A stretch of 64,000 bases of DNA, taken from Planctomycetota bacterium. Its GTDB lineage: Bacteria > Planctomycetota > J058. The notes below the pieces were generated by a model. That model made no database searches. It saw nothing but the letters and a program-made list of their open reading frames with translations, and was not told the origin of the DNA. The position numbers and the translations under genes were made by a program. Positions 1-64,000 of the stretch are shown one piece after another. Positions within the stretch are counted from its first letter, which is position 1, and every line of letters begins with the position of its first letter. The DNA lies in NCBI GenBank assembly GCA_023954375.1, contig JAMLIC010000006.1, positions 82,972-146,971 on the forward strand, read 5' to 3'.

Positions 1-120
1 GAAGATGAACACGGCCTCACCGGCGTCGCGGTCGCGCGAGAGGGTGAGGTAGAGGCCGAGCACCAGGCCGCCCAGCAGCGCCGCGCCGATCAGGCCGCCC
101 CGGAAGAAGCCGCGCACCAC
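1..120 (-). CDS. Partial hypothetical membrane protein, 5' end only; the gene continues beyond the window start
   Basis: Minus-strand reading frame gives ...DVVRGFFRGGLIGAALLGGLVLGLYLTLSRDRDAGEAVFIF, a hydrophobic helix. Possible GTG start 4 nt after the stop of the upstream gene. Truncated by the window edge. Confidence 0.3.
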   Translation of the reverse strand, partial: MVRGFFRGGLIGAALLGGLVLGLYLTLSRDRDAGEAVFIF

Positions 121-121
121 G

Positions 122-421
122 TCACTCCTCCCCCGCGATGGCCGCCGGGCGGTCGATCGCGGCGAGGTCCATCGCGGCCAGCTCGTCGGGCGTGACGCCG
201 AGCTCCATGCAGCGGCGCCGGACCTCGTCGCGCGCGAGGCGCTCCTCGGCGCTCGCGCCGCAGCAGCCATGCGACAGGGTGGAGGAGGCGACGCCCGAGA
301 GCCCAACGAGCACCAGCACCCCGCCGACGAGGCCCGACGCGAAGAGACCCACGGCGCGCCCGAGCCCGGCGCGCTCCTCGACGGCGACGACCGCCTCCTC
401 GTCCACCTCGACCTCACCCAT
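122..421 (-). CDS. Small hypothetical membrane protein (99 aa, one TM helix)
   Basis: ORF with GC3-rich codon usage and a central hydrophobic segment GLFASGLVGGVLVLVGLSGVA. I recognise no domain. Confidence 0.4.
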   Translation of the reverse strand: MGEVEVDEEAVVAVEERAGLGRAVGLFASGLVGGVLVLVGLSGVASSTLSHGCCGASAEERLARDEVRRRCMELGVTPDELAAMDLAAIDRPAAIAGEE

Positions 422-429
422 CGCGCCCT

Positions 430-600
430 CCCTCGGAGCCCTTGAAGAGATCGCTCCGCGATCCTCGAGGGCTCCCGCCTACGCTCCATGATGCGCTCGC
501 GAGGGGCGGCGCCTCGCGTGCGGCCCGCTCGCGATGATCGGCCCGATGCGCCGTCCCCATCGCTCGCTCTGGCGAGCTGGGGCGGCGCAGCGGGTCGCCA
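430..600. repeat. Copy A of a dispersed MITE-like intergenic repeat (diverged copy)
   Basis: Shares the hairpin-like segment gaagagatcgctccgcgatcctcgag and the segments gatgcgctcgcgagggg and ccccatcgctcgctctggcg with the copies at 19439-19620 and 35330-35490. Confidence 0.55.
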
Positions 601-610
601 TCGAGGACTC

Positions 611-1234
611 TCACCACACCCAGCGCCAGCGCGCCGGCGGCCACACCACCGCCACGGCCCGACCGCGGAGCTGATCGGTCGGGGTGCCGCCGAAGTAGCG
701 GCCGTCCCAGGAGTCCTTGCTGTCGTCACCCAGCAGGAAGACCGCGCCCTCGGGGACGTCGTAGGCGCGCGGCCCCTCGGGGTCGGGCCGCAGGAGCCCG
801 GCGCGCACGTACTTCACGCCCGGCGCCGGCGGCGGCAGGAGCGCCCCGTCGATCTCGAGCCGACCGTCGACCAGGCGCAGGCGCTCGCCGGCCAGGCCGG
901 CGACGCGCTTGACGATCGACACCCCGTCCTCGCTCTGGAAGAGGACCAGCGCGCCGCGCGGCGGCGCGGCGACGCGGCGCGAGACCGTCTCGTAGAGCAC
1001 CCAGTCGTTGCCCGGGTCGCCCGCCTTCGCGCCGACGAGCGTGGGCGACATGGACGGCGAGATCACCTCGGCCGCCCCGAAGGCCAGGTGCCAGACGAGC
1101 AGCGCCAGGCCGACCACCGCGAGCGACCGCTCGGCGACGCGCAGCGTCTGCCGGAGGCGAGAGGGCCGCGCGGGCGTGACCTGCCGAGGCGCTGCGACCG
1201 CGTGCATCCCGACCTCCGCGTCGCCCTCGTGCAC
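611..1234 (-). CDS. lepB: Signal peptidase I (S26 family)
   Basis: N-terminal TM helix, catalytic Ser box (SPSMSPTL), LVLFQSEDG...VKRVAGLAGERL box with the Lys, and C-terminal GDNSKDSWDGRYFG box. Every S26 motif is present. Confidence 0.85.
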   Translation of the reverse strand: MHEGDAEVGMHAVAAPRQVTPARPSRLRQTLRVAERSLAVVGLALLVWHLAFGAAEVISPSMSPTLVGAKAGDPGNDWVLYETVSRRVAAPPRGALVLFQSEDGVSIVKRVAGLAGERLRLVDGRLEIDGALLPPPAPGVKYVRAGLLRPDPEGPRAYDVPEGAVFLLGDDSKDSWDGRYFGGTPTDQLRGRAVAVVWPPARWRWVW

Positions 1235-1359
1235 GGGTCGTGCCGACCGGCCCGGCCTTGAGTTGCGCGCGTCGTGGGTAAGGCCTTCCCCGCCGCGCGA
1301 CCTGTCTACCCGCGGGGGACGACGGGGTTCAGTAGGCTGTCCCGAGCGAGGAGGTCCCC

Positions 1360-1632
1360 GTGGAGATCCTGGTCGAGCGCCCCACCCCCGAGCGGCTCGA
1401 GGCGCTCGGGGTGAGGTCGTGGCCCGTGTGGACGAAGGAGCCCTCGACCTTCGACTGGTTCTATGACGAGCAGGAGACCTGCTACCTGCTCGCCGGCCGC
1501 GTGCGCGTCGAGCCCGAGGGCGGCGGCCCGGCCGTCGAGATCGGCGCGGGGGACCTCGTCACCTTCCCCCGGGGGCTGGCGTGCGTGTGGAAGGTGACGG
1601 AGGCGGTGCGCAAGCACTACCGCTTCGGTTAG
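1360..1632 (+). CDS. Cupin-fold small protein (DUF861/cupin_3-like)
   Basis: 90 aa with a GTG start. WPVWTKEPSTFDWFYDEQETCYLLAGRVRVEPEGGG...GDLVTFPRG is the typical cupin_3 pattern. Confidence 0.65.
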   Translation: MEILVERPTPERLEALGVRSWPVWTKEPSTFDWFYDEQETCYLLAGRVRVEPEGGGPAVEIGAGDLVTFPRGLACVWKVTEAVRKHYRFG

Positions 1633-1634
1633 CC

Positions 1635-2351
1635 ATGGACGAGCGACGGCGCGACCGGGAGCGAGCAGCAGCCCAGGGCGACCACGCGGCGGCGGTCGAG
1701 GCGCTCCGCCATCAGCTGCGCGCGGGCGAGTTGCCCGAGGAGCGGCTCGAGCTCCTGGCGTTCCTGGGCGACGAGGTGGCCGCGGCTGCGCTGGGACGAG
1801 CAGTCGAGCCGTGGCCCACGGACGAGCAGGACCGCCGGGCGCGCACCAGGGACCTCGCGCGCTGGGGGATCGAGTGCCTGGGGCGCGCCGGCGCGGCGCT
1901 GGCCCGAGCGGGGCTGACCCTCAACGGGGACGAGCGGGTCCGGGCCGCGGCCGACGCCATCGACGCGTGGGTCTCGTGCCCCTGCGACGAGCACGTGAAG
2001 CGGGCCGAGGACGCCGGGGCCGACGGTGCTGAGCGAGCCGCCGACCAAGCGACCGGCGACGGTCCCAGCTGGGGAGCCAGCTGCGTCGCTCTCGTCGCCT
2101 CGGGGGTGAGCCGCCAGGAGAGCATCTGGACACGAGTCCACGGCCACTCGCAGCGCCACCGGGACGCGTGGACGGCCGTCGACCTGAGCCGCGCGATGGA
2201 GTCCCTCTGGCACGCGGGGCTGGAGCCGGTCGAGGTGCTGCTCGCGGAGCTACGCCCATGGGTGCTCGGGACGGGGGACCCTGTGCGCGAGCGGGTGGCG
2301 GGGCGCAGCGGCTGGCGTAACACCCACGACCGAGGGGGACGAGGAGCATGA
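1635..2351 (+). CDS. Hypothetical protein
   Basis: ATG 3 nt after the cupin stop. GC3-rich. Its stop overlaps the next gene's start (ATGA). I recognise no domain. The track ORF 1581..2351 overlaps the cupin gene, so its start was trimmed. Confidence 0.45.
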   Translation: MDERRRDRERAAAQGDHAAAVEALRHQLRAGELPEERLELLAFLGDEVAAAALGRAVEPWPTDEQDRRARTRDLARWGIECLGRAGAALARAGLTLNGDERVRAAADAIDAWVSCPCDEHVKRAEDAGADGAERAADQATGDGPSWGASCVALVASGVSRQESIWTRVHGHSQRHRDAWTAVDLSRAMESLWHAGLEPVEVLLAELRPWVLGTGDPVRERVAGRSGWRNTHDRGGRGA

Positions 2352-2683
2352 ACGTCGGGGACTGGGTGGAGGCGGAGGTCTTCGGCGTCGCCGCTTACGG
2401 CATCCACCTGCGCTCGGCGGACGGCTTCGAGATCCTCGTCCACACCTACGATGTGTCGTGGACGGACCAGTTCTCTCCGCGGGAGTACTGCACGGTCGGG
2501 GACGTCCTCCGCGTGAAGATCATCAGGTTCAGCACGGACGGCACATGTGCCCTGGGGTGGGTGCCGCCCCCGGGCAGGGATCCGAGGAGCGTCGACCATG
2601 AGCGATCGGGCGCGCGGCGCCTCGACCCCGGGATCAAGGGCGACCCCGATCCTGCGGGGGACGGGCGATCGGGCCGAGCCTGA
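2348..2683 (+). CDS. S1-like RNA-binding domain protein
   Basis: GDWVEAEVFGVAAYGIHL...ILVHTYDVSW...GDVLRVKIIRFSTDG matches the S1/OB-fold pattern. Translationally coupled to the upstream ORF. Confidence 0.5.
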   Translation: MNVGDWVEAEVFGVAAYGIHLRSADGFEILVHTYDVSWTDQFSPREYCTVGDVLRVKIIRFSTDGTCALGWVPPPGRDPRSVDHERSGARRLDPGIKGDPDPAGDGRSGRA

Positions 2684-2726
2684 CGCGGTCGGGGTGGCGC
2701 GCGGCGAACGCGCCGCGGCCTGCTGG

Positions 2727-5700
2727 CTAGCGCCGCAAGTACTCGTCCGTACTTAGCACCTCCACCCACACCTCCCCCCACGCGGCCCCGCGCCCGAGCG
2801 CGTCGGCGTGCCGGCGCACCTCGGCCTGCGTCGCCGGCCGCCCGAGGAAGCGCTCATGGGCAAGCCGCACCCAGCGCTCGTGGTGCTCGCGCGAGCGCAG
2901 GAGCGTCAGCGCCACGGCCACCGGAGACGCGCCGCGGCGCAGGGCGGCGGCGTAGGTCGCGAGGCCGCTCGCGTCCGCCGGCCGGCCGAGCAGGTCGAGG
3001 TAGGCCTGCTCGACCCACGGCTCGACGAGCGGGAACGCACCACGGTACTCGTCGGAGGCGGCGAGGCCGGCGGTGAGGTCCTCCCAGCGCGCGCCCGCCT
3101 GCAGGCCGCGCACGGCCGCGTCGCGCCCGCCCGGGTCGGCGGAGCGGCGCAGCAGCCGGGCGTACTCGCCCTCGACCCAGCGCTCGAGGTGCTCGGTCGA
3201 GCACACGAACGTCCGCGCCACCTCCGCGCGCGAGGACCCGCGGCGGAGCGTCTGCACGTGGGCGTCGAGCCCGCCGGGGTCGGCGGGGCGGCCGAGCACG
3301 TCGTGGTAGAGGCGCTCGACGAACCTTCGCTCCGGGTCGACGGCTGGCCCGGGTCCCGGCCCCGGCCCCGGTCCAGGTGGGGGCGGCGTCGCCCCGCCGG
3401 GGATCCCCGTCCCCCCCGGCGCGGGCGGCGCCGCGTCGCCCGGGCCCCGCGGGAGCGACGCCGGGGGCGTGACGTCGAGCGTGGTCCCCGTGAGCGCGCG
3501 CAGGAACGCGACCAGGTCGGCCTTCTCGCCCGGCGTGAGCCCGAGCGGCCGCAGCTCCGGATCGCGCCCCTCCTCGCGCACGCCGCCGCGGTCGTAGAGG
3601 TCGACCACCTCCTCGAGCGTCCCCGCGCTGCCGTCGTGCAGGTAGGGCGCGGTGAGCGCCACGTCGCGGAGCGTCGGCGTCTTGAACCGGCCCAGGTCGC
3701 CGGCGCGACCGGTCGCGGCGCGCCGGCCCTCGTCGCGCCGCGCCGTGAAGCCCACGTCGTGGAAGGCCTCGTCGGTGAAGTTCGAGCCGACGTGGCAGGC
3801 CGTGCAGCGGGCCTTCGTCCGGAAGAGGACCTGCCCGCGCGCCTCCGACGGGTCGAGCGCGCCGAGGTCGGCCCGCGACGCGCCCGAGACGAGCGAGCGC
3901 TGGAACGCGGCCAGCGCCGCCTCCAGGCGCTCGGCCGTCGGGTCGCCGCCGAAGGCGCGGGCGAACAGCGCCCGGTAGTCGCCGCTGGCGCGCAGGAGGT
4001 CGAGCGCCTGCGCCACGGGGAGCGCCTGCTCGTGCGGGTGCTCGAGCGGCACGAGCGCCTGCGCCTCGAGCGAGGCGCTGCGGCCGTCCCAGAACTGCCG
4101 CGTCGAGAAGGCGCGGTTGATCAGCGCGGGCGTGTGCAGAGGCAGCGGCCCCGCCCGCCCGGGCGTGCGCGCGCGGCCGTCGGCGTAGCCCTTCGCCGGG
4201 TCGTGGCACGAGGCGCACGACACGGCGCCGTCGCTCGACAGGCGCGGGTCGAAGAACAGGAGCTTGCCCAGCGCGGCCTGCTCGCGCGTGAAGCCGCCCG
4301 CGGGGACCCGCAGGTCGCGCGCGTCGAGGCCCCGGGGCAGCGGGTCGGGGAGGCGCCCGGTCAGGTCGGGCCCGGGAGTCGCCACGAACGCCGACGCCGC
4401 CACCTCGTCGGGGCGGCGCGCGACGCGCGAGACCTTCACCTCGTCGAGCATCACCACCGCCTCGCCGGCCCCGACGGACGGCGCGCGGGGCCGCAGCCCC
4501 GCCGGGCCGAGCAGCAGGTCGGCCGTCGTCGCGTCGACCTGCCCCGGGCCGAAGACCTGCTCGCTCCGCAGCGCCCCGCCCACGTGGACGCGCAGCCTGC
4601 CGCTCGCCGCCTCGTAGGTGACGGCCACGTGGGCCCACGCGCCGACCGGCAGCGCCGGGTCGACCGGGCCCGAGCGGCGCCCCGCCCCGCCGCTGACCAC
4701 GGTCGCCTGCACGCGCCCGTCCTCCTCGAGGATCAGGTCGAACGCGCCGGCGCGATGGGCCAGGAAGACGAAGCGGTTCTCGCCGTCGCGGTCGAGGTCG
4801 ACCAGGCGCTTGACCCACAGGTCGAGCGTCAGCGCCTCGCGGACCTCGCCCAGGCTCGCCGACGCGCGCACGCGCACGGCCCCGCCCTGGGGGAAGTAGA
4901 GCGCCTGCCCGACGACGCCGCGGTTCTCGTCCACGCGCTCGTATTCCTGCGGGAAGCGCGCCCCTTCGAGGAGGCCCGTGTTCAGTCGTCCCGACGTGTC
5001 GGGGGTGCGCGTCGGGTCGAGCGTGGCCTCCTTCGTCACCAGCTCGTTCATGCGCAGGACGAGCACGTGGTCGCCGTCCTCGTGGTCCTCGAAGGACACC
5101 TCACCGTAGTCGGCCGTGTTGCTGCCGAAGAGCGGGTAGACCGGCCGACCGGCCGTGCAGGGCAGCGGCGCGCCGGGGACGTCGGGGAAGGGGCGCCAGA
5201 AGCCGGGCGCCGCGCCGGGCGAGGAGAAGAACAGCCGCACGCTGGCCTCACGGTCGGGGTTGAGCGGGCCGTCGATGTGCCGCAGCGTCCAGCCGGTCCA
5301 GCGGCCGATCACGGAGAGCCCGCCGCGCCGGGCCCGGTCGCGGCCGTCGACGCCGGCGACGGTCGCCGTGTGGAACAGCTCGGTGCCGTCGTGGCTGATC
5401 CACGGGTAGGCGCCGCGGTAGAGCTCGCCCGGCCCGAAGGCCCGGCCGTCCTGCGCGCGCAGGGGGCGCTTCGCCAGCGGGGCGCGCTCGTGGAGCGGCA
5501 GCCCGGCCACGAGCGCGGCCCGGTCGCGGTGGTAGAGGTCGCTGATCGACCGCGGCGGCGACCAGCCGGTCGCGGCCCCCGGCGTCTGCGTGAACGAGTA
5601 CATGAGCACGTCGATCTGCCCGTCGTTGCGCGGATGCCCCTGCCACACGAGCAGGTGGCCGTCGAAGGTCACCGTCGGCTCGATCCCGCGCAGCGGCTGG

Positions 5701-6275
5701 CCCTGGGTCGTGCGGAGCTCCTGGAAGGCGCCCAGGAGCTCCGCCCGCTCGACGGCGGCCCGCGGCGTCCGGGGGTCGCGCACGACGACCCGGGCCGGCA
5801 GGACCCCGAGGCGGTCGTCGCCCGCCCGGTAGCGCTGCGTGTGGACGAGCAGGTCGTAGGTCTCGAAGGCGCCGTCGCGCCGCGGCGTGCCGTCCGCCTC
5901 CGAGCGGTAGGGGTTGTCGAGCCGGCCCGGCGCCGGGGAGAGCGCCAGGGCGTTGAGGTCCGTCAGGCCGTGTCCGACCGCCGGCGACATCGCCAGCGCC
6001 GCCTCGGGCGAGAAGCAGGCGTCGTCGAACGCCGGCCGCCCCTCGGGGGTGCGGCCGAGCGCCTCCGGGCGCAGGACGACGACCGCCCAGCCGACCGGGC
6101 CCCCGCCCACGTTGCGGGTGATCACGAACACCCGGCCGTCCCACGTCTCGGCGTGCCCGTTGCCGCCGACCCACGGGACGCGGACGGTCGCCGGCGCCAC
6201 CGGGGCCGGCGGGGGCTCCTGCGCCAGCGCCACCTGGGCCGTCAAGACCGCGATCGCCGCCACGCTCGCCCGCAC
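2727..6275 (-). CDS. Large secreted multidomain protein: N-terminal unknown domain, laminin-G-like domain, di-haem cytochrome c peroxidase (CCP/MauG family), C-terminal DUF4214 repeats
   Basis: Probable GTG start at 6275 gives the signal peptide MRASVAAIAVLTAQVALA. A LamG-like segment (TLDLWVKRL...WAHVAVTYEAASGRLRVHVGG) is present. The first haem site is FDPRLSSDGAVSCASCHDP with QFWDGR; the second is CTACH with TPTLRDVALTAPYLHDGS. A PG-rich linker precedes three repeats of xLLGRPADxxGLxxW (DUF4214). The track ORF extends to 6602 without a signal peptide. Confidence 0.8.
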   Translation of the reverse strand: MRASVAAIAVLTAQVALAQEPPPAPVAPATVRVPWVGGNGHAETWDGRVFVITRNVGGGPVGWAVVVLRPEALGRTPEGRPAFDDACFSPEAALAMSPAVGHGLTDLNALALSPAPGRLDNPYRSEADGTPRRDGAFETYDLLVHTQRYRAGDDRLGVLPARVVVRDPRTPRAAVERAELLGAFQELRTTQGQPLRGIEPTVTFDGHLLVWQGHPRNDGQIDVLMYSFTQTPGAATGWSPPRSISDLYHRDRAALVAGLPLHERAPLAKRPLRAQDGRAFGPGELYRGAYPWISHDGTELFHTATVAGVDGRDRARRGGLSVIGRWTGWTLRHIDGPLNPDREASVRLFFSSPGAAPGFWRPFPDVPGAPLPCTAGRPVYPLFGSNTADYGEVSFEDHEDGDHVLVLRMNELVTKEATLDPTRTPDTSGRLNTGLLEGARFPQEYERVDENRGVVGQALYFPQGGAVRVRASASLGEVREALTLDLWVKRLVDLDRDGENRFVFLAHRAGAFDLILEEDGRVQATVVSGGAGRRSGPVDPALPVGAWAHVAVTYEAASGRLRVHVGGALRSEQVFGPGQVDATTADLLLGPAGLRPRAPSVGAGEAVVMLDEVKVSRVARRPDEVAASAFVATPGPDLTGRLPDPLPRGLDARDLRVPAGGFTREQAALGKLLFFDPRLSSDGAVSCASCHDPAKGYADGRARTPGRAGPLPLHTPALINRAFSTRQFWDGRSASLEAQALVPLEHPHEQALPVAQALDLLRASGDYRALFARAFGGDPTAERLEAALAAFQRSLVSGASRADLGALDPSEARGQVLFRTKARCTACHVGSNFTDEAFHDVGFTARRDEGRRAATGRAGDLGRFKTPTLRDVALTAPYLHDGSAGTLEEVVDLYDRGGVREEGRDPELRPLGLTPGEKADLVAFLRALTGTTLDVTPPASLPRGPGDAAPPAPGGTGIPGGATPPPPGPGPGPGPGPAVDPERRFVERLYHDVLGRPADPGGLDAHVQTLRRGSSRAEVARTFVCSTEHLERWVEGEYARLLRRSADPGGRDAAVRGLQAGARWEDLTAGLAASDEYRGAFPLVEPWVEQAYLDLLGRPADASGLATYAAALRRGASPVAVALTLLRSREHHERWVRLAHERFLGRPATQAEVRRHADALGRGAAWGEVWVEVLSTDEYLRR

Positions 6276-6493
6276 GCCGCACCTCCGGTCGGGGTCGTGC
6301 TTGCAAGCGGGGCGCCGGGCGCACACGCTCAGGAGGCGCGGGGGGTTGGGGCCGGGCGGCCCCGCCCCCGCGCCCGTCCAGGGTGTGCGTCCGTGCACGG
6401 GGGCACAGGTCGTGGGAAGGTCCGAGGAGCGCGAACCACCGGGCGCCGGCCTCCTCGGCCGCGTCGTCGCGGCCGGGCCCGATCCGGGCCACA

Positions 6494-7941
6494 TGCTCGA
6501 CCTGGCGCTGGGGCTGCTCGTCGAGGGCGTCGGCGCCGAGCGCGGCGTCCTCGTGCTGCTGGGCGACGGCGGCGCCGCGGCCGAGACGGTCGCCCGCAAC
6601 ATCCGCGACGCCGAGCTCGAGGGCCACGACTTCGCCTACAGCCGGCGGATCGTCGAGGAGGTGGCCCGGACCGGCGCGCCGGTGCTCGTGCGCGACGCCT
6701 CGCGCGACCCGCGCTTCCGCGACGCCGAGTCGGTGGCCGGCCTGGCGATCCGCTCCGTGCTGGCGGTGCCGGTCGTCGGGCTCGCCGTGCTCTACCTCGA
6801 CGACCGCGCCGCCGCCGGCCGCTTCGACGACGCGTCGCGGGCCCTGGCCGAGCGCCTCGTGGACGAGCTCACGCCCTGCCTGGCCCTGATCCGCGACCGC
6901 GTGCGCCTCGAGCGCACGGTCGCCGGGCTGCGGGCGGCGCCGGCGAGCGATGAGCGCTGGACGATCGTCGGCGACGCCGAGCCCATGCGGCGCCTGCGGC
7001 GCGAGGCGGAGCGCGCTGCGCGCTGGCACCTGCCGCTCCTGATCGAGGGCGAGAGCGGGACGGGCAAGGCGCTCGTCGCGCGCGCCGTCCACGCCGCGAG
7101 CGGGCGGCGCGACGGGCCGTTCGTGGCCGAGTCGTGCGCGGCGATCTCGGACGAGCTCCTGCCGAGCGAGCTCTTCGGCCACGTGCGTGGCGCCTTCAGC
7201 GGGGCCGTCCGCGACCGCCAGGGGCTGTTCGAGACGGCGTCCGGGGGGACGCTCCTCCTCGACCAGGCCGCCGCCATGTCGCCCGCGCTCCAGGCCGCCC
7301 TCCTGCGCGTGCTCGAGGAGGGCGAGGTGCGGCCCCTGGGCGCGGAGAAGAAGCGGCGCGTCGACGTGCGCCTCATCGTGTCGACGAACGAGCCCCTCTC
7401 GGCGCTCGTCGCCGCCGGCCGCTTCCGCGAGGACCTGCTCTACCGGCTGAACGTCCTCCACCTGCGCGTGCCGCCCCTGCGCGAGCGGCGCGAGGACGTG
7501 CCGGCGCTCCTCGACCACTTCCTGCGCCGCTGCGCCGAGGAGGTCGGGCGGCCGCCGCCGGTCGTCGGCGACGCGGCGCGCGAGCTCCTCGTGGCCTTCC
7601 CCTGGCCGGGGAACGTGCGGCAGCTCGAGAACGAGGTGCGCCGGCTGGCGGCGCTGGGCGTGCGGCGCGTCCTGCCGCGCCACCTCACGGACGACGTCCT
7701 CGCCGGGGCGCGCGGCGGCGCGGGCGCCGCCCTGCCGGTCGAGCTGCGGCGGCTGATCGACGCCGGCAAGACGCTCGACGAGGTCCTGGGCGAGCAGGAG
7801 CGGGCGCTGATCGCCCAGGCGCTCGCGGCCTCGGGCGGGACCGTCGCGGGGGCAGCGCGCCTCCTCGGCCTCGAGCGGACGACGCTCCTGCGCCGGGCCC
7901 GGCGCCACGGCCTGCGCGCGGCGGACGGGGGCGGCGAGTGA
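6494..7941 (+). CDS. Sigma-54-dependent transcriptional activator with N-terminal GAF domain
   Basis: GAF-like N-terminus, then AAA+ domain with Walker A GESGTGK, the GAFSGA (GAFTGA-type) sigma-54 contact loop, ELFGH and an Arg finger. C-terminal Fis-type HTH (TVAGAARLLGLERTTLLRRARRHGL). The start is ATG 6494; an alternative is GTG 6385. Confidence 0.85.
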
Positions 7942-10315
7942 CCCCCGAGCAGGCGGACGAGGCGGCGGTCGCCCTGGGCCTGGCGCGCGGGTGGCTCTCG
8001 CCCGAGCAGGTGGAGAGGCGCCGCGCCCAGCGGCGGGCGCGGCCCGACGCGTCGCTCCTCGACCTCCTGGCCCGCTACGACCTCACGCCGGCGCACGCGG
8101 CGGCGCTCCGCGCCGCCCACCAGGCGGCGCTCGCCGGCCGCCCGCCGGAGGCGGCGGCGATGGCGGCGCTGCCGACCGACGCCCTGCACCCGCCGACGGC
8201 CTCGCGCCCCGCGGCGCGCATCGGGCGCTACGAGGTGGTGGCCCCGCTGGGCAAGGGCGGCATGGGCACCGTCCTGCGGGTGCGCGACGCCGCCGGACGC
8301 CTGCTGGCGCTCAAGCTCCTCCAGGCCGCCGCCAACCCCACCGCCCGCGCCCGCTTCGAGCGCGAGGCGCGCCTCCTCGGCCGGATGACCGCGGCCGACG
8401 GCTTCGTGCCGCTCCTCGACCTCGGCCACGGCCCGCAGGGCCCGTTCATCGTCATGCCGCTGCTCGAGGGCGGCAACCTGCGCCAGCGCCTCGAGCGCGG
8501 GCGGCCGACCGTCGACGAGGCGCTCGCGTGGGGGCGCGCGCTGGCGAGCGCCCTGGCGGAGGCGCACCGGCGGGGGATCGTCCATCGCGACGTGAAGCCC
8601 GAGAACGTGCTCTTCGACGACGACGGGCGGCCGCTCCTCGCCGACCTGGGGCTCGCCAAGCACTTCCGCGACGACGTGCCCGGCGCCACGTGGACGGTCT
8701 CGATCTCGCGCCGGGGCGACTGCATGGGCACGATCGGCTACATGGCGCCCGAGCAGATGCTCGACGCCAAGGCCGCGGGCCCGCCGGCCGACGTGTTCGC
8801 CCTGGGCGCCGTGCTGTTCGAGTGCCTCGCAGGCGCCCCCGCCTTCGCTGGCGAGTCGCCCATGGAGGTGGTGGCGGCCGTCACCGAGGGCCGGCGCGCC
8901 GCCCTGCGCGACCTGGCCCCGGAGGCGCCCGCGTGGCTGGTCGACGCTGTCGAGGCCGCCCTGGCCCACGACCCCGCCGCCCGCCCGGCGGACGGGGCCG
9001 CGCTCCTGCGGGCCCTGCGCGGGACCGCGCCGGCGCGCCGGCGACCGCCCTTCGCCCTGGCCGCGCTGGGCGGCGCGGCGCTGCTCGCCCTCACGCTCGC
9101 CGCGGTCGTCCTCCGGCCCGCGCCGCCGCCCCCGTCGCCTGCGTCTGCGCCGGACGCCCCGGCGTCGCGGTCCTCGGCGACGCTCGAGGGCGCGAGCGCG
9201 CTCGACCTCGACGAGGCCCTCGCCCTGGCCCGCGCGGCCGCCCCCGACGCCCCGGGGCTCGCGCGTCGAGCGCGGGCCCGCTGGCGCCTCGACGACCGGC
9301 GCGGGGCGCTCGACGACCTCACGCGCGCCGCGGCGCTCGCGCCCGACGACGGGGCCGTGTGGGTGGACCTGGGCCTCGCGCGGCTGGCGCTGGGCGACCT
9401 CGCGGGCGCGCGCGAGGCGGCGGAGCGCGCCCTGGAGCGCGCGCCCCGCCGCTGGGAGGCGTGGGCCCTGCGCGGGCGGGTCCGGACGGCCCAGGGGCAG
9501 GCGGTCGAGGCGGCGGCCGACGTGCACACCGCCTGCGAGCTGGCGCCCGACGAGGGCGAGGCCTGGGCGCACGCCGCCGCGGTGCTCGCCCCCCGGGAGG
9601 TCGCCCGCGCCGCCGAGGCCGCCGAGCGCGCGCTGGCGCTGGGCTGGCGCACGCCCGAGGCGCTCCTCGCGCGCGCCGGGGGGCGCCGGCACGTCGACCG
9701 CGCCGGCGCGCTGGCGGACGTCGACGAGGCCCTGCGCCTCGCGCCCGACCACGCGGCGGCGCACGCCGCGCGCGCGCTGACGCTCGTCGATGCGCTCCGC
9801 TACCGCGAGGCGCTCGCGGCCCTCGAGCGCGCCTGCGCGCTCGACCCCTCCCTGGCGGACGACGGGGAGCTCGCACGTCAGGGCGGCTTCCTCTACCTGA
9901 CGAGCGGCGACCTCCCGCGGGCGGTCGAGTGGCTCGACCGCGTCCTGGCGCAGACGCCCGACAACGCGCTCCTGCGCGTGCACCGCGGGGCGGCCCGCGT
10001 GCGGCTGGGCGAGCTCGCCCTCGCGCGCGCGGACCTCGATCGGGCGCTCGAGCTCGGGCCCGACCTCCCCTGGGCCTGGAGCGGCCGGGCGGCGCTCCTC
10101 GCGGCCGAGGGCGACCGGCCCGGGGCGCTCGAGGCGCTCGAGCGGGCGCTCGCCCTGGCGCCCGACTTCCCGGAGGCGCTCGAGGCCCGCGCGGCGCTGC
10201 GCCTGACGGCGGGCGACCGGGCGGCCGCCGCGCGCGACCTCGCGCGCGCGCTGGCGCTCGAGCCGGAGCGCGCGGAGCGGCTCGCGCCGGGGCTGCGCGC
10301 CCTGCGCGGCGAGCC

Positions 10316-10319
<4 letters not shown>
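7938..10319 (+). CDS. Ser/Thr protein kinase with TM segment and C-terminal TPR repeats
   Basis: GTG start overlaps the activator stop (GTGA). Hanks motifs GKGGMGTV, ALK, HRDVKPEN, DLGLAK, GTIGYMAPE. TM helix FALAALGGAALLALTLAAVVL. About 11 TPR-like repeats follow. Confidence 0.85.
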
Positions 10320-12405
<2,086 letters not shown>

Positions 12406-12413
<8 letters not shown>

Positions 12414-12771
12414 CGAACGGGAACACGACGAAGGCGACGTGGAGCCCGGTCGTGAGCCCGCCGAGGATGATCCCGATCCAGGCGTGCGCGGTCCCGCCGA
12501 CGCGCGGGTCCTTCTTGACCCTCTGCCGGCCGACGATCCCGAGCACCAGGCCGACGGGCCCGAGGAGCAGCCCCAGGCAGGGGATCAGCGAGAACAGCGC
12601 CGTGTAGTAGGCCATCAGCGCCGGCGGGTTCGACACCGGGATCAGCCCGCCGAGCGGCGCCGTCGGCGCGCCCTGCCCGCCCTGCTCGCGGCCGTCGAGG
12701 AACGACCCGCAGTGGCGGCACTTGATCGCCGCCGGCTGGACCTCCTCGGCGCAGAACGGGCACGTCGTCAT
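12406..12771 (-). CDS. Zinc-ribbon membrane protein (DUF4190-like)
   Basis: N-terminal CPFC...CRHCG zinc ribbon, then two or three TM helices. 121 aa. Confidence 0.55.
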
Positions 12772-12930
12772 GGACCTCTCCCCGGGCGGGAGGGTAGCCG
12801 ACGCGCCGCGCGGTGGGCAAGGGCTGTGTGTGGCTGGGTGACTACCAGGGGAGCGCGTACGGCCGGCGGGGGGAAACGCCGGGCTGCCCGCAAGTTGAAA
12901 CCGCGCGATGCATGGTGCACACTCACCTCA

Positions 12931-13641
12931 ATGAACTCCCGGGCTTCCCGCTGGTTGCTCCTGTTCATTCTCCTCGGCGGTTGTCGGTCGTTCGACAGGC
13001 CGGCGGACGGTCCGGCGCCACGGGAGTCCTTGTTCGGGGAGGAGCTCGCGGCCGACGTCCTGGATGGCGACATCGTCCTGCGGGCGGGCGTCGGCGCGGA
13101 CTCGGATCTGATTCGACAGCTCACCGGGAGCCGGTGGAGTCACTCCGGGCTGATCGTTCGAGTAGGGGCCGACACGTACGTGATCGACAACTACCCCGGC
13201 CGTTCAGGTGGATCGATCGCCCGGATTTCGATCGCGAAGTTCTTTCAGGGGGCCACTGATGGAGGCGTGTGGCGCTACACACCGAGTCGCACCGTCCCGG
13301 CGGGGGCTTCGGCCTGGGCCCAGGCGCAGATCGGGGCAGGATACGAGTTCGACCTCATCGACCGGTTCACGAACGGGAACAGGGTTCAGTACTGCTCCGA
13401 GTTCGTGTGGCGCGCCTACAGGTCTGGGGGAGATGACCTCGTTCCGGCCCCGCTGAACGTGAAAGGGCCGAACCTCGACGCGACTCGCAGGGCGCTCATC
13501 GATTACGGAAAGGCCGAGGCGAGCTTCTTTCAAAGGCCCTTCGTGAAGGCAGAGGTCGACCGCCTGCTCGATGCGCACGACGGCCTCTTCATCGCGCCCG
13601 GCCAGCTGGATTCGGCGCCGCAGACGGACAGGATGCGCTGA
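12931..13641 (+). CDS. Lipoprotein, permuted papain-fold (YiiX/C92-like) putative peptidase
   Basis: ATG at 12931 gives the lipoprotein signal MNSRASRWLLLFILLGGC (lipobox LGGC). GLIVRVGADTYVID and YCSEFVWRAY carrying the Cys match the permuted papain / YiiX family. The track ORF start at 12439 is an artefactual 5' extension. Confidence 0.6.
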   Translation: MNSRASRWLLLFILLGGCRSFDRPADGPAPRESLFGEELAADVLDGDIVLRAGVGADSDLIRQLTGSRWSHSGLIVRVGADTYVIDNYPGRSGGSIARISIAKFFQGATDGGVWRYTPSRTVPAGASAWAQAQIGAGYEFDLIDRFTNGNRVQYCSEFVWRAYRSGGDDLVPAPLNVKGPNLDATRRALIDYGKAEASFFQRPFVKAEVDRLLDAHDGLFIAPGQLDSAPQTDRMR

Positions 13642-13646
13642 ACGAG

Positions 13647-14105
13647 GTGCGAATGACCATCAAGACACGCTCGACCGCGCTCGTCCTCTCCCTGAGCTTC
13701 GTGCTCTCGGGCTGCGTCGACTGCAGCGCGCTGAGGTCATGGCGCGGTGGTGAGCGCGAGACGCCCGTCAACTCCGTGATGGCCCTCCGTTACAACCTCT
13801 GCCAGGAGGACTGGGCCGCCGCGGCCCAGGCGATCGACCTCGGGTCGGAGTTCGTCCAGGCGCGTGGAGGCGACCCGACGAAGGAGGCCTTCTGGCGGGT
13901 GCCATCGCCGATCATGGGCGAGGGCGCCCTGTGGTTCCCGCTCGGTCCCGAAGACGCGGTGGGTGAGGCCCAGCAGGCCGGCACGGAGACGCTCGTGGAG
14001 CTCCGCCACGCGCGGCGCTACGAGAAGGACCCTCGGCCGCGCGCCCTGCTCCTCGAGCAGCGGCAGGGGGGCGAGTGGCTGATCGTGGGCTACCGGAACT
14101 GGTAG
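13647..14105 (+). CDS. Hypothetical lipoprotein
   Basis: Signal peptide with lipobox LSGC. 152 aa. I recognise no domain. Confidence 0.5.
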   Translation: MRMTIKTRSTALVLSLSFVLSGCVDCSALRSWRGGERETPVNSVMALRYNLCQEDWAAAAQAIDLGSEFVQARGGDPTKEAFWRVPSPIMGEGALWFPLGPEDAVGEAQQAGTETLVELRHARRYEKDPRPRALLLEQRQGGEWLIVGYRNW

Positions 14106-14213
14106 TGGAGGGACTCGGCCCGCGGGAGTCGACGCCCTCTCTGCACGAAAGACGCCAGAACCCGGACGCCCGCCGCCCTGGTAGGGGCGTGCCGACGAGC
14201 CGGGTTCCTCGTT

Positions 14214-14285
14214 AGGCGGCACCCGGATTTGAACCGGGGGATGACGGATTTGCAATCCGTTGCCTTACCACTTGGCTATGCCGCC
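14214..14285 (-). tRNA. tRNA-Cys (GCA)
   Basis: Minus-strand sequence GGCGGCATAGCCAAGTGGTAAGGCAACGGATTGCAAATCCGTCATCCCCCGGTTCAAATCCGGGTGCCGCCT folds as a cloverleaf. Acceptor stem GGCGGCA pairs with UGCCGCC. Anticodon loop UUGCAAA gives anticodon GCA. The T arm is GGTTCAAATCC. Confidence 0.85.
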
Positions 14286-14367
14286 GAGACGGCGCGATCG
14301 TATCAGAGGCCCGGGCGGACGCAACGGCGCGAGGCCCGGGGGTAGGATCGGCCGCGCGGAGGTCCCC

Positions 14368-14706
14368 GTGTCGAGCTGCCTCTTCTGCAAGATCGTCGCC
14401 GGGCAGGTCCCGGCCGCCACGGTCCTCGAGACCCCCGACGCGGTCGCGTTCCGCGACATCAACCCGCAGGCGCCGCACCACTACCTGGTGATCCCCAGGA
14501 AGCACGTCGAGGCGATCAAGGACCTCGACGACGGCGACCAGGCGCTCGCGGGGGCGCTCCTGCTCGCGGCCCGCGACGTGGCCCGCCAGCAGGGGCTCGA
14601 CAGCTACCGCCTGGTGGTGAACACGGGGCCCGACGCCGGCCAGACCGTGTTCCACATCCACGTGCACGTGCTCGGCGGGCGCGGCTTCGCCTGGCCGCCC
14701 GGCTGA
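14368..14706 (+). CDS. HIT-family (histidine triad) nucleotide hydrolase
   Basis: CLFCKIV...APHHYLVIPRKHV...TGPDAGQTVFHIHVHVLGG carries the HxHxHxx triad. GTG start at 14368. The track ORF 14260.. includes an upstream extension. Confidence 0.8.
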   Translation: MSSCLFCKIVAGQVPAATVLETPDAVAFRDINPQAPHHYLVIPRKHVEAIKDLDDGDQALAGALLLAARDVARQQGLDSYRLVVNTGPDAGQTVFHIHVHVLGGRGFAWPPG

Positions 14707-14709
14707 GCT

Positions 14710-16512
14710 CTACTCGAAGCGCACCGCGTCGATCGCCACGCTGCGTACGCGGCTGGCCGTGCGCACGACGAGGACGAGGTCGACCGCGCTGACGCGCGCG
14801 CGGTCGAAGCCGGCGTCGCCCGAGACGGCCATGCCGCCCAGGTCGACGTGCACGTCGAGGAAGCGCCCGTGCGGCGAGCGGCCGTCCCACACCGGCAGGC
14901 TCCCGCCGGGGACGCTCGGCTCGTGCACGCGCGCCCAGGCCTGGCCGCCGGCCGCGTCGACGAGCCGCACCCACAGGCCCAGGCCCGACCAGCCGTGGTT
15001 CGACGTCTGCAGCGCGCGCAGGACCAGGCGCCGGTGCCCGCGCGTGTCCACCGGGGCGTCGCTCGCCATGCGCCACACCGACTGGGCCGCGGTCGGCGTG
15101 AGGAGCGTGTGCCGGAGCGCCAGCGTGGGGAAGCCCGCCATGTCGGGGTAGACGCTCTGCTCGTGGCGGCGCAGGTCGAGGACGAGGTTGCGCCCGAGCA
15201 GGTTTCGCGACGCGTCGCGGTCCTGCGCGTCCTCGACCAGGAGCGTACGCGCGCTCGGGCTCCAGGCGGCCACGGCGTAGGCGCCCGAGCCCTGGTGCGC
15301 CGGGCCGTAGAGCCGCGCGTCGAGGTCGGCCTCGCCGTGCGCCCAGCGGCGCACGAAGCACACGATCCAGTCGGCCACGCGCGCCGTCTGCTGGGCCCGC
15401 GTGATCCGCGCCGCCCCCTCGGCCGGGTGCGCGTCGGAGATCAGGTTGTGCACCCCGCCCCAGAGCGTCACCTGCGTCGTCGGCCCGGCGGCGCGGTCGA
15501 TGAGCTGGTCGGCGATCGGGAAGGTGAGGTCGCCGTCGTTCTCGGCCGCGATGATCAGGCTCGGTGTCCGCGGCTGCTGGTCGAAGATCGGGTAGGCCGG
15601 GGCCAGCCCCGGGGGCGCGGTCTCGGGGAAGTAGCGCAGGTCGAACGCCATCAGGTAGATCACGCCGCGCAGGCGCAGCTCGAAGCTCCGCTGGTGGCTG
15701 GCGTGGACCGCGCCGCCGCCGCGGCTGTGGCCGGCGAAGAACAGCGCGCCCTCGTCGAACGCGCCGCCGAGCGGGTCGGCGGCGTCGCTCGAGCGCGCGA
15801 GCAGCAGGTCGGTCACGCCCTCGACCACGCCGGACGCCGACTGCATGCCGAGCTCGGCCCGGTCCTGGTCGTACTCGCGGTCACCCGCGTTGAAGCTGTG
15901 GCCGGCGAACGACAGCCGGTCCTCGATGCTCGCCACGGCGACGCCGTGCGAGGCGATCAGCCGGTGGAAGGCGTTGTAGCTGTCGTGGTCGAAGCCGCGC
16001 CCGCGGTGGAACAGGAGCAGCGGCGCCGGCCGGCCGAGCCCGACCGGGAGGGTCAGCCGCACGCGCGTGCGCACGAGGCGCTGGTCGAACGTGCTGCGCA
16101 CGTCGACGCGCAGGTCCTGCTGCGTCGTCGTGTGCGGGCCGCTCGTCTCGAACAGGCGCGGCGCGGCGGCGAGGTCGCGCTCGTCGGCGTCGCGGACGGT
16201 CGCCTGGACGCGCACCGGGTAGGTCACGCCGCTCGCCTCGCGGGCCTCGAGCACCGCCTCGAACACGCCCCGCTGCGCGGGCGTGCCCTCGACCTGCCCG
16301 GCGGCGGCGAGCCGCAGCCCCTGCGGGAGGCGGCCCGACACGAGGCGATAGGTCGCGCCGCGCGGGAGGGCGTCGCTGAACGCCTGGCCCACGTGGCCGA
16401 CCCGCAGCGGCCAGAACGGCCCCGGGTCGACCGGCGGGACGGTGCGCGCGCGCGGCGCGCCCGCGAGCGCGAGGAGGACGGCGGTCACCCAGATCAGCCG
16501 GCGAGATACCAC
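14710..16512 (-). CDS. Secreted alpha/beta-hydrolase (esterase/lipase-like) with extra C-terminal domain
   Basis: Signal peptide MVSRRLIWVTAVLLALAGA. Nucleophile elbow FFAGHSRGGGAV (GxSxG). 600 aa. Confidence 0.7.
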   Translation of the reverse strand: MVSRRLIWVTAVLLALAGAPRARTVPPVDPGPFWPLRVGHVGQAFSDALPRGATYRLVSGRLPQGLRLAAAGQVEGTPAQRGVFEAVLEAREASGVTYPVRVQATVRDADERDLAAAPRLFETSGPHTTTQQDLRVDVRSTFDQRLVRTRVRLTLPVGLGRPAPLLLFHRGRGFDHDSYNAFHRLIASHGVAVASIEDRLSFAGHSFNAGDREYDQDRAELGMQSASGVVEGVTDLLLARSSDAADPLGGAFDEGALFFAGHSRGGGAVHASHQRSFELRLRGVIYLMAFDLRYFPETAPPGLAPAYPIFDQQPRTPSLIIAAENDGDLTFPIADQLIDRAAGPTTQVTLWGGVHNLISDAHPAEGAARITRAQQTARVADWIVCFVRRWAHGEADLDARLYGPAHQGSGAYAVAAWSPSARTLLVEDAQDRDASRNLLGRNLVLDLRRHEQSVYPDMAGFPTLALRHTLLTPTAAQSVWRMASDAPVDTRGHRRLVLRALQTSNHGWSGLGLWVRLVDAAGGQAWARVHEPSVPGGSLPVWDGRSPHGRFLDVHVDLGGMAVSGDAGFDRARVSAVDLVLVVRTASRVRSVAIDAVRFE

Positions 16513-17117
16513 CCGTCACCTCGCTTCCGCAGTCGAATCAGGTAGGCGCCGGCGGCGCCGCCCACGTGGATGCGGAGGCGCGCCTCGTCGGGCGCGGGCC
16601 CGGGCTCGACCGTCACCTCGCCCAGGCGCGCGGCGCCCGCCACCCGCCGCCAGTAGGGCTGGACGGCCGGGGCCAGGAAGCGCCGCTCGGCGTCGAGCGC
16701 GTCGTCCTCGTCGAGCGTCGGGCGCTCGCCGCCGGGTCGCGACAGGCGCGCGAGCGCCGCCACGTCGGCGGCCGCCAGGGCCTCGAGGGCGCTGCCCAGG
16801 AGCGTCGTCGGCGTCGTGCGGTCGATCGGGCGCGTCGACTCGGCGATCGCCGGCGCGGGCCGCCCGAACGCGGCCACCGGCCCCGCCTCGTCGAGGCCGT
16901 CGAAGCCGCCGATGGGGCCGGGCAGCGCGAGGCGGTCGAGGCCCTCGGCCGCCACCTGCTCCAGCCACTCGCGCCGGTCGGCGTCCGTCGCGGCCGCGGC
17001 GATCGACCCGATCGGCGCCAGGTCGCCGGCCGGAGCGTCGCGCTCCGCGTCGCCGCCGCACCCGGCGACGAGCAGGCCCAGCCCGAGAACGAGTGCTGCG
17101 CCGCGGCGCCCCCGCAT
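16494..17117 (-). CDS. Hypothetical lipoprotein
   Basis: MRGRRGAALVLGLGLLVAGC with lipobox LVAGC. The 3' end overlaps the hydrolase start by 19 nt. Confidence 0.5.
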   Translation of the reverse strand: MRGRRGAALVLGLGLLVAGCGGDAERDAPAGDLAPIGSIAAAATDADRREWLEQVAAEGLDRLALPGPIGGFDGLDEAGPVAAFGRPAPAIAESTRPIDRTTPTTLLGSALEALAAADVAALARLSRPGGERPTLDEDDALDAERRFLAPAVQPYWRRVAGAARLGEVTVEPGPAPDEARLRIHVGGAAGAYLIRLRKRGDGWYLAG

Positions 17118-17267
17118 CCTGCCTCCGGCGGGGTCGGGCAGCAAACCGACGCCCCGAGCGTAACTCGCTCCCGGTCAGCCGGTTGGACACGGCCGTGACG
17201 GCGGATCGCGGGATCCGGGAAAGCGGAAGGCGGAAGGACGTGCGCAGCGCGTCAACGCAGTGAACAG

Positions 17268-17417
17268 CTACTCGCGCCAGATCAGGTCCAGCGTGCTCAG
17301 CGTCTCGGCCACCGCCTGCCGGCGCAGCTCCGCCAGCACGTGCTCCCACCCGTCGTCGCTCCGGGCCAGCGAGAGGTCGAAGCGCTTCGTCGGCTCGTCG
17401 TCGGTCGCCACGGCCAT
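17268..17417 (-). CDS. Possible small protein (49 aa)
   Basis: ATG preceded by a GGAGG-like RBS (ccggagggtgatcccgATG). MAVATDDEPTKRFDLSLARSDDGWEHVLAELRRQAVAETLSTLDLIWRE. GC3-rich. No homology recognised. Confidence 0.3.
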   Translation of the reverse strand: MAVATDDEPTKRFDLSLARSDDGWEHVLAELRRQAVAETLSTLDLIWRE

Positions 17418-17544
17418 CGGGATCACCCTCCGGCGGGCCCGTGGTGCACGGCGCGGGCCGGCGGAACCCCTTGCCCGGTGGACCGCTCTCGTCGCCTCGG
17501 CCCGGCGGGTCGGGCAGGACCTGCCCGCGACCGGCGGCCGGACC

Positions 17545-17868
17545 TTACACGACGCCGAAGCCGGCGCGCTTCAGGCGCTCGACGACCTTCGCGAGGTGCC
17601 GCCCCTGCACCTCGACCGCGTCGCCCTCGGCCGTGCCGCCCGCGCCGCAGTGGGCCTTGAGGTCCTTGGCGAGGGCCTTGAGGTCGGCCTCGGTCATCCG
17701 GAAGCCGCTGGCGACCGTGACGATCTTGCCCTGGGCGCGCTTCTCCTCGCGCACGCGGATCCGCTGCTCGGACGGCGGGGCCGTCCACCCGGGCCGCTTC
17801 TTGTCCGGCTGCGCGCCGCCCGCCGGGATGAGCTCCCAGCCGTCGCCGCGGGTGATCTTCTTGGCCAT
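17545..17868 (-). CDS. yciH: Translation initiation factor SUI1/YciH family
   Basis: KIVTVASGFRMTEADLKALAKDLKAHCGAGGTAEGDAVEVQGRHLAKVVERLKRAGFGV is the SUI1 fold signature. 107 aa. It sits at the 3' end of a spurious 673-aa antisense track ORF. Confidence 0.8.
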   Translation of the reverse strand: MAKKITRGDGWELIPAGGAQPDKKRPGWTAPPSEQRIRVREEKRAQGKIVTVASGFRMTEADLKALAKDLKAHCGAGGTAEGDAVEVQGRHLAKVVERLKRAGFGVV

Positions 17869-17967
17869 GACTTCAACATACCCGCGAGGGACGTCACCGG
17901 GACGCCACCCCCGAGGAGACCGGCCTGGGAGGCCGATTCTGCTAGACTGAAGGTCCTGGGGGTCCGT

Positions 17968-18915
17968 GTGAGCGAGCAAAACGGCAAGACCGTCCACGTC
18001 GTGGGCGTCCCGCTGGACCACGGGGCCGGGCGGCGCGGCGTCGGCATGGGCCCCTCGGCCCTGCGCATCGCGGGGCTGCACGACGCCCTGCAGCGCATCG
18101 GCCTGCAGGTCGAGGACCACGGCGACGTCACGATCCCTGCGCCCGAGACCTGCCCGCCGGGCGACCCGCGCGCGAAGTACCTCCCGCTCGTCTCCCGCGC
18201 CTGCAGCGAGGTGTGCGCCGAGGTGCAGACGATCCTCGAGCGGCGCGGGATCCCGCTCGTGATCGGCGGCGACCACGCGATCGCGATCGGCACCATCTCC
18301 GGGATCGCCGCCCACCTGCAGCAGGCCAAGGGGCGCGCGCAGGGCGGGCCGGCGGGGCGGCTGGGGGTGATCTGGTTCGACGCCCACGGCGACATCAACA
18401 CCCCCGAGACCTCGCCCTCCGGGAACATCCACGGCATGCCGGTGGCGTGCCTCCTCGGCCAGGGGCCGGGCGAGCTGACGGCGATCGGCTACCCGGGTCC
18501 GAAGGTGCTCCCCAGCCGCATGGCGCAGATCGGGCTGCGCGACCTCGACGAGGTCGAGCGGCGCGCCCTGCGCGACTCGGGGATCCACGCGTTCACCATG
18601 GAGGACATCGACCGCCGCGGCATGGCGTCGGTCATGGAGCAGGCGGTCGAGCTCATCATGGACGAGACCGACCACGTCCACGTGAGCTTCGACATCGACT
18701 CGGTCGACCCGCAGGTGGCGCCCGGCACCGGCACGCGCAAGATCGGCGGCCTGACCTACCGCGAGGCGCACCTCGCGATGGAGATCATCGCGGAGACGGG
18801 CCGGCTCTGCAGCATGGAGATGGTCGAGGTCAACCCGATCCTCGACGTGCAGAACCAGACGGCCGAGCTGGCCGTGGGCCTGATCGCCTCGGCCCTCGGC
18901 AAGCGCATCCTGTAG
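17968..18915 (+). CDS. rocF: Arginase / ureohydrolase family
   Basis: GGDHAIAIG, DAHGDINTP, SFDIDSVDP and EVNP Mn-binding motifs. GTG start at 17968. The track ORF 17260.. carries a long artefactual N-terminal extension. Confidence 0.85.
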   Translation: MSEQNGKTVHVVGVPLDHGAGRRGVGMGPSALRIAGLHDALQRIGLQVEDHGDVTIPAPETCPPGDPRAKYLPLVSRACSEVCAEVQTILERRGIPLVIGGDHAIAIGTISGIAAHLQQAKGRAQGGPAGRLGVIWFDAHGDINTPETSPSGNIHGMPVACLLGQGPGELTAIGYPGPKVLPSRMAQIGLRDLDEVERRALRDSGIHAFTMEDIDRRGMASVMEQAVELIMDETDHVHVSFDIDSVDPQVAPGTGTRKIGGLTYREAHLAMEIIAETGRLCSMEMVEVNPILDVQNQTAELAVGLIASALGKRIL

Positions 18916-18954
18916 CGGCTCGCGCGCGCGCCGCCGTCGCGTCATCGTGCGGGC

Positions 18955-19431
18955 ATGTCCGACCACCCGGGCTCCCTCGAGTGCCTGCGCTGCGGGGCCA
19001 CCAACGACATCGAGGCGGAGAGCCTCCACGACACCCACCGGCCCGCCTGCTGGTCGTGCGGCGGCGCCGAGCTGCGGCGGGTGACCGGCCCGCGCCGCGC
19101 GCCGGCGCCCGCGCCCGCCGTCGAGCACGACGACCTCCGGCTCGACGCCTTCCCGCCCGGCGCCGAGCCCGTCGACGCCGAGGGGTTCCTCTGGCGCGGC
19201 CACTACCGGGCCGCCTCGGGTGACCTCGGCGGCGCGCTCGCCGACGCCGTGCGCGCCGTCGGCCTCGACCCGTTCCTGGCGCCGGCGTGGCTCCTGCGCG
19301 GCGCCGTGCGCCTGCGCCAGGGCGACCGCGGCGGGGCGGCGAGCGACCTCGAGACGTTCCTGCGCCTTGCGCCCGAGCACCCGCAGGCGGCGCGGACGCG
19401 CGAGAAGCTCCTCGACCTGCGAGGGCGGTGA
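18955..19431 (+). CDS. Hypothetical protein with N-terminal zinc ribbon and TPR-like C-terminus
   Basis: CLRCG...CWSCGG zinc ribbon. Two TPR-like helices (WLLRGAVRLRQGDRGGAASDLETFLRLAPEHPQA). Confidence 0.45.
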   Translation: MSDHPGSLECLRCGATNDIEAESLHDTHRPACWSCGGAELRRVTGPRRAPAPAPAVEHDDLRLDAFPPGAEPVDAEGFLWRGHYRAASGDLGGALADAVRAVGLDPFLAPAWLLRGAVRLRQGDRGGAASDLETFLRLAPEHPQAARTREKLLDLRGR

Positions 19432-19438
19432 GCCCTCG

Positions 19439-19620
19439 GAGCTCGAGAAGACATCGCTGCGCGATGTCTCTCGAGCTCTGACCTGCGATGAGTGATGCGC
19501 TCGCGAGGGCGCGATCGGAGCAAGTCCCGGACTGGCACGATCTGGCCCGTTCCGCGCCTCCCACACGCTGCGCTTTGGCGGTCGAGCAGGTGCAGCGGAA
19601 CGAAGAGTTCTCGAGCTCTC
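19439..19620. repeat. Copy B of the dispersed MITE-like repeat, with terminal inverted repeats and an internal hairpin
   Basis: Left end ggagctcgagaag and right end gttctcgagctctc form inverted repeats (GAGCTCGAGAA). A 40-nt near-perfect palindrome gagctcgagaagacatcgc/tgcgcgatgtctctcgagctc is present. The core gcgctcgcgaggg-cgcgatcggagcaagtcccggactggcacgatctggcccgttccgcgc is about 95% identical to copy C. Confidence 0.65.
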
Positions 19621-20401
19621 AGGACGCCTTCGGGTCGGCCTTCGGGTCCGCCCGGGGCGGACGGACGGCGTGGCGCGCCAGCGCGGCCTCGACCCGCGCG
19701 GCGAGCTCGACGACCTGGTCGCGGCGCCGGCGGGCGAGCGCGCCGACCAGGGCGCGCAGGCCGATCAGGAAGAGGGCCGTGAAGCCGATGCCGAGCCCCA
19801 CGAGCCAGGGCAGGTCCTTGACGACCCCCCACACGAGCGGGTGGACCAGCAGGTTGACGCCGAGGCCGCCGCCCAGGCCGCCCCAGAGGCCGCCGACGAG
19901 GTTGCCAAGGCGCTCCTCGACCTCGAGCGTCGTCGCGCCGTCGCGCGACGCCACGACGAGGGTGAGATCACGGCCGCCGCGGGACCCCGGCGCGTGACGC
20001 CAGGTGAGGGTGCGGCCCACCCGGGAGGTGTGGCCCGGGTCGCCGAGGACGCGGCGCGCCGCCTCGACCGCCTCCTCGTCGACCTCGGGGCCGACCTCCC
20101 CGAGCACCGTCCGGACGACGCGCAGGCGGAGCGGCGCGCCCAGGAGGCGCTCGACGACGCCCGGCGCGGGCTCGTGCGGCTCCGCCGCCCGGACGGGCGC
20201 CGACCCGGCGCGCGCCAGCGCCTCGGCCGCGCCGCACCCGCCGCAGCGCCCCGACTCCGTCCAGCAGGCCGCGTGGTGCCGGGCGAGGCAGCGGGCGCAC
20301 GCCAGCCAGTCCTGCGCCTCCACCGCCACGTCGTCGTGGCAGTAGGGGCACCGCAGGGCGCTCTGCCCGACGCGCACGCGCTCCTTGGCGTCACCGTCCA
20401 T
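19619..20401 (-). CDS. Hypothetical zinc-ribbon membrane protein
   Basis: CPYCH...CARC...CGGCG zinc-binding N-terminus. C-terminal TM helices (VNLLVHPLVWGVV..LVGLGIGFTALFLIGLRALVGAL). Confidence 0.45.
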   Translation of the reverse strand: MDGDAKERVRVGQSALRCPYCHDDVAVEAQDWLACARCLARHHAACWTESGRCGGCGAAEALARAGSAPVRAAEPHEPAPGVVERLLGAPLRLRVVRTVLGEVGPEVDEEAVEAARRVLGDPGHTSRVGRTLTWRHAPGSRGGRDLTLVVASRDGATTLEVEERLGNLVGGLWGGLGGGLGVNLLVHPLVWGVVKDLPWLVGLGIGFTALFLIGLRALVGALARRRRDQVVELAARVEAALARHAVRPPRADPKADPKAS

Positions 20402-21378
20402 CGCGCGCCCCCGGGAGGTTCACGCAGGTCCGCGGCGGCCGCCCCTCGAGGAGGTCGAGCACGTTGTCGACCGCGAGGTCGCCCATGGCGGTGCGCACCT
20501 CGTGCGTCGCGCTGCCGACGTGCGGGAGGAGGACCACGTCGTCGCGCGCCGCGAGCCCCGGCTCGAACAGCGGCTCGCGCTCGGTGACGTCGAGCCCCGC
20601 GCCGGCGATCCAGCCGGCCTCGAGCGCGCGCACGAGCGCCGGCTCGTCGACGAGCGGGCCGCGGGCGGTGTTGATGAGGAAGGCGGTGGGCTTCATCGCC
20701 TGGAGCCGCGCCGCGTCGATCAGGTGGCGCGTGTCGGGCCGGAGCGGGCAGTGGAGGCTCACGACGTCGGCCTCGCCGAGGAGCCGCTCGAGCGCGACGT
20801 GCTCGGCCGCGACCTCGGCCGCGACCGGCTTCGGCGCCGGCGACGCGTAGACGACCTTCATGCCGAACGCCCGCGCCCGGCGGGCGACCGCGGCGCCGAT
20901 CCGCCCCAGGCCGACGACGCCGAGCGTCTTGCCGGTGACCCCGTGGCCGAGGAGGAAGGTGGGCGACCAGCTCCGGTAGCCGCCCCGGCGCATGAGCCGG
21001 TCGCCCTCGACCACGCGCCGGGTGACGGCCAGGAGCAGCGCCCAGGTGAGGTCGGCCGTGGCCTCGGTGAGCACGCCGGGGGTGTTCGAGACGAGGACCC
21101 CGCGCGCCGTGCACGCGGCCACGTCCACGTTGTCGAGCCCGACGGCGTAGTTGGCCACGAGCGCGAGCCCCGGCCCGGCCGCGGCGAGCAGCTCCTCGTC
21201 GACGCGGTCGACGAGCTGCGTGAGGAGCGCCCGGCAGCCCGCGGCGGCGGCGAGGAGCTCGGCCCGGGACATCGGCCGGTCGTCGCGATGAAGGCGCAGG
21301 TCGGTGACGAGCCCGGACGCGGCGAGGCGCTCGACCGGGCCGGGCGGGAGCGCGCGCGTGACGAGGACGGCGCTCACG
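20391..21378 (-). CDS. D-isomer-specific 2-hydroxyacid dehydrogenase (glyoxylate/hydroxypyruvate reductase-like)
   Basis: Rossmann motif GVVGLGRIGAAVARRA, and the catalytic Arg-Glu-His arrangement (NTARG...E...LLPHVGSAT). GTG start overlaps the glycerate kinase stop (GTGA). Confidence 0.8.
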
Positions 21379-22534
21379 GCGCGCCGCCCGTCGCGAGCCG
21401 TCCGCCCAGCGCGAGCAGCCGCCCGAGCGTCTCCGCCGCCCGGGCCAGGCGCGGCGCGGCGTCCCGCGCGGCCTCGTCGGGTGCCTGGAGCCGGGTGACC
21501 GCCGCCAGGGCCGCCACGAGCCCCTCGTCGTCGAGGGCCGCGGCGTCGTCCGTCACCTGCCCGGCGAGCGCGACGACCGGCCGCCCCAGGGCGCGCGCCC
21601 GGCGCAGCGCCAGGAGCGGCGCCTTGGCCCGGCGCGTCTGCGCGTCGAGCGAGCCCTCGCCCGTGACGACGAGGTCGGCGCCCGCGGCGCGCGCGTCGAA
21701 GCCCACGGCGTCGAGCACGAGGTCGGCGCCCGACACGAGCCGCGCGCCGAGGAGCGCCGCCAGGCCGGCGCCCAGGCCTCCGGCCGCCCCGGCCCCGGGG
21801 AGGCCGGCCACGTCGGCGCCGAGGTCGCGCCGCAGCGCCTCGCCCCAGCGGGCCAGGGCCGCGTCGAGCGCGCGCGCGACCTCGGGGCTGGCGCCCTTCT
21901 GCGGGCCGAAGACGAGCGACGCGCCCTCGGGCCCCGTGAGCGGGCTGAGGACGTCGCAGGCGCACGTGACGTGGAGCGCCGCGCGCAGCGCCGTGAGCCG
22001 CGAGCCCGGCTCGACGCGGTCGAGCCGCGCCAGCGCCGCGCCGCCGGGCGGGAGGTCGCGGCCGTCCGCGTCGAGCAGCCGCGCGCCCAGGGCCTGCGCC
22101 AGGCCGGCGCCCCCGTCGTTGGTGCCGGTGCCGCCGAGCCCGACGATCACCTCCGTCAGCCCCGCGTCGGCGACGGCCAGGAGCAAGTCCCCCAGCCCGC
22201 GGCTCGTGGCCGTCTGCGGGTCGCGGCGCCCGGGCGCGACGAGCCCCAGACCGCAGGCCGCGGCCGCCTCGACGACGGCGGTCCGACCGTCGCCCAGGAC
22301 GCCCCAGGCGGCGCGCACGCGCCCGCCGTCCGGCCCCGTGACCTCGACCTCGCGCCGCTCGCCGCCGCTGGCCTCGACCAGCGCGTCCACGGTCCCCTCG
22401 CCGCCATCGGCGATCGGCAGGAGGTCGAGCGCCACCCCCGGCAGCCCGCGAACGAGGCCGACGGCGATGGCGCGCGCCGCCTCCTCGGCGGTCAAGGTGC
22501 CCTTGAACTTGTCCGGCGCGACCAGGACCCGCAT
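21374..22534 (-). CDS. glxK: Glycerate kinase
   Basis: MRVLVAPDKFKGTLTAEEAA...ADGGEGT...GGLGAG is the glycerate kinase family signature. Paired with the downstream hydroxypyruvate reductase-type dehydrogenase. Confidence 0.8.
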   Translation of the reverse strand: MRVLVAPDKFKGTLTAEEAARAIAVGLVRGLPGVALDLLPIADGGEGTVDALVEASGGERREVEVTGPDGGRVRAAWGVLGDGRTAVVEAAAACGLGLVAPGRRDPQTATSRGLGDLLLAVADAGLTEVIVGLGGTGTNDGGAGLAQALGARLLDADGRDLPPGGAALARLDRVEPGSRLTALRAALHVTCACDVLSPLTGPEGASLVFGPQKGASPEVARALDAALARWGEALRRDLGADVAGLPGAGAAGGLGAGLAALLGARLVSGADLVLDAVGFDARAAGADLVVTGEGSLDAQTRRAKAPLLALRRARALGRPVVALAGQVTDDAAALDDEGLVAALAAVTRLQAPDEAARDAAPRLARAAETLGRLLALGGRLATGGAP

Positions 22535-22577
22535 GCCATTCGAGGTTAGCCTGTCCGGCCACCCCGCGGAGAGGACC

Positions 22578-22961
22578 ATGAGCGACGCGACGACGACGGA
22601 CTCGGGCGAGCAGGGCAAGGGCGGCCTGCCGAAGTGGGTGGCGCTCATCCCCGTGGTGCTGATCCTCGCCACCATGGGCGCGATCGGCTACCACCACGCC
22701 ACGCGCAACAAGGTGCGCCACGAGGCGGGCAGCCTCACGGGCGAGCAGCTCTACCGCGCCTACTGCGGCCGCTGCCACATGCCCGACCTCAAGGGCGCCG
22801 GCGCCTACCCCGGCCTCCTCGGCCGCGAGGTGCCGCCCGAGGAGTTCCGGCAGCTCGTCCTCCAGGGCAAGGGCCTCATGCCGGCCTTCCCCGAGCTCGT
22901 CGAGGGCGACGTCGAGCGCCTGCGCGCCTACGTCGACGAGCGGCGCGCGGGGGGCGGCTGA
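22578..22961 (+). CDS. Membrane-anchored class I cytochrome c
   Basis: N-terminal TM helix, CGRCH haem-binding motif, and a distal Met (GLMPAF). Confidence 0.7.
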   Translation: MSDATTTDSGEQGKGGLPKWVALIPVVLILATMGAIGYHHATRNKVRHEAGSLTGEQLYRAYCGRCHMPDLKGAGAYPGLLGREVPPEEFRQLVLQGKGLMPAFPELVEGDVERLRAYVDERRAGGG

Positions 22962-23010
22962 CGCGGCACACCGCGCTCACCTGAGCGTCGGTAGCATTCA
23001 GCCCCCCTCC

Positions 23011-24384
23011 ATGGACGCGCCCGCGACGACCGCCGCCGCCTCGCCCGACGCCCCGGCCGGCGACCTCCTCGCGGGGCCGCTCGACGGGCCGCTCGTGCGC
23101 CTGGCCGTGCCGCTCCTGTTCGGCTACCTGGCGAACCTCGCCTTCAACTGGCTGAACATGCTGTTCGTCGAGCGCCTGTCCGAGGCGGCGCTCGCCGCCG
23201 TGAGCTCCTCGGCCTACGTCTACTGGGGCATGATCTCGCTGGCCGAGGTCGCCTCGGTCGGCACCCTCGCGCTCGTGGCGCGCGCCGTGGGCGCGCGCGA
23301 CCCGCGCGCGGCGGGCGCCGCGGCGCTGACCGGCGCCGCGCTCGGCCTGGCGCTGGGCGTCGGCCTGGCCGTGGCCGGCCCCTGGATCGCGCCCGGGCTG
23401 ACCGCGGCGCTCGGCCTCACGGGCGAGACGGCGCGCCTGTCGGCCCGCTACCTCGAGCTCCTGTTCCTCTGCTACCCCGGGCTCGCCGGTTTCCTCGTCC
23501 TCGAGTCGATCTGCCGGGCCGCCGGCCGGACGGTCATGCCCATGGCGGTGCTGGCCGGCGCCTTCGGGCTCAACGCGCTCCTCGACTGGCTCCTGATCTT
23601 CGGCGCCGGGCCGATCCCCGCGCTCGGCGTCGAGGGCGCGGCGATCGCCACGATCATCGCGCGCGCGCTCGCCGCCCTCGTGCTCCTCGGCTACGTCGTC
23701 GCGCGGCGCGACGCGCTGGGCCTCGCCTGGCCGGGCTGGCGGCTCGAGCCGGCGAGGGTCCTGCGCGTGGTGCGGATCGGCCTGCCGGCGGCGACGGCGG
23801 GCGTCGGCTTCGCCGCGATCTACGTGGCGCTCAACCACCAGACGGCGGCCTTCGGCATGACGGCCGTGGCGGCGCTCGGGGTGGGGCTGCGGATCGAGGG
23901 CCTGGCGTTCCTCATCGCGCAGGCGGTCGGGCGGGCGGCGGCCACGATGGCCGGCCAGAACCTCGGCGCGGGGCAGATCGAGCGCGCGAAGGCCGCCGCC
24001 TGGCGGGGGGTCGTCCACGGCTGGGTGGCGATGCTGCCGCTGACGCTGGCGATGGTCCTCGCGCCGCACGAGATCGCCCAGGCCGTCGTCCCCAACCAGC
24101 CGCTCGTCGCCGTGGCGGCGGCCTCCTACCTGCGGATCGCCGGGTTCGCCCTGCTCGGCATGTCGCTCGAGGTGGTCCTCGAGAACGTGGCCGGCGGGGT
24201 CGGCGACACGCTGCCGGCCATGGCGATCGAGGTCGTCGGCACCGCCCTGCGTCTGCCGATCGCGTGGGCGCTGGCGCTGACCGGGATGGGCTACCACGCC
24301 GTGTGGTGGGCGGTCGCGTCGACCTGCGTGCTCAAGGGGCTCGCCTTCTGGGTGTGGTTCCGGCGCGGCGGCTGGGCGCGGTGA
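23011..24384 (+). CDS. MATE-family multidrug efflux transporter
   Basis: 457 aa, 12 predicted TM helices, with the typical MATE N-terminal pattern (FNWLNMLFVERLSEAALAAV). Confidence 0.7.
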   Translation: MDAPATTAAASPDAPAGDLLAGPLDGPLVRLAVPLLFGYLANLAFNWLNMLFVERLSEAALAAVSSSAYVYWGMISLAEVASVGTLALVARAVGARDPRAAGAAALTGAALGLALGVGLAVAGPWIAPGLTAALGLTGETARLSARYLELLFLCYPGLAGFLVLESICRAAGRTVMPMAVLAGAFGLNALLDWLLIFGAGPIPALGVEGAAIATIIARALAALVLLGYVVARRDALGLAWPGWRLEPARVLRVVRIGLPAATAGVGFAAIYVALNHQTAAFGMTAVAALGVGLRIEGLAFLIAQAVGRAAATMAGQNLGAGQIERAKAAAWRGVVHGWVAMLPLTLAMVLAPHEIAQAVVPNQPLVAVAAASYLRIAGFALLGMSLEVVLENVAGGVGDTLPAMAIEVVGTALRLPIAWALALTGMGYHAVWWAVASTCVLKGLAFWVWFRRGGWAR

Positions 24385-24440
24385 CCGCGAACCAGCGGTG
24401 ACGGTCTGGTGACCAGCGGCAGGCGGCGGGACGGCCGGCT

Positions 24441-27400
24441 ATGCTGCGGCCGATGCCCGAGCCGGCGCCCGACGAGCCACCCGCCCCGCTGCACTCGCCG
24501 CCGCCCGACGACGTCGAGCTCCCGCCGATCTTCGACGTGCCGTCCCCGCCGCTTGCAACCAGCGGCGAGCTCCCGCCGGAGCTGGTCCTCCCGGCGCCCG
24601 CGCCCGCACCGCCCGCACCGCCCGCCCTGTCAGCCGCGCCGGGCGCCGCGTCCGGCCGGCGCAAGGCCCGCCTGTCGGCGTCGTCGAGCCGGCTGCGCCT
24701 GCTCGAGCAGCCCAGCGCGCCGCCGCGCCGGCGCCGGGTCGCGGTCGCGCTGCTGGTCGTCGCGGTCCTCGGCGCGGCGGCCGGCCTGGTCGCGGTCGGA
24801 CTGCGGCCGCAGCCCTTCGTCCCCACGTCGCTGGGGGCGCTCGAGGTCCACGTCGACGGGTTGGCCGCTGAAGGCCGCTACGCCGAGGCGATCGCCGCGC
24901 TGGAGGCCTGCCCGCCGGCGATCCGGCGGGTGGCCACGGGCGAGTTCCTCGAGCGCCGGGCGGCGCCCCTGCGCCGCGCGCTCGCGTTCCAGGGCGAGCT
25001 CGAGGCCGCCCTCGCCGGGGGGCGGACCGCGCTCGAGGACATGGTCCTGCGGGTCGAGCGCTACGACGTCGACCCCGACCTCCTCGCCCTGCCCATCGTG
25101 GCCCCCTGGAGGGCCCGGGCGCGCGCGGCGCTCGGCCCGAAGGCCTACGACGACCTGGCCGTGTTCGGCCGCGACGACGCGCCCGTGGCGGCGCCTGCGC
25201 CGACGCGTCCCGCGCCGGCGCCCGCTGCAGGCCCTGCAGGACCGGTGATCGAGCGCCTCGACGACCCCGAGCGGCGCGAGGCGATGGCGGCCGCGGCGCG
25301 GCGCGCGGCGGCGCGCGTCGACGCGCCGGTCCGCCCTGGCCGAGCGCGAGGCGGCCGCGGCCGCGCGGCTGGCCGCCGAGGCCGCCCGCGCGGCCAGGGA
25401 CCCGCGCCCGCTCGCCGTCCCGGCGGGGCGCGGGCGGCCGGCCGGCGAGGGCCGCCTCGTGGGCCACGGGGCGCGGCGCTTCGTCGTGCAGGTCGCGCCC
25501 GGCGACGTGCGGACCTTCACCTGGGCCGACGCGCCGCCGGCGCTCGCCTGCGACGTGCTCGAGCGCGTGATCGACCTCGACGACGCCGACGACCGCCGGC
25601 GGGTGGCCCTGGCGGCCCTCCGCGGCGGCCTGTTCGAGCGGGCGCAGGGGCACCTCGACGCCGCGCGGGCGCTCGACGTGGACCTGGCCCTCCCGGACCC
25701 CGCCCCCCTCGTGCCGCTGGCGCGGCTGTTCCGCGGCGCGGGCGAGGTCGGCGCGGACGGGGTCGCGCTGACCTACGAGTTCGAGCGCGAGGACGAGCTG
25801 CGCGACCTGCGCGCGCTGGCCTACTCCGAGGCGCGCCTCGACGGCGGGGACCTGGTCCTCGCCTCCGGGCTCCTGGCGCTGGCCGCGCTCACGGGCGAGG
25901 ACCTCCCGCCCGAGGCGGCCGTGGGCTTCGCCAGCCTGCGCGGCCGGTGGCGCGGCCTCGAGCTGGAGCTCGCGCTGGCCACGCCCAAGGCCGACCTGCT
26001 GCTGGGCCTCAGCGGCGCCGTCGTCGCCGTGGGTCCGGGCGGCGCGGGCTGGGGGACGTGGTCCGAGCTGGCGACGCTGAGGACGAAGGGGCGGCTCGCG
26101 CCGGGCGTCCCCCTGCGCGTCGGGCTGTGGCCGGTCGACGAGGGGCGGGTGCGGGTCGTCGTCAAGCAGGGGGCGGAGGGGCTCCTCGAGGCGGTCGTGC
26201 CGTCGCCGTCGCCGCTGGAGCTGGTCCTCGGCGCGCGCGGCGGCCCGGTGCGCGTCCAGCGCCTCGCCCTTCGCGGGGCGCTCGACCCCGCCTGGCTCGA
26301 GGTCGAGCGCGAGCGGGTGCCGTTCCTGCTCGAGGTCGAGCTCGACCGCTGGCGGCGCCGCGTCGAGGCCGAGGCGCGCGAGCAGGGCGCGCTCCCGCCG
26401 CACCTCGACGTGACGAGCGCCGAGGACGAGGCGGCGCTCGCCGGCGTGCCGCGCTCCGCGCGCCAGCTCCTGGCGCAGGCCCGCGCCCGGCTGCGCGCCG
26501 GCGACCAGGCCGGGGCCGAGGAGCTGACACGGCGGGCCGTCGCCGAGGGCCGCGGCCGCTACTGGGCGGCGGAGTATCTGCTGGCGCAGCTCGAGCTCGA
26601 CCGCGGAGGGCGCCACGCGGCGAGCCTCGAGGGGCCGCGGATCCGCCTCGACCACGCGCTGGCCGCGATCGACGACTTCTTCGAGGCGCTCGCCGCCCGC
26701 AGCCGCGTGCACCTCGAGGCCGGGCGCCTCGACGAGGCGCGGCGCGACGCCGACGCGGCGATCGCGCTCCGGCCCGACCACGCCCCGGCGAGGCTCGCCC
26801 GCGCCTGGGTGGCCTTGCAGGAGGGGCAGCTCGACCTGGCGGTCGACGAGGCCCGCCTGGCGGCGACGCTGGCCGACGGGCTCGGCGACGCCCTCGAGCA
26901 GCTCGAGGCCCTGCGCGACGGCCCGCCCTGGAACGACCCGGTCACGAGAGAGACGGTCGGCTACCGGGTGACGACCGACATGCCCGCGCGGCTCGACGCC
27001 TTCCTCGCGGCGCTCGAGGCCACGCGCGCCGCCCTCCCGCGCGTGTTCCCCTGCCTGCGCGCGCGCCCCGGCGCCCCGGTGCGCGTGGGCCGCGTGCTCC
27101 TCTTCTCGCGCGCCGAGGACTACCACCGCTTCGCCTGGCGCACGACGGGCGACCGCAAGGAGTCCACGGCCGGCTACTTCAGCCCGCGCGCCGGCGTCCT
27201 GCACATCTACGACAGCCCCGAGGGGCCCGAGCAGACGCTGCGCGTCCTGCGCCACGAGGCCACGCACCAGTGGGTCCACGCGCTCGGCCTCGAGCTGCCC
27301 TACTGGGCCAACGAGGCGATCGCCGACTACCTGGGCGGCTACGACCCGTCCACCGGCAAGAGCCGCCCCGACCCGCAGCAGGTGCGCGCCCTGGTCGAGG

Positions 27401-27717
27401 GCAAGGACCGCCTGCGCTCGCTCTTCGACCTGATGACGCTCTCGCCGACCGAGTTCTACTCCGGCGACGTCTACCTGCAGTACGCGCAGGCCTGGTCGTT
27501 CGTGCATCACTGCATGGAGGGCGACGACCCCCTGCTCAAGGCGGCGCTCTTCGCCTACCTGGCGAAGCACGGCGAGGGGCAGGCCGGCGACCGCTCGCGC
27601 CAGGCCGGCGTCTCGCTCGAGCACATCTACGCGGCGACCTTCCACCAGCTCGACATGGCGAAGGTCGAGCGCGCGTGGTGGGCGCACGTGGAGCGGATGG
27701 CCAGGGAGTCCCCGTGA
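24441..27717 (+). CDS. Large Pro-rich/TM/helical-repeat protein with C-terminal DUF1570 (HExxH) domain; apparent -1 frameshift near 25315
   Basis: The N-terminal 290 aa (Pro-rich, TM helix VAVALLVVAVLGAAAGLVAVGL) are in the frame of track ORF 24441... From about 25320 the sensible translation (LAEREAAAAARLAAEAARAA...) continues in the frame of ORF 25459..27717. That ORF ends with DUF1570-like HEATHQWVH...WANEAIADY. The first frame then degenerates to Arg-rich nonsense up to 27755. Confidence 0.6.
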
Positions 27718-27751
27718 GCATGAAGCTGAGCCTGCTGGTCGTCGACGCCTC

Positions 27752-28639
27752 GTGACGGCGACCGAGGTGGATGGGGCTGAAGGCTGGCGGCTCGTGATCT
27801 ACGACAGCCCCCAGCACACGTGGGCCTATGTGCACGCCGCGCTCCAGGGCGCGCTCGGCCTCGACCCCGACGACGCCCAGGACGTGGTCGTCCGCGTCCA
27901 CTTCGACGGCCGCGGCATCGTCGCCGTGGCCGACCCGCAGGCGGGGGTCGAGGCGTTCGAGCGGTTGGTCGCTCTCGGCCCTGACCCGGATCACCCGGAC
28001 TCGGACGGGAGCCTGGTCATCGGCCTCGAGCGCGTCCAGGGCGGAGCGACGGACGTCGTCAAGCGAGGACGTCGCACCGCGAGCGGCTTTCAGTCCATGG
28101 ACCTCGAGGCCGTCGAGCAGTTCCTCGGCTGCGAGCTCGCCGACTACGACACCGACCCCAGCGCGGCGGGGCCGCCGCTGCTCGTGGTCGAAGGCAGGCC
28201 GGCCCCGTGGTGGCGGCACCCGTGGTGGCTGCTGTTCATCCTCCCTCCGACCTTCTTCGTGCTCCTCGTCATCGTCCCCCTGGGGCTGCTCCCGTGGGTC
28301 CCCCCCGCGCTCGGAGCGCCGACGACCGGGTCGCTGCTCGTGCTCATGGCGCTGGCGGCCGCGCCGCTGTTCGTGCTGTTCTCGCTCGGCATGCGGACCA
28401 CCGGCTCCGCGGAGGTCTTCCGTGACCGGATCGTGATCCGGGGCAAGGGCGTCGTGCCGTTGACGGTGCGCTGGGACGAGCTCGTCGGGTTCCGCGACGC
28501 GTCCGACTTCGTCCAGCTCCTGCGGGCGCACCGCCTCCCCGACCCTGCCCTCACGATCCCCACTCGCGACGACGCCGAGCGGGCGGCGCTGCTCGACACC
28601 TTGATGAAGTGCGGCCTGCGTAGAGATGACGGCGCCTGA
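27752..28639 (+). CDS. ClpS-like (N-end rule adaptor fold) domain fused to polytopic membrane domain
   Basis: WRLVIYDSPQHTWAYVHAALQGALGLDPDDAQDVVVRVHFDGRGIVAV matches the ClpS core (Y.V.L.NDD.T...V...L......A...M..VH..G). Three or four TM helices follow. Confidence 0.55.
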   Translation: MTATEVDGAEGWRLVIYDSPQHTWAYVHAALQGALGLDPDDAQDVVVRVHFDGRGIVAVADPQAGVEAFERLVALGPDPDHPDSDGSLVIGLERVQGGATDVVKRGRRTASGFQSMDLEAVEQFLGCELADYDTDPSAAGPPLLVVEGRPAPWWRHPWWLLFILPPTFFVLLVIVPLGLLPWVPPALGAPTTGSLLVLMALAAAPLFVLFSLGMRTTGSAEVFRDRIVIRGKGVVPLTVRWDELVGFRDASDFVQLLRAHRLPDPALTIPTRDDAERAALLDTLMKCGLRRDDGA

Positions 28640-28649
28640 CGCGGCGGCC

Positions 28650-29063
28650 TCAGGAGGCGGTGAGTCGGCCTTCGACCCAGTCGAGGATCGGCTGCAGCCG
28701 CGGCGGCAGGAGCCCTCGCGCCTCGGCCAGCGTCACCCAGCGCCCCTCGTGGTGCTCGGGCCGCCCCAGCGCCGGGTTGATCGGCAGGACGACGTCGCGG
28801 CGGCCCGTCCGCGCCATGAAGTAGGTGGCGACCTTCCCGCGGGCGTAGGGCGCCGTGTCGGCGCCGTCCGTGCCCCAGGGGAACTCGAGGTCGTCGAGCG
28901 CGGCCTCCTCGCGGGCCTCGCGGACGGCCGCCGCGAGCGGCGCCTCGCCGGGCTCGACGCGCCCCTTGGGGAAGTCCCAGTTCTTGTAGGCGCGGAGGAT
29001 GAGCACCCGCCAGCCGTCCGGCTCGGCGCGCAACGGCACGACCCCCGCCGAGCGCTCTCCCAT
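28650..29063 (-). CDS. NUDIX hydrolase
   Basis: Nudix box GRVEPGEAPLAAAVREAREEAAL (GX5EX7REUXEEXGU). ATG at 29063 (MGERSAGVVPL). The track ORF extends upstream to 29273 artefactually. Confidence 0.75.
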   Translation of the reverse strand: MGERSAGVVPLRAEPDGWRVLILRAYKNWDFPKGRVEPGEAPLAAAVREAREEAALDDLEFPWGTDGADTAPYARGKVATYFMARTGRRDVVLPINPALGRPEHHEGRWVTLAEARGLLPPRLQPILDWVEGRLTAS

Positions 29064-29133
29064 GTCCCCGACGGTAGGCAGGGGCGGGCCGGGGTCAAGG
29101 GGGGGCGTCGCCCGGCGCGTGTAAGATGCAGCC

Positions 29134-29343
29134 ATGGACGAGGCGCGCCGCGTGCAGCTCGAGGTGTTCCGCCGCTGGCCCCCGGCGGAGCGCGTGCGTC
29201 GAGGCATGGAGCTGACGAGGCTGGCCCTCGCCGCGCGCGACGCGCGGCTGCGCCGGCAGCATCCGGACGCCACCGAGGAGGAGCTGCGCTGGATCCGCGC
29301 CCGCGAGGCGCTGGGGCTCCCTCACGACGCCCCCTTGCCCTGA
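29134..29343 (+). CDS. Small hypothetical protein (69 aa)
   Basis: GC3-rich ORF in the gap between the NUDIX gene and the downstream operon. No homology recognised. Confidence 0.35.
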   Translation: MDEARRVQLEVFRRWPPAERVRRGMELTRLALAARDARLRRQHPDATEEELRWIRAREALGLPHDAPLP

Positions 29344-29392
29344 CGCAGGGTCCCGTGGCCGGTCTGCCGGCCCCCCTGTAGAGTGGCCCCGC

Positions 29393-30622
29393 GTGAGCAA
29401 GGACAAGAAGAAGAAGCGGCAGAAGGACCTGCACCGGCGGCTCAGCCAGCGGCCGCAGGCGCCCGACCTGATGGCCGCGGCGCAGGTGCTCTCGCAGCCG
29501 GACCGCTTCGCGGCCGCCCTGCGGCTGTTCTCCGAGCGCGCGCTGCTCACGCCGGGCCTGGCGGGCTTCCGCCTGCCGCACGGGCCGCTCCTCGACGCGC
29601 TCCTGGAGCGCCCGGCGCCCCCGCAGGGCGAGGGGGACGACGCGGCGCGGCGCCGGGCGGTGCGGGCGGAGCTCATCCCGCGCCTGGCCTCGCCCGCGCT
29701 CCTGCACGAGCTCCAGGCGGCGATCCAGCGCGGCAAGAAGGACGTGCAGGCCGAGCCGGAGCTCATGGCGCTCTTCGCGGCGCAGGCCCTGGCAACGGCC
29801 TGCCGCGAGGTCAACGGCGCGCCCGACCACGTCTTCTGGGAGCTGCCGTTCGACATCACCGTCACCGACCTGCTGCTGTCGGGCGAGCTCGTCTCGGAGG
29901 TCGCCGCCCGGGCGCTCGCGATCGACGAGGCCAAGGTGGCGGGCGCCTTCGCGCGCGCGCTGGTGCAGGGCGAGACCTCGCGCGAGCTCGACGAGCTGGG
30001 CGTCCACGAGCGCGACCCGGCGCGCCTCGCCGCGAGGTGGGCCGAGGCGGCGCGCGAGCGCGAGCCCTACCACCTGCAGCTCGACGCCGTCCTGCACCTC
30101 CTGTGGGTGCAGCAGCAGGAGGTCGTGCGCGGCGACGAGGTCCTGCGCGTCGGGCTCACCGCCGCGCGCCGCGAGCAGATGACCCGGGCGGTCGAGGCGG
30201 CCTACGTCGAGGACATGACCGAGCAGGTGCGCGAGGACCTGACCCGCTGGTCGCGCGGGCGCCTGCTCCAGCTCCGCGACGAGCCGCCGCAGATCGCGAA
30301 GGACGCCGTCGAGCACGAGCGGCTGCGCTGCGCCGCCCTGCACCTGGGGCTGCGCACGCTCCCCGCCGAGGAGGACGCGCTCCTGAGGGCGATCCACGCC
30401 CGGAGCCTGCTCCTGGCGCGGCGGCGCGCGCCGTCGATCGAGGTGCCGTTCGTGCACGAGGTCTCGGCGAAGCCCGACGACCTGTTCGCGATCGACGAGT
30501 TCGAGCGGTTCCTCACCGAGCGCGGCGACGTGACGCGCGCGCGGCGCGTGCGCCGCTACCGCGAGTTCGTGCGCAAGGCGCGCGAGGAGGCCCAGGCCGC
30601 GCAGGCTGGAGGCGGCGCGTGA
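29393..30622 (+). CDS. Conserved hypothetical protein (409 aa), Lys-rich N-terminus
   Basis: MSKDKKKKRQKD... Its stop overlaps the start of the next gene (GTGA). I recognise no domain. Confidence 0.5.
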   Translation: MSKDKKKKRQKDLHRRLSQRPQAPDLMAAAQVLSQPDRFAAALRLFSERALLTPGLAGFRLPHGPLLDALLERPAPPQGEGDDAARRRAVRAELIPRLASPALLHELQAAIQRGKKDVQAEPELMALFAAQALATACREVNGAPDHVFWELPFDITVTDLLLSGELVSEVAARALAIDEAKVAGAFARALVQGETSRELDELGVHERDPARLAARWAEAAREREPYHLQLDAVLHLLWVQQQEVVRGDEVLRVGLTAARREQMTRAVEAAYVEDMTEQVREDLTRWSRGRLLQLRDEPPQIAKDAVEHERLRCAALHLGLRTLPAEEDALLRAIHARSLLLARRRAPSIEVPFVHEVSAKPDDLFAIDEFERFLTERGDVTRARRVRRYREFVRKAREEAQAAQAGGGA

Positions 30623-32589
30623 GCCAGGACGCGGCCGAGCGCGCGCGGCGCTACCTCGTCGAGGGCGACCCGGCCATGGCGCTGGGCGCCGCCGAGGCGG
30701 CCCTGCGCGACGCCGGCCGCGAGGACGCGCTCTCGCTCCGCCTCGCCGCCGCGCGGGCGGCCGCGGCGCTCGGCGACCTCGCCGCGCAGGCCCGGCACCT
30801 CGAGGCGGCCGAGGCGCTCGTCCGCGCCGGGCGCCTCGACGCGCTCGGCCCGGTGCTGGCGCAGCTGGGCGAGCTCCACCTGCGGCGAAACGACCCGGCC
30901 CGCGCGGCGGTGACCCTCGAGGAGGCGCTCGGGCAGCTCCCGGCCGACGACCCGCAGGCCGGGCGCGTGCGCGGCCTCCTCGACGAGGCGCGGGGCCGCG
31001 AGCGCGAGGCGCCGCAGGAGGACGACCCTCCCGCGCCGCCCCCCGCGCCGCCGACGACCGAGGCCGCGGCGCGGCTGCTCGAGATGACCGAGCGCCTCGT
31101 CGAGCAGCAGGCCGACCTCGAGCTCCCGGCGCTCCTCGACCTCGTGCTGGCCGAGCTCGTCAAGGCCGCCGTCGCAGACCGCGGGTTCGTCCTCCTGCGC
31201 GAGCCCGGCGAGGGGCTCGTGATCCGCGCCGCGCGCGACGCCGCCGGCCGGCCGGTCCCGGACCCCGCGCGCGAGGTCTCGCGCAAGATCGCCGAGCGCG
31301 CCGCCGCCGAGCAGGTGGCGCTCCGCGCCGTGCGCCCGGCCGAGGACCCGCGGTTCGCCGGCAGCCGCAGCGCCAAGGCGCTCGACCTGCGCGCGCTCGT
31401 CGCCGCCCCCCTGCGCTACCGGCGGATCGACCTGGGCTGCGTCGTGCTCGACCGGCGCGGCTCGCGCGACGTGGCCTTCGACGACGCGGCCGAGGCCCTC
31501 GTCGACCGCTTCGCCCGCCTGGCCTCGGGCCTGATCGTCCGCGCCCGCCTGCGCGAGGCCGAGCGCCGGCGCGCCGAGGCGCTCCAGGCGCTCTTCGCCC
31601 GCGGCGCCGAGCAGGTTCGCGAGCGCTTCCGCTCGGGCGGGCTCAGGGGCGAGAGCCAGGCCATGTTCGGGCTCCTGCGCCTCCTCGAGCGCGTGGCGCC
31701 GACCGAGGCGCGCGTGCTGATCCGCGGCGAGAGCGGCACCGGCAAGGAGCTCGTCGCCCGCACGATCCACGAGAACTCGCCGCGCCGCGAGGCGCCCTTC
31801 CACGCCGTCAACTGCGCCGCCATGCCGGAGGCCCTCCTCGAGGGCGAGCTCTTCGGCCACGTGCGCGGGGCGTTCACCGGGGCCGAGGGCGACCGCGCGG
31901 GCCTGTTCGAGAGAGCCCACGAGGGGACGCTCTTCCTGGACGAGATCGGCGACGCCTCGCCGCGGCTCCAGGCCGAGCTCCTGCGCGTCCTCCAGGAGGG
32001 CGAGGTGCGGCGGCTGGGCGACGGGTCCGTGCGCAAGGTGGACGTGCGCGTGCTCGCGGCCACGCACCAGGACCTCGAGGCCATGGTCGCCGAGGGCCGC
32101 TTCCGCGAGGACCTCCTCTACCGGCTCAACGTGGTGGTCGTGCGGGTGCCGCCGCTCCGCGAGCGGCCCGAGGACGTGCCGCTCCTCGCCCGGCAGTTCG
32201 AGCGCGAGGCGCGCGAGCTCATGGGCGACCCGTCGCGGGCCACGCCGCTCGACGACGCGAAGCTCTCGGCGCTCGCCGCGCGCCCCTGGCCCGGCAACGT
32301 GCGCGAGCTGAAGAACGTCGTCACGCGCCTGGTCACGCTGGGCGAGCTGGCCGCCTCGTCAGCCGCGGGGCAGGACGCCGCGCCGGCGGCGCCTCTCCGC
32401 GCGCCGCTCGGCGTGCCCGAGGCCGCGCGCCCCGGCGACGACGAGGTGCTCACGCTCGCGGAGGCCGAGCGCCGGGCGATCGTGGCCGCCCTGCGGCGCA
32501 CCGGCGGCGCGCGCCAGGAGGCGGCCGACCTGCTCGAGTGCGCGCGGCGGACGCTCTACACGAAGATCCGGCAGTACGGGCTGGAGTGA
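30619..32589 (+). CDS. Sigma-54-dependent transcriptional activator (helical/TPR-like N-terminus, GAF-like domain, AAA+, HTH)
   Basis: GESGTGKE, GAFTGA, ELFGH, the Arg finger, and a C-terminal Fis-type HTH (ARQEAADLLECARRTLYTKIRQYGL). GTG start at 30619 overlaps the upstream stop. Confidence 0.85.
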   Translation: MSQDAAERARRYLVEGDPAMALGAAEAALRDAGREDALSLRLAAARAAAALGDLAAQARHLEAAEALVRAGRLDALGPVLAQLGELHLRRNDPARAAVTLEEALGQLPADDPQAGRVRGLLDEARGREREAPQEDDPPAPPPAPPTTEAAARLLEMTERLVEQQADLELPALLDLVLAELVKAAVADRGFVLLREPGEGLVIRAARDAAGRPVPDPAREVSRKIAERAAAEQVALRAVRPAEDPRFAGSRSAKALDLRALVAAPLRYRRIDLGCVVLDRRGSRDVAFDDAAEALVDRFARLASGLIVRARLREAERRRAEALQALFARGAEQVRERFRSGGLRGESQAMFGLLRLLERVAPTEARVLIRGESGTGKELVARTIHENSPRREAPFHAVNCAAMPEALLEGELFGHVRGAFTGAEGDRAGLFERAHEGTLFLDEIGDASPRLQAELLRVLQEGEVRRLGDGSVRKVDVRVLAATHQDLEAMVAEGRFREDLLYRLNVVVVRVPPLRERPEDVPLLARQFEREARELMGDPSRATPLDDAKLSALAARPWPGNVRELKNVVTRLVTLGELAASSAAGQDAAPAAPLRAPLGVPEAARPGDDEVLTLAEAERRAIVAALRRTGGARQEAADLLECARRTLYTKIRQYGLE

Positions 32590-32592
32590 CGC

Positions 32593-33219
32593 TCACGCCC
32601 GCCGGTGCCGGTCGCTCGGCGGCCTGAGCCGCTCGCTCGCCCGCCGGGGCGGCTCGATCGCCGGCAGCTCCTGCTTGGTGTCGGCGAGCGAGCGCTGCTC
32701 GAGCTGGCGCAGGGCCTCGGCGCGCTCCTCGAGGTGCTGCCGCTGCCGCTCGAGCAGGGCGGCCGTGCGGGCGAGCTGCTCGCGCTGGTCCTTGAGCGCC
32801 TCGCGCTCCCTGGCGAGCGCCTCATGGACGGCCTGGGCCACGCGGGCCTCGAGCCGGGTCGACACGCGGTCGGCGATCGCCTCGACGAGCCGATCGACCT
32901 GCGTCGGCCCGGCGCGCCGGCGCGGCCGGGGGAGGTCCTCGTCGTCGTCCCAGTCCTGGAGGCCGCCGGCGGGGGACTGGGCGATCCAGGACTCCTCGAG
33001 GGGGTCGGACGCGGTGAGCGGATCGACGCCGGGGCGGCGCGACCGCGGCGGGTCGCGGCCGGCCTCGAGCTGCTCGCGCAGCCGGACCAGCTCTGCCCGC
33101 TCCCGGTCGAGCTGCGCCCGCGCCTGCGCCAGGCTGGAGCGCTCTCGCCGCATGGCCTCCCGGGCGGCGGCGGGCTCGCTGTGCCCTCCGCCGTTGGCCG
33201 GCTCCCCGCGTATGGGCAT
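32593..33219 (-). CDS. Coiled-coil hypothetical protein
   Basis: Helical, Arg/Glu/Leu-rich sequence (ERAELVRLREQLEAG...EREALKDQREQLARTAALLERQRQHLEERAEALRQLEQ). ATG at 33219. Confidence 0.4.
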   Translation of the reverse strand: MPIRGEPANGGGHSEPAAAREAMRRERSSLAQARAQLDRERAELVRLREQLEAGRDPPRSRRPGVDPLTASDPLEESWIAQSPAGGLQDWDDDEDLPRPRRRAGPTQVDRLVEAIADRVSTRLEARVAQAVHEALAREREALKDQREQLARTAALLERQRQHLEERAEALRQLEQRSLADTKQELPAIEPPRRASERLRPPSDRHRRA

Positions 33220-33375
33220 GTCGCGCCTCGTGACGCTTCCTTCCCCGTCTCCCTCGCCAACACGACGCGGGTGCAAGAACGGTTCCGGGCGCCCCGAAGG
33301 CGGCAACCCCGCCCCTCGTGCGGGGCGGTCCTCCCGGGGTGTCGCCAGGGCATCACACCCCGGCGTGCACCGCGT

Positions 33376-35214
33376 TCACGCCTGGGACGGGTCTGAACCC
33401 GTCGCCGGAGCCTCGGGGGCCGGGGCATCGGGGTCGGGCGCCAGCCGCACGCGCCGCCCGGCGCAGACGAGGAGGCCGAGCCCGGCCGCCCCGCAGGCGA
33501 GGGCGAAGGCGTCGCCGAAGCGGACGTAGAAGGAGCGCAGGTCGGTCGTCTCGAGGTCGGCCACGAACGCGCCCTCGACGCCGACGTAGCGGGTCTTCCC
33601 CTTGATCGTCTGCGTGACCTCGTGGTGGACCGCCCCCGTGGGGTCCACGACCAGCGAGACGCCGCGGTTCACGCAGCGCACGACCGGGCGCCGCCCCTCG
33701 ATCGCCCGGAAGACGGCGTGGTCGCGGGCCAGCCCGAGCTCGGCCGTCCGCATCCAGCCCTCGTCCTCCTCGTGGCGCCCGCCGCGCACGAACCAGCCGT
33801 CGTTGGCCGGGCACACGAGCGCGTCGGCGCCCTGGCGCACCCCCTCGCGCAGGAGCTCGGGGAAGGAGATCTCGAAGCAGATGCTCGGCGCCAGCCGGTG
33901 GGCGCCGGCCTGCACCAGCACCTGCCCCTCGCCGGGGGCGAACACCGTGAAGCCCTCGGGGACGAAGCTCTTCACCAGGTCGTGGAGCCAGCCGAGGAGC
34001 AGGGTGTCCTTGCCGGGAATGTACTCGCTCGCCGGGACGAGGTTGATCTTGTCGTAGCGGGCCACGACGCCGGCCTGCGGCGCGACGGCGTAGATCGAGT
34101 TGTGCTCGGGCCCGCCGTCGAGGCCGCGGTCGACGGCGCCGACGAGGATCACGGCGCCGGTCCGGTCGGCGAGGGCCTGGAGCTGCCGCGTCCAGCTCGC
34201 GACCAGCTCCGCGTAGGCCGGCGGCAGCTCCGACAGCCAGCGGTACCAGCCCTTGCGCCCGGCGTCGGTGCGAAGGTCGGGGAGCGGCCACGGCCACATG
34301 GTCTCGCTCCACACGATCGCGTCGACCTTCTCGTCCGCGCGGTGGGCCAGCGTGCGCTCGCTCAGGCGCAGGTTCGTGCGCACGAGGTCGAGGGCGCTGG
34401 CGGGGGCGGCGTCGTCCTTGAGGTTCTGCGGGAAGTCGGGCTGGACGACGAGGACGCGCGGGCCGGGGCGCAGGGCGTCGCGCACCTGCGCCCGCCGCAC
34501 GAGGCCGTAGGTGCAGGCGCTCGCCAGGAGGACGAGCGGGACGGCCGCGTAGACCGCGAGCCGGCGCCGGTCGCGCGCGTCGAGGTCGCGCTCGGCGAGC
34601 ACGCGGGCGCGCACGAGGAGGGCCGCGTCGACGAGCGCGCCGTTGACCAGGAGCACGAGGAAGCTCAGCCCGTAGACCGACGTGACGTCGGCGATCTGGA
34701 TGAGCGTCGTCCGGTCGTGCTGCGAGGCCCCGAGGAGCAGCCACGGGAAGCGGATGATCGGCGTGTTGCCGCGCAGCCACTCGAGCCCGGTGCCCAGCAG
34801 CGGCAGGACGGCCAGGAGCGGCGCCCCCGTGCGGGCGCGGATCCACAGGGCGCCCACGGCGAGGGCCACGCCGTAGAAGCCCTCGAGGAACACCGTGATC
34901 AGCCACCCCTCGGGCGAGACCATGCCGATCCAGGACAGCCCGACGAGGTGATAGAGGAAGGTGACCGCGTAGCTGACGACGAACGCCACCCGCCAGCCCT
35001 GGGTCGCCGCGACGTAGAGCCACGGGACGAGCGCCACCCACGCCAGGAGCCCCAGGTCGAGGGGGTGGAAGCTGGCGAACAGGAGGAGCGCCGAGGCCAG
35101 CGTCGCCCCGTAGGCCCACTGCAGCCGGCCCTCGCGCCCCTCGTCCGCCTGCTCGGTCGCCGTCGTGGCGGTCACGGGGCCGGCCGTCTGCAGGTCGGGA
35201 GAGCTCTGGCTCAC
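33376..35214 (-). CDS. lnt: Apolipoprotein N-acyltransferase
   Basis: Six or seven N-terminal TM helices, a CN-hydrolase domain with the E...K...C triad (ICFEISFPEL), and a C-terminal TM helix. 612 aa. GTG start at 35214. Confidence 0.85.
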   Translation of the reverse strand: MSQSSPDLQTAGPVTATTATEQADEGREGRLQWAYGATLASALLLFASFHPLDLGLLAWVALVPWLYVAATQGWRVAFVVSYAVTFLYHLVGLSWIGMVSPEGWLITVFLEGFYGVALAVGALWIRARTGAPLLAVLPLLGTGLEWLRGNTPIIRFPWLLLGASQHDRTTLIQIADVTSVYGLSFLVLLVNGALVDAALLVRARVLAERDLDARDRRRLAVYAAVPLVLLASACTYGLVRRAQVRDALRPGPRVLVVQPDFPQNLKDDAAPASALDLVRTNLRLSERTLAHRADEKVDAIVWSETMWPWPLPDLRTDAGRKGWYRWLSELPPAYAELVASWTRQLQALADRTGAVILVGAVDRGLDGGPEHNSIYAVAPQAGVVARYDKINLVPASEYIPGKDTLLLGWLHDLVKSFVPEGFTVFAPGEGQVLVQAGAHRLAPSICFEISFPELLREGVRQGADALVCPANDGWFVRGGRHEEDEGWMRTAELGLARDHAVFRAIEGRRPVVRCVNRGVSLVVDPTGAVHHEVTQTIKGKTRYVGVEGAFVADLETTDLRSFYVRFGDAFALACGAAGLGLLVCAGRRVRLAPDPDAPAPEAPATGSDPSQA

Positions 35215-35329
35215 GGGTCGCTGACCTCCGGGTTCGGAGGGATGCTACCCGCCGAGCGCGCCGCGCGGGGCGGCGTTTCGCACAACCTCAGACGGCGAGC
35301 ACGCCTCCCGGGGGCGCCCGCAGCAGCCG

Positions 35330-35490
35330 GCGCAGCTCCTGCGCTCGCGAGGGGGGCGCGATCGGAGCACGTCCCGGACTGGCACGATCTGGCCCGTTCC
35401 GCGCATCCCCATCGCTCGCTCTGGCGGGTCGAGCCCGAGCGGCGGAGAGAAGAGTTCCCAAGCTCTGTGAGTCCTGCATCGGCGAGCGCG
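35330..35490. repeat. Copy C of the dispersed MITE-like repeat
   Basis: Contains gcgctcgcgaggggggcgcgatcggagcacgtcccggactggcacgatctggcccgttccgcgcatccccatcgctcgctctggcg. Its right end gaagagttcccaagctct is a degenerate TIR. Lies in the divergent Lnt / cytochrome c intergenic region. Confidence 0.65.
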
Positions 35491-35695
35491 GGGACCGGAC
35501 GAAGGAGGTCCTGGAAGCCCGAGACAGGATGTGCTGACACGAGTGACCGCCCGGAGGAACATGCGGAGGGCCGCGGCCGTCGTGGGCAACCAGCTGCGGG
35601 TGGGACCGGACGAGCGGGGAGCCCTGGCGCCGCGCCAGACGCAGCGCAGACGGCAGAGGAGGAGGGGGACGGTGTACGACGCGAAGGGCCCGACG

Positions 35696-36502
35696 ATGAG
35701 GCCGAGCTGGCGCTGGGGAGCTGGGCTGCTGGCGGCGGCGGTCGCCTCGACGCTCGCCACGGCGTGGGCGGACGGGGAGGACGCGCCCCCGGCGCCGGCG
35801 ACCGCGCAGGTCACGGTCGGCGGCGCGGAGCTGTACCGGAGCAACTGCCAGGGCTGCCACGGCGCCGCCGGGGCGGGCACCGCGCTGGCGCCCAGCATCG
35901 CGGACGTGTTCACCCGCCGGTCCGAGGCGGAGGTGCGCGGGGTGCTCCAGCAGGGCAGCAAGCTCATGCCCTCCTTCGCTCATCTCTCCGACGCGGAGGT
36001 CGACTCGATCCTGGCCCACGTCACGGGGCGGGACGACGCGAAGGCCGAGGTCCCCTCACCCCGGGCGGAGGGCGTGGCGCTGGGGCAGCGGCTGTTCCGC
36101 AGCAACTGCGCGAGCTGCCACGCGACCGGGCCGGTGAAGGACCCGCCGCCCGGTCCGGCGTCGCTGCTCAACGTGACCCGCCGCTGGTCGCGCGAGCAGA
36201 TCCTGAACGTGATCCGCAACGGCGCCTGCATCATGCCCTCGTTCGGCCACCTGCAGGAGCAGGAGCTCGCCGGGCTCTACGCCTACCTGGAGACGCTCGT
36301 GGACGAGGACGCGCCGCTGCAGCAGGGCGGCTGCGGCGCGGGGGGCCCCTGCGAGAAGGTGAAGCGCGCCATGGCCACGCCTCCGGGCGCCAGGACGCCG
36401 GGCGCCGGGGCCGGCTGCCGGGGCCACGCGGGCGGCGGCTGCGGCGGCAGGGCGCCCCGCATGCCCATGGCGGGCTGCGGCGGCTGCCAGGGCGCGCGCT
36501 AG
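35696..36502 (+). CDS. Di-haem cytochrome c with Cys/Gly-rich C-terminal tail
   Basis: Signal peptide. Two CxxCH sites (CQGCH, CASCH), each with a distal Met (KLMPSF, CIMPSF). The tail is GGCGAGGPCEK...GCRGHAGGGCGG...AGCGGCQGAR. RBS ggaggaggggg precedes the start. The track start at 35531 is an extension. Confidence 0.8.
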   Translation: MRPSWRWGAGLLAAAVASTLATAWADGEDAPPAPATAQVTVGGAELYRSNCQGCHGAAGAGTALAPSIADVFTRRSEAEVRGVLQQGSKLMPSFAHLSDAEVDSILAHVTGRDDAKAEVPSPRAEGVALGQRLFRSNCASCHATGPVKDPPPGPASLLNVTRRWSREQILNVIRNGACIMPSFGHLQEQELAGLYAYLETLVDEDAPLQQGGCGAGGPCEKVKRAMATPPGARTPGAGAGCRGHAGGGCGGRAPRMPMAGCGGCQGAR

Positions 36503-36539
36503 AGGGACTGGCTCCTGGCGGCCTTCGACATCGATCCTG

Positions 36540-36557
36540 GCGACTTCGACCCTGGCG
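36540..36557. terminator. Perfect stem-loop CCTGGC-GGTG-GCCAGG between convergent genes (candidate bidirectional terminator)
   Basis: 6-bp GC-rich stem with a 4-nt loop, about 40 nt after the cytochrome c stop and about 15 nt beyond the stop of the minus-strand small gene. No U-tract; high-GC genomes often lack one. Confidence 0.3.
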
Positions 36558-36572
36558 GTGGCCAGGATCGGG

Positions 36573-36828
36573 TCAAGGGCGCTCGACCTTCTCGTGCTTG
36601 TTGTAGTAGTAGCCCTTGGCCTCCTCCTCGAGGGGGGAGGCGTAGGTGAAGGCCTCGAACTCGAGCGTCTCCACGCTGCCCTTCACCTTCGGGTCCTCGC
36701 TGACGAGGCGGCGCAGGAGCCGGAGGAGCTGCCGCTCCTTCTGCCGGGCGAGCTCGTTCGTCTCCCCGGCGTCGTCGGGGAGCTCGAGGGCGAGCTCGAG
36801 GTTCGCCAGCACCAGCAGCTTGGCCATC
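36573..36828 (-). CDS. Small hypothetical protein (85 aa)
   Basis: MAKLLVLANLELALELPDDAGETNELARQKERQLLRLLRRLVSEDPKVKGSVETLEFEAFTYASPLEEEAKGYYYNKHEKVERP. Unusually low-GC codons for this genome in places. Forms the 3' end of a 1617-aa spurious antisense track ORF. Confidence 0.45.
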
Positions 36829-36959
36829 GGGGGGTCTGCTCCTGCGCCGCGCGGCGCGTGGTCGAGACTACGCTCGACCTGGCCAGGTGGGAATCGACAC
36901 ACCCACTGAGATACAACCTGCCACCGACCGTCACGTGACGGCCACGCCGGAGGACGACC

Positions 36960-37493
36960 ATGGGTTCCCACGAGCACGGCCACCGCCACCCCTCGCCGGC
37001 CGGCGAGCACCGGGCCCGCGGCCCGCGCGCCGTCCGCTGCTTCGCGCTCACGATCTCGGACACGAAGACCGCGGCCGACGACGCGTCGGGCGACCTGATC
37101 CGCCGCCTGGCGCAGGAGGCCGGCCACGAGGTGGTCGGGTCGCGGATCGTCAAGGACGAGCCGGCCCGGATCCACGCGGCGATCCTGGAGGCGATCGGCC
37201 AGGGCGCCCGGGCGGTGATCGCGAGCGGGGGGACGGGCCTCACGTCGCGCGACTCGACCTTCGAGGTGGTCAGCGCCCTGCTCGAGCGGCCGATCCCGGG
37301 CTTCGGCGAGCTGTTCCGCTGGCTCTCGTTCCAGGAGGTCGGCAGCGCCGCCATGATCAGCCGGGCCACGGCCGGCGTCGTCCAGGGGGCGGTCGTGTTC
37401 GCCCTCCCCGGGTCGCCCAACGGCGTGCAGCTCGCGCTCGAGCGGCTGGTGCTGCCGGAGCTGAGCCACCTCCTCGAGCAGCTCGGGCGCTGA
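36960..37493 (+). CDS. moaB: Molybdenum cofactor biosynthesis protein B (MoaB/MogA family)
   Basis: FALTISDTKT...ARAVIASGGTGLTSRDST...GFGELFRWLSF...GSPNG are MoaB signature segments. His-rich N-terminal extension. Confidence 0.8.
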   Translation: MGSHEHGHRHPSPAGEHRARGPRAVRCFALTISDTKTAADDASGDLIRRLAQEAGHEVVGSRIVKDEPARIHAAILEAIGQGARAVIASGGTGLTSRDSTFEVVSALLERPIPGFGELFRWLSFQEVGSAAMISRATAGVVQGAVVFALPGSPNGVQLALERLVLPELSHLLEQLGR

Positions 37494-37553
37494 CCATGTG
37501 ACCCGCGCCTCGTCCTCGCGCGCGCCCCGCCCGCCCTGGTAACGTCCACTCCG

Positions 37554-40500
37554 ATGGCCGCAGGAGTCGAGGCGGGCCCACAGGACTGCTTCGCGCAGCT
37601 CGACCGCGGCGCGCGGCTCGGCGGCTACCGCGTTCGCCGGGTCCTCTCCCGCGGCAACGGCGGGGCGCTCCACCAGGCGAAGGGGCCCGACGGCACGCGG
37701 GTGCTGCTGCGGATCCTCGGCCCGCGCGCGCGGGTCCCCGAGGCGCGCGCCCGCCTGGAGGCCGACCTCGAGCGCCTGGCGCGCGTCGACCACCGGTGCG
37801 TGGCGCGCCTGGTCGGGCGCGCCGAGGACCACTTCGCGCTCGAGCACCCGGGCGGGCTGACCCTCCTCGAGCTGATTCGCCGCGGCAGGCCCTTCGACGC
37901 CGCGGAGGTGGTGTGGATCGGGCACGGGCTGGCGTCCGGGCTGCGGGCCCTGCACGCCGTCGGGCTGTCGCACGGCAACGTGTCGCCGTCGGCGATCCAC
38001 GTCACCGAGGACGGGCCGGTGCTGGTGGACCTGGGCTGGCCCGCGCGGCTGGGCGTGGCGGGCGCCCAGCCCCCGAGCCCGGCCGGCGACGTGCGCGCCC
38101 TCGCGTCGTCGCTGACCTTCGCCGTGGTCGGCGCGCCGTCCGAGCCGAAGGAGCGGGTCCACGTGGCCGGCCTGCCGAAGGAGGTGGCGTCGCTCCTGCG
38201 GGCGGCGCTCGACCCGACGGCGCCGGCGCCGGCCCTGGAGAAGCTGCGCCGCGTCTTCGAGCGGGCCGCCGACGCCCTGGGGCTCCTCGACGGGGCGGGC
38301 GCGCCGGCGACGCTCGGGCGGCGGCTCCGGGAGGCGATCCGCCTGCACGCGTCGGGGGTCTCGTCCGTCTCGGAGGAGGAGGCGTCGTCCGCCGACACCC
38401 ACGTGCCGCTGGCGCCGGGGCCCTCGTCGACGGCGCCGGGGCCGATCGTGCCGCCGCCGCCCCTCCCGCCGGGGCCCGAGGCGGGCACGGCGACCGAGGT
38501 CGAGGCCCCGCCGGAGGTCGTGGCCGCGGCGCGGGAGCCGTCGGTGGCGCCGCTGCAGGTCGAGTCGCTGGCGCTCGACGTCTCGTCCGAGGAGCGCGCG
38601 GCCCTGCCGGAGGGGCCGCCCAGCGCGTTCGCCGAGACGGTCGAGGGGCTCCTCACCGGCGAGCCGCCGCGGATCCGCACGCCCTCGGGCCGGATCGTGC
38701 CGCAGAACCCGTTCGCCTCGGCCGACCTCGTCCTCGACCGGCCCTCGTCGACCGGCTCGCAGGACGGCGCCGCCCCCACCGACCTCGAGCTCCGCCACGG
38801 CCTCGAGCTGATCCACCGCCGCGTGCTCGGCCAGGGCGGCATGGGCGTCGTCCACCTCGTCCTCGACCCGCGCCTCGGCCGGCGCGCCGCCCTCAAGCTC
38901 CTGCGCACGCCGGTCACCCCCTCGCGCGTGCGCCGGTTCCGCCGCGAGACCGTCGTCACGGCGCGCCTCGACCACCCGTGCATCCCCCCGGTCTACGAGG
39001 CCGGCGCGACGCCCTCGGGCACCCACTACCTGCTCATGCGCTTCGTGGAGGGCGAGTCGCTGGCGGAGATCCTGACGCGCCGCCAGGCCGAGGCGCTGGG
39101 CGAGCGGGAGCGCGCCGCCCTGGCGCGCGAGCTCCTGCACGCGCTGGTCAAGGTCGGCGAGGCGGTCGCCTACGCCCACGACAAGGGGATCGTCCACCGC
39201 GACCTCAAGCCGGCGAACATCATGATCGGCGCCTTCGGCGAGGTCCTCGTCATGGACTGGGGCCTCGCCCGCGACCTCCACGAGAGCAGCGACGAGGACG
39301 CCTGGATCCGCACCGAGCTGGGCGTCGCGCCGCCGGCCGAGCCGGCGCCGCCGGCGGCCGGGATCACGCAGGACGGCGCGATCCTCGGCACACCGGGCTA
39401 CCTCGCGCCCGAGCAGGCGCGCGGCGAGGACGTCGACGCGCGCGCCGACGTCTTCTCGCTCGGGGCCGTCCTCTGCGAGATCCTCACCGGCCGCCCGCCG
39501 GTGATCGGCCCGACGACCCTGGCGATCCTCGGGCTCACGCGCGGCGGGGAGGTCGAGTTCCCCCGCCAGCGCTTCGTCGACGTCGACCCGGAGCTCGACG
39601 CGATCGCCCGCAAGGCCCTGGCCCCCGACGCCGAGGCGCGCTACCCGACCGCCGACGCCTTCGCCACCGACCTGCGCAACTACCTCGAGGGGCGCAACGT
39701 CTCCGCCTACCGCTACCGGCCCACCGAGCGGCTGGCGCGGGCGCTGCGGCGCCACCCGGCCATCGTGGCCCTCGCCGCGGCCGCGCTGGTGCTCTGGGGC
39801 CTGACCCACGGCCTCCTCGAGCGCGCGCGGGTCGAGCAGGACAAACTCCGGGCCGAGCAGCGCGAGGAGGTGCGGCGGCGCGTCACCGACCTCCTCGTCG
39901 AGGCCGAGCTCTCGCTCGACGACAAGCGCTACGCCCACGCGCAGACCGTGTTCCTCCAGGCGCTGACGCTCGACGACGGGTCCGAGCGGGCCCGGCAGGG
40001 CCAGGCGCTCGCCGAGCGGCTCGAGGCGGCGGAGCGCCGGCGCGCCGCCGAGGAGGCGGCGCGCCGCCAGGAGGTCGAGCGCAGCCGCCACGAGGCGCAG
40101 CAGGTGAGCGACCTCCTCGCCCGCGGCGCCGCGCTGCTCGCCGCGGGCGACCTCGCCGGCGCCCGGCGGGCCCACGAGCAGGCGCTCGGCTTCGATGACC
40201 AGGCGCTCGCGGCCGCGCGCGACGCCCTGGCGCTCCTCGGCGAGCGCCTCGAGCGCGCCGAGGAGGACGCCCGCGACGCGGCCCAGCGCGCGCGCGACGC
40301 GGAGCAGGCGGCCCGGTTCCTCGAGGCCGGCGGGGCGCACCTCGCCGCCGGCCGCTTCCGCGAGGCGCAGGCGTCGCTCTTCAAGGCCCTGGCCTTCGGC
40401 TCGCCCGACGCCCAGCCGCTCCTCCTCCGCGTCGAGGAGGGGCTGGTCGCGGAGCGCACGCGCGAGGTCCAGGCCGAGCTCGAGCGCCGCGAGGCCGAGC

Positions 40501-41405
40501 AGGCGGCCCGCCTGGTCGAGCGCGCCGCCGAGGCGCTGGCGCGGGGCCGCCTGGAGGAGGCGCGCACGGCGTTCATCCAGGCGCTCGGCTTCGACGGCAA
40601 GAGCGAGGCCGCCCGCAAGGGCCTGCTCGAGGCCGACCGCGCGCTGCACGCCCGGGCCGAGGCCGCCCGCGCCGAGGAGGCGCGGCGCGAGCGCGTCCGC
40701 CGCGTGCGCCGCAGCCAGGAGCAGGCGCGCGCCGCCCTGGCCCGGGCCCGCGAGCTCGACCGCGCCGGCGCCTCCGAGCGCGAGGTCCGCGAGCAGTACC
40801 TCGCCGCGCTCGACGCCCACAACGAGGCGCTGTTCCTCCTCCCCGACGACCCCGGCGCGCGCCAGGAGAAGGTCGCCGTCGCGCGCGAGCTGGCCCAGCG
40901 CCTGTTCGAGGACGGCCACCAGGAGCTGGCGCAGTTCGTCCTGCGCCTCGCCGGCGCCGAGGCGGAGGCGGCGGGCGCCGGGCTCGACCCGCTGCGCGAC
41001 CCCGACCTCGTGGTGATCGAGGCCGACCGCGTGCGCATCGCCCACGCCTTCGACGGCCCGGTGCGCTTCCTCCCCTCGCGGGCGTTCGACCGCGTGCGCG
41101 AGTACGTGCGCTCCTTCCGGGGCCGCTACCGCGTCGTCGTGCAGGTCCGCTCCGAGGCCACGCGCGGCAACCCGCCGCGCGTCCACGCCACGGGCCTGTG
41201 GCTGCGCGTCGAGGACCGCCAGAACAACACCGTCCACCCGACGATCAAGCTCGAGTTCGAGGGCGGCCCCTACGTCCGCCCGGTGACCGTCGACCCGTCG
41301 GGGCGCACGGTGACCCCGTTCGAGCGGACGCTGTCGCTCGACACGGAGCGCTACGTACGCGAGGTCGAGGCGGCCCTGCGGCGGCTGCTGGAGCCCCCGC
41401 AGTGA
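37554..41405 (+). CDS. Tandem pseudokinase-kinase Ser/Thr protein kinase with TM helix and long coiled-coil/C-terminal domain
   Basis: The N-terminal domain is kinase-like but degenerate: the VAIK Lys is replaced (VLLRIL), the HRD box reads LSHGNVSPSAI, and DFG reads DLG. A Pro-rich linker follows. The second domain is canonical: GQGGMGVV, ALK, HRDLKPAN, DWGLAR, GTPGYLAPE. TM helix AIVALAAAALVLWGL. About 450 aa of Ala/Glu/Arg coiled coil and a conserved C-terminal domain follow. Confidence 0.8.
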   Translation: MAAGVEAGPQDCFAQLDRGARLGGYRVRRVLSRGNGGALHQAKGPDGTRVLLRILGPRARVPEARARLEADLERLARVDHRCVARLVGRAEDHFALEHPGGLTLLELIRRGRPFDAAEVVWIGHGLASGLRALHAVGLSHGNVSPSAIHVTEDGPVLVDLGWPARLGVAGAQPPSPAGDVRALASSLTFAVVGAPSEPKERVHVAGLPKEVASLLRAALDPTAPAPALEKLRRVFERAADALGLLDGAGAPATLGRRLREAIRLHASGVSSVSEEEASSADTHVPLAPGPSSTAPGPIVPPPPLPPGPEAGTATEVEAPPEVVAAAREPSVAPLQVESLALDVSSEERAALPEGPPSAFAETVEGLLTGEPPRIRTPSGRIVPQNPFASADLVLDRPSSTGSQDGAAPTDLELRHGLELIHRRVLGQGGMGVVHLVLDPRLGRRAALKLLRTPVTPSRVRRFRRETVVTARLDHPCIPPVYEAGATPSGTHYLLMRFVEGESLAEILTRRQAEALGERERAALARELLHALVKVGEAVAYAHDKGIVHRDLKPANIMIGAFGEVLVMDWGLARDLHESSDEDAWIRTELGVAPPAEPAPPAAGITQDGAILGTPGYLAPEQARGEDVDARADVFSLGAVLCEILTGRPPVIGPTTLAILGLTRGGEVEFPRQRFVDVDPELDAIARKALAPDAEARYPTADAFATDLRNYLEGRNVSAYRYRPTERLARALRRHPAIVALAAAALVLWGLTHGLLERARVEQDKLRAEQREEVRRRVTDLLVEAELSLDDKRYAHAQTVFLQALTLDDGSERARQGQALAERLEAAERRRAAEEAARRQEVERSRHEAQQVSDLLARGAALLAAGDLAGARRAHEQALGFDDQALAAARDALALLGERLERAEEDARDAAQRARDAEQAARFLEAGGAHLAAGRFREAQASLFKALAFGSPDAQPLLLRVEEGLVAERTREVQAELERREAEQAARLVERAAEALARGRLEEARTAFIQALGFDGKSEAARKGLLEADRALHARAEAARAEEARRERVRRVRRSQEQARAALARARELDRAGASEREVREQYLAALDAHNEALFLLPDDPGARQEKVAVARELAQRLFEDGHQELAQFVLRLAGAEAEAAGAGLDPLRDPDLVVIEADRVRIAHAFDGPVRFLPSRAFDRVREYVRSFRGRYRVVVQVRSEATRGNPPRVHATGLWLRVEDRQNNTVHPTIKLEFEGGPYVRPVTVDPSGRTVTPFERTLSLDTERYVREVEAALRRLLEPPQ

Positions 41406-41412
41406 GGCGCGC

Positions 41413-42357
41413 GTGACCCTCCTCACCCGCGACTTCCACCGGTCCGTCCGCCAGGCGCGGATGGCCTTCCTCGACGCGGTCGAGCCGCATCGCGCCGACC
41501 TGTTCCGCTACTGCCGCGGCCTCGCGCCGACCGTGTGGGAGGCGGAGGACCTGGTGCAGGAGACCCTCCTGCGCGCCTTCGCCAAGCTGGCCGAGTGCCA
41601 CTGGGACGTGAAGGACGCGCGGGCCTACCTCCTGCGCGCCGCGACCAACCTGTGGATCGACGGCCAGCGGCGCGCCGGGCGCGTGCGGCTCGAGGACGAC
41701 CTCGAGCCGGCCGCCGCCGAGGACGCCCCGCCGGCCGCCGAGGTCCGCGAGGCCCTCGCGGCGCTCGTGCGCAACCTGCCGCCCCGGGAGCGGGCGGCCG
41801 TGCTCCTCAAGGACGCGTTCGGGCTCGACCTCGACGAGGTCGCCACCTACCTCGAGACCACGCGCGGCGCGGTCAAGGCGGCGCTCCACCGGGGGCGGGC
41901 CCGGCTCGCGGCGCGCGGGGCCGACGCGGTCGCCGTCGAGGGCCGCCCCGACGGCCCCTCGGCGGCGCTCCTCGACCGCTTCTGCGCGCTGTTCAACGCC
42001 CGTGACCTGCCGGCCCTGACCGCGCTCCTCCTCGAGGACGCGACCGCCGAGGTCGTGGGCATGGTGCAGGAGTACGGCCGCGAGCAGGTCGAGAAGGGCT
42101 CGCTCTACCACACCATGTTCGGCGAGGAGGGGCGGCCGCGCGCGGCGCTCCTCGAGTACCTGGGCGAGCCGGTGGTGGTGATCTGGTACACCGGCCCCGA
42201 CGGCGTCGACGCCGTCGAGGACGTCCTGCGGTTCGTCGAGCGCGAGGGGAGGGTGGCGTCCTTGCGCTACAGCTACTTCTGCCCGGAGCTCATCGAGGAG
42301 GTCGGGGCGGCGCTGGGGGTGCCGGTGCGCACGAACGGGCACCGCTACCGGGCCTGA
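41413..42357 (+). CDS. ECF sigma factor with fused C-terminal SnoaL/NTF2-like extension (ECF41/ECF56-type)
   Basis: Sigma-70 region 2 (DLVQETLLRAF...YLLRAATNLWIDGQR) and region 4 (ERAAVLLKDAFGLDLDEVATYLETTRGAVKAALHRGRARL), then a ~120-aa SnoaL-like domain (LLDRFCALFNARDLPALTALLLEDATAEVVG...). No separate anti-sigma gene follows. Confidence 0.75.
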   Translation: MTLLTRDFHRSVRQARMAFLDAVEPHRADLFRYCRGLAPTVWEAEDLVQETLLRAFAKLAECHWDVKDARAYLLRAATNLWIDGQRRAGRVRLEDDLEPAAAEDAPPAAEVREALAALVRNLPPRERAAVLLKDAFGLDLDEVATYLETTRGAVKAALHRGRARLAARGADAVAVEGRPDGPSAALLDRFCALFNARDLPALTALLLEDATAEVVGMVQEYGREQVEKGSLYHTMFGEEGRPRAALLEYLGEPVVVIWYTGPDGVDAVEDVLRFVEREGRVASLRYSYFCPELIEEVGAALGVPVRTNGHRYRA

Positions 42358-43776
42358 TCACGTCGCGGCCGCCGCCGCCGCCCGCCGGCGGGCCCGCGCG
42401 GCCGCGGGGGCGGGGCCGGCGGTCAGGCCGAGGAGGACGACCCCCAGGAGGGCCGCCACGAACGAGGCCGCGAGCACGCCGACCTTCGCCGCGTCCTGGA
42501 GGCCGGGCGCGCCGGGGAAGGCCAGGCCGGCGATGAACAGCGACATGGTGAAGCCGATCCCGGCGAGCACCCCAACGCCGGCGAGCTGCCGCCACGTGGC
42601 GCCGCCGGGGAGCTCGCCCAGGCGCAGTCGCACGGCCACCCACGAGAAGGCGCAGATCCCCAGCGGCTTGCCGACGAGGAGGCCCAGCGCGACGCCCAGG
42701 AACACCGGGTCGAGGAGCCCGTCGAGGAGCCCGCGCCCGAGCGGGACGCCGGCGTTGGCCAGGGCGAACACGGGCAGGACGAACAGGCTCACGAGCGGCC
42801 CCATGCGCCGCTCGAGGCGCAGGAGCGGCGGGCGGGCGCGGGCGATCTCCTCCTCGACCGCCTCGATCATCACGAGCTGCCGGTGGTCGAGGTGCTGGCG
42901 CCCGGCGCTGCTGGCCAGGAGGTCGCGCAGCTCGCCCATGCGCTCGTGGAGCGCCCGGTCGGCGCGCCGCACCGGCGCGGCGGGGATCGTGAGCGCCATG
43001 GCCACGGCGGCGAGCGTGGCGTGCACCCCGGACTCGAGGAACCCGAACCACGCGACCAGCCCGACCGCGAAGTAGGCCAGCGGCCGCCGCACCCCCAGCA
43101 GGAGGTTCGCCGCCGCGGCGGCGGCGATCGCGCCGACCCCCAGGAGGAGCGGCGGGAGGTGGAGCTGGTCGGTGTAGAAGACGGCGATCACCAGCACGGC
43201 GCCGATGTCGTCGACGACCGCGAGCGCCATGAGGAAGACCTTGAGCGCGACCGGCACGCGGTCGCCGAGGAGCGCCAGGACGCCGAGGGCGAAGGCGATG
43301 TCCGTCGCCATGGGCACGCCCCAGCCGGCCGCGCCCGGGGCGCCCGCGTTGAGCAGCAGGAACAGGCCCGCCGGCGCGACCATCCCGCCCAGGGCCGCGA
43401 CGAGCGGCAGGGCGGCGCGGCGGAGGCTCGACAGCTCGCCCTCGACGACCTCGCGCTTGATCTCCAGCCCGACGGCGAAGAAGAACACGGCCATGAGGCC
43501 GTCGTTGACCCAGTGGTGGAGGGTCTCGCTGAGCGTCCAGGGGCCGAGCGACACGGCCAGCGGCGTGGCCCACAGCCGCGCCCAGGCGTCCGACCAGGGC
43601 GAGTTGGCGGCGAGCATCGCCGCGGCGGTGGCCGCCAGGAGGATCATCGCCCCGCGGGGGCTGTCCTTGGTCACCTCGCGCAGGTGGACCAGGAGGCGCT
43701 CGAGCGGGGTGCGGGCCGCGGGGTCCACGGGGGCGGTCGACCTCCACCGAACAGGAGCCGAACCCCCCGGCCCCAT
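42358..43776 (-). CDS. nhaA: Na+/H+ antiporter NhaA
   Basis: NhaA family signature WVNDGLMAVFFFAVGLEIKRE, with the Asp pair (VVDDIGAVLVIAVFYT) and the antiparallel discontinuous helices. About 12 TM helices. Confidence 0.85.
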   Translation of the reverse strand: MGPGGSAPVRWRSTAPVDPAARTPLERLLVHLREVTKDSPRGAMILLAATAAAMLAANSPWSDAWARLWATPLAVSLGPWTLSETLHHWVNDGLMAVFFFAVGLEIKREVVEGELSSLRRAALPLVAALGGMVAPAGLFLLLNAGAPGAAGWGVPMATDIAFALGVLALLGDRVPVALKVFLMALAVVDDIGAVLVIAVFYTDQLHLPPLLLGVGAIAAAAAANLLLGVRRPLAYFAVGLVAWFGFLESGVHATLAAVAMALTIPAAPVRRADRALHERMGELRDLLASSAGRQHLDHRQLVMIEAVEEEIARARPPLLRLERRMGPLVSLFVLPVFALANAGVPLGRGLLDGLLDPVFLGVALGLLVGKPLGICAFSWVAVRLRLGELPGGATWRQLAGVGVLAGIGFTMSLFIAGLAFPGAPGLQDAAKVGVLAASFVAALLGVVLLGLTAGPAPAAARARRRAAAAAAT

Positions 43777-43940
43777 GCTAGCGGGTCGGGCGGGTGACGT
43801 GAACAGCGCGCCGCGTCATCGCGTGGGCTGCGCCAGCAACCGGGGCGCCCGGGGCGGGTTGTGCGCCCGGTCCCCCTCGTCGGCGCGTCGCCGACCTGCC
43901 AGAATGTCACGCACGCGTAAGACCAGGACCCGAGGGCAAG

Positions 43941-45305
43941 GTGACCGAGGGGGCCTGCGTCCCCGGGGGTGTGGGCACCCCACGCGAGGTCACGGCGTCG
44001 ACGGGTCGGTGGACGACCCACCCCGGGGGAAGACCAGCACGCCCCGTGAGCGAGTACGAGAACGCCAAGCGGGTGATCCGGCAGATGCGCCTGGGGCGCG
44101 TCGACGCCCAGGTTATGGCCGCCAGGGCCTTCGAGGCCGACCTCAAGGTCGGCCGCCCGGACATCGCGCTCAAGTGCGCCAAGGAGTTCAAGCTCTCGGA
44201 CGACCACGTCACCCGGGCGGCCACGGCGCTGTTCGGCGAGCTCATCAAGCGGCGCATGTACCCCAAGGCGCTGGAGATCGCCCGCAGCTACAACCTCGCC
44301 CACGGCGGCCCGGCCGCGCAGGAGCTCCTGGCGCAGGCGGGCGAGGCGAAGGTCGACGACCCGGCGATCGCCGAGATCCGGCGCATGGCCCGGGCCGCGA
44401 GCGGCGCCCGCGCCGAGGCGACCGAGGCCGACCGGGCGATCGAGCTGATCGAGGCGGCGAAGGCCGGCCGCGACCGCGACCCGCGCGTCCGTGGCCGGGC
44501 CGTGCTCCTGCCGGACGACGGCGAGGTGTGGCTCACGGGCGACCTGCACGGCAACGTCGACAACCTGAAGCGCTTCGCGAAGCTCGCGGACCTCGCCAAC
44601 CACCCCGAGCGGATCCTGGTCCTGCAGGAGATCGTCCACGCGCGGTTCATCACCGCCGACAACAAGGACCTGTCCTTCGTGGCCATCATGGAGGCGATCC
44701 GCCTGATGACCGAGTTCCCGGGGCGGGTCTACTACCTCCTCGGCAACCACGACCTCGCGGTCCACCTCGACCGCGAGCTGGTCAAGGGCGGCAAGTACCT
44801 CAACCGCTACCTCTACCGCGGCATGGCCTACATGTACCGCGAGCGCTGGGAGGACGTGCTGGGGAAGTACCGCGCGTTCGTCGCCGGCATGCCGGCGGCG
44901 ATCTTCGCGCCCAACGGCATCTTCATGGCGCACTCGACGCCGAAGAAGCCGTTCATCCCGACGCTCAGCCGCGACCTCCTCTACGACGCCGGGCCGAAGA
45001 CGCCGCTCCGCAAGCTGAAGCCGGTGGCCGCCCTGGTCAACGGGCGCGAGTACGCCAAGGACGCCGCCGACGAGTTCGCCGACCAGATGGAGGTCGACCT
45101 GCTCCTCTGCGGCCACACGCCCACGAACCGCGGCTGGAAGGTGCCGAACCACCGCCACCTGATCATCGACTCGCAGCACGAGCGCGCCCGCTTCGTCCGC
45201 TTCGACCTGTCGCGGCGCTACACGTCGTCGGTCGAGCTCTCGGGGCAGGTCGGGCTGCTCGATCCGGAAGGCGAGAGCGTCGAGGTCGTGGGCGAGCTGA
45301 TGTGA
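43941..45305 (+). CDS. PPP-family (calcineurin-like) Ser/Thr phosphoprotein phosphatase with N-terminal extension
   Basis: GDLHGNV, GNHD, and LLCGHTP metallophosphoesterase motifs. Starts at GTG 43941; an alternative is GTG 44046. Confidence 0.7.
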   Translation: MTEGACVPGGVGTPREVTASTGRWTTHPGGRPARPVSEYENAKRVIRQMRLGRVDAQVMAARAFEADLKVGRPDIALKCAKEFKLSDDHVTRAATALFGELIKRRMYPKALEIARSYNLAHGGPAAQELLAQAGEAKVDDPAIAEIRRMARAASGARAEATEADRAIELIEAAKAGRDRDPRVRGRAVLLPDDGEVWLTGDLHGNVDNLKRFAKLADLANHPERILVLQEIVHARFITADNKDLSFVAIMEAIRLMTEFPGRVYYLLGNHDLAVHLDRELVKGGKYLNRYLYRGMAYMYRERWEDVLGKYRAFVAGMPAAIFAPNGIFMAHSTPKKPFIPTLSRDLLYDAGPKTPLRKLKPVAALVNGREYAKDAADEFADQMEVDLLLCGHTPTNRGWKVPNHRHLIIDSQHERARFVRFDLSRRYTSSVELSGQVGLLDPEGESVEVVGELM

Positions 45306-45422
45306 GCCTTTCACTTTCCCCTCGCCACCTCGCCGCGGACCGCCCCCGTCGAGCGCCTGATACGCTCCGCCTCGTTCACGTCAGGGGTTGAGGCCGGCCC
45401 TCCCGTTGCTCACCGGGAGGCC

Positions 45423-46457
45423 GTGACCACCAACCACGTGACGAAGGCGTTCACGGAGGTCGACTTCGCCGAGCCCCACCGGGCCCGGCGCAAGGCGCTC
45501 CTCGCGCGGCATCCGGAGGTCCGGGCGCTCTTCGGCTACGACCGCCGCACGGCCGTGGTCGTGGCGGCCGTGGTCGCCCTCCAGCTCGCGCTGGCCTGGG
45601 GCGTCCAGCGCGCGTGGGAGGCCGCCGGCGGGGGCGCCGCGGCCGCGGCGGGGCTCGTCGCGCTGGCGCTCCTCGTGGGCGCGGTCCTGGCGCACTGGTG
45701 CGCCATGGGGATTCACGAGTGCTCGCACGACCTGGCCGCGCGCACGCCGCTGGGCAACCGCCTGGTGTCGCTCCTGGCCAACGTGCCGGTGGTGGTCCCC
45801 GCGGCCATGTCGTTCCACCGCTACCACCTCGACCACCACACGTACCTGGGCGTGCGCGAGCTCGACACCGACCTGGCCCCGGCGATCGAGCACCGCGTGA
45901 TCGACAACGTCGCCTGGCGCAAGCTGCTCGTCCTCCTCCTGTTCCCGGCGCTGTACCTGGTCCGCGGCCTCGGCTTCGCGCAGCGGCCCGACCGCTGGGA
46001 GGTGCTCAACCTCGCGCTGATGATCGGCGTCAACGCGCTGGTCGTCGTCCTCCTGGGCTGGCCCGCGCTGGCCTACCTGTTCCTCTCGTTCTGGTTCGGC
46101 CACGGGGTCCACCCCGTCGCCGCGCACTTCGTCCACGAGCACTACATCTGGACGGCGGGCCAGGAGACCTACTCCTACTACGGCCCGCTCAACCGGGTCA
46201 CGTTCAACGTCGGGCTGCACTACGAGCACCACGACCTGATGAACATCCCCGGCTGGCGCCTGCCCGAGCTGCGGCGCCTGGCGCCCGAGTTCTACGAGGG
46301 CCTCGTGGCCCACCGCTCGTGGACGGCGATCCTCTGGCGCTACGTGACGGACCCGCGCATCGGCCCCTACACCCGGCAGGTGCGCAGCGAGGAGACGTTC
46401 CGGCGCACGCGCGCGCCCGAGCGCCGCACCGGCCACGCGCTCGAGGCCGCCGCGTGA
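45423..46457 (+). CDS. Sphingolipid Δ4-desaturase (dihydroceramide desaturase DEGS/Des1) homologue
   Basis: Collinear with eukaryotic DEGS1. N-terminal Lipid_DES segment [21 protein letters not shown]. His boxes [15 protein letters not shown] and HYEHHD. The C-terminal block [47 protein letters not shown] matches the DEGS1 block [41 protein letters not shown] almost residue for residue. Confidence 0.85.
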   Translation: [344 protein letters not shown]

Positions 46458-47524
46458 CCGGGCTCGAGCTCCGCGACGCGGCGGCCGCGCCGTCCACGGG
46501 CGTGCGCGCGCTGGACGCGCTGGTGGCGCGCGTCCTGTGCGACCCGCGCGACGCCCCGCTCCTGGGCGTGGTCGTGGGGATGAGCCTCGTGCTCGTGCCG
46601 GGCGCGCTCGTCCTCTACGCGCCGGGCGGGTTCCGCTGGCCGCTCGCGGCCGCCTACCTGGCCGCGCTGTTCGGCCTGTTCTTCGACCGCTACATCCTCA
46701 TGCTCCACGCGACGCGGCACCGGCGCCTCTTCCGCCCGGGGCTCGAGCTCGACCCGTGGGTGGACTGGGTCCTGGGGCCGCTGGCGGGCCAGTCGCCCTG
46801 CACCTACCACGCCCACCACCTGGGGATGCACCACGTCGAGAACAACCTGTGGGCCGACGCCAGCTCGACCCTGCCCTACCGGCGCGACAGCGCGCTCGAC
46901 TTCCTGCGCTACTGGGGGCGCTTCCTCCTGGCCGGGGTCGTCGACCTCGTGGCGTACCTGCTCGGCCGCCGCCGCACGAAGCTGGCGCGCCGCGCCGCCC
47001 TGGGCGAGCTGGCCTACCTCGCGGCGCTGGGCGCGCTCCTGTGGGTCGACTGGCGGGCCACGCTGGTCGTGTTCGTCGTGCCGCTCGTCGCGGCCCGGTT
47101 CGCGATGATGGCCGGCAACTGGGCGCAGCACGCGTTCGTCGACCCGGCCGACCCGGGCAACCCGTACCGCAACAGCCTGACGACGATCAACACCCGCTAC
47201 AACCGCCGCTGCTTCAACGACGGCTACCACATCGGGCATCACCTCAAGCCGTCGCGTCACTGGAGCGAGCTGCCCGGCGAGCTCCTCGAGCACCTCGACA
47301 CGTACCGCGATCAGGGCGCGCTCGTGCTCGAGGGGCTCGACTTCTTCCAGGTCTGGGCCCTGCTGATGGTGAAGGACCATGACACCCTCGCCCGTCACGT
47401 CGTCCACCTCGGCGGCGCCCCCCGCAGCCACGACGAGACCGTCGCCCTCCTCCGGGCCCGCCTCGTCCCCGTCCCCGAGCCCGCCCCCGAACCCGTCGTC
47501 GTCCCCGTCGCCGTCGCCGCCTGA
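46454..47524 (+). CDS. Fatty-acid desaturase/hydroxylase superfamily membrane protein
   Basis: GTG start overlaps the DEGS-like stop (GTGA). His boxes HATRH, HAHHLGMHH and HIGHH. Four TM segments. Pro/Ala-rich C-terminal tail VPVPEPAPEPVVVPVAVAA. Confidence 0.7.
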   Translation: MTGLELRDAAAAPSTGVRALDALVARVLCDPRDAPLLGVVVGMSLVLVPGALVLYAPGGFRWPLAAAYLAALFGLFFDRYILMLHATRHRRLFRPGLELDPWVDWVLGPLAGQSPCTYHAHHLGMHHVENNLWADASSTLPYRRDSALDFLRYWGRFLLAGVVDLVAYLLGRRRTKLARRAALGELAYLAALGALLWVDWRATLVVFVVPLVAARFAMMAGNWAQHAFVDPADPGNPYRNSLTTINTRYNRRCFNDGYHIGHHLKPSRHWSELPGELLEHLDTYRDQGALVLEGLDFFQVWALLMVKDHDTLARHVVHLGGAPRSHDETVALLRARLVPVPEPAPEPVVVPVAVAA

Positions 47525-48869
47525 GCCGGCCCGGCCCGTCCCGCGGCTCTCGTTCCTCGGCTTCCTGCGCCACGTGCCGGGGCTCATCGGCGACCGCGCC
47601 GAGACGATCCGCCGCATCGCGGCGGCGCACGGGCCGGTCGTCCGCGTGCCGGTGCCCGGCAAGCCCTTCCACCTGGTGAGCTGCCCGCGCCTCGCGCGCC
47701 ACGTGCTGCTCACGAACAACAAGAACTACCGCAAGAGCTTCGACTGGAAGATCGTCCACTCGCTCCTGGGCGACGGGCTCGTGACCTCGCACGACGACGT
47801 GTGGCGCCACGCGCGCTCGGCGACGGCGCCCGTGTTCCGCCAGGAGCCGGTGATGCGCATGGCCGCCGCCCTGAAGGACGTGGTGGCCGAGGAGGTCGCC
47901 GGCTGGGGGGCGCCCGGCGGCGTCCTTCCGACCGGCGCCGCAACGACGCGGCTGGCCCTGCGCGCCTTCGCGCGCGCGGCGCTGGACGTCGACGCCGACC
48001 CGGTGGACCTCGACGAGATCACGCGCGCCGTCTCGGCGGGCCTGCGCCACCTCGACGCGCGCCTGGGGGCCCCGGTCGACCTGGCGGCGCGCCTGCCCAC
48101 GCCCGGCCGGCTGCGCTTCGCGCGCGCCCGGGCGCGCCTCGACGCCGTCCTCTACCGGTGGATCGACGCCGCCGCCGCGCGCGCGCCGGGGCCGGACCTG
48201 CTGTCGGTGCTCCTCCAGGCCTCGCGCGCCCTGCCCGACCCCGCCCTCGCGCCGCGCGTGTGGCTGCGCGACCAGCTCGTCACCTTCCTGCTCGCCGGGC
48301 ACGAGACGGTGGCCGTGTCGCTCACGTGGTGCCTGCACCTCCTCGCCACCCACCCCGACGCGCAGCGGCGCGCCCGCGAGGGGCTCCCGGGCGACGGCGA
48401 GGCCCTGGGCCCGTGGCTGGGCGCCTGGACCCCGCTCGACGCCGTGATCCACGAGGCCCTGCGCCTGTTCCCGCCCGTCTGGTCGCTCGGGCGCGAGGCG
48501 GTGGCCGACGACCGCCTGGGCGACCTGCACCTCCCCGCCGGCGCGACGGTGATGGTCAGCCCCTACGCCATCCACCGCCGCGCCGACCTGTGGCCCGAGC
48601 CCGACGCGTTCCGGCCGGAGCGCTTCGCCGCCGGCCCGCCGCCGCAGGGCGGCACGGACGGGCTGACCTACCTGCCGTTCAGCGCCGGGCCGCGCCTGTG
48701 CCCGGGCGACCGCCTGGCGCTGGTCGAGCTGAAGCTGGCCCTGCGCGAGGTCCTGCGCCGCTTCGAGGTCGCGCCCACCCGCCCGGGCCCGGTCGCCTGC
48801 GAGGCGCTCATCTCGCTCCGTCCGCGCCGCGAGCTCTTGCTGCGCCTGACCGCCCTGGGCCCGGCGTGA
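47379..48869 (+). CDS. Cytochrome P450
   Basis: I-helix AGHETVA, ExxR (EALRLFPP), haem loop FSAGPRLCPGDRLALVELKLAL. The only in-frame start upstream of the conserved N-terminal PRLSFLGFL motif is ATG 47379, which overlaps the preceding gene by 146 nt; the next is GTG 47572, which truncates it. The start is uncertain and this may be a fusion. Confidence 0.8.
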   Translation: MTPSPVTSSTSAAPPAATTRPSPSSGPASSPSPSPPPNPSSSPSPSPPEPARPVPRLSFLGFLRHVPGLIGDRAETIRRIAAAHGPVVRVPVPGKPFHLVSCPRLARHVLLTNNKNYRKSFDWKIVHSLLGDGLVTSHDDVWRHARSATAPVFRQEPVMRMAAALKDVVAEEVAGWGAPGGVLPTGAATTRLALRAFARAALDVDADPVDLDEITRAVSAGLRHLDARLGAPVDLAARLPTPGRLRFARARARLDAVLYRWIDAAAARAPGPDLLSVLLQASRALPDPALAPRVWLRDQLVTFLLAGHETVAVSLTWCLHLLATHPDAQRRAREGLPGDGEALGPWLGAWTPLDAVIHEALRLFPPVWSLGREAVADDRLGDLHLPAGATVMVSPYAIHRRADLWPEPDAFRPERFAAGPPPQGGTDGLTYLPFSAGPRLCPGDRLALVELKLALREVLRRFEVAPTRPGPVACEALISLRPRRELLLRLTALGPA

Positions 48870-51205
48870 CCTGGCTCGAGGGCGCGCTGCGGCTCCTCCT
48901 GCGCCGCCGGGCGGCGGCCGCGGCGCTGCTGGCGCTGGTCACGGCGGGCAGCCTCGTGGGGGCCTCGCGGCTGACCGTCCAGGGCTCGATCGAGGCGTGG
49001 TTCCTCGAGGACGACGCCAGCCTGGGGCGCTACCACGCCTTCCGCGAGCGCTTCGGCGCGGACGAGTTCGTGGTGGTGGCCGCGATCGGCCCGGGCGCGC
49101 GCACGCCGGCCGGCCTGGCGCTCATGGAGCGCGTGCGCCGCGCGGCCGAGCGCCTCCCCGAGGTCCACCGCACGCGCTGGGTGACGAACGCCGCCGTGGT
49201 CCAGCCGCGGGGCGACGACGCCCTGGACACGGGCCCCCTGGCCGCGACCCTGCCCGCCGACCCGGCCGGCGTCGACGCGCTGTGGGCCCGGGCGGCCTCG
49301 CTGCGCGCCGCCCGCGGCCTGGTCGTCGACGGGCCGGCGCCGGCCACGTCGATGCTCGTGGAGCTGCGGCGCGAGGCGCAGACGATCGACGGCAAGCTGG
49401 CGCTCGTGGACGGCCTGCGCCGCGCCCTCGCCGCGGCGGGCGCCGCCGAGGTGCCGGACGTCGAGGTCGTGCTCAGCGGGCCGCCGGTCTTCGACGAGGC
49501 GTTCGTCCGCCACACCGAGCGCGACCTCGCGGCCCTGGCGCCGCTGGGGCTGGCCCTCCTCCTCGGCGTGCTCTGGGTGTCCCTGCGCAGCCTGGCGCAC
49601 GCGCTCGTCCCGGTCGGCGTCGTCGCCGCCGCCACCTGCTGGCTCCTCGGCGCGATGGGCCTGATCGGCCACGAGCTGGGGATCACCTCGAGCAACCTCC
49701 TGTGCGTGGTCCTGGCCGTCGGCGTGGCGGACGGGGTCCACCTGGTGAGCGAGCTGCGCGCGGGCCTCGCGCGGGGGCTGGCGCGCGAGGACGCCATCTG
49801 CGCCGCGGCGGCCGGCGTGTTCGTCCCCTGCACGCTGACCACGGCGACCACGGCGCTGGGGATGCTGTCCCTCTGCGCGGGCGAGATCCTGCCGATCCGC
49901 GAGTTCGGCCTGCAGGCCGCCCTGGGGGTGGCGCTCTGCTGGGCGGCCACGTTCACCCTGGCGCCGCTGCTCGCCTCCGTCGTCGCGGCGCGCGCGGCGC
50001 CCGCGCCCGGCCCGCACTGGGCGGCGCGCGTCGGCCGACTCGGCCGCCGGGGGCGCCTGGCGGTGCTGTGGGGCGCGGCGCTCGTGGTGGCCGCCTCGCT
50101 GGCCGGGCTGGCCCGCCTCGAGGTGGGGGTGAACCCGGTGGAGTACTTCCGCCGCGACGACCCCGTGCGCCGCGCGACCGAGCGGATCGACGCCACCCTC
50201 GGGGGCACCGCGAACCTCGAGCTGTGGGTGCGCGCGCGCGGGGAGGCGGGCCTCGAGGACCCGGCCGCGCTGGCGCGGCTCGAGGCCCTGCGCCGCGACC
50301 TCGAGCGCGAGCGCGGCGTCTCCTACAGCCAGTCGCTCCTCGACCCCATGAGCGACCTGCACCGCGCCTTCGCCGGCGAGGACGGCCTCCCCGCGGCGCG
50401 GGAGCTGGCCGCGCAGTACCTCCTCGTGCTCGCGTCGGACGAGCAGCTCGGCCGCCTCGTCCAGCCCGACCACCGCGGCGGCCGGCTCAGCCTGCGCACG
50501 CAGATGTCCATGACCGACCGGCCGCTCGAGGTCATCGAGCGCGTGGCGGCGCGCGCGGCGGACCCGGCCCTGGCGGCCGCCGGGGTGGACGTCGAGGTCA
50601 CGGGCTACGTGCACCTGATGGCGACCATGTACGACCACCTGCTGCGCAGCCAGCTGAAGTCGCTCCTGCTCGCCTTCGTGACCGTCACCGTCTGCATGGT
50701 GGCGCTGGCGCGCTCGCTGCGCCTCGGCCTCGTCTCCATGGTCCCCAACGTCCTGCCCGTCGTGGTCGGCGGCGGCCTCATGGGGGCGCTCGGCATCCGC
50801 CTGGACGTGGGGACCGTCATGATCGCCGGGGTCGTGCTCGGGCTGGTCGTCGACGACACGACGCACCTCCTGGCGCGCCTGACCCGCTCCCTGCGGGCCG
50901 CGCCCGACCGGCCCGCGGAGGACGCGGTCGCGCAGGCGCTGGGGGAGCTCGGCCGCCCGCTCGTGACCACGAGCGTGGCCCTCGCGGCGGGCTTCGGAGC
51001 GCTCGCCTGCGGGCACTTCCTCGTGAACGTCTACTTCGGGCTCATGTCCGCGGTCGTGGTGCTCGTGGCGCTGGTCGCCGACCTCGTGGTCACGCCCACG
51101 CTCGTCGTCGTGCTCGCGCCCTGGCTCCTCGGGCGCGGCGAGCCGGCGGCGGCCGGCGCGCCGTGCGAACGCGCGGCCGCGCCCCCGGCGAGCGCGGCGG
51201 CCTGA
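48866..51205 (+). CDS. MMPL/RND-superfamily lipid transporter (HpnN-like)
   Basis: GTG start overlaps the P450 stop (GTGA). Two repeats of a periplasmic domain followed by a TM bundle, 12 TM helices in all. The MMPL/sterol-sensing-like TM region (GLALLLGVLWVSLRSL...GVADGVHLVSEL) is duplicated in the C-terminal half. Confidence 0.8.
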   Translation: MTWLEGALRLLLRRRAAAAALLALVTAGSLVGASRLTVQGSIEAWFLEDDASLGRYHAFRERFGADEFVVVAAIGPGARTPAGLALMERVRRAAERLPEVHRTRWVTNAAVVQPRGDDALDTGPLAATLPADPAGVDALWARAASLRAARGLVVDGPAPATSMLVELRREAQTIDGKLALVDGLRRALAAAGAAEVPDVEVVLSGPPVFDEAFVRHTERDLAALAPLGLALLLGVLWVSLRSLAHALVPVGVVAAATCWLLGAMGLIGHELGITSSNLLCVVLAVGVADGVHLVSELRAGLARGLAREDAICAAAAGVFVPCTLTTATTALGMLSLCAGEILPIREFGLQAALGVALCWAATFTLAPLLASVVAARAAPAPGPHWAARVGRLGRRGRLAVLWGAALVVAASLAGLARLEVGVNPVEYFRRDDPVRRATERIDATLGGTANLELWVRARGEAGLEDPAALARLEALRRDLERERGVSYSQSLLDPMSDLHRAFAGEDGLPAARELAAQYLLVLASDEQLGRLVQPDHRGGRLSLRTQMSMTDRPLEVIERVAARAADPALAAAGVDVEVTGYVHLMATMYDHLLRSQLKSLLLAFVTVTVCMVALARSLRLGLVSMVPNVLPVVVGGGLMGALGIRLDVGTVMIAGVVLGLVVDDTTHLLARLTRSLRAAPDRPAEDAVAQALGELGRPLVTTSVALAAGFGALACGHFLVNVYFGLMSAVVVLVALVADLVVTPTLVVVLAPWLLGRGEPAAAGAPCERAAAPPASAAA

Positions 51206-51230
51206 CGCCCCCCCGCGCGAGCACCCCCGA

Positions 51231-51944
51231 TCAGACCACGTGCGACCACGCGAACGCCGGGCAGCCGATCGCGACGACCTCGACCTCGCCCGTGTAGACC
51301 CGCGCCCCGGGCGCGGCGAAGCCGACCTTCTCGTGCACGAAGGTCACCGTGCGAACGGCCCGCGCGGCGGCGCCCAGCGGGACGCCCCGGTCGGAGTCGA
51401 GGCCCGAGGGGATGTCGACCGCGACCCTCGGCCGCGGGTCCTGATCGAGGGCGCGGACGAGGCCGAGGCCCGGCTCGCGCAGGGCGCCCTCGAGGCCCGT
51501 CCCGTAGAGCGCGTCGACGACCAGCGCCGCCCCGGGCCGCGCCGCGAGCCAGGCGGCCAGGGCGGCCCCGTCGGGCGCCTCGTCGACCTGCTCCCCCGCG
51601 CGCTCGAGCACGGCGAGGTTCACGCCGGCGTCGGTCCCGCGGTCGACCAGCGCGAGGCGGCCGGCGAGGGCCACGCGCGGCCGCCAGCCGAGGAGCAGGA
51701 GGTGGCGCGCGAGGACGAAGCCGTCGCCGCCGTTGTTGCCGCGTCCGCAGACGACCAGGACCTCGGCCCCCGGCGGCGCGCCCCGCGCGCGCAGGTCGCG
51801 GTCGACGGCCGCGGTCAGGCCGCGGCCGGCGTTCTCCATGAGGACGAGGCCCGGGAGGCCCAGGTCCTCGATCGCCCGGCGATCGACCTCGCGCACCTCG
51901 GCGCGGGAGAGAGGGCGCGGTGGCCGGGCGAAGGTCGACTCCAT
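51231..51944 (-). CDS. nnrE: NAD(P)H-hydrate epimerase (YjeF N-terminal domain)
   Basis: AEVREVDRRAIEDLGLPGLVLMENAGRG...VLVVCGRGNNGGDGFVLARHL is the YjeF_N signature. ATG at 51944. The track ORF is extended upstream. Confidence 0.75.
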   Translation of the reverse strand: MESTFARPPRPLSRAEVREVDRRAIEDLGLPGLVLMENAGRGLTAAVDRDLRARGAPPGAEVLVVCGRGNNGGDGFVLARHLLLLGWRPRVALAGRLALVDRGTDAGVNLAVLERAGEQVDEAPDGAALAAWLAARPGAALVVDALYGTGLEGALREPGLGLVRALDQDPRPRVAVDIPSGLDSDRGVPLGAAARAVRTVTFVHEKVGFAAPGARVYTGEVEVVAIGCPAFAWSHVV

Positions 51945-52182
51945 GGCGCCCGAAGATACGGCCCTCGTGGCCGGCGACCAGGACACCTGGCGGGGACGCG
52001 CGTGGCCCCTCGGTTCCGGCGCCTCGGCCGGGCCGAGGCCCCCTGGCCACGCGGCCGCCGCCGCCGCGGGACGCCCGGGGCGCCCGAGGAGCGCGCGGCC
52101 GGCCGCCGCCTGGGCGCCGCCGTCGACTCCCTTGCAGGGCACGTCTATCATGTGCCGCCAACGGCAGGAGCGCGCGACACGC

Positions 52183-54942
52183 ATGAAGATCTCCGTCATC
52201 GGCACCGGCTACGTCGGCCTCGTCACCGGGACCTGCTTCGCCGACAACGGCAACGACGTCTGGTGCGTCGACATCGACGAGAAGAAGATCGAGCGGCTGA
52301 ACCGCGGCGAGGTCCCGATCTACGAGCCGGGCCTCGACCAGATGATCGAGCGCAACGTCCAGGGCGAGCGCCTCCGGTTCACGACCGACCTGGCCGACGC
52401 CGTCCGCCGCACGCGGATCGTGTTCCTCTGCGTCGGGACCCCGTCCGCGCCCGACGGCTCGCCCGACATGCGCTACGTCTACAAGGCCGCCGAGGACGTG
52501 GCCCGCGCCATGGAGGAGCACACGATCCTCGTCCTCAAGTCGACCGTCCCCGTGGGCACGGCCGCCGAGGTGCGCAAGCGCGTGGCGGCCGCCACGAAGC
52601 TCCCCTTCGACGTCGTCAGCAACCCCGAGTTCCTCAAGGAGGGCCACGCGGTCGACGACTTCCTCAAGCCCGACCGCGTCGTGATCGGCACCGACGACCC
52701 ACGCGTGGCCCTGATCATGAAGGAGCTCTACGACCCCTTCGTGCGCACGGGCAACCCGATCCTCGTCATGGACAACGTCTCGGCCGAGCTGACGAAGTAC
52801 GGCGCCAACGCGCTGCTCGCCGCGCGCATCTCGTTCATGAACGAGCTGGCCAACCTCGCCGACCGCGTCGGCGCCGACATCAACCAGGTGCGGCAGGGGA
52901 TGGGCAGCGATGCGCGGATCGGACACTCGTTCCTGTTCCCGGGCATCGGCTACGGGGGCAGCTGCCTCCTCGGCCGCGAGACCGTCCTGGTGCGCCAGGG
53001 CGGGCGGGTCCGGCTGACCCGCTTCGACCGCCTGTTCGCGGCGCTCGCGCCCGGGGCGGGCGATGAGGCCGGCGCGGTCGCGCCGGAGGGGCTCGAGGTC
53101 CTCTCCTGGGAGCCGTCGACGGGCGCGCCGTCGTGGCGGCCGGTCTCCGCCGTCACCCGCCGCCCCTTCGAGGGCGAGGCGCTCGAGGTGCGCACGAAGA
53201 TGGGCCGCCGGGTCCGCTGCACGCCCGACCACCCGTTCGTCGCCTCCGACGCGGCGCACGGTCCGCGGCGCGTCGTGCTCGCCGCCGAGCTGACCGCCGA
53301 CCACTGGCTGCCCCTGGCGCAGGGGCGCGAGCAGGGCGAGGCGCCGCGCCGCGTCGACCTGCTCGGGAGCCTCGAGCGGCTCGGCGTGCGCCAGGACGAG
53401 GTGATCGTCCGCTTGGCCCCCGCGGTCGCCGCGGCGCTGGACGTCCGCGTCGTCCGGGCCGCGATCGAGCGCCTCGGCGAGCACGCCTCGCCCGCATCGC
53501 GCGCCCACGACATCGTCCGCAACGGCGCGCTCCGCCTCCACGAGGCGCGCGCGCTGGGGGTGGCGCTCGAGGGCGCCGCGCTCGGGACGGCGAAGAACGG
53601 CACCTACGTGCCGACCGGCCTCGACCTCGACGAGGCGTTCTGGCGCGTCGTCGGGCTCTACATCGCCGAGGGTCACTGCTCGGTCGACGGGCGTCGGCAC
53701 CGGCTCTCCTGGTCGTTCCACCCGACCGACGAGGACGCCCTCGTCGAGGAGGTGGCGGCCTTCTGGGAGCGGCTGGGCGTCAAGGCGACGGTCCTCCGGC
53801 GGTCCACCACGACCCAGGTGACCGTCTCGTCGCGCCTCCTGGCGACCTGGTGGCTGGGTGAGCTCGGCCTCGGCGCCGACTGCTACGCGCAGCGCGTCCC
53901 CGACCTCGTCTGGGAGCAGCCCGAGGCCCACCGCCGGGCGCTGCTCGCCGGGGTCTGGCAGGGCGACGGGTCGTGGTCGCGCGTCAACGGCGGCCCGAGC
54001 GTCGTGCTCGAGCACGGCACGGCCAGCCCGGAGCTGGCGGACGGCCTCCTCCGGCTCCTCGGGGACCTCGGCATCGTGGCGCGGACCAAGGTGGGCCGCA
54101 CCGCGAAGTCGACCGTCGACACGCACTGGCTCGTGGTCTCCGGCGCCGACCAGGTCGAGCGGCTGGTCGACCTGGTGAAGCCGGCCCAGCGCGCCGACCT
54201 CGTCGGGAGCGTCGCGCGCCAGCTGAAGCGCATCGCCCCAACGGGGTACCGGCGCTTCGAGGGGGACGCGTCGGCCTGGGTCCGCGTGACCGAGGTCCGT
54301 CGCCGCCCCTACCAGGGCTGGGTCTACTCGCTCGAGGTCCCCGGGCCCGAGACGTTCGTGACGACGGGCGGCCTCGTCGTCCACAACTGCTTCCCCAAGG
54401 ACGTGGACGCCCTCGGTTACACCGGCAAGAACGCCGGCATGGACCTCAAGCTGCTCGCCGCCACCAACGAGGTGAACCGCACGCAGAAGCGGGTCCTGTT
54501 CGACAAGATCAGCGCGCGCTTCGGCGGCGACCTGAAGGGCAAGCGGATCGCGATCTGGGGCCTGGCGTTCAAGCCGCGCACCGACGACATGCGCGAGGCG
54601 CCCTCGCTGACCGTGATCGGCCTCCTGCTCGAGGCCGGCGCCACCGTCCACGCCTACGACCCGGCGGCGACCGAGACGACCCGCGCCGTGCTGGGCGACA
54701 GGATCCAGTACGCGCAGAAGCAGTACCGGGCGCTCGAGGGCGCCGACGCGCTGGCGATCTGCACCGAGTGGAACGAGTTCCGCCGCCCCGACTGGGAGCG
54801 GATCAGGGCGTCGCTCCGGCAGCCGATCATCTTCGACGGCCGCAACATCTTCGAGCCGGCGCGCGTCGAGGAGGCGGGCTTCGAGTACTACGGCATCGGC
54901 CGCGGGCGCAAGCTCGAGCTGTCGCCGCGGGCGAGGGGCTGA
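52183..54942 (+). CDS. ugd: UDP-glucose 6-dehydrogenase interrupted by an in-frame intein (precursor 919 aa)
   Basis: N-extein MKISVIGTGYVGLVTG...GIGYGGS, then the intein, then C-extein CFPKDVDALGYTG...KPRTDDMREAPS... Splicing would restore the catalytic motif GGSCFPKD. All Ugd signature segments are present in the exteins. Confidence 0.9.
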   Translation: MKISVIGTGYVGLVTGTCFADNGNDVWCVDIDEKKIERLNRGEVPIYEPGLDQMIERNVQGERLRFTTDLADAVRRTRIVFLCVGTPSAPDGSPDMRYVYKAAEDVARAMEEHTILVLKSTVPVGTAAEVRKRVAAATKLPFDVVSNPEFLKEGHAVDDFLKPDRVVIGTDDPRVALIMKELYDPFVRTGNPILVMDNVSAELTKYGANALLAARISFMNELANLADRVGADINQVRQGMGSDARIGHSFLFPGIGYGGSCLLGRETVLVRQGGRVRLTRFDRLFAALAPGAGDEAGAVAPEGLEVLSWEPSTGAPSWRPVSAVTRRPFEGEALEVRTKMGRRVRCTPDHPFVASDAAHGPRRVVLAAELTADHWLPLAQGREQGEAPRRVDLLGSLERLGVRQDEVIVRLAPAVAAALDVRVVRAAIERLGEHASPASRAHDIVRNGALRLHEARALGVALEGAALGTAKNGTYVPTGLDLDEAFWRVVGLYIAEGHCSVDGRRHRLSWSFHPTDEDALVEEVAAFWERLGVKATVLRRSTTTQVTVSSRLLATWWLGELGLGADCYAQRVPDLVWEQPEAHRRALLAGVWQGDGSWSRVNGGPSVVLEHGTASPELADGLLRLLGDLGIVARTKVGRTAKSTVDTHWLVVSGADQVERLVDLVKPAQRADLVGSVARQLKRIAPTGYRRFEGDASAWVRVTEVRRRPYQGWVYSLEVPGPETFVTTGGLVVHNCFPKDVDALGYTGKNAGMDLKLLAATNEVNRTQKRVLFDKISARFGGDLKGKRIAIWGLAFKPRTDDMREAPSLTVIGLLLEAGATVHAYDPAATETTRAVLGDRIQYAQKQYRALEGADALAICTEWNEFRRPDWERIRASLRQPIIFDGRNIFEPARVEEAGFEYYGIGRGRKLELSPRARG
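52963..54387 (+). mobile_element. Intein (475 aa) with LAGLIDADG homing-endonuclease domain inside ugd
   Basis: Begins with Cys1 (CLLGRETVLV). Ends with the canonical His-Asn (GGLVVHN) followed by +1 Cys (CFPKD). Block B-like TPDHPF. Two LAGLIDADG motifs: VGLYIAEGHCS and LLAGVWQGDGSWS. Confidence 0.85.
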
Positions 54943-54945
54943 GCC

Positions 54946-55902
54946 GTGCCGCGCACGGTCGTCACCGGCGGGGCCGGGTTCATCGGCTCGCACCTGTGCG
55001 AGCACTTCGTCGCGCAGGGCCACGAGGTCATCTGCATCGACAACCTGCTCACGGGGAGCCGCGACAACGTCGCGCACCTCGAGGGCGACGAGCGCTTCCG
55101 CTTCCGCCTGCACGACGTCACCACCTACATCGACGTGCCGGGGCCCGTGGACAACGTGCTCCACTTCGCGTCGCCGGCGTCGCCGGCCGACTTCGAGCGG
55201 CTGCCCATCCAGATCATGAAGGTCGGGGCCCACGGCACGCACAACGCGCTCGGCCTGGCCAAGGCGAAGAAGGCGCGCTTCCTCCTCGCGTCGACCAGCG
55301 AGGTCTACGGCGACCCCGAGGTCAACCCGCAGCCCGAGAGCTACCTGGGCCGCGTCAACTGCATCGGCATCCGCGGCGTCTACGACGAGGCGAAGCGCTT
55401 CGCCGAGGCGCTGACCATGGCCTACCGGCGCGTGCACGGCGTCGAGACGCGGATCGTCCGCATCTTCAACACTTACGGCCCGCGCATGCAGCTCGACGAC
55501 GGGCGCGCCCTGCCGAACTTCATCACGCAGGCGCTCACGGGCGAGCCGCTGACGGTCTACGGCGACGGCTCGCAGACGCGCTCGTTCGGCTTCGTGTCGG
55601 ACCTCGTGGACGGGATCGACCGCCTCCTGCGCTCGGACGTGTGGGAGCCGGTGAACATCGGGAACCCCGAGGAGATCACCCTCCTGCAGGCCGCGCGCGA
55701 GGTGCTCGAGCTCACCGGGAGCCGGAGCGAGCTCGTGTTCAGGCCGCTGCCGCCGGGCGACCCGAAGGTCCGCCGCCCCGACATCACGCGCGCGCGCGAC
55801 CTGCTCGGCTGGACGCCGACGGTGGCCCGGCGCGTCGGCTATCAGCGCACGATCGACGACTTCCGCGCGCGGCTCGAGGCGAAGGGGCTCCTGCGGAGCT
55901 GA
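54946..55902 (+). CDS. uxs: UDP-glucuronate decarboxylase (UDP-xylose synthase, SDR family)
   Basis: [10 protein letters not shown] Rossmann motif and YDEAK catalytic motif. Closely collinear with UXS enzymes (NIGNPEE...[11 protein letters not shown]). GTG start 3 nt after the ugd stop. Confidence 0.85.
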
Positions 55903-55944
55903 CCGCGCTCGCGGGCTGAGACCCCGCGCAGGCGCCGGGACGGC

Positions 55945-56964
55945 TCAGCGGCGCCGGCGCAGGGCCCACCCCGTGACCAGGAGCAGCGCCCCGATGACGG
56001 TGATCACCACCGTGGCGGCGCGCCCGTCGCGCGCCTTCCGCTCGAGCTCGCGCAGCACGGCGTCGCGGGAGGGGCGGGTCGAGACGACGCTGCCGGGGCC
56101 GCCGCCGATCACGCCGTTGGCCGCATCGCCGGCGACGGTCACGGGCCGGTCGGCGCGGATCGCCTCGACCCCCCGGGTGTGGGTCCCCACCGGCGCCACG
56201 AGCGTGACCGGCGCGTCCCACGTCGTCGTCGCGTCGGGGCGCACCTCGAGCGCTCCCACGCGGAACGAGTCGACCCACCGCGACCTCGCCGCGCCTCCGG
56301 GGCCGGGCTCGGAGAGCCACAGGCACACGACGCCGTCGGAGGTGACAGGGGCGCCCGCCCCGACCACGGGGAGGACGTTCTCGACCGCCACGGGGCCGCT
56401 CGCCCGGCTGGCCTCCTCGGCGGTCATCACCTTCGTCGCGCCGAGGCGCGCGGCGATCTCGGCGTCGGACTGCGCGCCGACGATGCCGAACAGGCCCGAG
56501 GTGAGGCAGCACAGGCCCATCGCCAGGGCGAGGCAGGCCAGGGGGCCGCAGCCGCCCGCGGCCGCGGCCGACCCCTCGCCGACGGACGCCGCCGCGTCGA
56601 CCCCCCGGGCCATGGGGACGAAGGCGCTCACCTGCTCGACCGTGAGCGCCTCGAGCGAGTGGCCGGGGGGCAGGAGCGCGGGGAGGCGCTGGGCCATGAG
56701 CGGCTGGACCTGCTCGGCCGTCGCCTGCGGGCCGAGCGCGGTGATCGCCGCGCCGAAGGCCGCCTCGGCGGCGACGCGCGCCGGGTCCGCCCCGGCCGAC
56801 GCGGGGGCGCTCACGCGCAGGATGCCGCGGCCCACCGGGCCCTGGCCGGCGCGCACCTGCCAGTGGACCTCGAGCGTCCGGACCGCCTGGAGCGGCTGGT
56901 CACAGTACTGGCAGCGCGTCGCGCTCCCGGCGTTGTCGCCGCCGCAGCTCCTGCAGGTCGCCAC
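55945..56964 (-). CDS. Hypothetical zinc-ribbon membrane protein
   Basis: N-terminal CRSCGG...CQYC zinc ribbon. Central Cys-rich TM region (GGCGPLACLALAMGLCCLTSGLFGIVGA). C-terminal TM helix. Confidence 0.45.
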   Translation of the reverse strand: MATCRSCGGDNAGSATRCQYCDQPLQAVRTLEVHWQVRAGQGPVGRGILRVSAPASAGADPARVAAEAAFGAAITALGPQATAEQVQPLMAQRLPALLPPGHSLEALTVEQVSAFVPMARGVDAAASVGEGSAAAAGGCGPLACLALAMGLCCLTSGLFGIVGAQSDAEIAARLGATKVMTAEEASRASGPVAVENVLPVVGAGAPVTSDGVVCLWLSEPGPGGAARSRWVDSFRVGALEVRPDATTTWDAPVTLVAPVGTHTRGVEAIRADRPVTVAGDAANGVIGGGPGSVVSTRPSRDAVLRELERKARDGRAATVVITVIGALLLVTGWALRRRR

Positions 56965-57012
56965 GCGGGGATCGTCGCTCGTCCGGCGCCGCCGTGCAAG
57001 CGCGGGTCGCGC

Positions 57013-57639
57013 TCAGCGCTCGGCGACGAGCGCCGCGCGGACGGGCGAGGCATCGGCGCCCTCGAGGCGGAGCGGCAGGGCGACGAGCGTGTAGCGCCCC
57101 GGCGGCGCCTGCTCGAGGACGAGCCCCTCGAGGTTGGCGATGCCGTGGCGCAGCAGCGCCTGGTGCGTGAGGAGCGCCCGGTCGTCGTACGGGTCCACCG
57201 AGGGGGTGTCGATCCCGACGAGCACCGCGCCGCGCGCGGCCAGGTGCTCGATCAGCTCCGGCGAGAGGCTGGCGAAGTCCGCGTTCCAGGCCTCGGGGTC
57301 GGGGAAGGTGCCCGTCCGCAGGAGGAGCCGCGGGGTCGCGACCTCGTCGGGCAGGTGCTCGGGCAGGACGCGCGCGCCGCGGGCCACGTCGACCCACATG
57401 ACCTGGCAGGGCCCGTAGTAGAGCTCGAGGGGGCGCGCGGCGATGTCGGGCGCGCCGGCGGCGTAGTGCGAGGGCGCGTCGGCGTGCGCGCCCAGGTGCA
57501 CGGTCGTCTCGACCGCGCTCAGGTCGATGTTCGCCCCCTGCGCGATGCTCAGCGACGCGCGGCGCCGGTAGGGCACGTCGTCCGGCCACACCGCGATGCG
57601 CTCGCTCACGAGCGGGGAGATGTCGATCAGCCTCGGCAT
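57013..57639 (-). CDS. Putative cyclase / kynurenine formamidase family protein
   Basis: HLGAHADAPSH matches the cyclase-family metal motif HxGTHxDxPxH. 208 aa. ATG at 57639. Confidence 0.65.
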   Translation of the reverse strand: MPRLIDISPLVSERIAVWPDDVPYRRRASLSIAQGANIDLSAVETTVHLGAHADAPSHYAAGAPDIAARPLELYYGPCQVMWVDVARGARVLPEHLPDEVATPRLLLRTGTFPDPEAWNADFASLSPELIEHLAARGAVLVGIDTPSVDPYDDRALLTHQALLRHGIANLEGLVLEQAPPGRYTLVALPLRLEGADASPVRAALVAER

Positions 57640-57656
57640 GCCGCCACGATACGCGG

Positions 57657-58876
57657 TCAGGCCTCCCGCAGGAGCCGCGGCGCGGCGAGCGCCGCCCAGG
57701 CCGCGGTCGCCAGGAGGAACGCGGCCGCGGAGAGCCCGAGCCACAGCCACAGGCGGGCGGGGTCGAAGCTGACGGCGAGCCGCAGCGCCAGCGCGGCGAC
57801 GAGCAGGAGGCCGAGCGCGGCCACCTGCCAGGGGCGCCCGAGGAGGCGGCGCTCGTCGCCGGCGTGGGCCAGGGTCACGTGGACGGCGACCGAGAGCGCC
57901 AGCGCGGCGAAGCCGCCGAGGAAGAGCACGTGCAGGGCGCCCGTGCGCTGGGCCGGGAAGGCCGCGGCGAGGAGCAGCCCGACCGGGACGCACCAGGCGC
58001 CCAGCCACACGAGCCAGCGATGCAGGCCCGGCAGGGTCGGCCGGCGGGCGAGGCCCGCGGCGCCGACGAGGACGACGAGCGCGACGAGGCCGCGCACGCC
58101 GAGGCCGGCGCGCGCGTCCACGTACTCCTCCACGACGAAGCTCCCGGCGAGGAGCAGCGCCGCCAGGAGGTGCGAGGCGAGCGCCCGGCGGTCGCGCGGG
58201 CCGGCGTCGGGTGGCGCGGTCGCGCGCGTGATGAGCGGGATGACCATGCTCCCGACGCCCAGGATCAGGCCCACGAACATGCCCTGGACGAGGAGGCCCT
58301 TGCCGACGGTGTGCAGGGGGCGCCACTCGGGGCCGAGCGCGCGGAGCGCCATGAGGAGCGAGCCGGCCAGGCCCATGAGGAACGAGAGCGGCACCCACAC
58401 GAACGCGACGGGCGGCCGCCGCCGGGCCGCCGCCCCGCCGCGCAGGCGGCGGACGACGAACCCGACCAGCGTGGCGACGAGGACGAGCCAGGCGACCTGC
58501 GACCAGGCGAACCGCTCGAACACGGCGGCGATCGTGGTGAGGGTCGGCGCGAGGGCCGCCACGACGACGACGCCCGCCGAGGCCGGCGCGCTGCCCGTCC
58601 GGCGCGGGATGGCCGTGAGCAGGAAGCCGGCCGCGAAGCACATCATGAAGCCCTGGACCTGGGCGATCGCGTGGTCGGCCGACGAGAACGTCCCCACACC
58701 GGCCGTGGCCAGCAGCAGCCACTTGGCCACGCCGACCCAGCCCAGGACCACGCCGAGGGGGAACAGGAGCCGGTACGGCTCGCGGCGCCACAGCGGGGCG
58801 TCGTCGGTGAGCGGCGGAGGGACGAGGTCGTGGCCGGCGCCGACCGGCCCCTCGCAGCTCGCCTCCTCGGGGATCA
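57657..58876 (-). CDS. nnrS: NnrS-family haem-copper membrane protein
   Basis: About 12 TM helices. N-terminal PLWRREPYRLLFPLG. HAIAQVQGFMMCFAAGFLLTAIPRRTG corresponds to the NnrS HAHEMVFGF...GFLLTAVPNWTG signature. Confidence 0.6.
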
Positions 58877-59131
58877 CCTGGGTCGGGCTGGGCACGGGTC
58901 CTCCGGGGGACCCTCCTCGCAAGCCGGGGGCCGGGCGAGCGGCGCGCAGGTGCAAGCGGCGCGTCGCACGGGCGTGACCGGGTCACGCGCGCGTGACTCT
59001 CGAGGGGCCTCACCACGGCGGACACGGAGGAGCGCCCAGGGGTGTTCGTCCGTGCCCTCCGTGCCCCCCGTGGTGATCCTGGTCGGGCTTCAACGTCGAT
59101 TCTGGCGGGAGCCAGGGTCGGCGTTGCAGCC

Positions 59132-59350
59132 TGTCCTCGAAGCCCTTCCTCGCAGACGGCCGAGCCGCCTCCGAGCACACCTCACCGCGCCTTCGCAGCA
59201 GGAGCGTCAGGCGAGCCACCCCACGCGGCGCTGCCGCGGCCAAAGCCGCGATCACACCAGGGCCTGTCCTCGAACCCGTCTTCGCAGACGGCCGAGCCGC
59301 CTCCGAGCACACCTCACCGCGCTTCCGCAGCAGGAGCCTCAGGCGAGGCC
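59132..59350. repeat. Two direct copies of an ~86-nt unit (59132-59217, 59265-59350; period 133 nt)
   Basis: Unit is tgtcctcgaa(g/c)cc..tcgcagacggccgagccgcctccgagcacacctcaccgcgc(c)ttc(c)gcagcaggagc(g/c)tcaggcgag, about 93% identical between copies. The spacer carries gccgcgatcacac, which also occurs at 59474 at the 3' end of the RidA-domain gene. Confidence 0.7.
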
Positions 59351-59387
59351 GAGGAGGGCGAGGCGATGCGGCGCGAAGGCGAGGGAC

Positions 59388-59445
59388 GGGGCCCCCGGCC
59401 CCCCCCCCCCCCCCGGGGGGGGGGGGCCCCCCCCCGCCGCCCCCG
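59388..59445. repeat. Extreme homopolymer palindrome C16-G12-C9
   Basis: ggggcccccggCCCCCCCCCCCCCCCCGGGGGGGGGGGGCCCCCCCCCgccgccccc lies about 40 nt downstream of the stop of the minus-strand AmnA-RidA gene. Confidence 0.8.
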
Positions 59446-59485
59446 ACGCACCGCAGCGCCCCGCCATCCTCGGCCGCAGCCGCGA

Positions 59486-60901
59486 TCACACTAGCGCGAT
59501 CACCTTCAGCTCCACCGCGATCGGCGTGGGCAGGGCCGAGATCGCCAGCGTCGTGCGCGTCGCGCCGACCGGGGCGAAGTACTCCTTGTAGACCGCGTTG
59601 TAGGCGGCGAAGTCGCGGTCCATGTCGATCAGGAAGGCGGTCACGTCGATGACCTTGTCGAGCGACGAGCCTGCCGCCTCGAGGATCGCCTTCACGTTCT
59701 CGATCGTGGCCCGGGTCTGCGCCGCGGCGTCGTAGGCCTGCGGCCGCCCCTGCGCGTCGCGCACCGGCCCGCCGGGGATCGCGTTCGTCCCCGGCTGACG
59801 GGGGCCCACGCCCGAGAGGTAGAGGAGGTCGCCCACGCGGCGCGCGTGCGGGTAGGCGCCGACCGGCGCGGGCGCGCCGCTGGCCATGACGACCTCGCCC
59901 CCCGGCGCGGACGAGGGCGCGGACGCCGGCGCGGCCGCAGGCGCGCCACCGGCGCGCGGCGCGGGGTCCGCCGGGGCGGGCGCGCCGGGGGCCACGCCCG
60001 CCGAGAGGACGTTGCGGTCGCCCCGGAAGACCTCGACGTCCTCCTCGTCGAACTCCTTGCTCGCCGCCGGCCGCGTGCTCGGGGCCAGGCCGACGAGCGC
60101 GGCGCCGGTGCCCCACACAGGCTGGTACTCGAACACCGTCCCCTCGTAGTCGTTGTGCTGGCCGAGGAACGACGCCAGCCACCAGACCGCCTTGAGCTTG
60201 CTGTCGGCGTTGGCCTGGGCGCTGAACTCGCGCGCGAGCTGAGCCACGTCCTCGAGGCGCCCCTCGGCCAGGAGCTCCAGGAGCTTCCGGTTCCACTCGT
60301 CGTCCTTGAGCGAGGAGATCCGGTCCTCGCGCGGGTCGATCTCGTGGGTGAACAGGCGGTTCGAGAGCGCCGTCACGGCGACGGCCACCGCGCGCCGCCC
60401 GCCCCGCTCGACCGCGTCGCGGGCGGCCTTGCCGAGGACGAGCGTCTCGGCGCGGTCCGCGTACATGTTGCACGAGACGATCGTCGCCGGCAGCCGGTTG
60501 TCCGGGTTCAGGAGCTTCAGCGCCACGATCGAGCCGGTGTCGATCGGGAAGCCCTTGTAGGCGACCGTGCGCGCGTGGAGCCCGCGGGCGCGGGCGCAGG
60601 CCTCGTACTCCTTCGCGAAGCCGGCGTCGATCCGGAACCGGTAGGGCAGGTCGCCGAGGTCGTGCCACTCCGGGTCGACGTGCACCCACTCGGGCTCGGG
60701 GTCGGCCTGGAGCTGATGACCGATCACGCTCGGCCACTGCGTGCTGTAGAGCACGAGCAGGTCGGCGTCCGTCGCCTCGAGCTCGGCGCGCACCCGGTCG
60801 TAGCCGGCGCGCAGCTTCTGCCAGGCGGGCGAGCGCTCGGGCGCCAGGAGCGGGTGCGGCATGCCCGCGACGATGTAGCCGCGCACGACCTTGCCGCTCA
60901 C
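59486..60901 (-). CDS. amnA: 2-aminophenol 1,6-dioxygenase alpha-subunit-like protein (LigB family) fused in frame to a C-terminal RidA/YjgF-family domain (putative 2-aminomuconate deaminase)
   Basis: GTG start overlaps the AmnB stop (GTGA). The AmnA-like region carries LVLYSTQW, GFPIDTGS, EIDPREDRI and DDEWNRKLLEL. An Ala/Pro linker (GAPAPADPAPRAGGAPAAAPASAPSSAPGG) follows. A complete RidA domain comes next (MASGAPAPVGAYPHARRVGDLLYLSGVGP...TRTTLAISALPTPIAVELKVIA). There is no stop between the domains. The RidA part has its own internal ATG at 59887. Confidence 0.75.
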   Translation of the reverse strand: MSGKVVRGYIVAGMPHPLLAPERSPAWQKLRAGYDRVRAELEATDADLLVLYSTQWPSVIGHQLQADPEPEWVHVDPEWHDLGDLPYRFRIDAGFAKEYEACARARGLHARTVAYKGFPIDTGSIVALKLLNPDNRLPATIVSCNMYADRAETLVLGKAARDAVERGGRRAVAVAVTALSNRLFTHEIDPREDRISSLKDDEWNRKLLELLAEGRLEDVAQLAREFSAQANADSKLKAVWWLASFLGQHNDYEGTVFEYQPVWGTGAALVGLAPSTRPAASKEFDEEDVEVFRGDRNVLSAGVAPGAPAPADPAPRAGGAPAAAPASAPSSAPGGEVVMASGAPAPVGAYPHARRVGDLLYLSGVGPRQPGTNAIPGGPVRDAQGRPQAYDAAAQTRATIENVKAILEAAGSSLDKVIDVTAFLIDMDRDFAAYNAVYKEYFAPVGATRTTLAISALPTPIAVELKVIALV

Positions 60902-61818
60902 GCCCGCCTCCCCGCGGCGCCGGCCCCGACCTTGGCGGAGCCCGGGTCCCACTCGACGACCGCGTTGCCCGTGCCGATGACGCTGCCGTAGGCGTGGACC
61001 TCGGCCGGGTACTCCGGGAAGTCGAGCGCCGCCATGAGCCACGTCAGGCTGCCCGCCTTGGCCTCGCTGACGGCCTGCTCGATGAAGTCGGGCAGCTCGT
61101 CCACGAGCTGCCGCGTCTTGCCCTTGCGCATGAGGTCCAGCACGCGCATGTCCCAGAGGTACTGGCCGTGGTGGTAGACGTGCTCGTGCGTCATGTCCTC
61201 GGGGACCGCGGGCTCCTCCGTGAAGTGGCGGTGGCTGAGCGAGTTGCTCGCCAGGAGCACGGCGCGCTTGCCGCTCCGCTCGACGGCGCGGCGCGTGGCC
61301 TGGCCCAGCGCGATCATCTCCGCCTGGCCGACCTCGTCGCTGTAGTAGAAGAACGCGCCGTTCGAGCTGATCCCGACGATCGGCTTGTCCCAGGCCGGGT
61401 TGGTCAGGTGGCAGGAGATGATCGTCCCGTAGTCGACGCGGAAGTTCGGGTTCCGCATCATCTTCGTCACGAGGCCGGCCGCCTTCGCCTCGTCGTGGAT
61501 CGCCTCGGCCAGACCCACGTCGACGTCGAGCGTGTAGTGGAACCGGAACAGGTTCGGGAAGATCGGGTCGACCGACAGGCTCTCGAAGTGCGGCACGCCG
61601 AGGAAGTGGTGGCCGACGTGCGTGCGCCAGTGCGGCGAGTGGACGATCAGGACGTCGTGGTCCTTCTTCGCCAGGTTGCGCCGCAGCCGCTCGTAGCCCC
61701 AGCGCAGCTCCTCCCAGCCGCACTCGGCGCGCGGCTCGTTCTGCGGCGGGTTCTCCGCGTAGACGAGGTGCGGGGGGTGCGGCGCCAGGGCGCCCAGGAC
61801 GATCTCACCGCGGGCCAT
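60898..61818 (-). CDS. amnB: 2-aminophenol 1,6-dioxygenase beta subunit (LigB-type extradiol dioxygenase, catalytic)
   Basis: MARGEIVLGALAPHPPHLVYAENPPQNEP...LIVHSPHW...HHFLGVP...VDPIFPNLFR...GLVTKMMRNPNFRVDYGTI is nearly collinear with AmnB. Confidence 0.85.
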   Translation of the reverse strand: MARGEIVLGALAPHPPHLVYAENPPQNEPRAECGWEELRWGYERLRRNLAKKDHDVLIVHSPHWRTHVGHHFLGVPHFESLSVDPIFPNLFRFHYTLDVDVGLAEAIHDEAKAAGLVTKMMRNPNFRVDYGTIISCHLTNPAWDKPIVGISSNGAFFYYSDEVGQAEMIALGQATRRAVERSGKRAVLLASNSLSHRHFTEEPAVPEDMTHEHVYHHGQYLWDMRVLDLMRKGKTRQLVDELPDFIEQAVSEAKAGSLTWLMAALDFPEYPAEVHAYGSVIGTGNAVVEWDPGSAKVGAGAAGRRA

Positions 61819-61833
61819 CGGACCCTCCTCCGC

Positions 61834-63288
61834 TCACAGCTTCACGCACACGTTGCGCGCCTCGCTGAAGAACTCGAGCGAGTAGGCCCCGCCCTCGCGG
61901 CCGACGCCGCTGTCCTTCACGCCGCCGAACGGCGTGCGCAGGTCGCGCAGGAGCCAGGTGTTCACCCACACCATCCCCGTGTCCAGCGCGGCCGAGACGC
62001 GATGCGCGCGGGACAGGTCGCGCGTCCAAACCGAGGCCGAGAGGCCGTAGCGGACGCCGTTGGCCAGGGCCAGCGCCTCGGCCTCCGTGTCGAACGGGTG
62101 CACGGTGACGACCGGCCCGAAGATCTCCTCGGTCGCCGTGCGGCAGGTCGCCGGCAGGCCGGCGACGACCGCCGGCCCGAGGAACGCGCCCCGGTCGAGC
62201 GGCGCCGGCAACGCCGGCCGCTCGCCGCCGCAGAGCACGCGGCCGCCCTCCTCGCGCGCCAGCCGCAGGTAGCCCTCGACCTTGTCGCGATGCGCGAGCG
62301 AGATCAGGGCGCCCAGGTCGGTCGCGGGGTCCCTCGGGTCGCCGAGGCGCAGGGCCTTCACGCGGGCGACGAAGGCCTCGAGGAAGCGGTCGTGCACGCT
62401 CCGCTCGACGAGCAGGCGCGAGCCGCAGAGGCACACCTGGCCCTGGTTGGTGAAGCCGGCGCGGACGGCGCCCTCGACGGCCTGGTCGAGGTCGGCGTCG
62501 GCGAAGACGAGCGTCGGGTTCTTGCCGCCGAGCTCGAGCGAGAGCTTCTTGAACACGGGCGCGGCCGTCGCGGCGACCCGCGCGCCCGTGGCCGTGCCGC
62601 CCGTGAACGAGATCGCCGACACGCCCGGGTGCTCGACGAGCGCCTGGCCCGCCTCGGGGCCGAGCCCGTGGACGAGGTTGAACGCGCCCGGCGGGAGGCC
62701 CACCTCGGCCGTGATCTCCGCCAGCGCCGAGGCGGTCAGCGGGGTCAGCTCGCTCGGCTTGGCCACGACGGCGTTGCCCATGCCGAGGGCCGGGGCGACC
62801 TTCCAGCTCAGCAGGTAGAGCGGCAGGTTCCAGGGGGAGATCAGCCCGACGACGCCCAGCGGGCGCCGCAGCGTGTAGTTCAGCGCCGGCCCGGGCGGGC
62901 CGTCGGTCAGGTGGCAGTCGGTCCGGTCGTGGCGGATCGCGCCGGCGAAGAACCTGAAGTTGGCGACCGCGCGCGGGATGTCGATCGTCGCCGCCAGCCG
63001 CAGCGGCTTGCCCGTGTCGAGGCTCTCCAGGGCGGCGAGGTCATCCAGCCTCGCCTCGATCCGGTCGGCGATCGCGTCGAGCAGGCGCGCGCGCTCCTCG
63101 GTCGACGTCCTGCCCCAGGCGCCGTCGAGCGCGGCCCGCGCCGCCTCGACCGCGTCGGCCACGTCGGCCGCGCCGCCGCGCGGGACCCGGGCCACGACCT
63201 CGCCCGTGGCCGGGGCCACGTCGTCCATGTGCTCTCCCGAGCGCGGCGGCTGCTCGCGGCCGGCGATGAACTGGCTGAGCGTCCTCAC
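61834..63288 (-). CDS. amnC: NAD+-dependent aldehyde dehydrogenase, 2-aminomuconic/2-hydroxymuconic semialdehyde dehydrogenase-like
   Basis: ALDH signatures are present: the catalytic Glu motif LELGGKNP, the catalytic Cys in FTNQGQVCLCGSRLLV, and the GxxxxG NAD site. It lies upstream in the same operon as amnB and amnA. Confidence 0.8.
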   Translation of the reverse strand: MRTLSQFIAGREQPPRSGEHMDDVAPATGEVVARVPRGGAADVADAVEAARAALDGAWGRTSTEERARLLDAIADRIEARLDDLAALESLDTGKPLRLAATIDIPRAVANFRFFAGAIRHDRTDCHLTDGPPGPALNYTLRRPLGVVGLISPWNLPLYLLSWKVAPALGMGNAVVAKPSELTPLTASALAEITAEVGLPPGAFNLVHGLGPEAGQALVEHPGVSAISFTGGTATGARVAATAAPVFKKLSLELGGKNPTLVFADADLDQAVEGAVRAGFTNQGQVCLCGSRLLVERSVHDRFLEAFVARVKALRLGDPRDPATDLGALISLAHRDKVEGYLRLAREEGGRVLCGGERPALPAPLDRGAFLGPAVVAGLPATCRTATEEIFGPVVTVHPFDTEAEALALANGVRYGLSASVWTRDLSRAHRVSAALDTGMVWVNTWLLRDLRTPFGGVKDSGVGREGGAYSLEFFSEARNVCVKL

Positions 63289-63872
63289 GTCGCGCGCCCC
63301 TCCTCCTCCGCCCGGCGGACCAGGCGGTCGTAGCCCTCGGCCGGCTCGCCCATGCTCCGCAGCAGGCGCACGACCTCGTCGCGGTCGGGGACGGCGCCGT
63401 GCTTGAGCAGCTCGACGACGTCGGCCTCGTCCTTGAGCCGGCCCACCTTGACCTTCAGGGCCACGAGGGCCGGCAGCGCCAGGACCGGCAGCTCGAGCGC
63501 CGGCCCCGCCGTCACCCGCGCGGGCCGCTTCACGTAGGGGATCGTGCAGCGCGGGAGCTTGACGAGGTCCACCTCGACCTTCGTGGTCGGATGGATGAAG
63601 CGAGCGCCCTGGACCGGCCGGAACCCCGCCCGGGCCAGCCGCGCGGCCGCCTCACGCACGGGCACGACCACCCCGATGTCCACGTCCTCCGTGAACCGCG
63701 GGTAGCCGGAGAAGAACACGGCCTGACCGCCGATCAGCGCGTGGTCGAGGCCCTGCAAGGCCTCCTCGACGCGCCGCAGCGTCTCCAGGAACTCCGCCCC
63801 GAGCGTGTCCGACATGACGAACCTCGCCAGCCGGCCGACGAGGTCCGCCTGTCTCCGCTTGCTCGCACGCAC
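63285..63872 (-). CDS. Nucleotidyltransferase-fold protein (AbiEii/DUF1814-like?)
   Basis: LIGGQAVFFSGYPRFTEDVDIGVV fits the pol-beta-type NTase motif GGxA...R.T.DxD. The stop overlaps the ALDH start (ATGA). The region upstream of it (toward the window end) is only partly visible at the window edge. Confidence 0.35.
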   Translation of the reverse strand: MRASKRRQADLVGRLARFVMSDTLGAEFLETLRRVEEALQGLDHALIGGQAVFFSGYPRFTEDVDIGVVVPVREAAARLARAGFRPVQGARFIHPTTKVEVDLVKLPRCTIPYVKRPARVTAGPALELPVLALPALVALKVKVGRLKDEADVVELLKHGAVPDRDEVVRLLRSMGEPAEGYDRLVRRAEEEGRAT

Positions 63873-64000
63873 GCCTGGAGGCTACCTCCGGGCCGTGGCC
63901 GGGCAACGGGCGGCCCCGCGACCGAACACGACCCTAACGCATACCGCCGACATCCCCGGGCTCACGGCCCGCGGGGCTCCTCGAAGTACGGGTACTCGTA

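Follow-up and report, generated by a model that had tools for sequence, protein, structure and literature searches.

A lineage-restricted family of small, modular intergenic repeats, probably non-autonomous, in a Planctomycetota genome

A family of small repeats (hereafter the element) was found between the genes of a 64 kb stretch of DNA (hereafter the window, the whole stretch that was analyzed) from a Planctomycetota MAG, the GC content of which is about 76% in this stretch. The family is genuine and dispersed, yet narrow in its distribution. On balance, we regard it as probable that the element represents a lineage-restricted family of small, modular, non-coding and non-autonomous repeats. 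A selfish mobile element of the ordinary kind is the most likely description. The family is new and restricted to one lineage; its class, the small structured interspersed repeats of bacteria, is familiar.

The window contains exactly three copies of the element, A, B and C, all of which are intergenic and lie on the + strand. Three intergenic copies had been claimed at these places in the original prediction, and all of them were recovered by BLASTN, by a covariance model built from nine copies of the element, and by the gene calls, in which the genes were defined by GC3 (third-position GC) and Pfam. The copies, their parts and the genes around them are as follows.

426-610, + strand: copy A, with hairpin module, core and tail; a diverged subfamily
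430-480, + strand: hairpin module of copy A, optional; stem 435-448 / 462-475
487-584, + strand: core of copy A; 69 bits with the covariance model
19432-19623, + strand: copy B, the long form, with hairpin module, core and tail
19436-19481, + strand: hairpin module of copy B, a near-perfect palindrome of 19-20 bp
19491-19590, + strand: core of copy B, with stem P1 enclosing two small hairpins and the GGCACGAnCTGGCCCG block; 88 bits
19533-19547, + strand: sigma-54-like string TGGCACGATCTGGCC of copy B, in the loop of the inner hairpin P3
19595-19623, + strand: right terminal arm of copy B, inverted with respect to 19434-19462
35335-35466, + strand: copy C in its total extent, core followed by tail, without hairpin module
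35335-35436, + strand: core of copy C; 109 bits; P1 arms 35347-35360 and 35400-35415
35380-35394, + strand: GGCAC block of copy C
35437-35466, + strand: tail of copy C (…GAAGAGTTCCCAAGCTCT)
122-421, - strand: 99-aa gene, start at 421
611-1234, - strand: signal peptidase I gene (lepB), stop codon 611-613
18955-19431, + strand: TPR gene, stop codon 19429-19431
19619-20401, - strand: RING-finger-like gene, stop codon 19619-19621
33376-35214, - strand: Lnt gene
Annotated start about 35672, + strand: di-haem cytochrome c gene

Copy A occupies the whole 189-nt gap (422-610) from the stop of the signal peptidase I gene to the start of the 99-aa gene. The 187-nt gap filled by copy B (19432-19618) is bounded by two convergent stop codons, and copy C sits between the divergent Lnt and di-haem cytochrome c genes. 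In the BLASTN comparison, copies B and C were 85.2% identical over 128 columns (E = 9e-35), with an exact run of 34 nt. The shared core of about 130 nt that had been described for these two copies was therefore confirmed, and the identity of about 90% given for it was slightly too high. Copies A and C were 79.8% identical over 89 nt (E = 2e-10), and copies A and B were 76.6% identical over 77 nt (E = 2e-10), the latter match spanning the hairpin and the 5' part of the core. BLASTN detected no fourth copy in the window (nothing else better than E = 1e-3), and the next-best match of the covariance model in the window scored 17 bits, as against 69-109 bits for the three copies.

Two features of the sequence adjoining copy B were also observed. 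The last codons of the TPR gene (19414-19427, GACCTGCGAGGGCG) contain two 9-mers, GACCTGCGA and GCGAGGGCG, which recur inside copy B at 19480-19488 and 19503-19511. These recurrences may be due to chance, or may hint at a preferred target or at junction microhomology. Right beside the other end of the copy, a 12-nt tandem duplication, GCCTTCGGGTCG / GCCTTCGGGTCC, is located at 19626-19649; it encodes the ADPKADPKA C-terminus of the RING-finger-like protein.

The distribution of the element was analyzed in ACE_PLA31 (GCA_019636275.1), a sister MAG whose orthologous coding DNA is 88-89% identical to that of the window, and in larger sequence collections. ACE_PLA31 carries at least six further copies, spread over four loci (L001, L004, L007 and L011). 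The pirin gene of L001 starts 58 nt downstream of the element. At L004 the element is flanked by a LysR gene and a divergent isochorismatase-like gene, and at L007 it lies antisense between two co-directional genes, adjoining a sigma-54 activator. The L011 locus carries a head-to-tail array with a period of 135 nt (2.7 units, 96% match), which is made of three full cores with partial 5' units between them. The flanks at L001, L004 and L007 are unrelated to those in the window. As copies are thus present in unrelated flanks of a second genome, the family is a genuinely dispersed one, as had been proposed, and not the result of local duplication. Copies were found in every kind of intergenic context and in either orientation to the neighboring genes.

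When 185,579 species genomes, one per species, were scanned for exact matches to one 20-mer of the core, only ACE_PLA31 (three contigs) and four chance matches were obtained. Two scans of the JGI metagenomes, with a stem-anchored gapped pattern and with the 20-mer, yielded no real match to the element, and viral contigs yielded 0 matches. In a six-frame peptide search, a translation of the element was found in one of 5.8 billion predicted proteins. This protein (P0051) is a PLD-like protein of 445 aa from an NCBI MAG, the C-terminus of which (…ARASDGDGRKGTVRAGPGLAPIARPSRAHH…) translates an antisense copy of the element. The C-terminus is probably an annotation read-through, or that of a gene truncated by insertion.

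The three sites occupied in the window were then compared with the orthologous sites in relatives. At site A, the element is present in the window and in the Logan contigs L023-25, which belong to a strain with a 90% identical lepB. In the A-type copy of L023, which reaches 30.6 bits, P1 is degraded; this orthologue of copy A is decaying. L029, L030 and the P0033 contig lack the element at site A and have only 8-11 nt separating lepB from the next gene; these relatives are more distant, with lepB identities of 57-68%. In another strain a different sequence follows the lepB stop, and the contigs end there. At site B, the similarity to ACE_PLA31 ends at the TPR stop codon, exactly where the element begins, and the gene that follows is RecQ in ACE_PLA31 as opposed to the RING-finger gene in the window. 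The intergenic content of site B differs in all three strains examined.

At site C, the order in the window is Lnt, the element pointing away from Lnt, cytochrome c, an 84-aa ORF and MoaB. In ACE_PLA31, Lnt, the 84-aa ORF and MoaB are kept, the cytochrome c gene is absent, and the L011 array is found instead, pointing towards Lnt and hence in the orientation opposite to that of copy C. The element is absent from site C of the MAG JAHCJL (L017), where an unrelated hairpin repeat is present instead. The Logan short-read contigs L012-14, from another strain, begin inside the element at this site, as is to be expected for a multi-copy repeat. A mobile cassette composed of the element and the cytochrome c gene was considered and rejected, the only close homologue (78%) being located in another context without the element.

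In summary of these three sites, the element is present, absent, inverted or different in copy number among close relatives, and the synteny breaks coincide with its copies. Between genomes with about 89% identical coding DNA, it has been gained, lost, inverted and tandemly amplified. The 'young' copies at non-orthologous sites of the two genomes have identities of 80-98% in the aligned core (up to 93% by BLAST); the old copy A reaches only 63-77% against the other copies. The site comparisons therefore suggest that the element is an insertion that arose within the lineage. Its presence, number, orientation and modules turn over among close relatives.

Other repeats were encountered at the same loci and elsewhere in the window. 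The hairpin repeat that occupies the site of copy C in JAHCJL belongs to a second family (CACCACGGNGGACACGGAGG … CCTCCGTG…CGTGGTG), unrelated to the element, which occurs once in the window (about 59006-59080), at 1681-1800 of L017 and at the start of L015. A third small repeat (CTCCGCGCCCTCGCCTCRCTCGYGGTTCCA…) is located in L010 (10494-10532, 10671-10770 and 545-594) and at the ends of L019 and L020; in relatives it lies 3' of the TPR gene, which is the site of copy B in the window, and contigs also break there. The window further contains paralogous coding repeats of 70-76% identity, namely 8327-8853 versus 10432-10940, within a region of 81-83% GC at 8-12 kb, and 7104-7527 versus 31782-32205, which are AAA+ domains of sigma-54 activators. 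In addition, an intein that contains a LAGLIDADG homing-endonuclease domain splits the gene for a UDP-glucose/GDP-mannose dehydrogenase (51508-54942, + strand); the Pfam matches Intein_splicing and LAGLIDADG_3 are flanked by the central dehydrogenase domain on one side and the C-terminal one on the other.

The element is composed of an optional hairpin of 45-50 nt, a 5' linker of about 20 nt (CCTGCGATGAG), a core of about 100 nt and a tail of about 40 nt. The conserved sequence sets in sharply at TGCGCTCGCGAGG and continues for about 95 nt to CTCTGGCGG. The tail is looser and ends in TTCTCGAGCTCT in copies B and C, at L001 and L004, and in the third unit of L011. In the best-supported fold of the core, a 14-bp stem, P1, closes two short hairpins, P2 and P3. 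The arms of P1 are GCGAGGGGCGGGCG and CGCCCG-T-CCCC-A-TCGC, P2 has the form GGN-loop5-NCC, and GGCACGAnCTGGCCCG lies within the loop of P3 and beside it. The fold pairs 94.8% of the cells, a value derived from only nine related sequences. Double-sided changes were observed in three pairs, from GC to CG in P1 (copies B and C) and among AU, CG and UG in P2. The covariation score, which refers to these nine related sequences and three pairs, was higher than those of 500 out of 500 shuffles and of all slid controls. A DNA hairpin would be equally expected to give such a signal. The distal end of P1 appears by eye to be re-paired in copy A as well (CGGCGC/GCGCCG).

An alternative fold around the central palindrome (GATCG…AGTC CCG GACT…CGATC) was 83% paired with covariation not above the shuffles, and was rejected. 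Single-sequence folding was uninformative at so high a GC content. Copy C folded no better than its shuffles on both strands (z = +0.6), the minimum-energy folds of copies A and B use pairings other than P1, and the hairpin module accounts for most of the effect in the low z-scores of full-length A and B. The longest invariant run in the alignment comprises 13 of 91 columns (p about 0.12 against chance placement of the variable columns).

In all the sequence examined, the hairpin module is present only in copies A and B. The near-perfect palindrome noted earlier in copy B was located, with stems at 19436-19448/19469-19481 and 19449-19457/19461-19469. The description of copy A as having kept the hairpin beside a diverged core also agrees with its module and with its low identity to the other copies. 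The module is absent from copy C, L004, L007, the L011 array and the L023 orthologue of copy A. Since this orthologue lacks 48 nt exactly at the 5' edge of the element, the module is optional. The 40-nt hairpin had been regarded as a feature of the family; it lies outside the conserved unit, and this part of the original prediction was abandoned.

The terminal inverted repeats (TIRs) reported for copy B do exist. Its ends, GAGCTCGAGAA (19440-19450) and TTCTCGAGCTC (19608-19618), are inverted with respect to each other, and the match extends to 29-nt arms that are 76% complementary (19434-19462 and 19595-19623). Copy A has an inverted end pair weaker than that of copy B. As a property of the family, however, TIRs could not be upheld: they are missing from copy C and from the copies in ACE_PLA31, and when copy C, L004, L007 and the L011 units were aligned, they had no left arm in common. 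No target-site duplication was found at the ends of copy B, nor did a clean one emerge when the filled and empty forms of site A were compared; for such a reading, the boundaries of the copies other than B are uncertain.

From the pattern of presence and absence we infer that the element is mobile. Its copies would be spread by a trans-acting enzyme encoded elsewhere in the genome, and this enzyme would recognize the conserved stem-loop rather than long TIRs. Transposition of the IS200/IS605 or REP-RAYT type, which is guided by a hairpin and leaves no target-site duplication, may be the process at work. Such a process is favored because what the family conserves is a stem-loop showing compensatory changes. 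It is preferred to the DDE cut-and-paste transposition of a MITE because no duplication was found, the TIRs are not general, and the arrays are head-to-tail with partial units. Recombination between copies would then reshuffle the modules and the flanking genes, and effects on the host, for example through mRNA hairpins between genes, would be a by-product. The non-autonomous transposon that had been put forward at the outset agrees with the dispersal and the insertion polymorphism; its general TIRs, its target duplication and, among 30 window ORFs, its transposase were not found. These 30 ORFs, scanned with Pfam, comprise most of the genes of the window. The 64 kb window and some 200 kb from related loci contained no autonomous parent with ends like those of the element, nor was a clean footprint of excision seen.

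Recombination or gene conversion clearly contributes, since the modules are shuffled, the element is inverted at site C and synteny breaks at its copies; homologous recombination and gene conversion alone could explain part of the pattern. It might even be supposed that the element is a recombination-prone junk repeat without dedicated transposition machinery, whose spread and rearrangement are due to nothing but gene conversion and recombination, homologous or illegitimate. Besides the inversion relative to the common flank and the synteny breaks, the mosaic structure of copies A and B, in which the hairpin is present or absent at exactly one junction, and the partial units of the array are consistent with this idea. 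Recombination, however, would hardly place a copy in the gap of 8-11 nt between lepB and the next gene, or copies in unrelated intergenic regions of two genomes. We therefore consider it unlikely that recombination is the only process involved. A different possibility is that the element represents small structured RNAs encoded in multiple copies, which would act in trans as sRNAs or in cis as an RNA element, with the conserved 16-nt block of the P3 loop serving as a seed or a protein-binding site. The compensatory changes in P1 and the conserved loop block are what such an RNA would show. A G·U pair is found at one P3 position in eight of the nine copies, and a U·G pair in P2 of one copy, and these pairs would read C·A on the opposite strand. 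The element also lies upstream of a same-strand gene at four of eight loci, and tandem sRNA arrays are known from other bacteria. On the other hand, no conserved promoter is present: conservation begins abruptly at TGCGCTCGCGAGG, and the sequence upstream of it differs in copy C and L007. A scan of the element gave 0 matches to the sigma-70 promoter consensus and 0 to the intrinsic terminator consensus, and Rfam contains no family for it at gathering or permissive thresholds (nothing in the region of copy C at E up to 10; only chance microRNA-type matches far below threshold in that of copy B). The orientation relative to the neighbors is mixed, and three loci aim at the 3' end of a convergent gene. 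Close relatives lack the element at orthologous sites, the L011 array contains partial 5' units, P1 is degraded in the L023 orthologue of copy A, and the invariant blocks are not longer than expected by chance. An RNA family would accordingly seem improbable, and for the small-RNA genes suggested in the original prediction we found nothing in favor beyond the conserved stem. A more elaborate version, for which we see a rather slim chance, is that the core of about 100 nt, specific to this uncultured and very GC-rich lineage, functions as a structured RNA or is recognized as single-stranded DNA by a mobilization enzyme not yet described, that the invariant GGCACGAnCTGGCCCG loop is its active or binding site, and that its spread rewires neighboring genes (cytochrome c, pirin, LysR, Lnt). 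The sole Rfam match in the window is a tRNA gene at 14214-14285 (- strand, 70.9 bits).

The preferred reading, a small non-autonomous repeat, was also weighed against a role in regulation or coding. One possibility is that the element is a regulatory DNA cassette, carrying a promoter for sigma-54 or another alternative sigma factor, or an operator. The predicted string TGGCACG-N4-TGGCC is indeed found in the core at 19533-19547 (copy B) and 35380-35394 (copy C) and is missing from copy A. Sigma-54 activators are encoded in the window and at L007, and several copies have a gene downstream. The GG-to-GC distance is nevertheless 10 nt and not 11, so that the observation of a spacing one nucleotide off was correct, and sigma-54 promoters are intolerant of a 1-nt change in spacing. 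Copies B and C have three mismatches to the consensus and were not recovered in a search for TGGCAC-N5-TTGC with up to two mismatches, a pattern that matched the window 21 times against 40 expected by chance. The three copies of L011 read CGGCAC, AGGCAC and CGGCAC, showing that the T is not conserved, and TGGCAC is absent from copy A. An ECF-like reading, whichever strand is taken, relies on positions that differ among the copies, and the element faces the ends of convergent genes at three loci. A regulatory cassette is thus very unlikely, the sigma-54 idea has to be dropped, and the element says nothing about sigma-54 regulation. By inspection, an ECF-type promoter, an integron attC site, a retron, a DGR and a hammerhead were also rejected, as their motifs or partner genes were absent or variable. 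Finally, the element might encode a small peptide, such as the 36-aa ORF ATGAGTGATGCG…GACGAGTGA in each unit of the ACE_PLA31 array. An ATG in a common frame starts units 2 and 3 of L011 and copy B, and the ORF of unit 2 terminates at the TGA of the next unit. That ATG is missing from copy C, L001, L007 and copy A, however, and the ATG of L004 is in another frame. The indels of the element are of 1, 2 and 3 nt, and the frame is broken by a 1-nt deletion in L001 and by indels of 1 and 2 nt in copy A. The six open frames in the element are due to its GC content of 75%, and its sole translation in the protein search is the C-terminal read-through described above. We regard a peptide as extremely unlikely.

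Several known repeat systems resemble the element in part. Bacterial MITEs such as Correia/NEMIS of Neisseria and MITEAba12 are likewise non-coding, intergenic and multi-copy sequences of 100-200 nt, the presence of which varies among strains and which may sit between the genes of an operon. The element is small and non-coding (100-190 nt, no conserved frame), and it occurs in dispersed copies with insertion polymorphism (three in the window and at least six in ACE_PLA31; three sites). Copy B alone resembles a MITE in its 29-nt imperfect terminal inverted repeats. Unlike MITEs, the family has no general TIRs shared by its copies and no visible flanking target-site duplication, no related IS or transposase is known for it, and it forms head-to-tail arrays with partial units. 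The element is therefore not a textbook MITE.

The REP, BIME and REPIN sequences mobilized by RAYT (HUH tyrosine transposases) and the IS200/IS605-derived PATEs share with the element a conserved stem-loop in place of TIRs, the lack of a target duplication, the formation of clusters or arrays and of mosaics with other modules, and intergenic positions adjoining stop codons. REPs are palindromes of 20-40 nt with a GTAG or CGTC tag (PMC3733652). The core of the element, by contrast, is about 100 nt long and has a complex fold without a conserved tag; some copies have CGTC in their 3' arm, but copies B and C do not. Its arrays are head-to-tail and not inverted doublets as in REPINs. Because of its size, and because neither GTAG nor CGTC is conserved in it as a tag, classification of the element as a REP was rejected. 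Neither the window nor the related loci that were read showed a gene for RAYT, TnpA or TnpB.

BOX of Streptococcus pneumoniae and ERIC of enterobacteria are also modular structured intergenic repeats of roughly 100-200 nt, with optional or repeated modules, no known transposase and a doubtful role in mRNA. Their sequences and host phyla are unrelated to those of the element, which repeats a partial 5' unit and not a boxB-type module. The MIRU/VNTR loci of mycobacteria resemble it in their tandem intergenic units, the copy number of which varies among close strains, as at the Lnt site (1 unit in the window versus 2.7 units in ACE_PLA31). In contrast to MIRU/VNTR, most copies of the element are single and dispersed, their orientation to an operon is not fixed, and there is no conserved overlapping ORF.

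To our knowledge, small interspersed repeats have hardly been described in Planctomycetota. For now, the element counts as an ordinary selfish repeat; the discovery of a cognate enzyme or of a transcript would make it a new example of hairpin-recognized mobile DNA or of a repeat-borne RNA. Because the element marks assembly breaks, strain-level indels and synteny breakpoints in this lineage, it is useful in assembling MAGs, typing strains and detecting mis-annotated ORFs.

Follow-up and report, generated by a model that had tools for sequence, protein, structure and literature searches.

Four co-directional genes on the forward strand occupy positions 45423-51205 of the window, which is the whole 64-kb stretch of DNA that was analyzed, by computational means throughout. 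The source is an uncultured high-GC bacterium. Because the GC content is ~76% across the window, genes were picked by codon-position GC (GC3 of about 0.97-1.0, GC2 of about 0.5). The four genes are predicted to encode a DEGS-family desaturase, a second His-box desaturase (Des2), a cytochrome P450 and an HAE3/MMPL RND transporter, and the features of the locus are as follows:

45306..45422, + strand: upstream intergenic region of 117 nt, with GGGAGG at 45415-45420
45423..46457, + strand: putative DEGS-family membrane di-iron enzyme (sphingolipid delta-4 desaturase / C4-hydroxylase type), 344 aa, Lipid_DES and FA_desaturase domains
46454..47524, + strand: Des2, putative second His-box desaturase/hydroxylase, 356 aa, FA_desaturase domain, frame assigned by GC3
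47379..48869, + strand: cytochrome P450, 496 aa from ATG 47379 or 431 aa from GTG 47574
47379..47524, + strand: out-of-frame overlap of the Des2 3' end and the P450 5' end, 146 nt
48866..51205, + strand: putative HAE3/MMPL-type RND inner-membrane transporter, 779 aa, MMPL domain

The GGGAGG sequence sits only 2 nt before the GTG at 45423, and an in-frame GTG at 45438 offers an alternative start for the DEGS-like gene. No promoter-like site was found in the upstream intergenic region. The preceding Metallophos gene (43941-45305) is kept only in the near-identical relatives, loci L003 and L173, and not in the more distant loci L001, L091 and L092; the four-gene block is therefore taken to begin downstream of it.

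The initial annotation described the four genes as joined by three 4-nt GTGA start/stop overlaps. Two of these hold: the GTG start of Des2 overlaps the stop of the DEGS-like gene at 46454-46457, and the GTG start of the pump overlaps the stop of the P450 gene at 48866-48869. At the middle junction (47524/47379), the short overlap gives way to one of 146 nt. The reading frame of Des2 is the high-GC3 frame, which runs to a stop at 47522-47524. The ATGA at 47379 was considered as a 4-nt stop/start overlap and rejected, as its TGA is the stop of ORF 46537-47382, which lies in a non-coding frame. In the P450 frame, no start codon occurs between the Des2 stop and the GTG at 47574, and this same interval encodes a conserved peptide, PRLSF..FLG.VPGL. 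An in-frame ATG within the 3' end of the desaturase gene was present in all five block loci examined (the window, L173, L001, L091 and L092); in the window, it falls in the Des2 codons for KDH(D/G)TLA. Moreover, the indels in this overlap among close relatives are multiples of three. Since both the ATG and the N-terminal peptide are conserved in the five loci, the most likely start of the P450 gene is 47379, 146 nt inside the Des2 gene. Automatic gene callers place it downstream (431-434 aa).

HMM searches with the four proteins returned the families expected from the initial annotation, in gene order Lipid_DES with FA_desaturase, FA_desaturase, p450 and MMPL. The first protein matches the Pfam family Lipid_DES (PF08557) with 39.6 bits over residues 16-40 (cut-off of 23) and FA_desaturase with 73.7 bits. 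Its motifs are HECSH, [8 protein letters not shown], HYEHH and the C-terminal [31 protein letters not shown], the first three being invariant in 22 bacterial homologues. Compared with human DEGS1, it is 36% identical over 312 residues, almost its entire length (E = 2e-68). The family-specific N-terminal Lipid_DES domain, together with the three His boxes, identifies this protein by sequence as a DEGS-family member, as had first been proposed. The JGI annotation of its homologues is sphingolipid 4-desaturase/C4-monooxygenase.

The eukaryotic DEGS1 and DEGS2 (Des1/Des2; KEGG K04712) share with the window protein the Lipid_DES plus FA_desaturase architecture, the three His boxes and the C-terminal block ([10 protein letters not shown]...HxEHHD). 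Unlike them, the window protein is bacterial and comes from a deep, multi-phylum family, and its activity is predicted from sequence. Its gene shares an operon with those of the second desaturase, the P450 and the RND pump, whereas no cytochrome b5 partner is found nearby; neither a ferredoxin nor a reductase is encoded near the block. The earlier label "eukaryote-type" is misleading for a protein of this large bacterial family, which extends across many phyla, including Myxococcota, Bacteroidota and Bdellovibrionota. All three phyla include sphingolipid producers. To our knowledge, every characterized DEGS-family member acts on dihydroceramide. Literature searches found no characterized bacterial DEGS homologue and no report of a characterized bacterial enzyme desaturating or hydroxylating C4 of the long-chain base, in agreement with the initial statement on the Δ4-desaturase step. 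In a rough neighbor-joining tree, the DEGS-like protein of the block falls in a subclade rich in Myxococcota sequences, apart from the Spt-linked subclades, and at least three DEGS-like lineages are seen in Myxococcota. With several lineages in one phylum, a shift of function is possible.

Des2 matches FA_desaturase with 75.8 bits and carries the His boxes HATRH, HHLGMHH and HIGHH; no NCBIfam family was matched at its cut-off. Its family is very large (>1800 matches), and the 120 homologues listed share at least 49% identity, most of them being products of solitary genes. The P450 (Pfam p450, 191.3 bits) contains the heme motif FSAGPRLCPG (FxxGxRxCxG loop) and EALR (ExxR), and no named CYP equivalog was reached at its NCBIfam cut-off. 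The closest solved structures are 7wzl, CYP97A3/C1, CYP170A1, CYP3A4 and CYP175A1, and most of the nearest relatives oxygenate terpenoids or carotenoids.

The pump matches Pfam MMPL in two stretches (87.9 bits) and the NCBIfam HAE3 model TIGR00921 with 167.9 bits over residues 13-749, below the subfamily cut-off of 351.9. On these profile matches, it is classified in the RND superfamily as an HAE3/MMPL-type transporter. Its best solved relatives are HpnN (6wu0), then Patched, and its orthologues match the Sterol-sensing Pfam family. The logic of the operon, in which genes for lipid-modifying enzymes are co-transcribed with that of an MMPL-family RND exporter, is shared with the mycobacterial MmpL exporters. 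The window pump, however, is far under the cut-off of the MMPL subfamily model TIGR00833 (109.6 bits vs. 874.7), its host is of the Gram-negative type and the lipid class differs.

Four further metagenomic lineages carry the four-gene block (58-97% identity) in other gene surroundings. The order is the same in L001, L091, L092, L003/L004 and L173, with junctions that are 4-nt overlaps or short gaps; for L001, L091 and L092, the protein identity is 58-79% and the flanks differ. As the block is retained while its surroundings change, it is a self-contained, coupled unit, and the original view of the four genes as linked is borne out. That four unrelated genes without a joint function are adjacent by chance is extremely improbable: the recurrence of the same genes in the same order, overlapping or nearly abutting, in these three lineages, and the two start/stop overlaps plus one 146-nt overlap in the window, speak against it, and the conserved gene order effectively refutes it.

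Elsewhere in the subclade of the block, the partners of the DEGS-like gene vary. It is found with a P450 and a sulfotransferase (L005, L006), with an FAD-linked oxidase (L007, L009, L094), with a P450 alone (L102) or with a Des2 fused to a Condensation/WS_DGAT acyltransferase domain (L174). Such variation resembles the diversification of an accessory lipid, and would fit the recruitment of the DEGS-like enzyme to a non-ceramide substrate, the product being another amphiphilic lipid or secondary metabolite that is tailored and exported. Such a product could be an ether lipid, a carotenoid, a lipid bearing sulfate or acyl groups, or a long-chain diol or amino alcohol; the P450 shows similarity to carotenoid hydroxylases, and the Des2 homologues, mostly solitary among the matches listed, give no hint of the substrate. 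We consider this explanation doubtful. In none of its contexts does the block adjoin a biosynthetic core (PKS, NRPS, crt or terpene cyclase), the sequence features of the DEGS family are fully kept, and the sulfotransferase, acyltransferase and oxidase partners fit equally well with the decoration of the head group or hydroxyls of a ceramide.

The bacterial ceramide pathway, worked out only recently in Caulobacter and Bacteroides, consists of Spt, bCerS and CerR. In other phyla, DEGS-like genes lie within clusters of genes for this ceramide core or for proteins resembling it. At L133, the order is FA_hydroxylase plus PAP2, DEGS-like, Spt, GNAT (bCerS-like) and an NAD-dependent, CerR-like reductase; the best NCBIfam match of this Spt is the serine palmitoyltransferase model, with 490.7 bits, below the cut-off of 640. 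In L047 and L085 (Verrucomicrobiota), DEGS-like, FA_hydroxylase, Spt-like, CDP-OH transferase and GNAT genes follow each other. An HAE3 RND gene precedes the DEGS-like gene of L047, and its end overlaps the DEGS-like start; the encoded protein is collinear with the window pump at 23% identity (74 bits). In L070 and L087 (Cyclobacteriaceae), the DEGS-like gene lies beside a KAS/SDR/GNAT group and Spt (629.8 bits, cut-off of 640). Together with L169, these loci represent the spt/bCerS/cerR linkage of other DEGS-like clades. The proposal that bacterial DEGS-like enzymes may act on ceramide thus gains real support from gene neighborhoods in other phyla.

The window, on the contrary, lacks these core genes: no spt, cerS or cerR was found in its 64 kb or in the flanks of any block-bearing locus, and the block adds a P450 and a pump. 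Nothing ties the window locus itself to ceramide. The ceramide tailoring proposed in the initial annotation therefore finds backing in the ceramide core clusters of other phyla, and lacks it in the immediate surroundings of the block and in the position of its DEGS-like protein in a separate subclade.

From these sequence comparisons, the operon is predicted to carry out the oxidative tailoring and the export of a membrane lipid whose synthesis is encoded elsewhere in the genome, the most likely substrate being (dihydro)ceramide, with a probability of roughly 0.5. The DEGS-family di-iron enzyme would abstract a hydrogen beside the C3 hydroxyl of the long-chain base, resulting in a 4,5 double bond or a C4 hydroxyl. 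Des2 and the P450 may introduce further desaturation and/or hydroxylation into either the base or the N-acyl chain. An FA_desaturase-family enzyme, the DesA-family acyl hydroxylase CC_0202, has been reported to hydroxylate Caulobacter sphingolipids (PMC11324152). Finally, the HAE3/MMPL RND pump, driven by the proton-motive force, would extract the product from the inner membrane, to be passed on to the outer membrane. What the block acts on, the regiochemistry of its enzymes and the direction in which the pump works are inferred, as are the electron donors, for which the block has no genes.

One locus points elsewhere, a context absent from the initial annotation. In L001, whose DEGS-like protein is 76% identical to that of the window, the genes on one strand are hpnH, DEGS-like, Des2, P450, RND and hpnG-like, with successive gaps of 125, -4, 46, -4 and 10 nt. 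This HpnH scores 512.8 bits against the equivalog TIGR03470 (cut-off of 225), and the best family of the downstream gene is HpnG, with 107 bits against a cut-off of 187. The position of the L001 block between hpnH and an hpnG-like gene makes hopanoid tailoring a serious rival. The three oxygenases would then act on an extended hopanoid by hydroxylation or desaturation, for example at C-31/C-30 beside the C-32 hydroxyl (hydroxylation) or in the rings (desaturation), and the product would be carried to the outer membrane by the HpnN-like RND pump. Chemically, C-31/C-30 beside the C-32 hydroxyl are analogous to C4 of sphinganine, which neighbors the C3 hydroxyl. The relationship of the pump to HpnN and Patched and of its orthologues to the Sterol-sensing family fits as well, as do the carotenoid, sesquiterpene and sterol oxygenases closest to the P450 among characterized enzymes. 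There is also a gap to be filled, as no genes are known for BHpentol/BHhexol or for unsaturated bacteriohopanepolyols (PMC12583986).

Even so, a hopanoid substrate is less probable than ceramide. Genes of the hpn type flank the block in only one of four distinct contexts (L001); they are missing in the window, L091 and L092, as well as in L003 and L173, and hpnH is found in none of the other ~170 DEGS-like loci. Other members of the DEGS-like family are linked to spt and bCerS-like genes instead. Although HpnN is its best solved relative, the pump scores far below both HpnN equivalog cut-offs (TIGR03480, 82.8 bits vs. 751.85; NF052374, 53.7 vs. 1100). We know of no DEGS-family enzyme acting on a hopanoid, nor of oxygenases of these three types (DEGS-like, Des2 and P450) in hpn clusters. 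If the hopanoid reading were true, a sphingolipid desaturase family would have been recruited to triterpenoids, and the block would supply the genes for penta- and hexa-functionalized (BHpentol/BHhexol) or unsaturated bacteriohopanepolyol biomarkers, filling a gap in geobiology.

Under the preferred ceramide reading, the locus touches on two open questions, the identity of a bacterial sphingolipid desaturase or hydroxylase and that of a bacterial sphingolipid exporter. According to a 2024 paper, bacterial flippases or transporters for sphingolipids have yet to be identified (PMC11087976). Candidate genes for both functions are supplied here: those of the DEGS-like family, which is widespread, and that of an HAE3 RND pump, which overlaps the DEGS-like gene or lies directly next to it. 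Together with the DEGS-Spt-bCerS-CerR and RND-DEGS clusters of other phyla, the window operon may thus address both gaps.

With a GC content of ~76%, the window yields mechanical ORF lists crowded with spurious frames, and the genes of the block were picked by their codon-position GC content. A promoter and terminator scan of the block region returned nothing usable at this composition. The four genes and their immediate neighbors are:

43941-45305, Metallophos gene, upstream, ending 117 nt before the block
45423-46457, plus strand, block gene 1, DEGS-like protein (homologue of the eukaryotic dihydroceramide delta-4 desaturase/C4-hydroxylase); Pfam Lipid_DES (39.6 bits, cut-off 23) and FA_desaturase
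46454-47524, plus strand, block gene 2, Des2 (second His-box desaturase); Pfam FA_desaturase
47379 (or 47574)-48869, plus strand, block gene 3, P450; Pfam p450 (191 bits)
48866-51205, plus strand, block gene 4, HAE3/MMPL RND pump; Pfam MMPL (87.9 bits)
51231-52205, YjeF_N gene, downstream, convergent with the block

These Pfam matches agree with the domains proposed for the four proteins in the initial annotation, which had also placed 4-nt start/stop overlaps at all three internal junctions. The GTGA overlaps at 46454 and 48866 are indeed present, but at 47379 the TGA of "ATGA" terminates a non-coding frame. The Des2 frame extends to 47524, with a coding-type GC content by codon position (0.94/0.51/0.96). 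An in-frame P450 ATG within the 3' end of Des2 is kept in all the block-carrying loci examined (the window, its closest public relative L173, and the loci L001, L091 and L092), and the peptide PRLSF..FLG.VPGL, lying between the Des2 stop and the next possible P450 start, is conserved in the same five loci. Because of this ATG and this upstream peptide, the P450 start is put at 47379, most likely overlapping Des2 by 146 nt. The downstream GTG at 47574, taken as the start by automatic gene callers, is disfavored by the conserved coding sequence upstream of it.

The DEGS-like protein carries the His boxes HECSH and HYEHH, an eight-residue motif between them and a further block of 31 residues. Its proposed identity is borne out by the Lipid_DES match, the three His boxes and 36% identity to a hand-entered human DEGS1 sequence over 312 residues (E = 2e-68). 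In JGI annotation, its homologues appear as "sphingolipid 4-desaturase/C4-monooxygenase", and in that of NCBI as "fatty acid desaturase". No NCBIfam model matched this protein, and a search of solved structures revealed no relative of it or of the DEGS family. Des2 is an FA_desaturase-family protein, also with three His boxes, for which no subfamily can be assigned. Its family counts more than 1800 matches, with identities of 49% or more among the 120 listed; the genes are mostly solitary, and their neighborhoods, with unrelated neighbors, are uninformative.

The P450, with the heme loop FSAGPRLCPG, reached no named NCBIfam equivalog; among solved structures, it is closest to 7wzl, CYP97A3/C1, CYP170A1, CYP3A4 and CYP175A1. 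No electron donor genes are encoded locally at the block. The pump can be aligned over its full length to the HAE3 model, at 167.9 bits, under the cut-off of 351.9, and scores 82.8 bits against the HpnN model, far below its cut-off of 751.85. HpnN and Patched are its best solved relatives. A sterol substrate was rejected: the Sterol-sensing and BstA matches are weak and of a kind that RND pumps give in general, and the P450 does not resemble CYP51. Hints of a carotenoid come from the P450 similarity to CYP97/CYP175 and from weak CrtW/CrtR matches of the DEGS-like protein of the Verrucomicrobiota locus L047; as the main explanation, this was likewise rejected, since crt genes are absent from every context.

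The gene order of the block, with 4-nt overlaps or short gaps, recurs in L003/L004, L173, L001, L091 and L092. In L003/L004 and L173, the blocks are 94-97% identical and the flanks are the same as in the window. Around the blocks of L001, L091 and L092, the flanking genes bear no relation to the window flanks, and the block identities are lower: 76% (DEGS), 65% (Des2), 70% (P450) and 61% (pump) in L001, and 77-79%, 68%, 68-71% and 58-60%, respectively, in L091 and L092. As the order is kept amid unrelated flanks, chance adjacency is ruled out and the block is a predicted functional unit, in line with the coupling into one module that had been proposed. The Metallophos gene is missing from L001, L091 and L092 and is thus not an operon member.

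Partial versions are also found. L005 (4028-7629) and L006, from the Myxococcota MAG GCA_039187775.1, combine a DEGS-like gene (61%) and a P450 (51%) with a sulfotransferase gene after them, which hints at a sulfated lipid product. L102 contains a P450 and a DEGS-like gene, while in L007, L009 and L094, a FAD-linked oxidase accompanies the DEGS-like gene. In an Archangiaceae MAG (JAYVCD010000156.1, 10993-12723), the DEGS-like gene is followed, with a 4-nt overlap, by a Des2-type desaturase gene fused to a Condensation/WS_DGAT-like acyltransferase domain and truncated at the contig end. Scans of the metagenome and genome collections gave at least 600 matches each; those listed are all at most 57% identical, and none of the 80 genome loci or 80 metagenome loci carries a further copy of the full block. 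When the ORFs of 88 DEGS-like loci were clustered all-against-all, no widely recurring neighbor family emerged, antisense artefacts aside; hence, most members of the DEGS-like family are solitary genes, among them those of the culturable myxobacteria Sorangium (P0046) and Cystobacter fuscus (L072).

In L001 (ENA ERZ795105 NODE_440, 8868-16946), hpnH, the block, an hpnG-like gene and a DUF2505 gene follow one another on one strand, separated by short gaps. The gene before the block reaches 512.8 bits with the HpnH equivalog, whose cut-off is 225, and the gene 10 nt past the pump gene best matches HpnG, at 107 bits (below the cut-off of 187). This arrangement is very unlikely to have arisen by chance, and hpnH and hpnG are apparently co-transcribed with the intervening three oxygenases and RND pump. 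This raises the main rival to a ceramide substrate, namely that the three oxygenases and the pump tailor and export a hopanoid. The affinity of the pump for HpnN and the terpenoid oxygenases among the P450 relatives also speak for it, and by analogy, hydroxylation at C-31, beside the C-32 hydroxyl of bacteriohopanetetrol, would resemble that at C4, beside the C3 hydroxyl of sphinganine. For BHpentol/BHhexol and unsaturated bacteriohopanepolyols, no genes are known (PMC12583986). However, hpn genes occur in only one of the four flank contexts of the block, hpnH is absent from every other DEGS-like locus examined, and the DEGS-like family overall is linked to spt and not to hpn genes. We consider a hopanoid substrate less likely than ceramide.

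The sphingolipid role proposed in the initial annotation finds its support outside the window, as no spt, cerS or cerR gene lies within these 64 kb. The bacterial ceramide synthase bCerS is a GNAT-type protein, and CerR a reductase of the NAD-dependent epimerase family. All fetched loci were scanned for the PLP-site motif of alpha-oxoamine synthases and then with HMMs. Spt genes, recovered by the motif scan, occur in few DEGS-like loci, but in other phyla, DEGS-like genes sit within ceramide core clusters. Two of these are:

L133, 8423-17780 of the 411-kb metagenome contig ORMF011117230.1: DEGS-like, Spt, 378-aa GNAT, NAD-dependent epimerase/reductase
L047, 7792-15944 of the Verrucomicrobiota MAG contig JBKPDP010000045.1, next to KdtA on the pump side: HAE3/MMPL RND, DEGS-like, FA_hydroxylase, Spt-like, CDP-alcohol transferase, GNAT, CDP-alcohol transferase

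The Spt of L133 best matches a serine palmitoyltransferase model (490.7 bits, below the cut-off of 640), and genes for a PPTase, a thioesterase and a FAAL-ACP follow the reductase on the opposite strand. Judged by gene content, L133 is a complete ceramide-type cluster led by the DEGS-like gene. Among NCBIfam models, a divergent FA_hydroxylase-PAP2 fusion on its minus strand best matches "phosphoinositol dihydroceramide synthase". In L047, the Spt-like protein (463 aa) has an N-terminal extension, and the CDP-alcohol transferases point to a head group of the phospho-inositol type. The start of its DEGS-like gene overlaps the end of the pump gene, whose product aligns collinearly with the window pump (23% identity, 74 bits). 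This run is a putative sphingolipid operon, and its pump a candidate bacterial sphingolipid exporter. The arrangement DEGS-like, FA_hydroxylase and Spt-like is found again in Ca. Udaeobacter (L085). In two Cyclobacteriaceae loci (L070 and L087), the DEGS-like gene adjoins KAS, SDR and GNAT genes and Spt (629.8 bits, cut-off 640), and in L169, it is followed by a Spt-like gene. These Spt/GNAT/reductase neighborhoods are the strongest available evidence that ceramide may be the substrate of bacterial DEGS-like proteins.

In a rough neighbor-joining tree (305 trimmed columns, rooted on the hand-entered human DEGS1 sequence), the block DEGS-like clade is monophyletic and sister to L005, within a subclade that also holds sequences from Sorangium, Archangiaceae, Myxococcaceae and Polyangiaceae. 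The Spt-linked genes are placed in other subclades, and Myxococcota have at least three DEGS-like lineages; it is therefore plausible, though not assured, that the block shares the function of the Spt-linked clades. A recent transfer from eukaryotes was rejected, the bacterial family being deep and spread over many phyla.

The gene content of the window (Ser/Thr kinases, sigma-54 activators, TPR proteins) is Myxococcota-like, and the nearest named DEGS homologues, among the matches listed, come from Myxococcota MAGs. L173 (GCA_019636275.1, JAHBXY010000007.1) is labeled "Planctomycetes bacterium" at NCBI; on these two grounds, its bin may be mislabeled. Unlike the window, it has transposase genes after the UXS gene. 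Other features of the window are:

2727-6326, minus strand, 1199-aa protein with Laminin_G_3, di-heme cytochrome c peroxidase (CCP_MauG) and DUF4214 repeats
41413-42357, plus strand, ECF-type sigma factor extended at its C terminus by a SnoaL_2-like stretch; located 3 kb before the block and also kept in L003 and L173
52183-54942, plus strand, UDP-glucose 6-dehydrogenase gene, interrupted by a 475-aa intein (52963-54387)
57013-63288, minus strand, gene run for a kynurenine-formamidase-type cyclase, NnrS, a LigB-type dioxygenase subunit fused to a RidA/L-PSP domain, a second LigB subunit and an aldehyde dehydrogenase

The last of these looks like a cluster for the meta-cleavage of an aminophenol or of hydroxyanthranilate. 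The intein carries a LAGLIDADG endonuclease domain and is inserted directly before the Cys of GGS|CFPKD, which we take to be the catalytic cysteine. It is present in L003 and absent from the 443-aa gene of L173, the 96%-identical relative; thus, its presence varies among close relatives.

Taken as a whole, the computational evidence predicts that the block is an operon for the oxidative tailoring and export of an outer-membrane lipid whose synthesis is encoded elsewhere in the genome. The substrate is most likely ceramide, at a probability of about 0.5; the probability left by ceramide and hopanoid falls to some other lipid. The DEGS-type enzyme would desaturate or hydroxylate ceramide at C4, Des2 and the P450 would introduce additional desaturations or hydroxylations, and the HAE3 pump would take the product out of the inner membrane. 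The domains, the coupling of the genes and their conservation were observed; substrate, regiochemistry and transport direction are inferred.

A literature search found no characterized bacterial DEGS homologue or dihydroceramide desaturase. The nearest precedent is CC_0202, an FA_desaturase-family hydroxylase of Caulobacter sphingolipids (PMC11324152), and according to a 2024 study, bacteria had no identified sphingolipid transporter (PMC11087976). The DEGS-like family itself is already recognized by automatic annotation; the novelty lies in how the predicted operon is built and in its association with candidate exporters.

Follow-up and report, generated by a model that had tools for sequence, protein, structure and literature searches.

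Gene content of the locus

The window, that is the whole stretch of 64,000 nucleotides that was analysed, contains a module of four consecutive genes on the forward strand, which encode two desaturases, a cytochrome P450 and a transporter:

45423 to 46457, + strand: Des1, sphingolipid-delta4-desaturase-like, first gene of the module, with Lipid_DES (PF08557, 3.6e-10) and FA_desaturase (PF00487, 2.6e-20) matches
46454 to 47524, + strand: Des2, FA_desaturase protein of 356 aa (PF00487, 5.8e-21)
47379 to 48869, + strand: P450 coding sequence as proposed here, 496 aa (PF00067, 3.7e-56, residues 56-469)
48866 to 51205, + strand: MMPL/RND transporter, HAE3-like, last gene of the module (PF03176, 8.2e-25)

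Both proteins at the central junction can be assigned to their families with ease. Des2 scores 75.8 bits against a PF00487 cut-off of 29.7, and its histidine boxes (H85/H89, H121/H122, H126/H127 and H259/H262/H263) are invariant in the alignment of the Des2 family, which identifies it as a membrane fatty-acid desaturase. The P450 scores 191 bits against a PF00067 cut-off of 22.8 and carries the heme-ligand cysteine motif F-x-x-G-x-R-x-C-x-G in the form FSAGPRLCPG; residues F434, G437, R439, C441 and G443 are invariant in the P450 alignment, as in a genuine cytochrome P450. Its nearest folds are CYP184A1, the heme domain of P450 BM3 and CYP97. The transporter matches TIGR00921 (2.6e-49) and falls far under the cut-off of the HpnN-like model in NCBIfam, a collection that offers an equivalog for none of the four module proteins. 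A literature search on the Des1-Des2-P450-MMPL module, or on links between hopanoids and desaturases or P450s, returned nothing specific.

Two of the three gene junctions are of the ordinary kind, with GTGA overlaps of -4 nt between Des1 and Des2 (46454-46457) and between P450 and transporter (48866-48869). Jointly with the reading of the Des2-P450 junction developed below, the four genes probably form a conserved operon for lipid modification.

Anatomy of the Des2-P450 junction

The junction between Des2 and the P450 gene is composed of the following elements:

47371 to 47376, + strand: purine-rich, Shine-Dalgarno-like GAAGGA, 2 nt 5' of the ATG at 47379 (anti-Shine-Dalgarno duplex of -4.8 kcal/mol)
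47379 to 47381, + strand: proposed P450 start codon ATG, formed from the His (CAT) and Asp (GAC) codons of Des2; no other start separates it from the in-frame TGA at 47370
47379 to 47524, + strand: phase-1 overlap of 146 nt between the Des2 3' end and the P450 5' end, covering the last 48 Des2 codons and the stop
47464 to 47519, + strand: hexamer tandem repeat CGTCCC, 9.3 copies, in the spacer (Tandem Repeats Finder)
47522 to 47524, + strand: Des2 stop codon TGA, in the Des2 frame
47541 to 47567, + strand: conserved P450 N-terminal motif P-R-L-S-F-L-G-F-L (residues 55-63), 5' of the annotated GTG
47574 to 47576, + strand: GTG (Val66), start of the public annotation (431-aa product), rejected here as a conserved start

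Des2 ends in ...VPVPEPAPEPVVVPVAVAA, followed by TGA. The P450 frame is the Des2 frame shifted by +1; it is closed by the TGA at 47370-47372 and opens with the ATG at 47379, after which not a single ATG, GTG or TTG occurs in frame before the GTG at 47574-47576. CTG, ATT, ATC and ATA are likewise absent from 47382 up to the motif, and the sole near-cognate codon between ATG and GTG is the CTG at 47565, within the motif itself. The first-pass annotation had already recognised that no start lies between the Des2 stop and the downstream GTG, that ATG 47379 is the only earlier one in frame and yields a 48-aa leader, and that the PRLSFLGFL segment lies 5' of the GTG and would be lost with its use. 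All of this is borne out, with the correction that the GTG stands at 47574 and not at 47572.

Translation from ATG 47379 places a leader of 48 Ser, Pro, Thr and Ala-rich residues ahead of E49-P-A-R-P-V-P-R-L-S-F. The two same-strand reading frames thus share 146 nt, where 60 nt or more would count as a long overlap. Both genes are intact with a GC3 near 1.0, and in the P450 frame GC3 is 100% from about position 47520. The frame switch within the overlap cannot be placed by frame-specific GC3, because the Pro/Val/Ala codon composition keeps both frames at 0.85 or higher there. The Des2 tail (TLA..V.L..(P)R....ALLR.R) is kept in 24 proteins of the family, which are of similar length and as little as 47% identical; the overlapped part is therefore real Des2 coding sequence and no artefact of a 3' extension.

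Conservation of the junction in related lineages

The two-frame layout recurs in at least nine independent assemblies from about seven lineages, down to 66-70% identity. The independent sources comprise Logan SRR12908349 and SRR17973841, the NCBI MAG JAHBXY01, and JGI and ENA contigs, reaching down to 66% identity in Des2. Overlaps in the orthologues measure 134, 140, 107, 119, 104, 107 and 107 nt, and either 200 or 26 nt in locus L014; every one of them is 2 mod 3. Overall the range is 104-146 nt and would extend to 200 nt were L014 to start at the equivalent ATG. Between the window, L001 and L009, the lengths of the Des2 tails deviate by 6 and 12 nt, both multiples of three, and the CGTCCC repeat is the likely source of this 3n length variation. 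The frame relation is +1 in seven lineages and +2 in L004/L015, where the P450 has an ordinary GTGA start. Relative to the P450 motif, the Des2 stop varies by tens of nucleotides among orthologues, and the last codon with its stop reads GCC-TGA (window, L001, L009, L005), GGC-TGA (L014, L006) or CCC-TGA/TAG (L003, L007, L016). All Des2 orthologues are single-domain proteins of 337-373 aa. A scan of metagenome contigs with the P450 alignment found 80 loci and among them no further Des2-P450 junction; only L017 and L018 are distant orthologues, the rest being generic P450s of 27-37% identity, because the heme-motif pattern dominated the scan.

The same ATG, formed from the Des2 codons for K-(D/A)-H-(D/G) (..CAT G..), is found in the window and in L001, L002, L009, L014, L003, L005, L006, L007, L008 and L016, which are independent assemblies with Des2 proteins 66-96% identical. 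All seven lineages without a start close to the Des2 stop keep CAT followed by G. In L004/L015 a GTG overlaps the Des2 TGA (GTGA), and the His codon reads CAC with CGG after it, hence no ATG is formed. The embedded start codon is accordingly conserved in orthologues and missing only where the Des2 stop carries another start. This conservation depends on a rare codon: CAT makes up 3.8% of the His codons in 23 confident open reading frames of the window, and in each lineage its share within the operon genes is 3-7%. Over seven lineages the chance product is 2.8e-10 if independence is assumed, a figure that is overstated because the lineages are related and represent some 5-7 semi-independent observations. 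Synonymous sites neighbouring the CAT codon vary among lineages. The recurrence of the ATG and its dependence on a codon used at 3-7% therefore exceed what chance would produce.

The ribosome-binding context points in the same direction with less force. Among the candidate starts compared at ATG-bearing loci, the ATG has the best Shine-Dalgarno-like pairing (-1.7 kcal/mol at GTG 47574), and L007/L016 retain the element as GGGAG by means of a rare GGA Gly codon. Since energies of -5 kcal/mol or lower occur at 20% of background positions, the energy of GAAGGA is not unusual, and the element lends the ATG weak support. In L014 a second ATG lies 26 nt before the Des2 stop, and that lineage may use it in place of the upstream one. 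The carrier organisms are known only as MAGs.

The N-terminal motif and the annotated start

P450 residues 50-65 read EPARPVPRLSFLGFLRH and include the motif that the annotated start would remove. This motif is kept down to orthologues of 44-48% identity, which start with a Met 2-10 residues ahead of it, and its substitutions are coding-like (S:N of 54:67 vs 139:142 in undisputed downstream coding sequence). In the AlphaFold model, residues 51-71 are ordered, with a pLDDT of 91 at residues 51-60 and a helix from 59 to 71 that spans V66. The NCBI entries MBX3465956.1 and MCO5166470.1 are 431 aa long and begin at Val66, a codon that is GTG in four lineages, GTC in three and GTA in one (eight lineages). 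L016 has no start at this position, and the only alternative to its ATG would remove about 65 conserved residues. Any start further downstream would cost the P450 part of its conserved N-terminus, which excludes an artefact of 5' extension. In L007/L016 the two genes cannot avoid overlapping to some extent, since the Des2 TAG falls within the motif's Pro-Arg/Ser codons. The 431-aa NCBI models are probably truncated.

The leader

Residues 1-40 of the leader are predicted at pLDDT values below 55, and distant orthologues do not have the leader of about 48 aa. The mean pairwise synonymous codon difference across 13 columns is 0.246 in the overlap vs 0.253 upstream, thus without reduction; equal synonymous diversity means that there is no dual-coding signature beyond the codon that forms the ATG. 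Selection on the leader sequence itself was dropped from consideration on the outcome of this test, and a role as signal or anchor was rejected for the lack of a hydrophobic stretch together with the predicted disorder. We infer that the leader is a disordered, unconstrained Ser/Pro-rich segment that carries no function.

Competing explanations of the junction

The first-pass annotation had favoured a natural desaturase-P450 fusion that was split by a frameshift, a programmed shift or a sequencing error, and had named an out-of-frame overlap of 146 nt from ATG 47379 as the other possibility. It is the latter that the comparative evidence favours. At the orthologous loci Des2 and the P450 are separate and unfused, with an ATG that corresponds to 47379, which is the very finding it had named as refuting a fusion. 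One continuous reading frame over both domains is absent from the window (TGA 47522, separate frames) and from all orthologues; fused proteins occur neither among the best 120 P450 homologues (399-489 aa, PF00067 only) nor among the best 120 Des2 homologues (324-414 aa, PF00487 only). When the hypothetical 804-aa fusion was searched against 1.84 billion representatives, no protein matched across both halves, the long matches being P450-P450, SnoaL-P450, PAP2-P450 and desaturase-condensation proteins. The split layout in about seven lineages and the lack of fused homologues in these searches hence leave a natural fusion unsupported. The frames could also not be joined by the -1 shift that had been suggested, which leads into the third frame; a ribosomal shift of +1 (or -2), or the removal of one DNA base, would be needed. 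A programmed +1 shift in the Pro/Val/Ala spacer or at the Des2 stop, which would yield a Des2-P450 fusion alone or beside free Des2, might draw on the constant +1 relation in seven lineages and on the repetitive, low-complexity spacer. CCC-TGA/TAG would generally be a +1-shift-prone context, and in L003, L007 and L016, whose Des2 genes end in it, a slip would join directly onto RLSF. This is nonetheless very improbable: no conserved shift-prone codon was found beside the Des2 stop (GCC, GGC or CCC by lineage, then TGA or TAG), whose position moves by tens of nucleotides against the motif. Ala or Gly tRNAs are unable to re-pair in the +1 frame, the offset differs at the normal GTGA junction of L004/L015, the homologue searches found no fused relatives, and the conservation of a rare CAT-G 100-200 nt upstream would be left unexplained. 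Least credible of all is that a gene once fused or differently started was split by an indel from assembly or sequencing, or by a recent frameshift mutation that left a pseudogene. GC-rich repeats are error-prone, and removing a single C in GCC-GCC-TGA (47516-47521) would create the continuous 804-aa frame. Against this stand the identical frame structure in independent assemblies from different samples, the differences of 6 and 12 nt between close relatives, the intact state and GC3 of both genes, and the empty fusion search. Since related bacteria share the overlap, a disrupted fusion protein and an error of sequencing can both be set aside.

If the genes are separate, the question becomes where the P450 begins. 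A start at GTG 47574 (Val66) would leave the 49 nt after the Des2 stop untranslated and PRLSF outside the protein. Gene callers chose it, or its equivalent, in P0001, P0007, P0008 and MBX3465956.1/MCO5166470.1, and it avoids a long overlap, which according to surveys is usually an annotation error (PMC2478687). We consider this start unlikely, given that the codon is GTC or GTA in four of eight lineages and that L016 offers no start there. Moreover, the site lacks a Shine-Dalgarno element, the 100% GC3 of the P450 frame sets in upstream of it, the motif before it is coding-like and kept in distant orthologues with a Met just ahead, and the predicted helix 59-71 would be cut mid-way. Somewhat less plausible still is a non-canonical start codon near the Des2 stop, coupled to Des2 termination, with a short overlap and no long leader. 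Such an arrangement would fit the other two junctions of the operon, whose GTGA is typical of coupling by termination and reinitiation (PMC10666635), and starts at or near the stop did evolve in L014 and in L004/L015. Yet the window offers none of the seven codons ATG, GTG, TTG, CTG, ATT, ATC and ATA in frame between 47382 and the motif, and the conserved rare CAT-G would again go unexplained.

A candidate long overlap and its possible origin

We therefore favour, with a probability of roughly 0.7 on the basis of sequence comparison, two separate genes in which the P450 is translated from ATG 47379 within a conserved co-directional phase-1 overlap of 146 nt. Ribosomes would initiate de novo at the internal ATG, assisted by the weak GAAGGA element 2 nt upstream; termination-reinitiation is impossible there, as a ribosome reaches the Des2 stop only 146 nt past the ATG. 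The first 48-50 or so residues of the P450 would then be an 'overprinted' disordered leader, its sequence dictated by Des2 codons, and the folded protein would begin near residue 50 with the PRLSFLGFL segment. Under this start, the P450 would be expected to yield the peptides MTPSPVTSSTSAAPPAATTR and EPARPVPR. With regard to origin, this high-GC clade is the only one in which Des2 stands between Des1 and the P450. An ancestral Met just ahead of the motif, still present in distant orthologues, was probably lost, after which an ATG inside Des2 was probably recruited in its place and is now kept by selection on the rare CAT codon.

The prior for a real overlap of this length is low, since a survey of 338 genomes judged all co-directional overlaps above 60 nt to be artefacts and accepted none longer than 56 nt (PMC2478687). 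Phase-1 overlaps (length 2 mod 3) are, on the other hand, the type in which long overlaps are reported to persist (PMC10666635). A close precedent is holD/rimI of Enterobacteria, one of the long same-strand phase-1 pairs of prokaryotes. According to published accounts (PMC3887535, PMC2478687), that pair likewise consists of functional same-strand genes in different frames with the downstream start embedded in the upstream gene, its overlap is conserved in orthologues with a genus-specific length, and its proposed origin is the loss of a start codon and its replacement by one within the neighbour. The present case differs in its length of 104-146 nt, with as many as 200 nt in L014, and in its predicted disordered leader of about 48 aa, and it is a candidate whose start is deduced from comparison. 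Pairs coupled by a -4 nt ATGA or GTGA are matched at Des1/Des2, at P450/MMPL and at Des2/P450 in L004/L015; in the window, by contrast, the P450 start precedes the Des2 stop by 146 nt, where a terminating ribosome cannot reinitiate. The P450 resembles self-sufficient or fused systems such as CYP102A1 (P450 BM3), a fusion of heme domain and reductase, in that its fold is nearest to fatty-acid-binding P450s (CYP184A1, 32% identity, and the BM3 heme domain) and it adjoins lipid desaturases, but it has neither a fused reading frame nor a reductase domain, and the relatives searched include no desaturase-P450 fusion. The +1 frameshifting of prfB shares with this junction a zero frame that ends at a stop and a continuation in the +1 frame; here, however, there is no conserved shifty codon with stop, and not all orthologues share one frame offset.

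We speculate, without attaching much likelihood to it, that the embedded ATG and its variable leader might couple P450 synthesis to the membrane-inserted mRNA-ribosome complex of Des2, a kind of 'pseudo-fusion' that delivers a soluble-type P450 beside the desaturase, and that lineages with CCC-TGA/TAG might partly shift by +1 to a true fusion. If such coupling or partial fusion were true, the junction would exceed in length every conserved and functional co-directional overlap so far documented in bacteria, at about 2-3 times the 56 nt of holD/rimI.

Altogether, no new enzyme architecture is revealed, as a desaturase-P450 fusion is absent. Public P450 models in the clade, for example the NCBI entries of 431 aa, are probably short of about 65 residues at the N-terminus, among them a structured segment that is conserved, and expressing the P450 from the annotated start could yield a misfolded protein. 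As a candidate for a genuine co-directional overlap far beyond the limit of about 60 nt that surveys take as a sign of error, the junction is well supported, and filters that permit no long overlaps can mis-call starts in genomes of very high GC content. A rare synonymous codon that an upstream gene retains solely in cases where its downstream neighbour depends on it as a start could serve as a genome-wide diagnostic of such overlaps.

The four-gene module and its junctions

The window, which has a G+C content of 76%, carries two desaturase genes (Des1 and Des2) followed by a cytochrome P450 gene and an MMPL transporter gene:

45423-46457, + strand: Des1, with Lipid_DES and FA_desaturase domains
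46454-47524, + strand: Des2, with an FA_desaturase domain
47373 (opening of the frame) to 48869 (stop), + strand: cytochrome P450
48866-51205, + strand: MMPL/RND transporter

Canonical 4-nt GTGA overlaps join Des1 to Des2 and the P450 to the MMPL gene; the Des2/P450 junction is unlike both. Des2 ends in ...RLVPVPEPAPEPVVVPVAVAA, then TGA (47522-47524), and the P450 is read in the Des2 frame +1. TGA 47370 closes the P450 frame upstream, and the only ATG, GTG or TTG codons thereafter are ATG 47379 and GTG 47574. Between these two, the sole near-cognate codon in frame is CTG 47565, which lies within the conserved P450 N-terminal motif PRLSFLGFL. The first-pass annotation had this anatomy right, both the Des2 stop and the lack of a start between ATG and GTG; it placed the GTG at 47572 instead of 47574, and invoked a -1 shift where fusing the frames needs +1.

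The P450 is an ordinary member of its class, with the heme Cys-ligand motif FSAGPRLCPG and with CYP184A1 (oleate complex), the P450 BM3 heme domain and CYP97 as its closest folds. One homologous locus (L007, 6682-8053) carries a second P450 gene, 33% identical, 3' of the MMPL gene. In another (L006, 735-8290; ENA ERZ795105 NODE_440), a radical-SAM + DUF3463 gene and a PNP_UDP_1 gene flank Des1-Des2-P450-MMPL; by domain composition, we take these to resemble HpnH and HpnG, respectively. No hpn genes adjoin the module in the window, and the MMPL protein (48866-51205) matches HpnN and BstA weakly, far under the cut-off. From the L006 neighbours and these weak matches, the substrates of the module may therefore be hopanoid-like or other polycyclic lipids. 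Further along the window, a UDP-glucose/GDP-mannose dehydrogenase ORF (51508-54939, + strand; PF03721, PF00984, PF03720) is split by an intein (Intein_splicing, aa 546-960) with a LAGLIDADG_3 homing-endonuclease domain (aa 809-888).

Evidence for coding on both sides of the proposed overlap

GC3 in the P450 frame is 100% from about 47520 on. The pattern P-R-L-S-F-x-x-F-L (47541-47567) is kept in all close orthologues and recurs in orthologues of 44-48% identity, whose Met lies 2-10 residues upstream (MQPPALSF, MMEPPRLPF, MTQSPPQMPRLAF). Across eight lineages, the P, L, F and F of the motif are invariant while their codons vary, and the synonymous:nonsynonymous counts of the motif segment (54:67) are similar to those of the next 22 undisputed codons (139:142). 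In the AlphaFold2 model of the P450 (mean pLDDT 80.5), residues 51-60 reach 91, residues 1-40 stay below 55, and a predicted helix at 59-71 crosses Val66, the residue encoded by GTG 47574, uninterrupted. On sequence and model together, the stretch upstream of this GTG is very probably translated.

Four of the eight lineages encode Val66 by GTG, three by GTC and one by GTA, and locus L016 has no start from the upstream ATG to a GTG three codons before VRVPVPGK; these comparisons indicate that GTG 47574 is not a conserved start. It is nonetheless the start of the 431-aa P450 models MBX3465956.1 and MCO5166470.1 (NCBI, 'Planctomycetota bacterium' MAG annotation), and other gene callers give lengths of 399-434 aa. 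The public P450 models are probably short at the N-terminus by about 65 residues or more.

Alignment likewise indicates that the overlap is real Des2 coding. The overlapped residues TLARHVVHLGG.PR....VALLRARL.PV match columns conserved among 24 family members as divergent as 47% identity; L312, A313, V317, L333 and R336 are invariant, and the family proteins terminate 3-18 residues past this block. Downstream of it lies a further feature:

repeat at 47464-47519, + strand: variable Pro/Val/Ala-coding spacer with a hexamer repeat

Spacer length among close relatives varies by 6 and 12 nt, so that both frames are preserved. At conserved Des2 residues, synonymous diversity does not differ between the overlap (0.246, 13 columns) and the region upstream of it (0.253, 143 columns); no constraint specific to the P450 leader is thus seen, and the leader looks like a by-product of start relocation. 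At 47385-47475, the Des2 frame holds unusually many A/T-ending codons across lineages (CGT, GCT, GCA, CGA, GAT, GGT, CCT, GGA), where GC3 is otherwise about 97-100% in these genes; a second frame or relaxed selection may account for them.

Conservation of the upstream ATG

Junctions were compared across independent assemblies.

Table. Homologous junction loci and their identity to the window
L001, L002, L009: P450 about 96% identical; from Logan runs and a Planctomycetota-labelled NCBI MAG
L014: 80% (Des2)
L003: 74%
L004, L015: about 70%
L005, L006, L007, L008, L016: 68-71%

Outside L004/L015, every locus has the P450 in frame Des2 +1, with an ATG at the identical place, built from the Des2 codons K/G-(D/A)-H-(D/G) (..CAT G..) with in-frame stops directly upstream. 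The overlap lengths are 146, 134, 140, 107, 119, 104, 107 and 107 nt. L014 keeps this ATG (1676; the overlap would be 200 nt) together with a second in-frame ATG (1850), 26 nt before the Des2 stop, and its Des2, at 373 aa, has a far longer tail with Pro/Val/Leu repeats; L014 may represent a halfway stage in the loss of the long overlap. L004/L015 lack the upstream ATG, as CAC encodes their His and CGG follows it; here a GTG overlaps the Des2 TGA (GTGA).

In 23 confident window ORFs, CAT accounts for 11 of 290 His codons (3.8%); with the ATG site left out, its share in each lineage's operon genes is 3-7%. Multiplied over the seven lineages that carry the ATG, the CAT frequencies give 2.8e-10, which overstates the case because these lineages are related. 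Synonymous sites neighbouring CAT-G show clear turnover between lineages, and the His itself is clade-specific, since Tyr usually fills this position across the broader Des2 family. Of the starts compared at ATG-bearing loci, the ATG has the best anti-SD pairing, through the purine-rich GAAGGA before it, and in L007/L016 a Lys-to-Gly change with a rare GGA codon places GGGAG there; this signal is weak against background, because 20% of positions score equally. From its sequence context the ATG looks selected. The out-of-frame overlap, which the first-pass annotation had raised as an alternative to a broken fusion, is thus the reading favoured by comparison, as the ATG is kept and covaries with other starts. 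We estimate a probability of about 0.7 that the P450 would initiate at ATG 47379.

Fusion, sequencing error and frameshifting

A natural desaturase-P450 protein interrupted at its linker finds no support. Des2 and P450 are separate genes in all junction loci retrieved, and no fused relative occurs among the top 120 homologues of the P450 (all 399-489 aa, PF00067 only) or of Des2 (all 324-414 aa, PF00487 only). A hypothetical 804-aa fusion, made by deleting one C before the TGA, was compared with 1.84 billion cluster representatives; a genuine fusion should score above any single-domain match, yet the best matches are single-domain (up to 383 bits). By Pfam, ten of the longer matches are P450-P450, SnoaL-P450, PAP2-P450, desaturase-condensation, desaturase-hydroxylase, or P450 with an N-terminal region lacking a Pfam match. 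Unrelated to the locus, but unusual as architectures, are the tandem P450-P450 proteins, the Des2-family desaturase with a condensation/WS-DGAT-like domain, and the PAP2-P450 and SnoaL-P450 fusions from this search (P0249, P0358 and P0363, 912-928 aa; P0252, 627 aa). Sequencing error is excluded, as identical split frames recur in many independent assemblies.

That a programmed +1 shift joins Des2 to the P450 is unlikely. A CCC-stop context can slip +1, but only in L003, L007 and L016 does Des2 end in one, which leaves a small residual possibility of such a shift in these lineages. A conserved slippery site is lacking: Des2 has GCC, GGC or CCC as its final sense codon, and the stop is TGA or TAG at a variable position. 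Shifting also misfits the different frame offset of L004/L015, and leaves unexplained the conserved CAT-G 100-200 nt upstream, the site at which the overlap reading places the P450 start.

Probable origin and significance of the overlap

Des2 stands between Des1 and P450 only in the high-GC clade. In distant orthologous loci from Myxococcota/Sandaracinaceae-type MAGs (L010-L013, L018; 59-65% GC), which lack Des2, Des1 is directly followed by the P450, and an ordinary ATG stands beside the motif; L017 has the P450 before Des1. In the simplest scenario, the original P450 start would have been lost once Des2 stood upstream, an in-frame ATG within Des2 would then have been taken up, and L014 and L004/L015 would later have acquired starts close to the Des2 stop. 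Such a history resembles published models of overlap origin. According to one study, unidirectional overlaps arise when a start or stop is replaced by one inside the neighbouring gene (PMC3887535); persisting long overlaps are mostly phase 1 (PMC10666635), and all overlaps here have a length of 2 mod 3.

Pallejà et al. judged none of 715 co-directional overlaps > 60 nt in 338 genomes to be real, the longest they accepted being holD/rimI, up to 56 nt (PMC2478687). Their rule would flag the P450 as a '5' extension'. What sets this locus apart is that any downstream start would cost the P450 its conserved N-terminus, and that the embedded ATG covaries with a lack of alternative starts. The Des2/P450 overlap is an unusually long case of a known overlap type, not a new kind of system. 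Its significance is modest: it corrects an annotation and gives, from a very high-GC lineage, a clean instance of a long co-directional overlap that has been conserved.

Follow-up and report, generated by a model that had tools for sequence, protein, structure and literature searches.

The ugd-uxs locus

A ugd precursor of 919 aa (protein accession MCO5166473.1, from a Planctomycetota-labelled MAG) is encoded on the forward strand of the window, the stretch of 64,000 nucleotides that was analysed as a whole. The reading frame of 2757 nt is open throughout, with coding-type GC3 along its whole length, and is followed closely by a second gene, uxs. Open reading frames on the opposite strand over this region were discounted as artefacts of the 76% GC content, a GC3 of approximately 98% marking the forward frame. 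Searches against Rfam yielded one tRNA only within the window. The features of the locus are as follows (+, forward strand):

52183-54942 (+): ugd precursor ORF, 919 aa; start ATG at 52183 (MKISVIGTGYVG), stop codon at 54940-54942
52183..52962 (+): ugd N-extein, Ugd residues 1-260, ending ...GIGYGGS; NAD-binding domain and first part of the central domain
52963..54387 (+): intein, 475 aa; class-1 HINT splicing domain with a LAGLIDADG homing-endonuclease domain inside it (Pfam, NCBIfam, AlphaFold2, Foldseek)
52963..52992 (+): intein block A (TIGR01445); Cys1 (52963-52965), predicted to act as nucleophile in the initial N-S acyl shift
53221..53232 (+): intein block B, TPDH (Thr87, His90)
53323..53607 (+): intein residues ~121-215, a sub-domain that is largely helical in the structural model and separates the endonuclease core from the splicing lobe
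53647..53673 (+): LAGLIDADG motif 1, VVGLYIAEG, intein residues 229-237; predicted catalytic acid Glu236 (53668-53670)
53944..53970 (+): LAGLIDADG motif 2, LAGVWQGDG, intein residues 328-336; predicted catalytic acid Asp335 (53965-53967)
54319..54387 (+): intein blocks F and G, WVYSLEVPGPETFVTTGGLVVHN (TIGR01443); terminal His474-Asn475 at 54382-54387
54388-54390 (+): +1 Cys of CFPKD, predicted to be splicing nucleophile and Ugd catalytic thiol at once
54388..54942 (+): ugd C-extein, Ugd residues 261-444 and stop codon, beginning CFPKD
54946..55902 (+): uxs, UDP-glucuronate decarboxylase homologue, starting 3 nt past the ugd stop

Removal of the insert yields a contiguous Ugd of 444 aa. The N-extein matched the Pfam models UDPG_MGDP_dh_N (E 6e-65) and, over residues 200-263, UDPG_MGDP_dh; the insert interrupts this central domain, which was whole again (positions 2-93 of 94) only once the insert had been taken out. 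All three Pfam domains were found in the spliced host protein, which has the organisation of a three-domain nucleotide-sugar dehydrogenase, with a GxGxxG NAD site and its catalytic Cys in GGxCxxKD, and the NCBIfam model for nucleotide-sugar dehydrogenases, TIGR03026, was matched from 1-413 of 413 (E 1e-138). When the spliced extein was aligned to intein-free Ugd, a check proposed with the original prediction, the alignment was contiguous and gap-free over GGSCFPKD. No gap occurred across ...GYGGSCFPKDV... against 3gg2, which the PDB lists as a sugar dehydrogenase belonging to the UDP-glucose/GDP-mannose dehydrogenase family, and the 19 positions that differ from an intein-free orthologue (18 substitutions and one gap) all lie away from the active site. 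Among solved structures the best matches were to UDP-glucose dehydrogenases of bacteria (2y0c/2y0e and 4a7p; E 1e-146 to 1e-134), while the NCBIfam equivalog models TuaD and AglM scored under their cut-offs. On homology, from which its substrate specificity is taken, the host protein would be a UDP-glucose 6-dehydrogenase.

The product of uxs aligned over nearly its full length (residues 3-312) with human UXS1 (4gll and 2b69; best E 7.5e-100), the next-best SDR enzymes reaching only 1e-35, and the ugd-uxs pair is kept in the related sequences L081, L082, L083 and L084. Since uxs begins 3 nt after the ugd stop, the two genes are probably co-transcribed. Ugd probably depends on splicing, and UDP-xylose synthesis by uxs likewise; this dependence, already proposed in the original prediction, is soundly argued, since uxs encodes a homologue of UDP-glucuronate decarboxylase.

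Anatomy of the intein and its predicted splicing

The insert has a stop-free translation that opens with CLLGRE and closes with VVHN, followed by the +1 Cys of CFPKD, so that the insert separates Ser260 from Cys261, the catalytic residue of Ugd. Pfam searches returned Intein_splicing (E 3e-11) and LAGLIDADG_3 (E 5e-15), the latter matched in two stretches. The NCBIfam model intein_Nterm (TIGR01445) matched residues 1-93 at 35.2 bits against a cut-off of 24.5, and intein_Cterm (TIGR01443) scored 23.1 bits against a cut-off of 15.6. With intein models of both collections and the Pfam LAGLIDADG model matching the insert, a chance match can be excluded. The original prediction, a full-length LAGLIDADG intein lying directly before the Ugd catalytic Cys, was exact in its coordinates and residues, and the junction residues are canonical: Cys1, TPDH, His474-Asn475 and the +1 Cys. 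A bacterial intein-like (BIL) domain or a class-3 intein is excluded by the joint presence of Cys1, TxxH in block B, HN at the end of the intein and the +1 Cys.

Conservation of these residues was assessed in 150 family members. Cys1 was kept in every one, as were T87 and H90 of block B, and N475 was present in 144 with Gln in the remainder. The acid of LAGLIDADG motif 1 was E in 146, D in two and A in two, and that of motif 2 was D throughout. The least conserved stretch of the intein spans residues ~121-215, a sub-domain which may serve in DNA recognition or as a linker.

An AlphaFold2 model of the intein was obtained with a pLDDT of 90.1 and a pTM of 0.90. The top Foldseek matches of this model were PI-PkoII (2cw7, E 5.7e-27), the TliVMA intein, PI-PfuI and PI-SceI. 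Its splicing lobes match inteins of known structure, the mini-inteins 5o9j and 2lqm among them, as expected of a HINT fold, and its nuclease core, of the pseudo-dimeric alpha-beta-beta-alpha-beta-beta-alpha fold, also matches I-DmoI, I-OnuI and I-AniI. The same arrangement of HINT and pseudo-dimeric LAGLIDADG domains occurs in PI-PkoII (Thermococcus kodakarensis DNA polymerase intein 2), PI-PfuI (1dq3), TliVMA/PhoVMA (7qss, 7qst) and PI-SceI (1vde), with Foldseek E values ranging from 5.7e-27 to 1e-11 and, for 2cw7, a query-normalised TM-score of 0.69 and a sequence-level match of E 2.9e-12. These inteins nevertheless occupy other hosts and target sites and have only 11-20% sequence identity to the window intein, whose accessory domain (~121-215) is not obviously equivalent to their DNA-recognition or 'stirrup' domains.

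The precursor would be inactive as translated, 475 residues interrupting the GGSCFPKD active-site loop. Splicing would begin with formation of a thioester between Cys1 and Ser260, aided by Thr87 and His90 of block B. Attack on this thioester by the +1 Cys would give a branched intermediate, cyclisation of Asn475, assisted by His474, would release the intein, and an S-N shift would restore the Ser260-Cys261 peptide bond. The product would be a normal 444-aa Ugd able to provide UDP-glucuronate for the probably co-transcribed UXS.

Two residues of block F depart from the common pattern. Position 4 is Ser456, not the consensus Asp, and the usual His position ('HTF') is occupied by Glu463; in the 150 relatives the latter position is His in 102 and Glu in 27. 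Helper residues of block F, most often Asp at F:4 with His at F:13, differ from one active intein to another, so Ser456 and Glu463 fit an active intein and an inactive one alike. A pseudogene or a non-splicing insert, leaving ugd non-functional, has nothing direct in its favour apart from these two substitutions and is extremely unlikely. Against it, the Ser at F:4 is invariant across the bacterial clade, in some 150 intact homologues spread over many phyla, the 2757-nt frame has remained open with coding-type GC3, and the ugd-uxs pair is conserved. The extein is moreover under strong purifying selection (N-extein dN/dS of 0.07 against the intein-bearing sister contig L085, a value safe only in relative comparison at the GC3 of these genes). 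The insert is a genuine class-1 intein of full length, belongs to the 'udp' allele and has a two-motif LAGLIDADG endonuclease domain; the joint account of its anatomy, splicing mechanism, homing and history is in our judgement very probable. Anatomy, family membership, distribution, selection pattern and polymorphism were observed directly in sequences and models, and splicing, endonuclease activity and homing are inferred.

Relatives in archaea and bacteria

The 'udp' or UDP-GD allele has been described from Euryarchaeota, including Methanocaldococcus jannaschii and other Methanococcales, Thermococcus gammatolerans and Halobacteria (Soucy et al. 2014, PMC4071816; Novikova et al. 2016, PMC4760082). 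In the literature searched the bacterial cases number two, Dictyoglomus thermophilum and a genome of Fervidibacteria. Some papers on intein insertion sites make no mention of this host, and the archaeal site was therefore verified from sequences, namely those of Haloplanus salinus and Methanothermococcus sp. Ax23, on which the archaeal comparison rests. The junctions, with splice points shown as slashes, read GVGWGGS/CLTGD...VVHN/CFPKD in Haloplanus salinus (WP_114449609, cluster P0260) and GIGYGGS/CFHPD...LIHN/CFPKD in Methanothermococcus sp. Ax23 (cluster P0279), bearing out the earlier claim that archaeal Ugd genes carry an intein at the same site. By BLASTP, residues 1-475 of the window intein aligned with 1-470 of the Haloplanus intein at 33% identity (E 5e-69), and the Methanothermococcus intein aligned to 1-460 at 25% identity (E 5e-52). 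The archaeal inteins thus have in common with that of the window the host protein, the insertion point GGS/C...HN/CFPKD, a full length of ~460-470 aa with two LAGLIDADG motifs, and colinear homology from end to end. They differ in sequence, at 25-33% identity, and the window intein belongs to a separate, much larger bacterial clade.

Other members of one broad intein lineage lie in other exteins as separate alleles. The best full-length HMM match to the window intein was the Tes (tetraether lipid synthase) intein, NCBIfam NF045703 (E 5e-25, residues 1-475). Inteins of PurL (YGN/C...HN/CxGVPT) are 27-30% identical to it, as are those of UDP-ManNAc/GlcNAc-type dehydrogenases, which are inserted at the homologous catalytic Cys (GGH/C...HN/CIPxDP).

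The intein had been supposed rare in bacteria at this site, a view that the scan of one genome per species overturned: relatives were found in at least 299 species-representative genomes. The best 80 of these 299 were all uncultured bacterial MAGs from at least six phyla by label, with an identical junction in 80 of 80, and the protein database held hundreds of further relatives. The phylum labels comprised Actinomycetota, Myxococcota, Planctomycetota, Gemmatimonadota (Longimicrobiales), Chloroflexota/Dormibacterota and Acidobacteriota. Full-length family members (~150) range from 436 to 509 aa, with no mini-intein among them. Within its own species cluster the window intein finds matches of ~96% identity, falling to 51-65% for clade members in other genera and phyla.

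When phyla are compared, identity is higher for the intein than for its host protein, at 51-62% for the intein and 42-51% for the extein between the window and Actinomycetota; within clades the reverse holds. Three intein-bearing ugd alleles of Planctomycetota type are each nested among intein-free ones. The pattern suggests that the intein has moved between bacterial phyla over longer times, although saturation, or tight constraint on the intein, could account for part of the excess in intein identity without transfer. As to a vector, no match was found in viral contigs by intein profile scan or in phage and plasmid collections by tblastn.

Local history, selection and mobility

The window and L085 are 95.1% identical in the intein, 93.9% in the extein and 95.0% over the upstream 8 kb. 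Divergence of the intein equals that of its flanks, and the intein must thus have been present before the window and L085 separated. As far as these alignments indicate, it is old in the window lineage and has been vertically inherited. In turn, L085 is 98.1% identical to L081 in ugd and 97.7% over the upstream 8 kb, but L081 lacks the intein. The L081 ugd has a clean, scar-free empty site which reads ...CTGTTCCCGGGCATCGGCTACGGCGGGAGC/TGCTTCCCCAAGGACGTCGACGCGCTGGGC... across the insertion point. This local polymorphism is best read as loss of the intein, or its replacement by an intein-free allele, in the sister strain.

A homology search with the extein had given another impression, all of the 120 hits listed being intein-free with the best 96% identical to the window extein; a later cluster look-up that found intein-bearing sisters reversed it. 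The intein-free hits would suit a recent invasion by homing, with the window representing a fresh insertion and its co-conversion tract. The same may be said of window-specific synonymous changes that cluster at the junction: the window extein has only four A/T-ending codons, three of them within 52 nt of the junction (post hoc P about 0.002), and compared with the intein-free L081 there are 11 mismatches in 100 nt near the junction, after an identical stretch of 200 nt. Such an invasion is nonetheless very unlikely, given that L085 has the intein and that it has diverged there as much as the genome around it. The substitutions flanking the junction are absent from L085 and so are not tied to the intein, and a polarity test that compared sites close to the junction with distant ones (8:2 versus 34:26) was not significant. 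A co-conversion tract was rejected on these grounds.

Between the window and L085, dN/dS was 0.17 for the endonuclease domain, 0.14 for the whole intein and 0.07 for the N-extein, and the ratio ranged from 0.04 to 0.32 in 11 other pairs; dN/dS is distorted in genes of about 99% GC3 and only the relative comparison is safe. By this comparison the endonuclease domain, which looks intact as stated in the original prediction, is under purifying selection; this selection could reflect a structural need for splicing and not nuclease activity.

If active, the freed intein would be a PI-type LAGLIDADG endonuclease using Glu236 and Asp335 as its catalytic residues. It would be expected to cut intein-less ugd at the conserved ...GGN AGC/TGC TTC CCN AAG GAC..., after which repair of the double-strand break would copy the intein into the cut allele. 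Support for cleavage and homing is indirect and comes from purifying selection on the domain, a sporadic occurrence in close relatives and similarities across phyla that are consistent with transfer. A less probable but credible alternative is that the intein splices while its endonuclease is dead or domesticated, the element persisting as a vertical passenger since imprecise loss would destroy an important enzyme. Co-divergence with the genome (95.1% against 95.0%) agrees with such a history, as do a GC3 of 98.3%, fully adapted to the host, a nearest match beyond its own species cluster of 65% identity with no near-identical copy in an unrelated genome, and the lack of copies in the phage and plasmid collections searched. 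An inactive endonuclease would however be expected to decay or be deleted, and no mini-intein occurs among the ~150 full-length relatives; both catalytic acids are retained in about 98-100% of the 150 relatives, and the endonuclease domain is constrained as strongly as the splicing domain is (dN/dS, as relative values, 0.17 for the window against L085 and 0.04-0.32 for other pairs). The suggestion that the element may still be mobile survives in part under the preferred reading of a homing intein: co-divergence with the genome argues against a fresh invasion, and the locus is polymorphic among close relatives, best read as loss or replacement.

It is quite unlikely, though worth stating, that the intein acts as a post-translational redox switch rather than as a mere parasite. 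Cys1 and the +1 Cys, the latter being the Ugd catalytic thiol as well, lie on either side of the splice junction. Under oxidising or thiol stress a disulfide between the two could trap the precursor, and the supply of UDP-glucuronate and UDP-xylose would be withheld until reducing conditions returned. Were this so, the benefit could explain purifying selection on, and vertical inheritance of, a large endonuclease-bearing intein, in many bacterial lineages where occasions for homing are not obvious.

In annotation, the 919-aa 'nucleotide sugar dehydrogenase' is properly two products, a 444-aa Ugd and a 475-aa intein. Current understanding of inteins is unchallenged by these results. Intein-bearing and intein-free alleles in strains that are ~98% identical, together with an intein-bearing relative diverged by 5%, form a natural matched set in which the homing of the intein, its precise loss and the selection acting on its endonuclease could be followed directly. 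The literature searched treats the udp intein as essentially archaeal, without description of a large bacterial clade, and this wider distribution is of more use to intein biology than the single case in the window.

Identity of the insert and its host enzyme

Translation of 52963-54387 (+) yielded 475 residues free of stop codons, beginning CLLGRE and ending VVHN, between ...GIGYGGS upstream and CFPKD... downstream. The insert lies in frame within a long ORF whose biologically sensible start is the ATG at 52183 (MKISVIGTGYVG...), with the stop at 54940-54942. Without the insert, the ORF encodes a 444-aa protein that covers all 413 positions of the nucleotide-sugar dehydrogenase model TIGR03026 (E 1e-138) and matches all three Pfam UDPG_MGDP_dh domains, the central one of which is limited to residues 200-263 in the precursor and becomes complete once the insert is deleted. 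Spliced Ugd (UDP-glucose 6-dehydrogenase) aligned gap-free over ...GYGGSCFPKDV... with 3gg2, a solved structure of the UDP-glucose/GDP-mannose dehydrogenase family, and next among solved relatives came 2y0c/2y0e and 4a7p, which are bacterial UDP-glucose dehydrogenases. In this family the cysteine of GGxCxxKD provides the catalytic thiol.

The insert was matched by Pfam Intein_splicing (E 3e-11), by LAGLIDADG_3 in two stretches (E 5e-15) and by NCBIfam intein_Nterm and intein_Cterm, both over cut-off; its top full-length NCBIfam match was a model for the lipid synthase Tes that contains an intein (E 5e-25). Among solved structures, PI-PkoII matched best by sequence. A confident AlphaFold2 model built from 20 family members (pLDDT 90.1, pTM 0.90) had bifunctional intein-endonucleases as its best structural matches throughout, with PI-PkoII (2cw7; E 5.7e-27, TM 0.69) followed by the TliVMA intein, PI-PfuI, the PhoVMA intein and PI-SceI. 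The insert is real and correctly identified as an intein. Since the extein is contiguous and the junction residues were found, the coordinates, junctions and motifs of the original prediction, an LAGLIDADG intein at the Ugd catalytic cysteine, are all right.

Functional residues of the intein and its junctions (all + strand)
Intein first residue: Cys1, canonical, present
Intein residues 87-90: block B T87-P-D-H90, canonical, present
Glu236 and Asp335: LAGLIDADG acids, canonical, present
Intein end: C-terminal His474-Asn475, canonical, present
First residue of the C-extein CFPKD: +1 Cys, canonical, present
54328-54330: Ser456, block F position 4, differing from the usual consensus; invariant among the 150 examined inteins of the bacterial clade
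54349-54351: Glu463, helper position, His in most relatives; Glu here and in 27 of 150 relatives

At block F position 4, Asp is found in many inteins. Class-1 splicing would rebuild the GGSCFPKD loop through an N-S shift at Cys1, trans-thioesterification by the +1 Cys, cyclisation of Asn475 and an S-N shift, after which the +1 Cys would be the catalytic thiol of Ugd. The freed intein would be a PI-type LAGLIDADG endonuclease acting on empty ugd sites, and its reach across phyla would follow from a target coding sequence that is extremely conserved.

Genomic surroundings and local history

The neighbourhood consists of ordinary chromosomal genes, collinear with an intein-bearing sister contig (L085) and with the locus of an intein-free close relative (L081). 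The uxs gene begins 3 nt past the ugd stop and encodes a protein closely homologous to human UDP-glucuronate decarboxylase (E 7.5e-100). No second ugd or second intein was found in the 64-kb window. In L081 (12514-18148) synteny with the window stops directly after uxs. Several long ORFs of the window, e.g. 14710-16515, 25249-27717 and 29216-30622, have coding-type GC3 and no Pfam match.

Other features of the window and of L081
Window, genes around ugd, among others: sigma factor, Na+/H+ antiporter, desaturases, MMPL transporter, YjeF_N
Window, after uxs: 339-aa protein without Pfam match, cyclase, NnrS
L081, after uxs: Transposase_31 and Transposase_mut genes, followed by an RHS/YD-shell protein carrying a PT-HINT domain
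2727-6635 (-) and 37494-41405 (+): ORFs, one for a 1302-aa protein in which a di-haem cytochrome c peroxidase domain is joined to Laminin_G_3 and DUF4214, another for a 1303-aa Ser/Thr kinase
14214-14285 (-): tRNA-Cys(GCA), the only tRNA that Rfam found in the window

The window Ugd protein (MCO5166473.1, from a Planctomycetes-labelled MAG) shares its 90% cluster with three more intein-bearing proteins; L085, the contig of one of these, is syntenic with the window. Identity between the two was 95.1% for the intein, 93.9% for the extein and 95.0% for the upstream 8 kb; the intein therefore diverged in step with the genome. On this comparison the common ancestor of both lineages already had the intein. 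The data lend no support to recent invasion of the window lineage.

At the locus of the intein-free allele (P0121; MAG GCA_019636275.1, locus L081) the genes run MMPL - YjeF_N - ugd - uxs, as they do in the window. Its extein differs from spliced L085-type exteins by only 3-4 residues, DNA identity to L085 is 98.1% in ugd and 97.7% over the upstream 8 kb, and the empty site is clean (...GGCGGGAGC/TGCTTCCCC..., the slash marking the insertion point). With L085 carrying the intein and its ~98%-identical relative lacking it, the intein is thus polymorphic in a single species-level population. On the tree (window(+), (L085(+), L081(-))), precise loss, or exchange for an intein-free allele, in the L081 line is the simplest reading; retention of an ancestral polymorphism is a possible alternative. 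Locally, the intein's past reads as vertical descent plus loss rather than fresh invasion.

Between 52899 and 54422 (from 64 nt before the intein to 35 nt after it), synonymous changes specific to the window bunch beside the splice junctions: A/T-ending codons number 4 of 444 in the extein, three of them at most 52 nt from the insertion point (post hoc P ~0.002). These changes are absent from L085, itself intein-bearing, so a simple homing footprint was rejected.

Selection and probable movement between phyla

Against L085, the window intein as a whole had a dN/dS of 0.14 and its endonuclease domain, in which 22 changes are synonymous and 11 non-synonymous, one of 0.17; the exteins gave 0.07-0.26. 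At ~99% GC3 absolute values are unreliable and the relative comparison is usable. Values for the endonuclease domain in 11 further pairs from across the family were 0.04-0.32, close to those of the splicing domain. An acidic residue is kept at position 236 in 148 of 150 relatives and at position 335 in all 150, and no mini-inteins occurred among these. As a relative result, the sequences clearly indicate that the nuclease domain is being maintained.

Inside clades the intein is less conserved than the extein (Myxococcota pairs average 63% and 77% identity, respectively). Between phyla this order is reversed: against 53 actinobacterial alleles, the window showed 42-51% identity in the extein and 51-62% in the intein, the intein being higher in 53/53. 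The intein tree is star-like at depth and follows the host within clades. This pattern fits inter-phylum transfer after divergence of the host Ugd, followed by vertical descent, although saturation could contribute in part to the higher intein identity between phyla. Intein-bearing alleles number three in the tree of Planctomycetota-type Ugd (the window and scan loci L001 and L004), and each is nested among intein-free ones. Mobility of the window intein, raised in the original prediction, is plausible but unproven.

Across 78 related loci (L001-L080), intein GC3 averages 8.5 points below that of its own extein and is up to 24 lower, which could reflect weaker codon selection or foreign origin; in the window the values are nearly equal (98.3% and 99.1%). 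In L070 (~3950-4010; Thermoleophilaceae MAG MFD08497.bin.1.25) the intein frame is broken ~40 residues past Cys1 by a stop, after which the sequence resumes in another frame, representing either a decaying intein with a dead ugd or an assembly indel error.

Relatives and the known allele

A protein search with the intein gave 538 hits; the 120 matches listed were all Ugd proteins, with inteins of 436-493 aa and the junction GGS/C...[HS]N/CFPKD wherever the fragment covered it. In a scan of one genome per species, 299 genomes encoded a relative, and the best 80 loci were all from bacterial MAGs with a junction identical to that of the window. Their labels were Actinomycetota (Gaiellaceae, Solirubrobacterales/Thermoleophilia, Acidimicrobiia, Egibacteraceae), Myxococcota (Anaeromyxobacter, other Myxococcales), Planctomycetota, Longimicrobiales, Chloroflexi/Dormibacterota and Acidobacteria. 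All 80 genomes and every named protein hit were metagenome-assembled, with no cultured isolates among these close bacterial relatives.

Searched against 1.84 billion cluster representatives, the intein profile gave 221 clusters at E<=1e-30. Among the proteins detected are paralogous dehydrogenases of the UDP-ManNAc/GlcNAc type whose homologous catalytic Cys is the site of inteins 27-30% identical to that of the window (GGH/C...HN/CIPxDP; P0267, P0330, P0337, P0362, P0365, P0367, P0370, P0373); one intein lineage therefore sits at the same site across exteins only ~27% identical, through what may be ectopic jumps or old co-divergence. PurL inteins (P0289, P0300, P0359, P0306; YGN/C...HN/CxGVPT) are likewise 27-30% identical. 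Very long proteins with many separate intein-profile stretches (P0302, 3308 aa, 10 stretches; P0387, 4920 aa, 7; also P0303, P0366 and P0381) may be multi-intein or HINT-repeat proteins.

Archaeal Ugd proteins that share the window's Ugd junction are among the 221 clusters, which bears out the prediction that this site is known from archaea. Compared with the window intein, that of Haloplanus salinus is 33% identical and that of Methanothermococcus sp. Ax23 25%, both being colinear with it over the full length. Besides 2 bacteria, Soucy et al. 2014 (PMC4071816) recorded the 'udp' intein allele in 7 Halobacteria and in 6 further Euryarchaeota, M. jannaschii among them; Novikova et al. 2016 (PMC4760082) gave UDP-GlcDH inteins for Euryarchaeota only. 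The shared junction, the colinear archaeal inteins and the published allele together identify the window intein as a new member of the already known 'udp' allele. The original prediction also held such inteins to be rare in bacteria, which the genome scan shows to be wrong; that rarity mirrors the older literature, not current genome and metagenome data.
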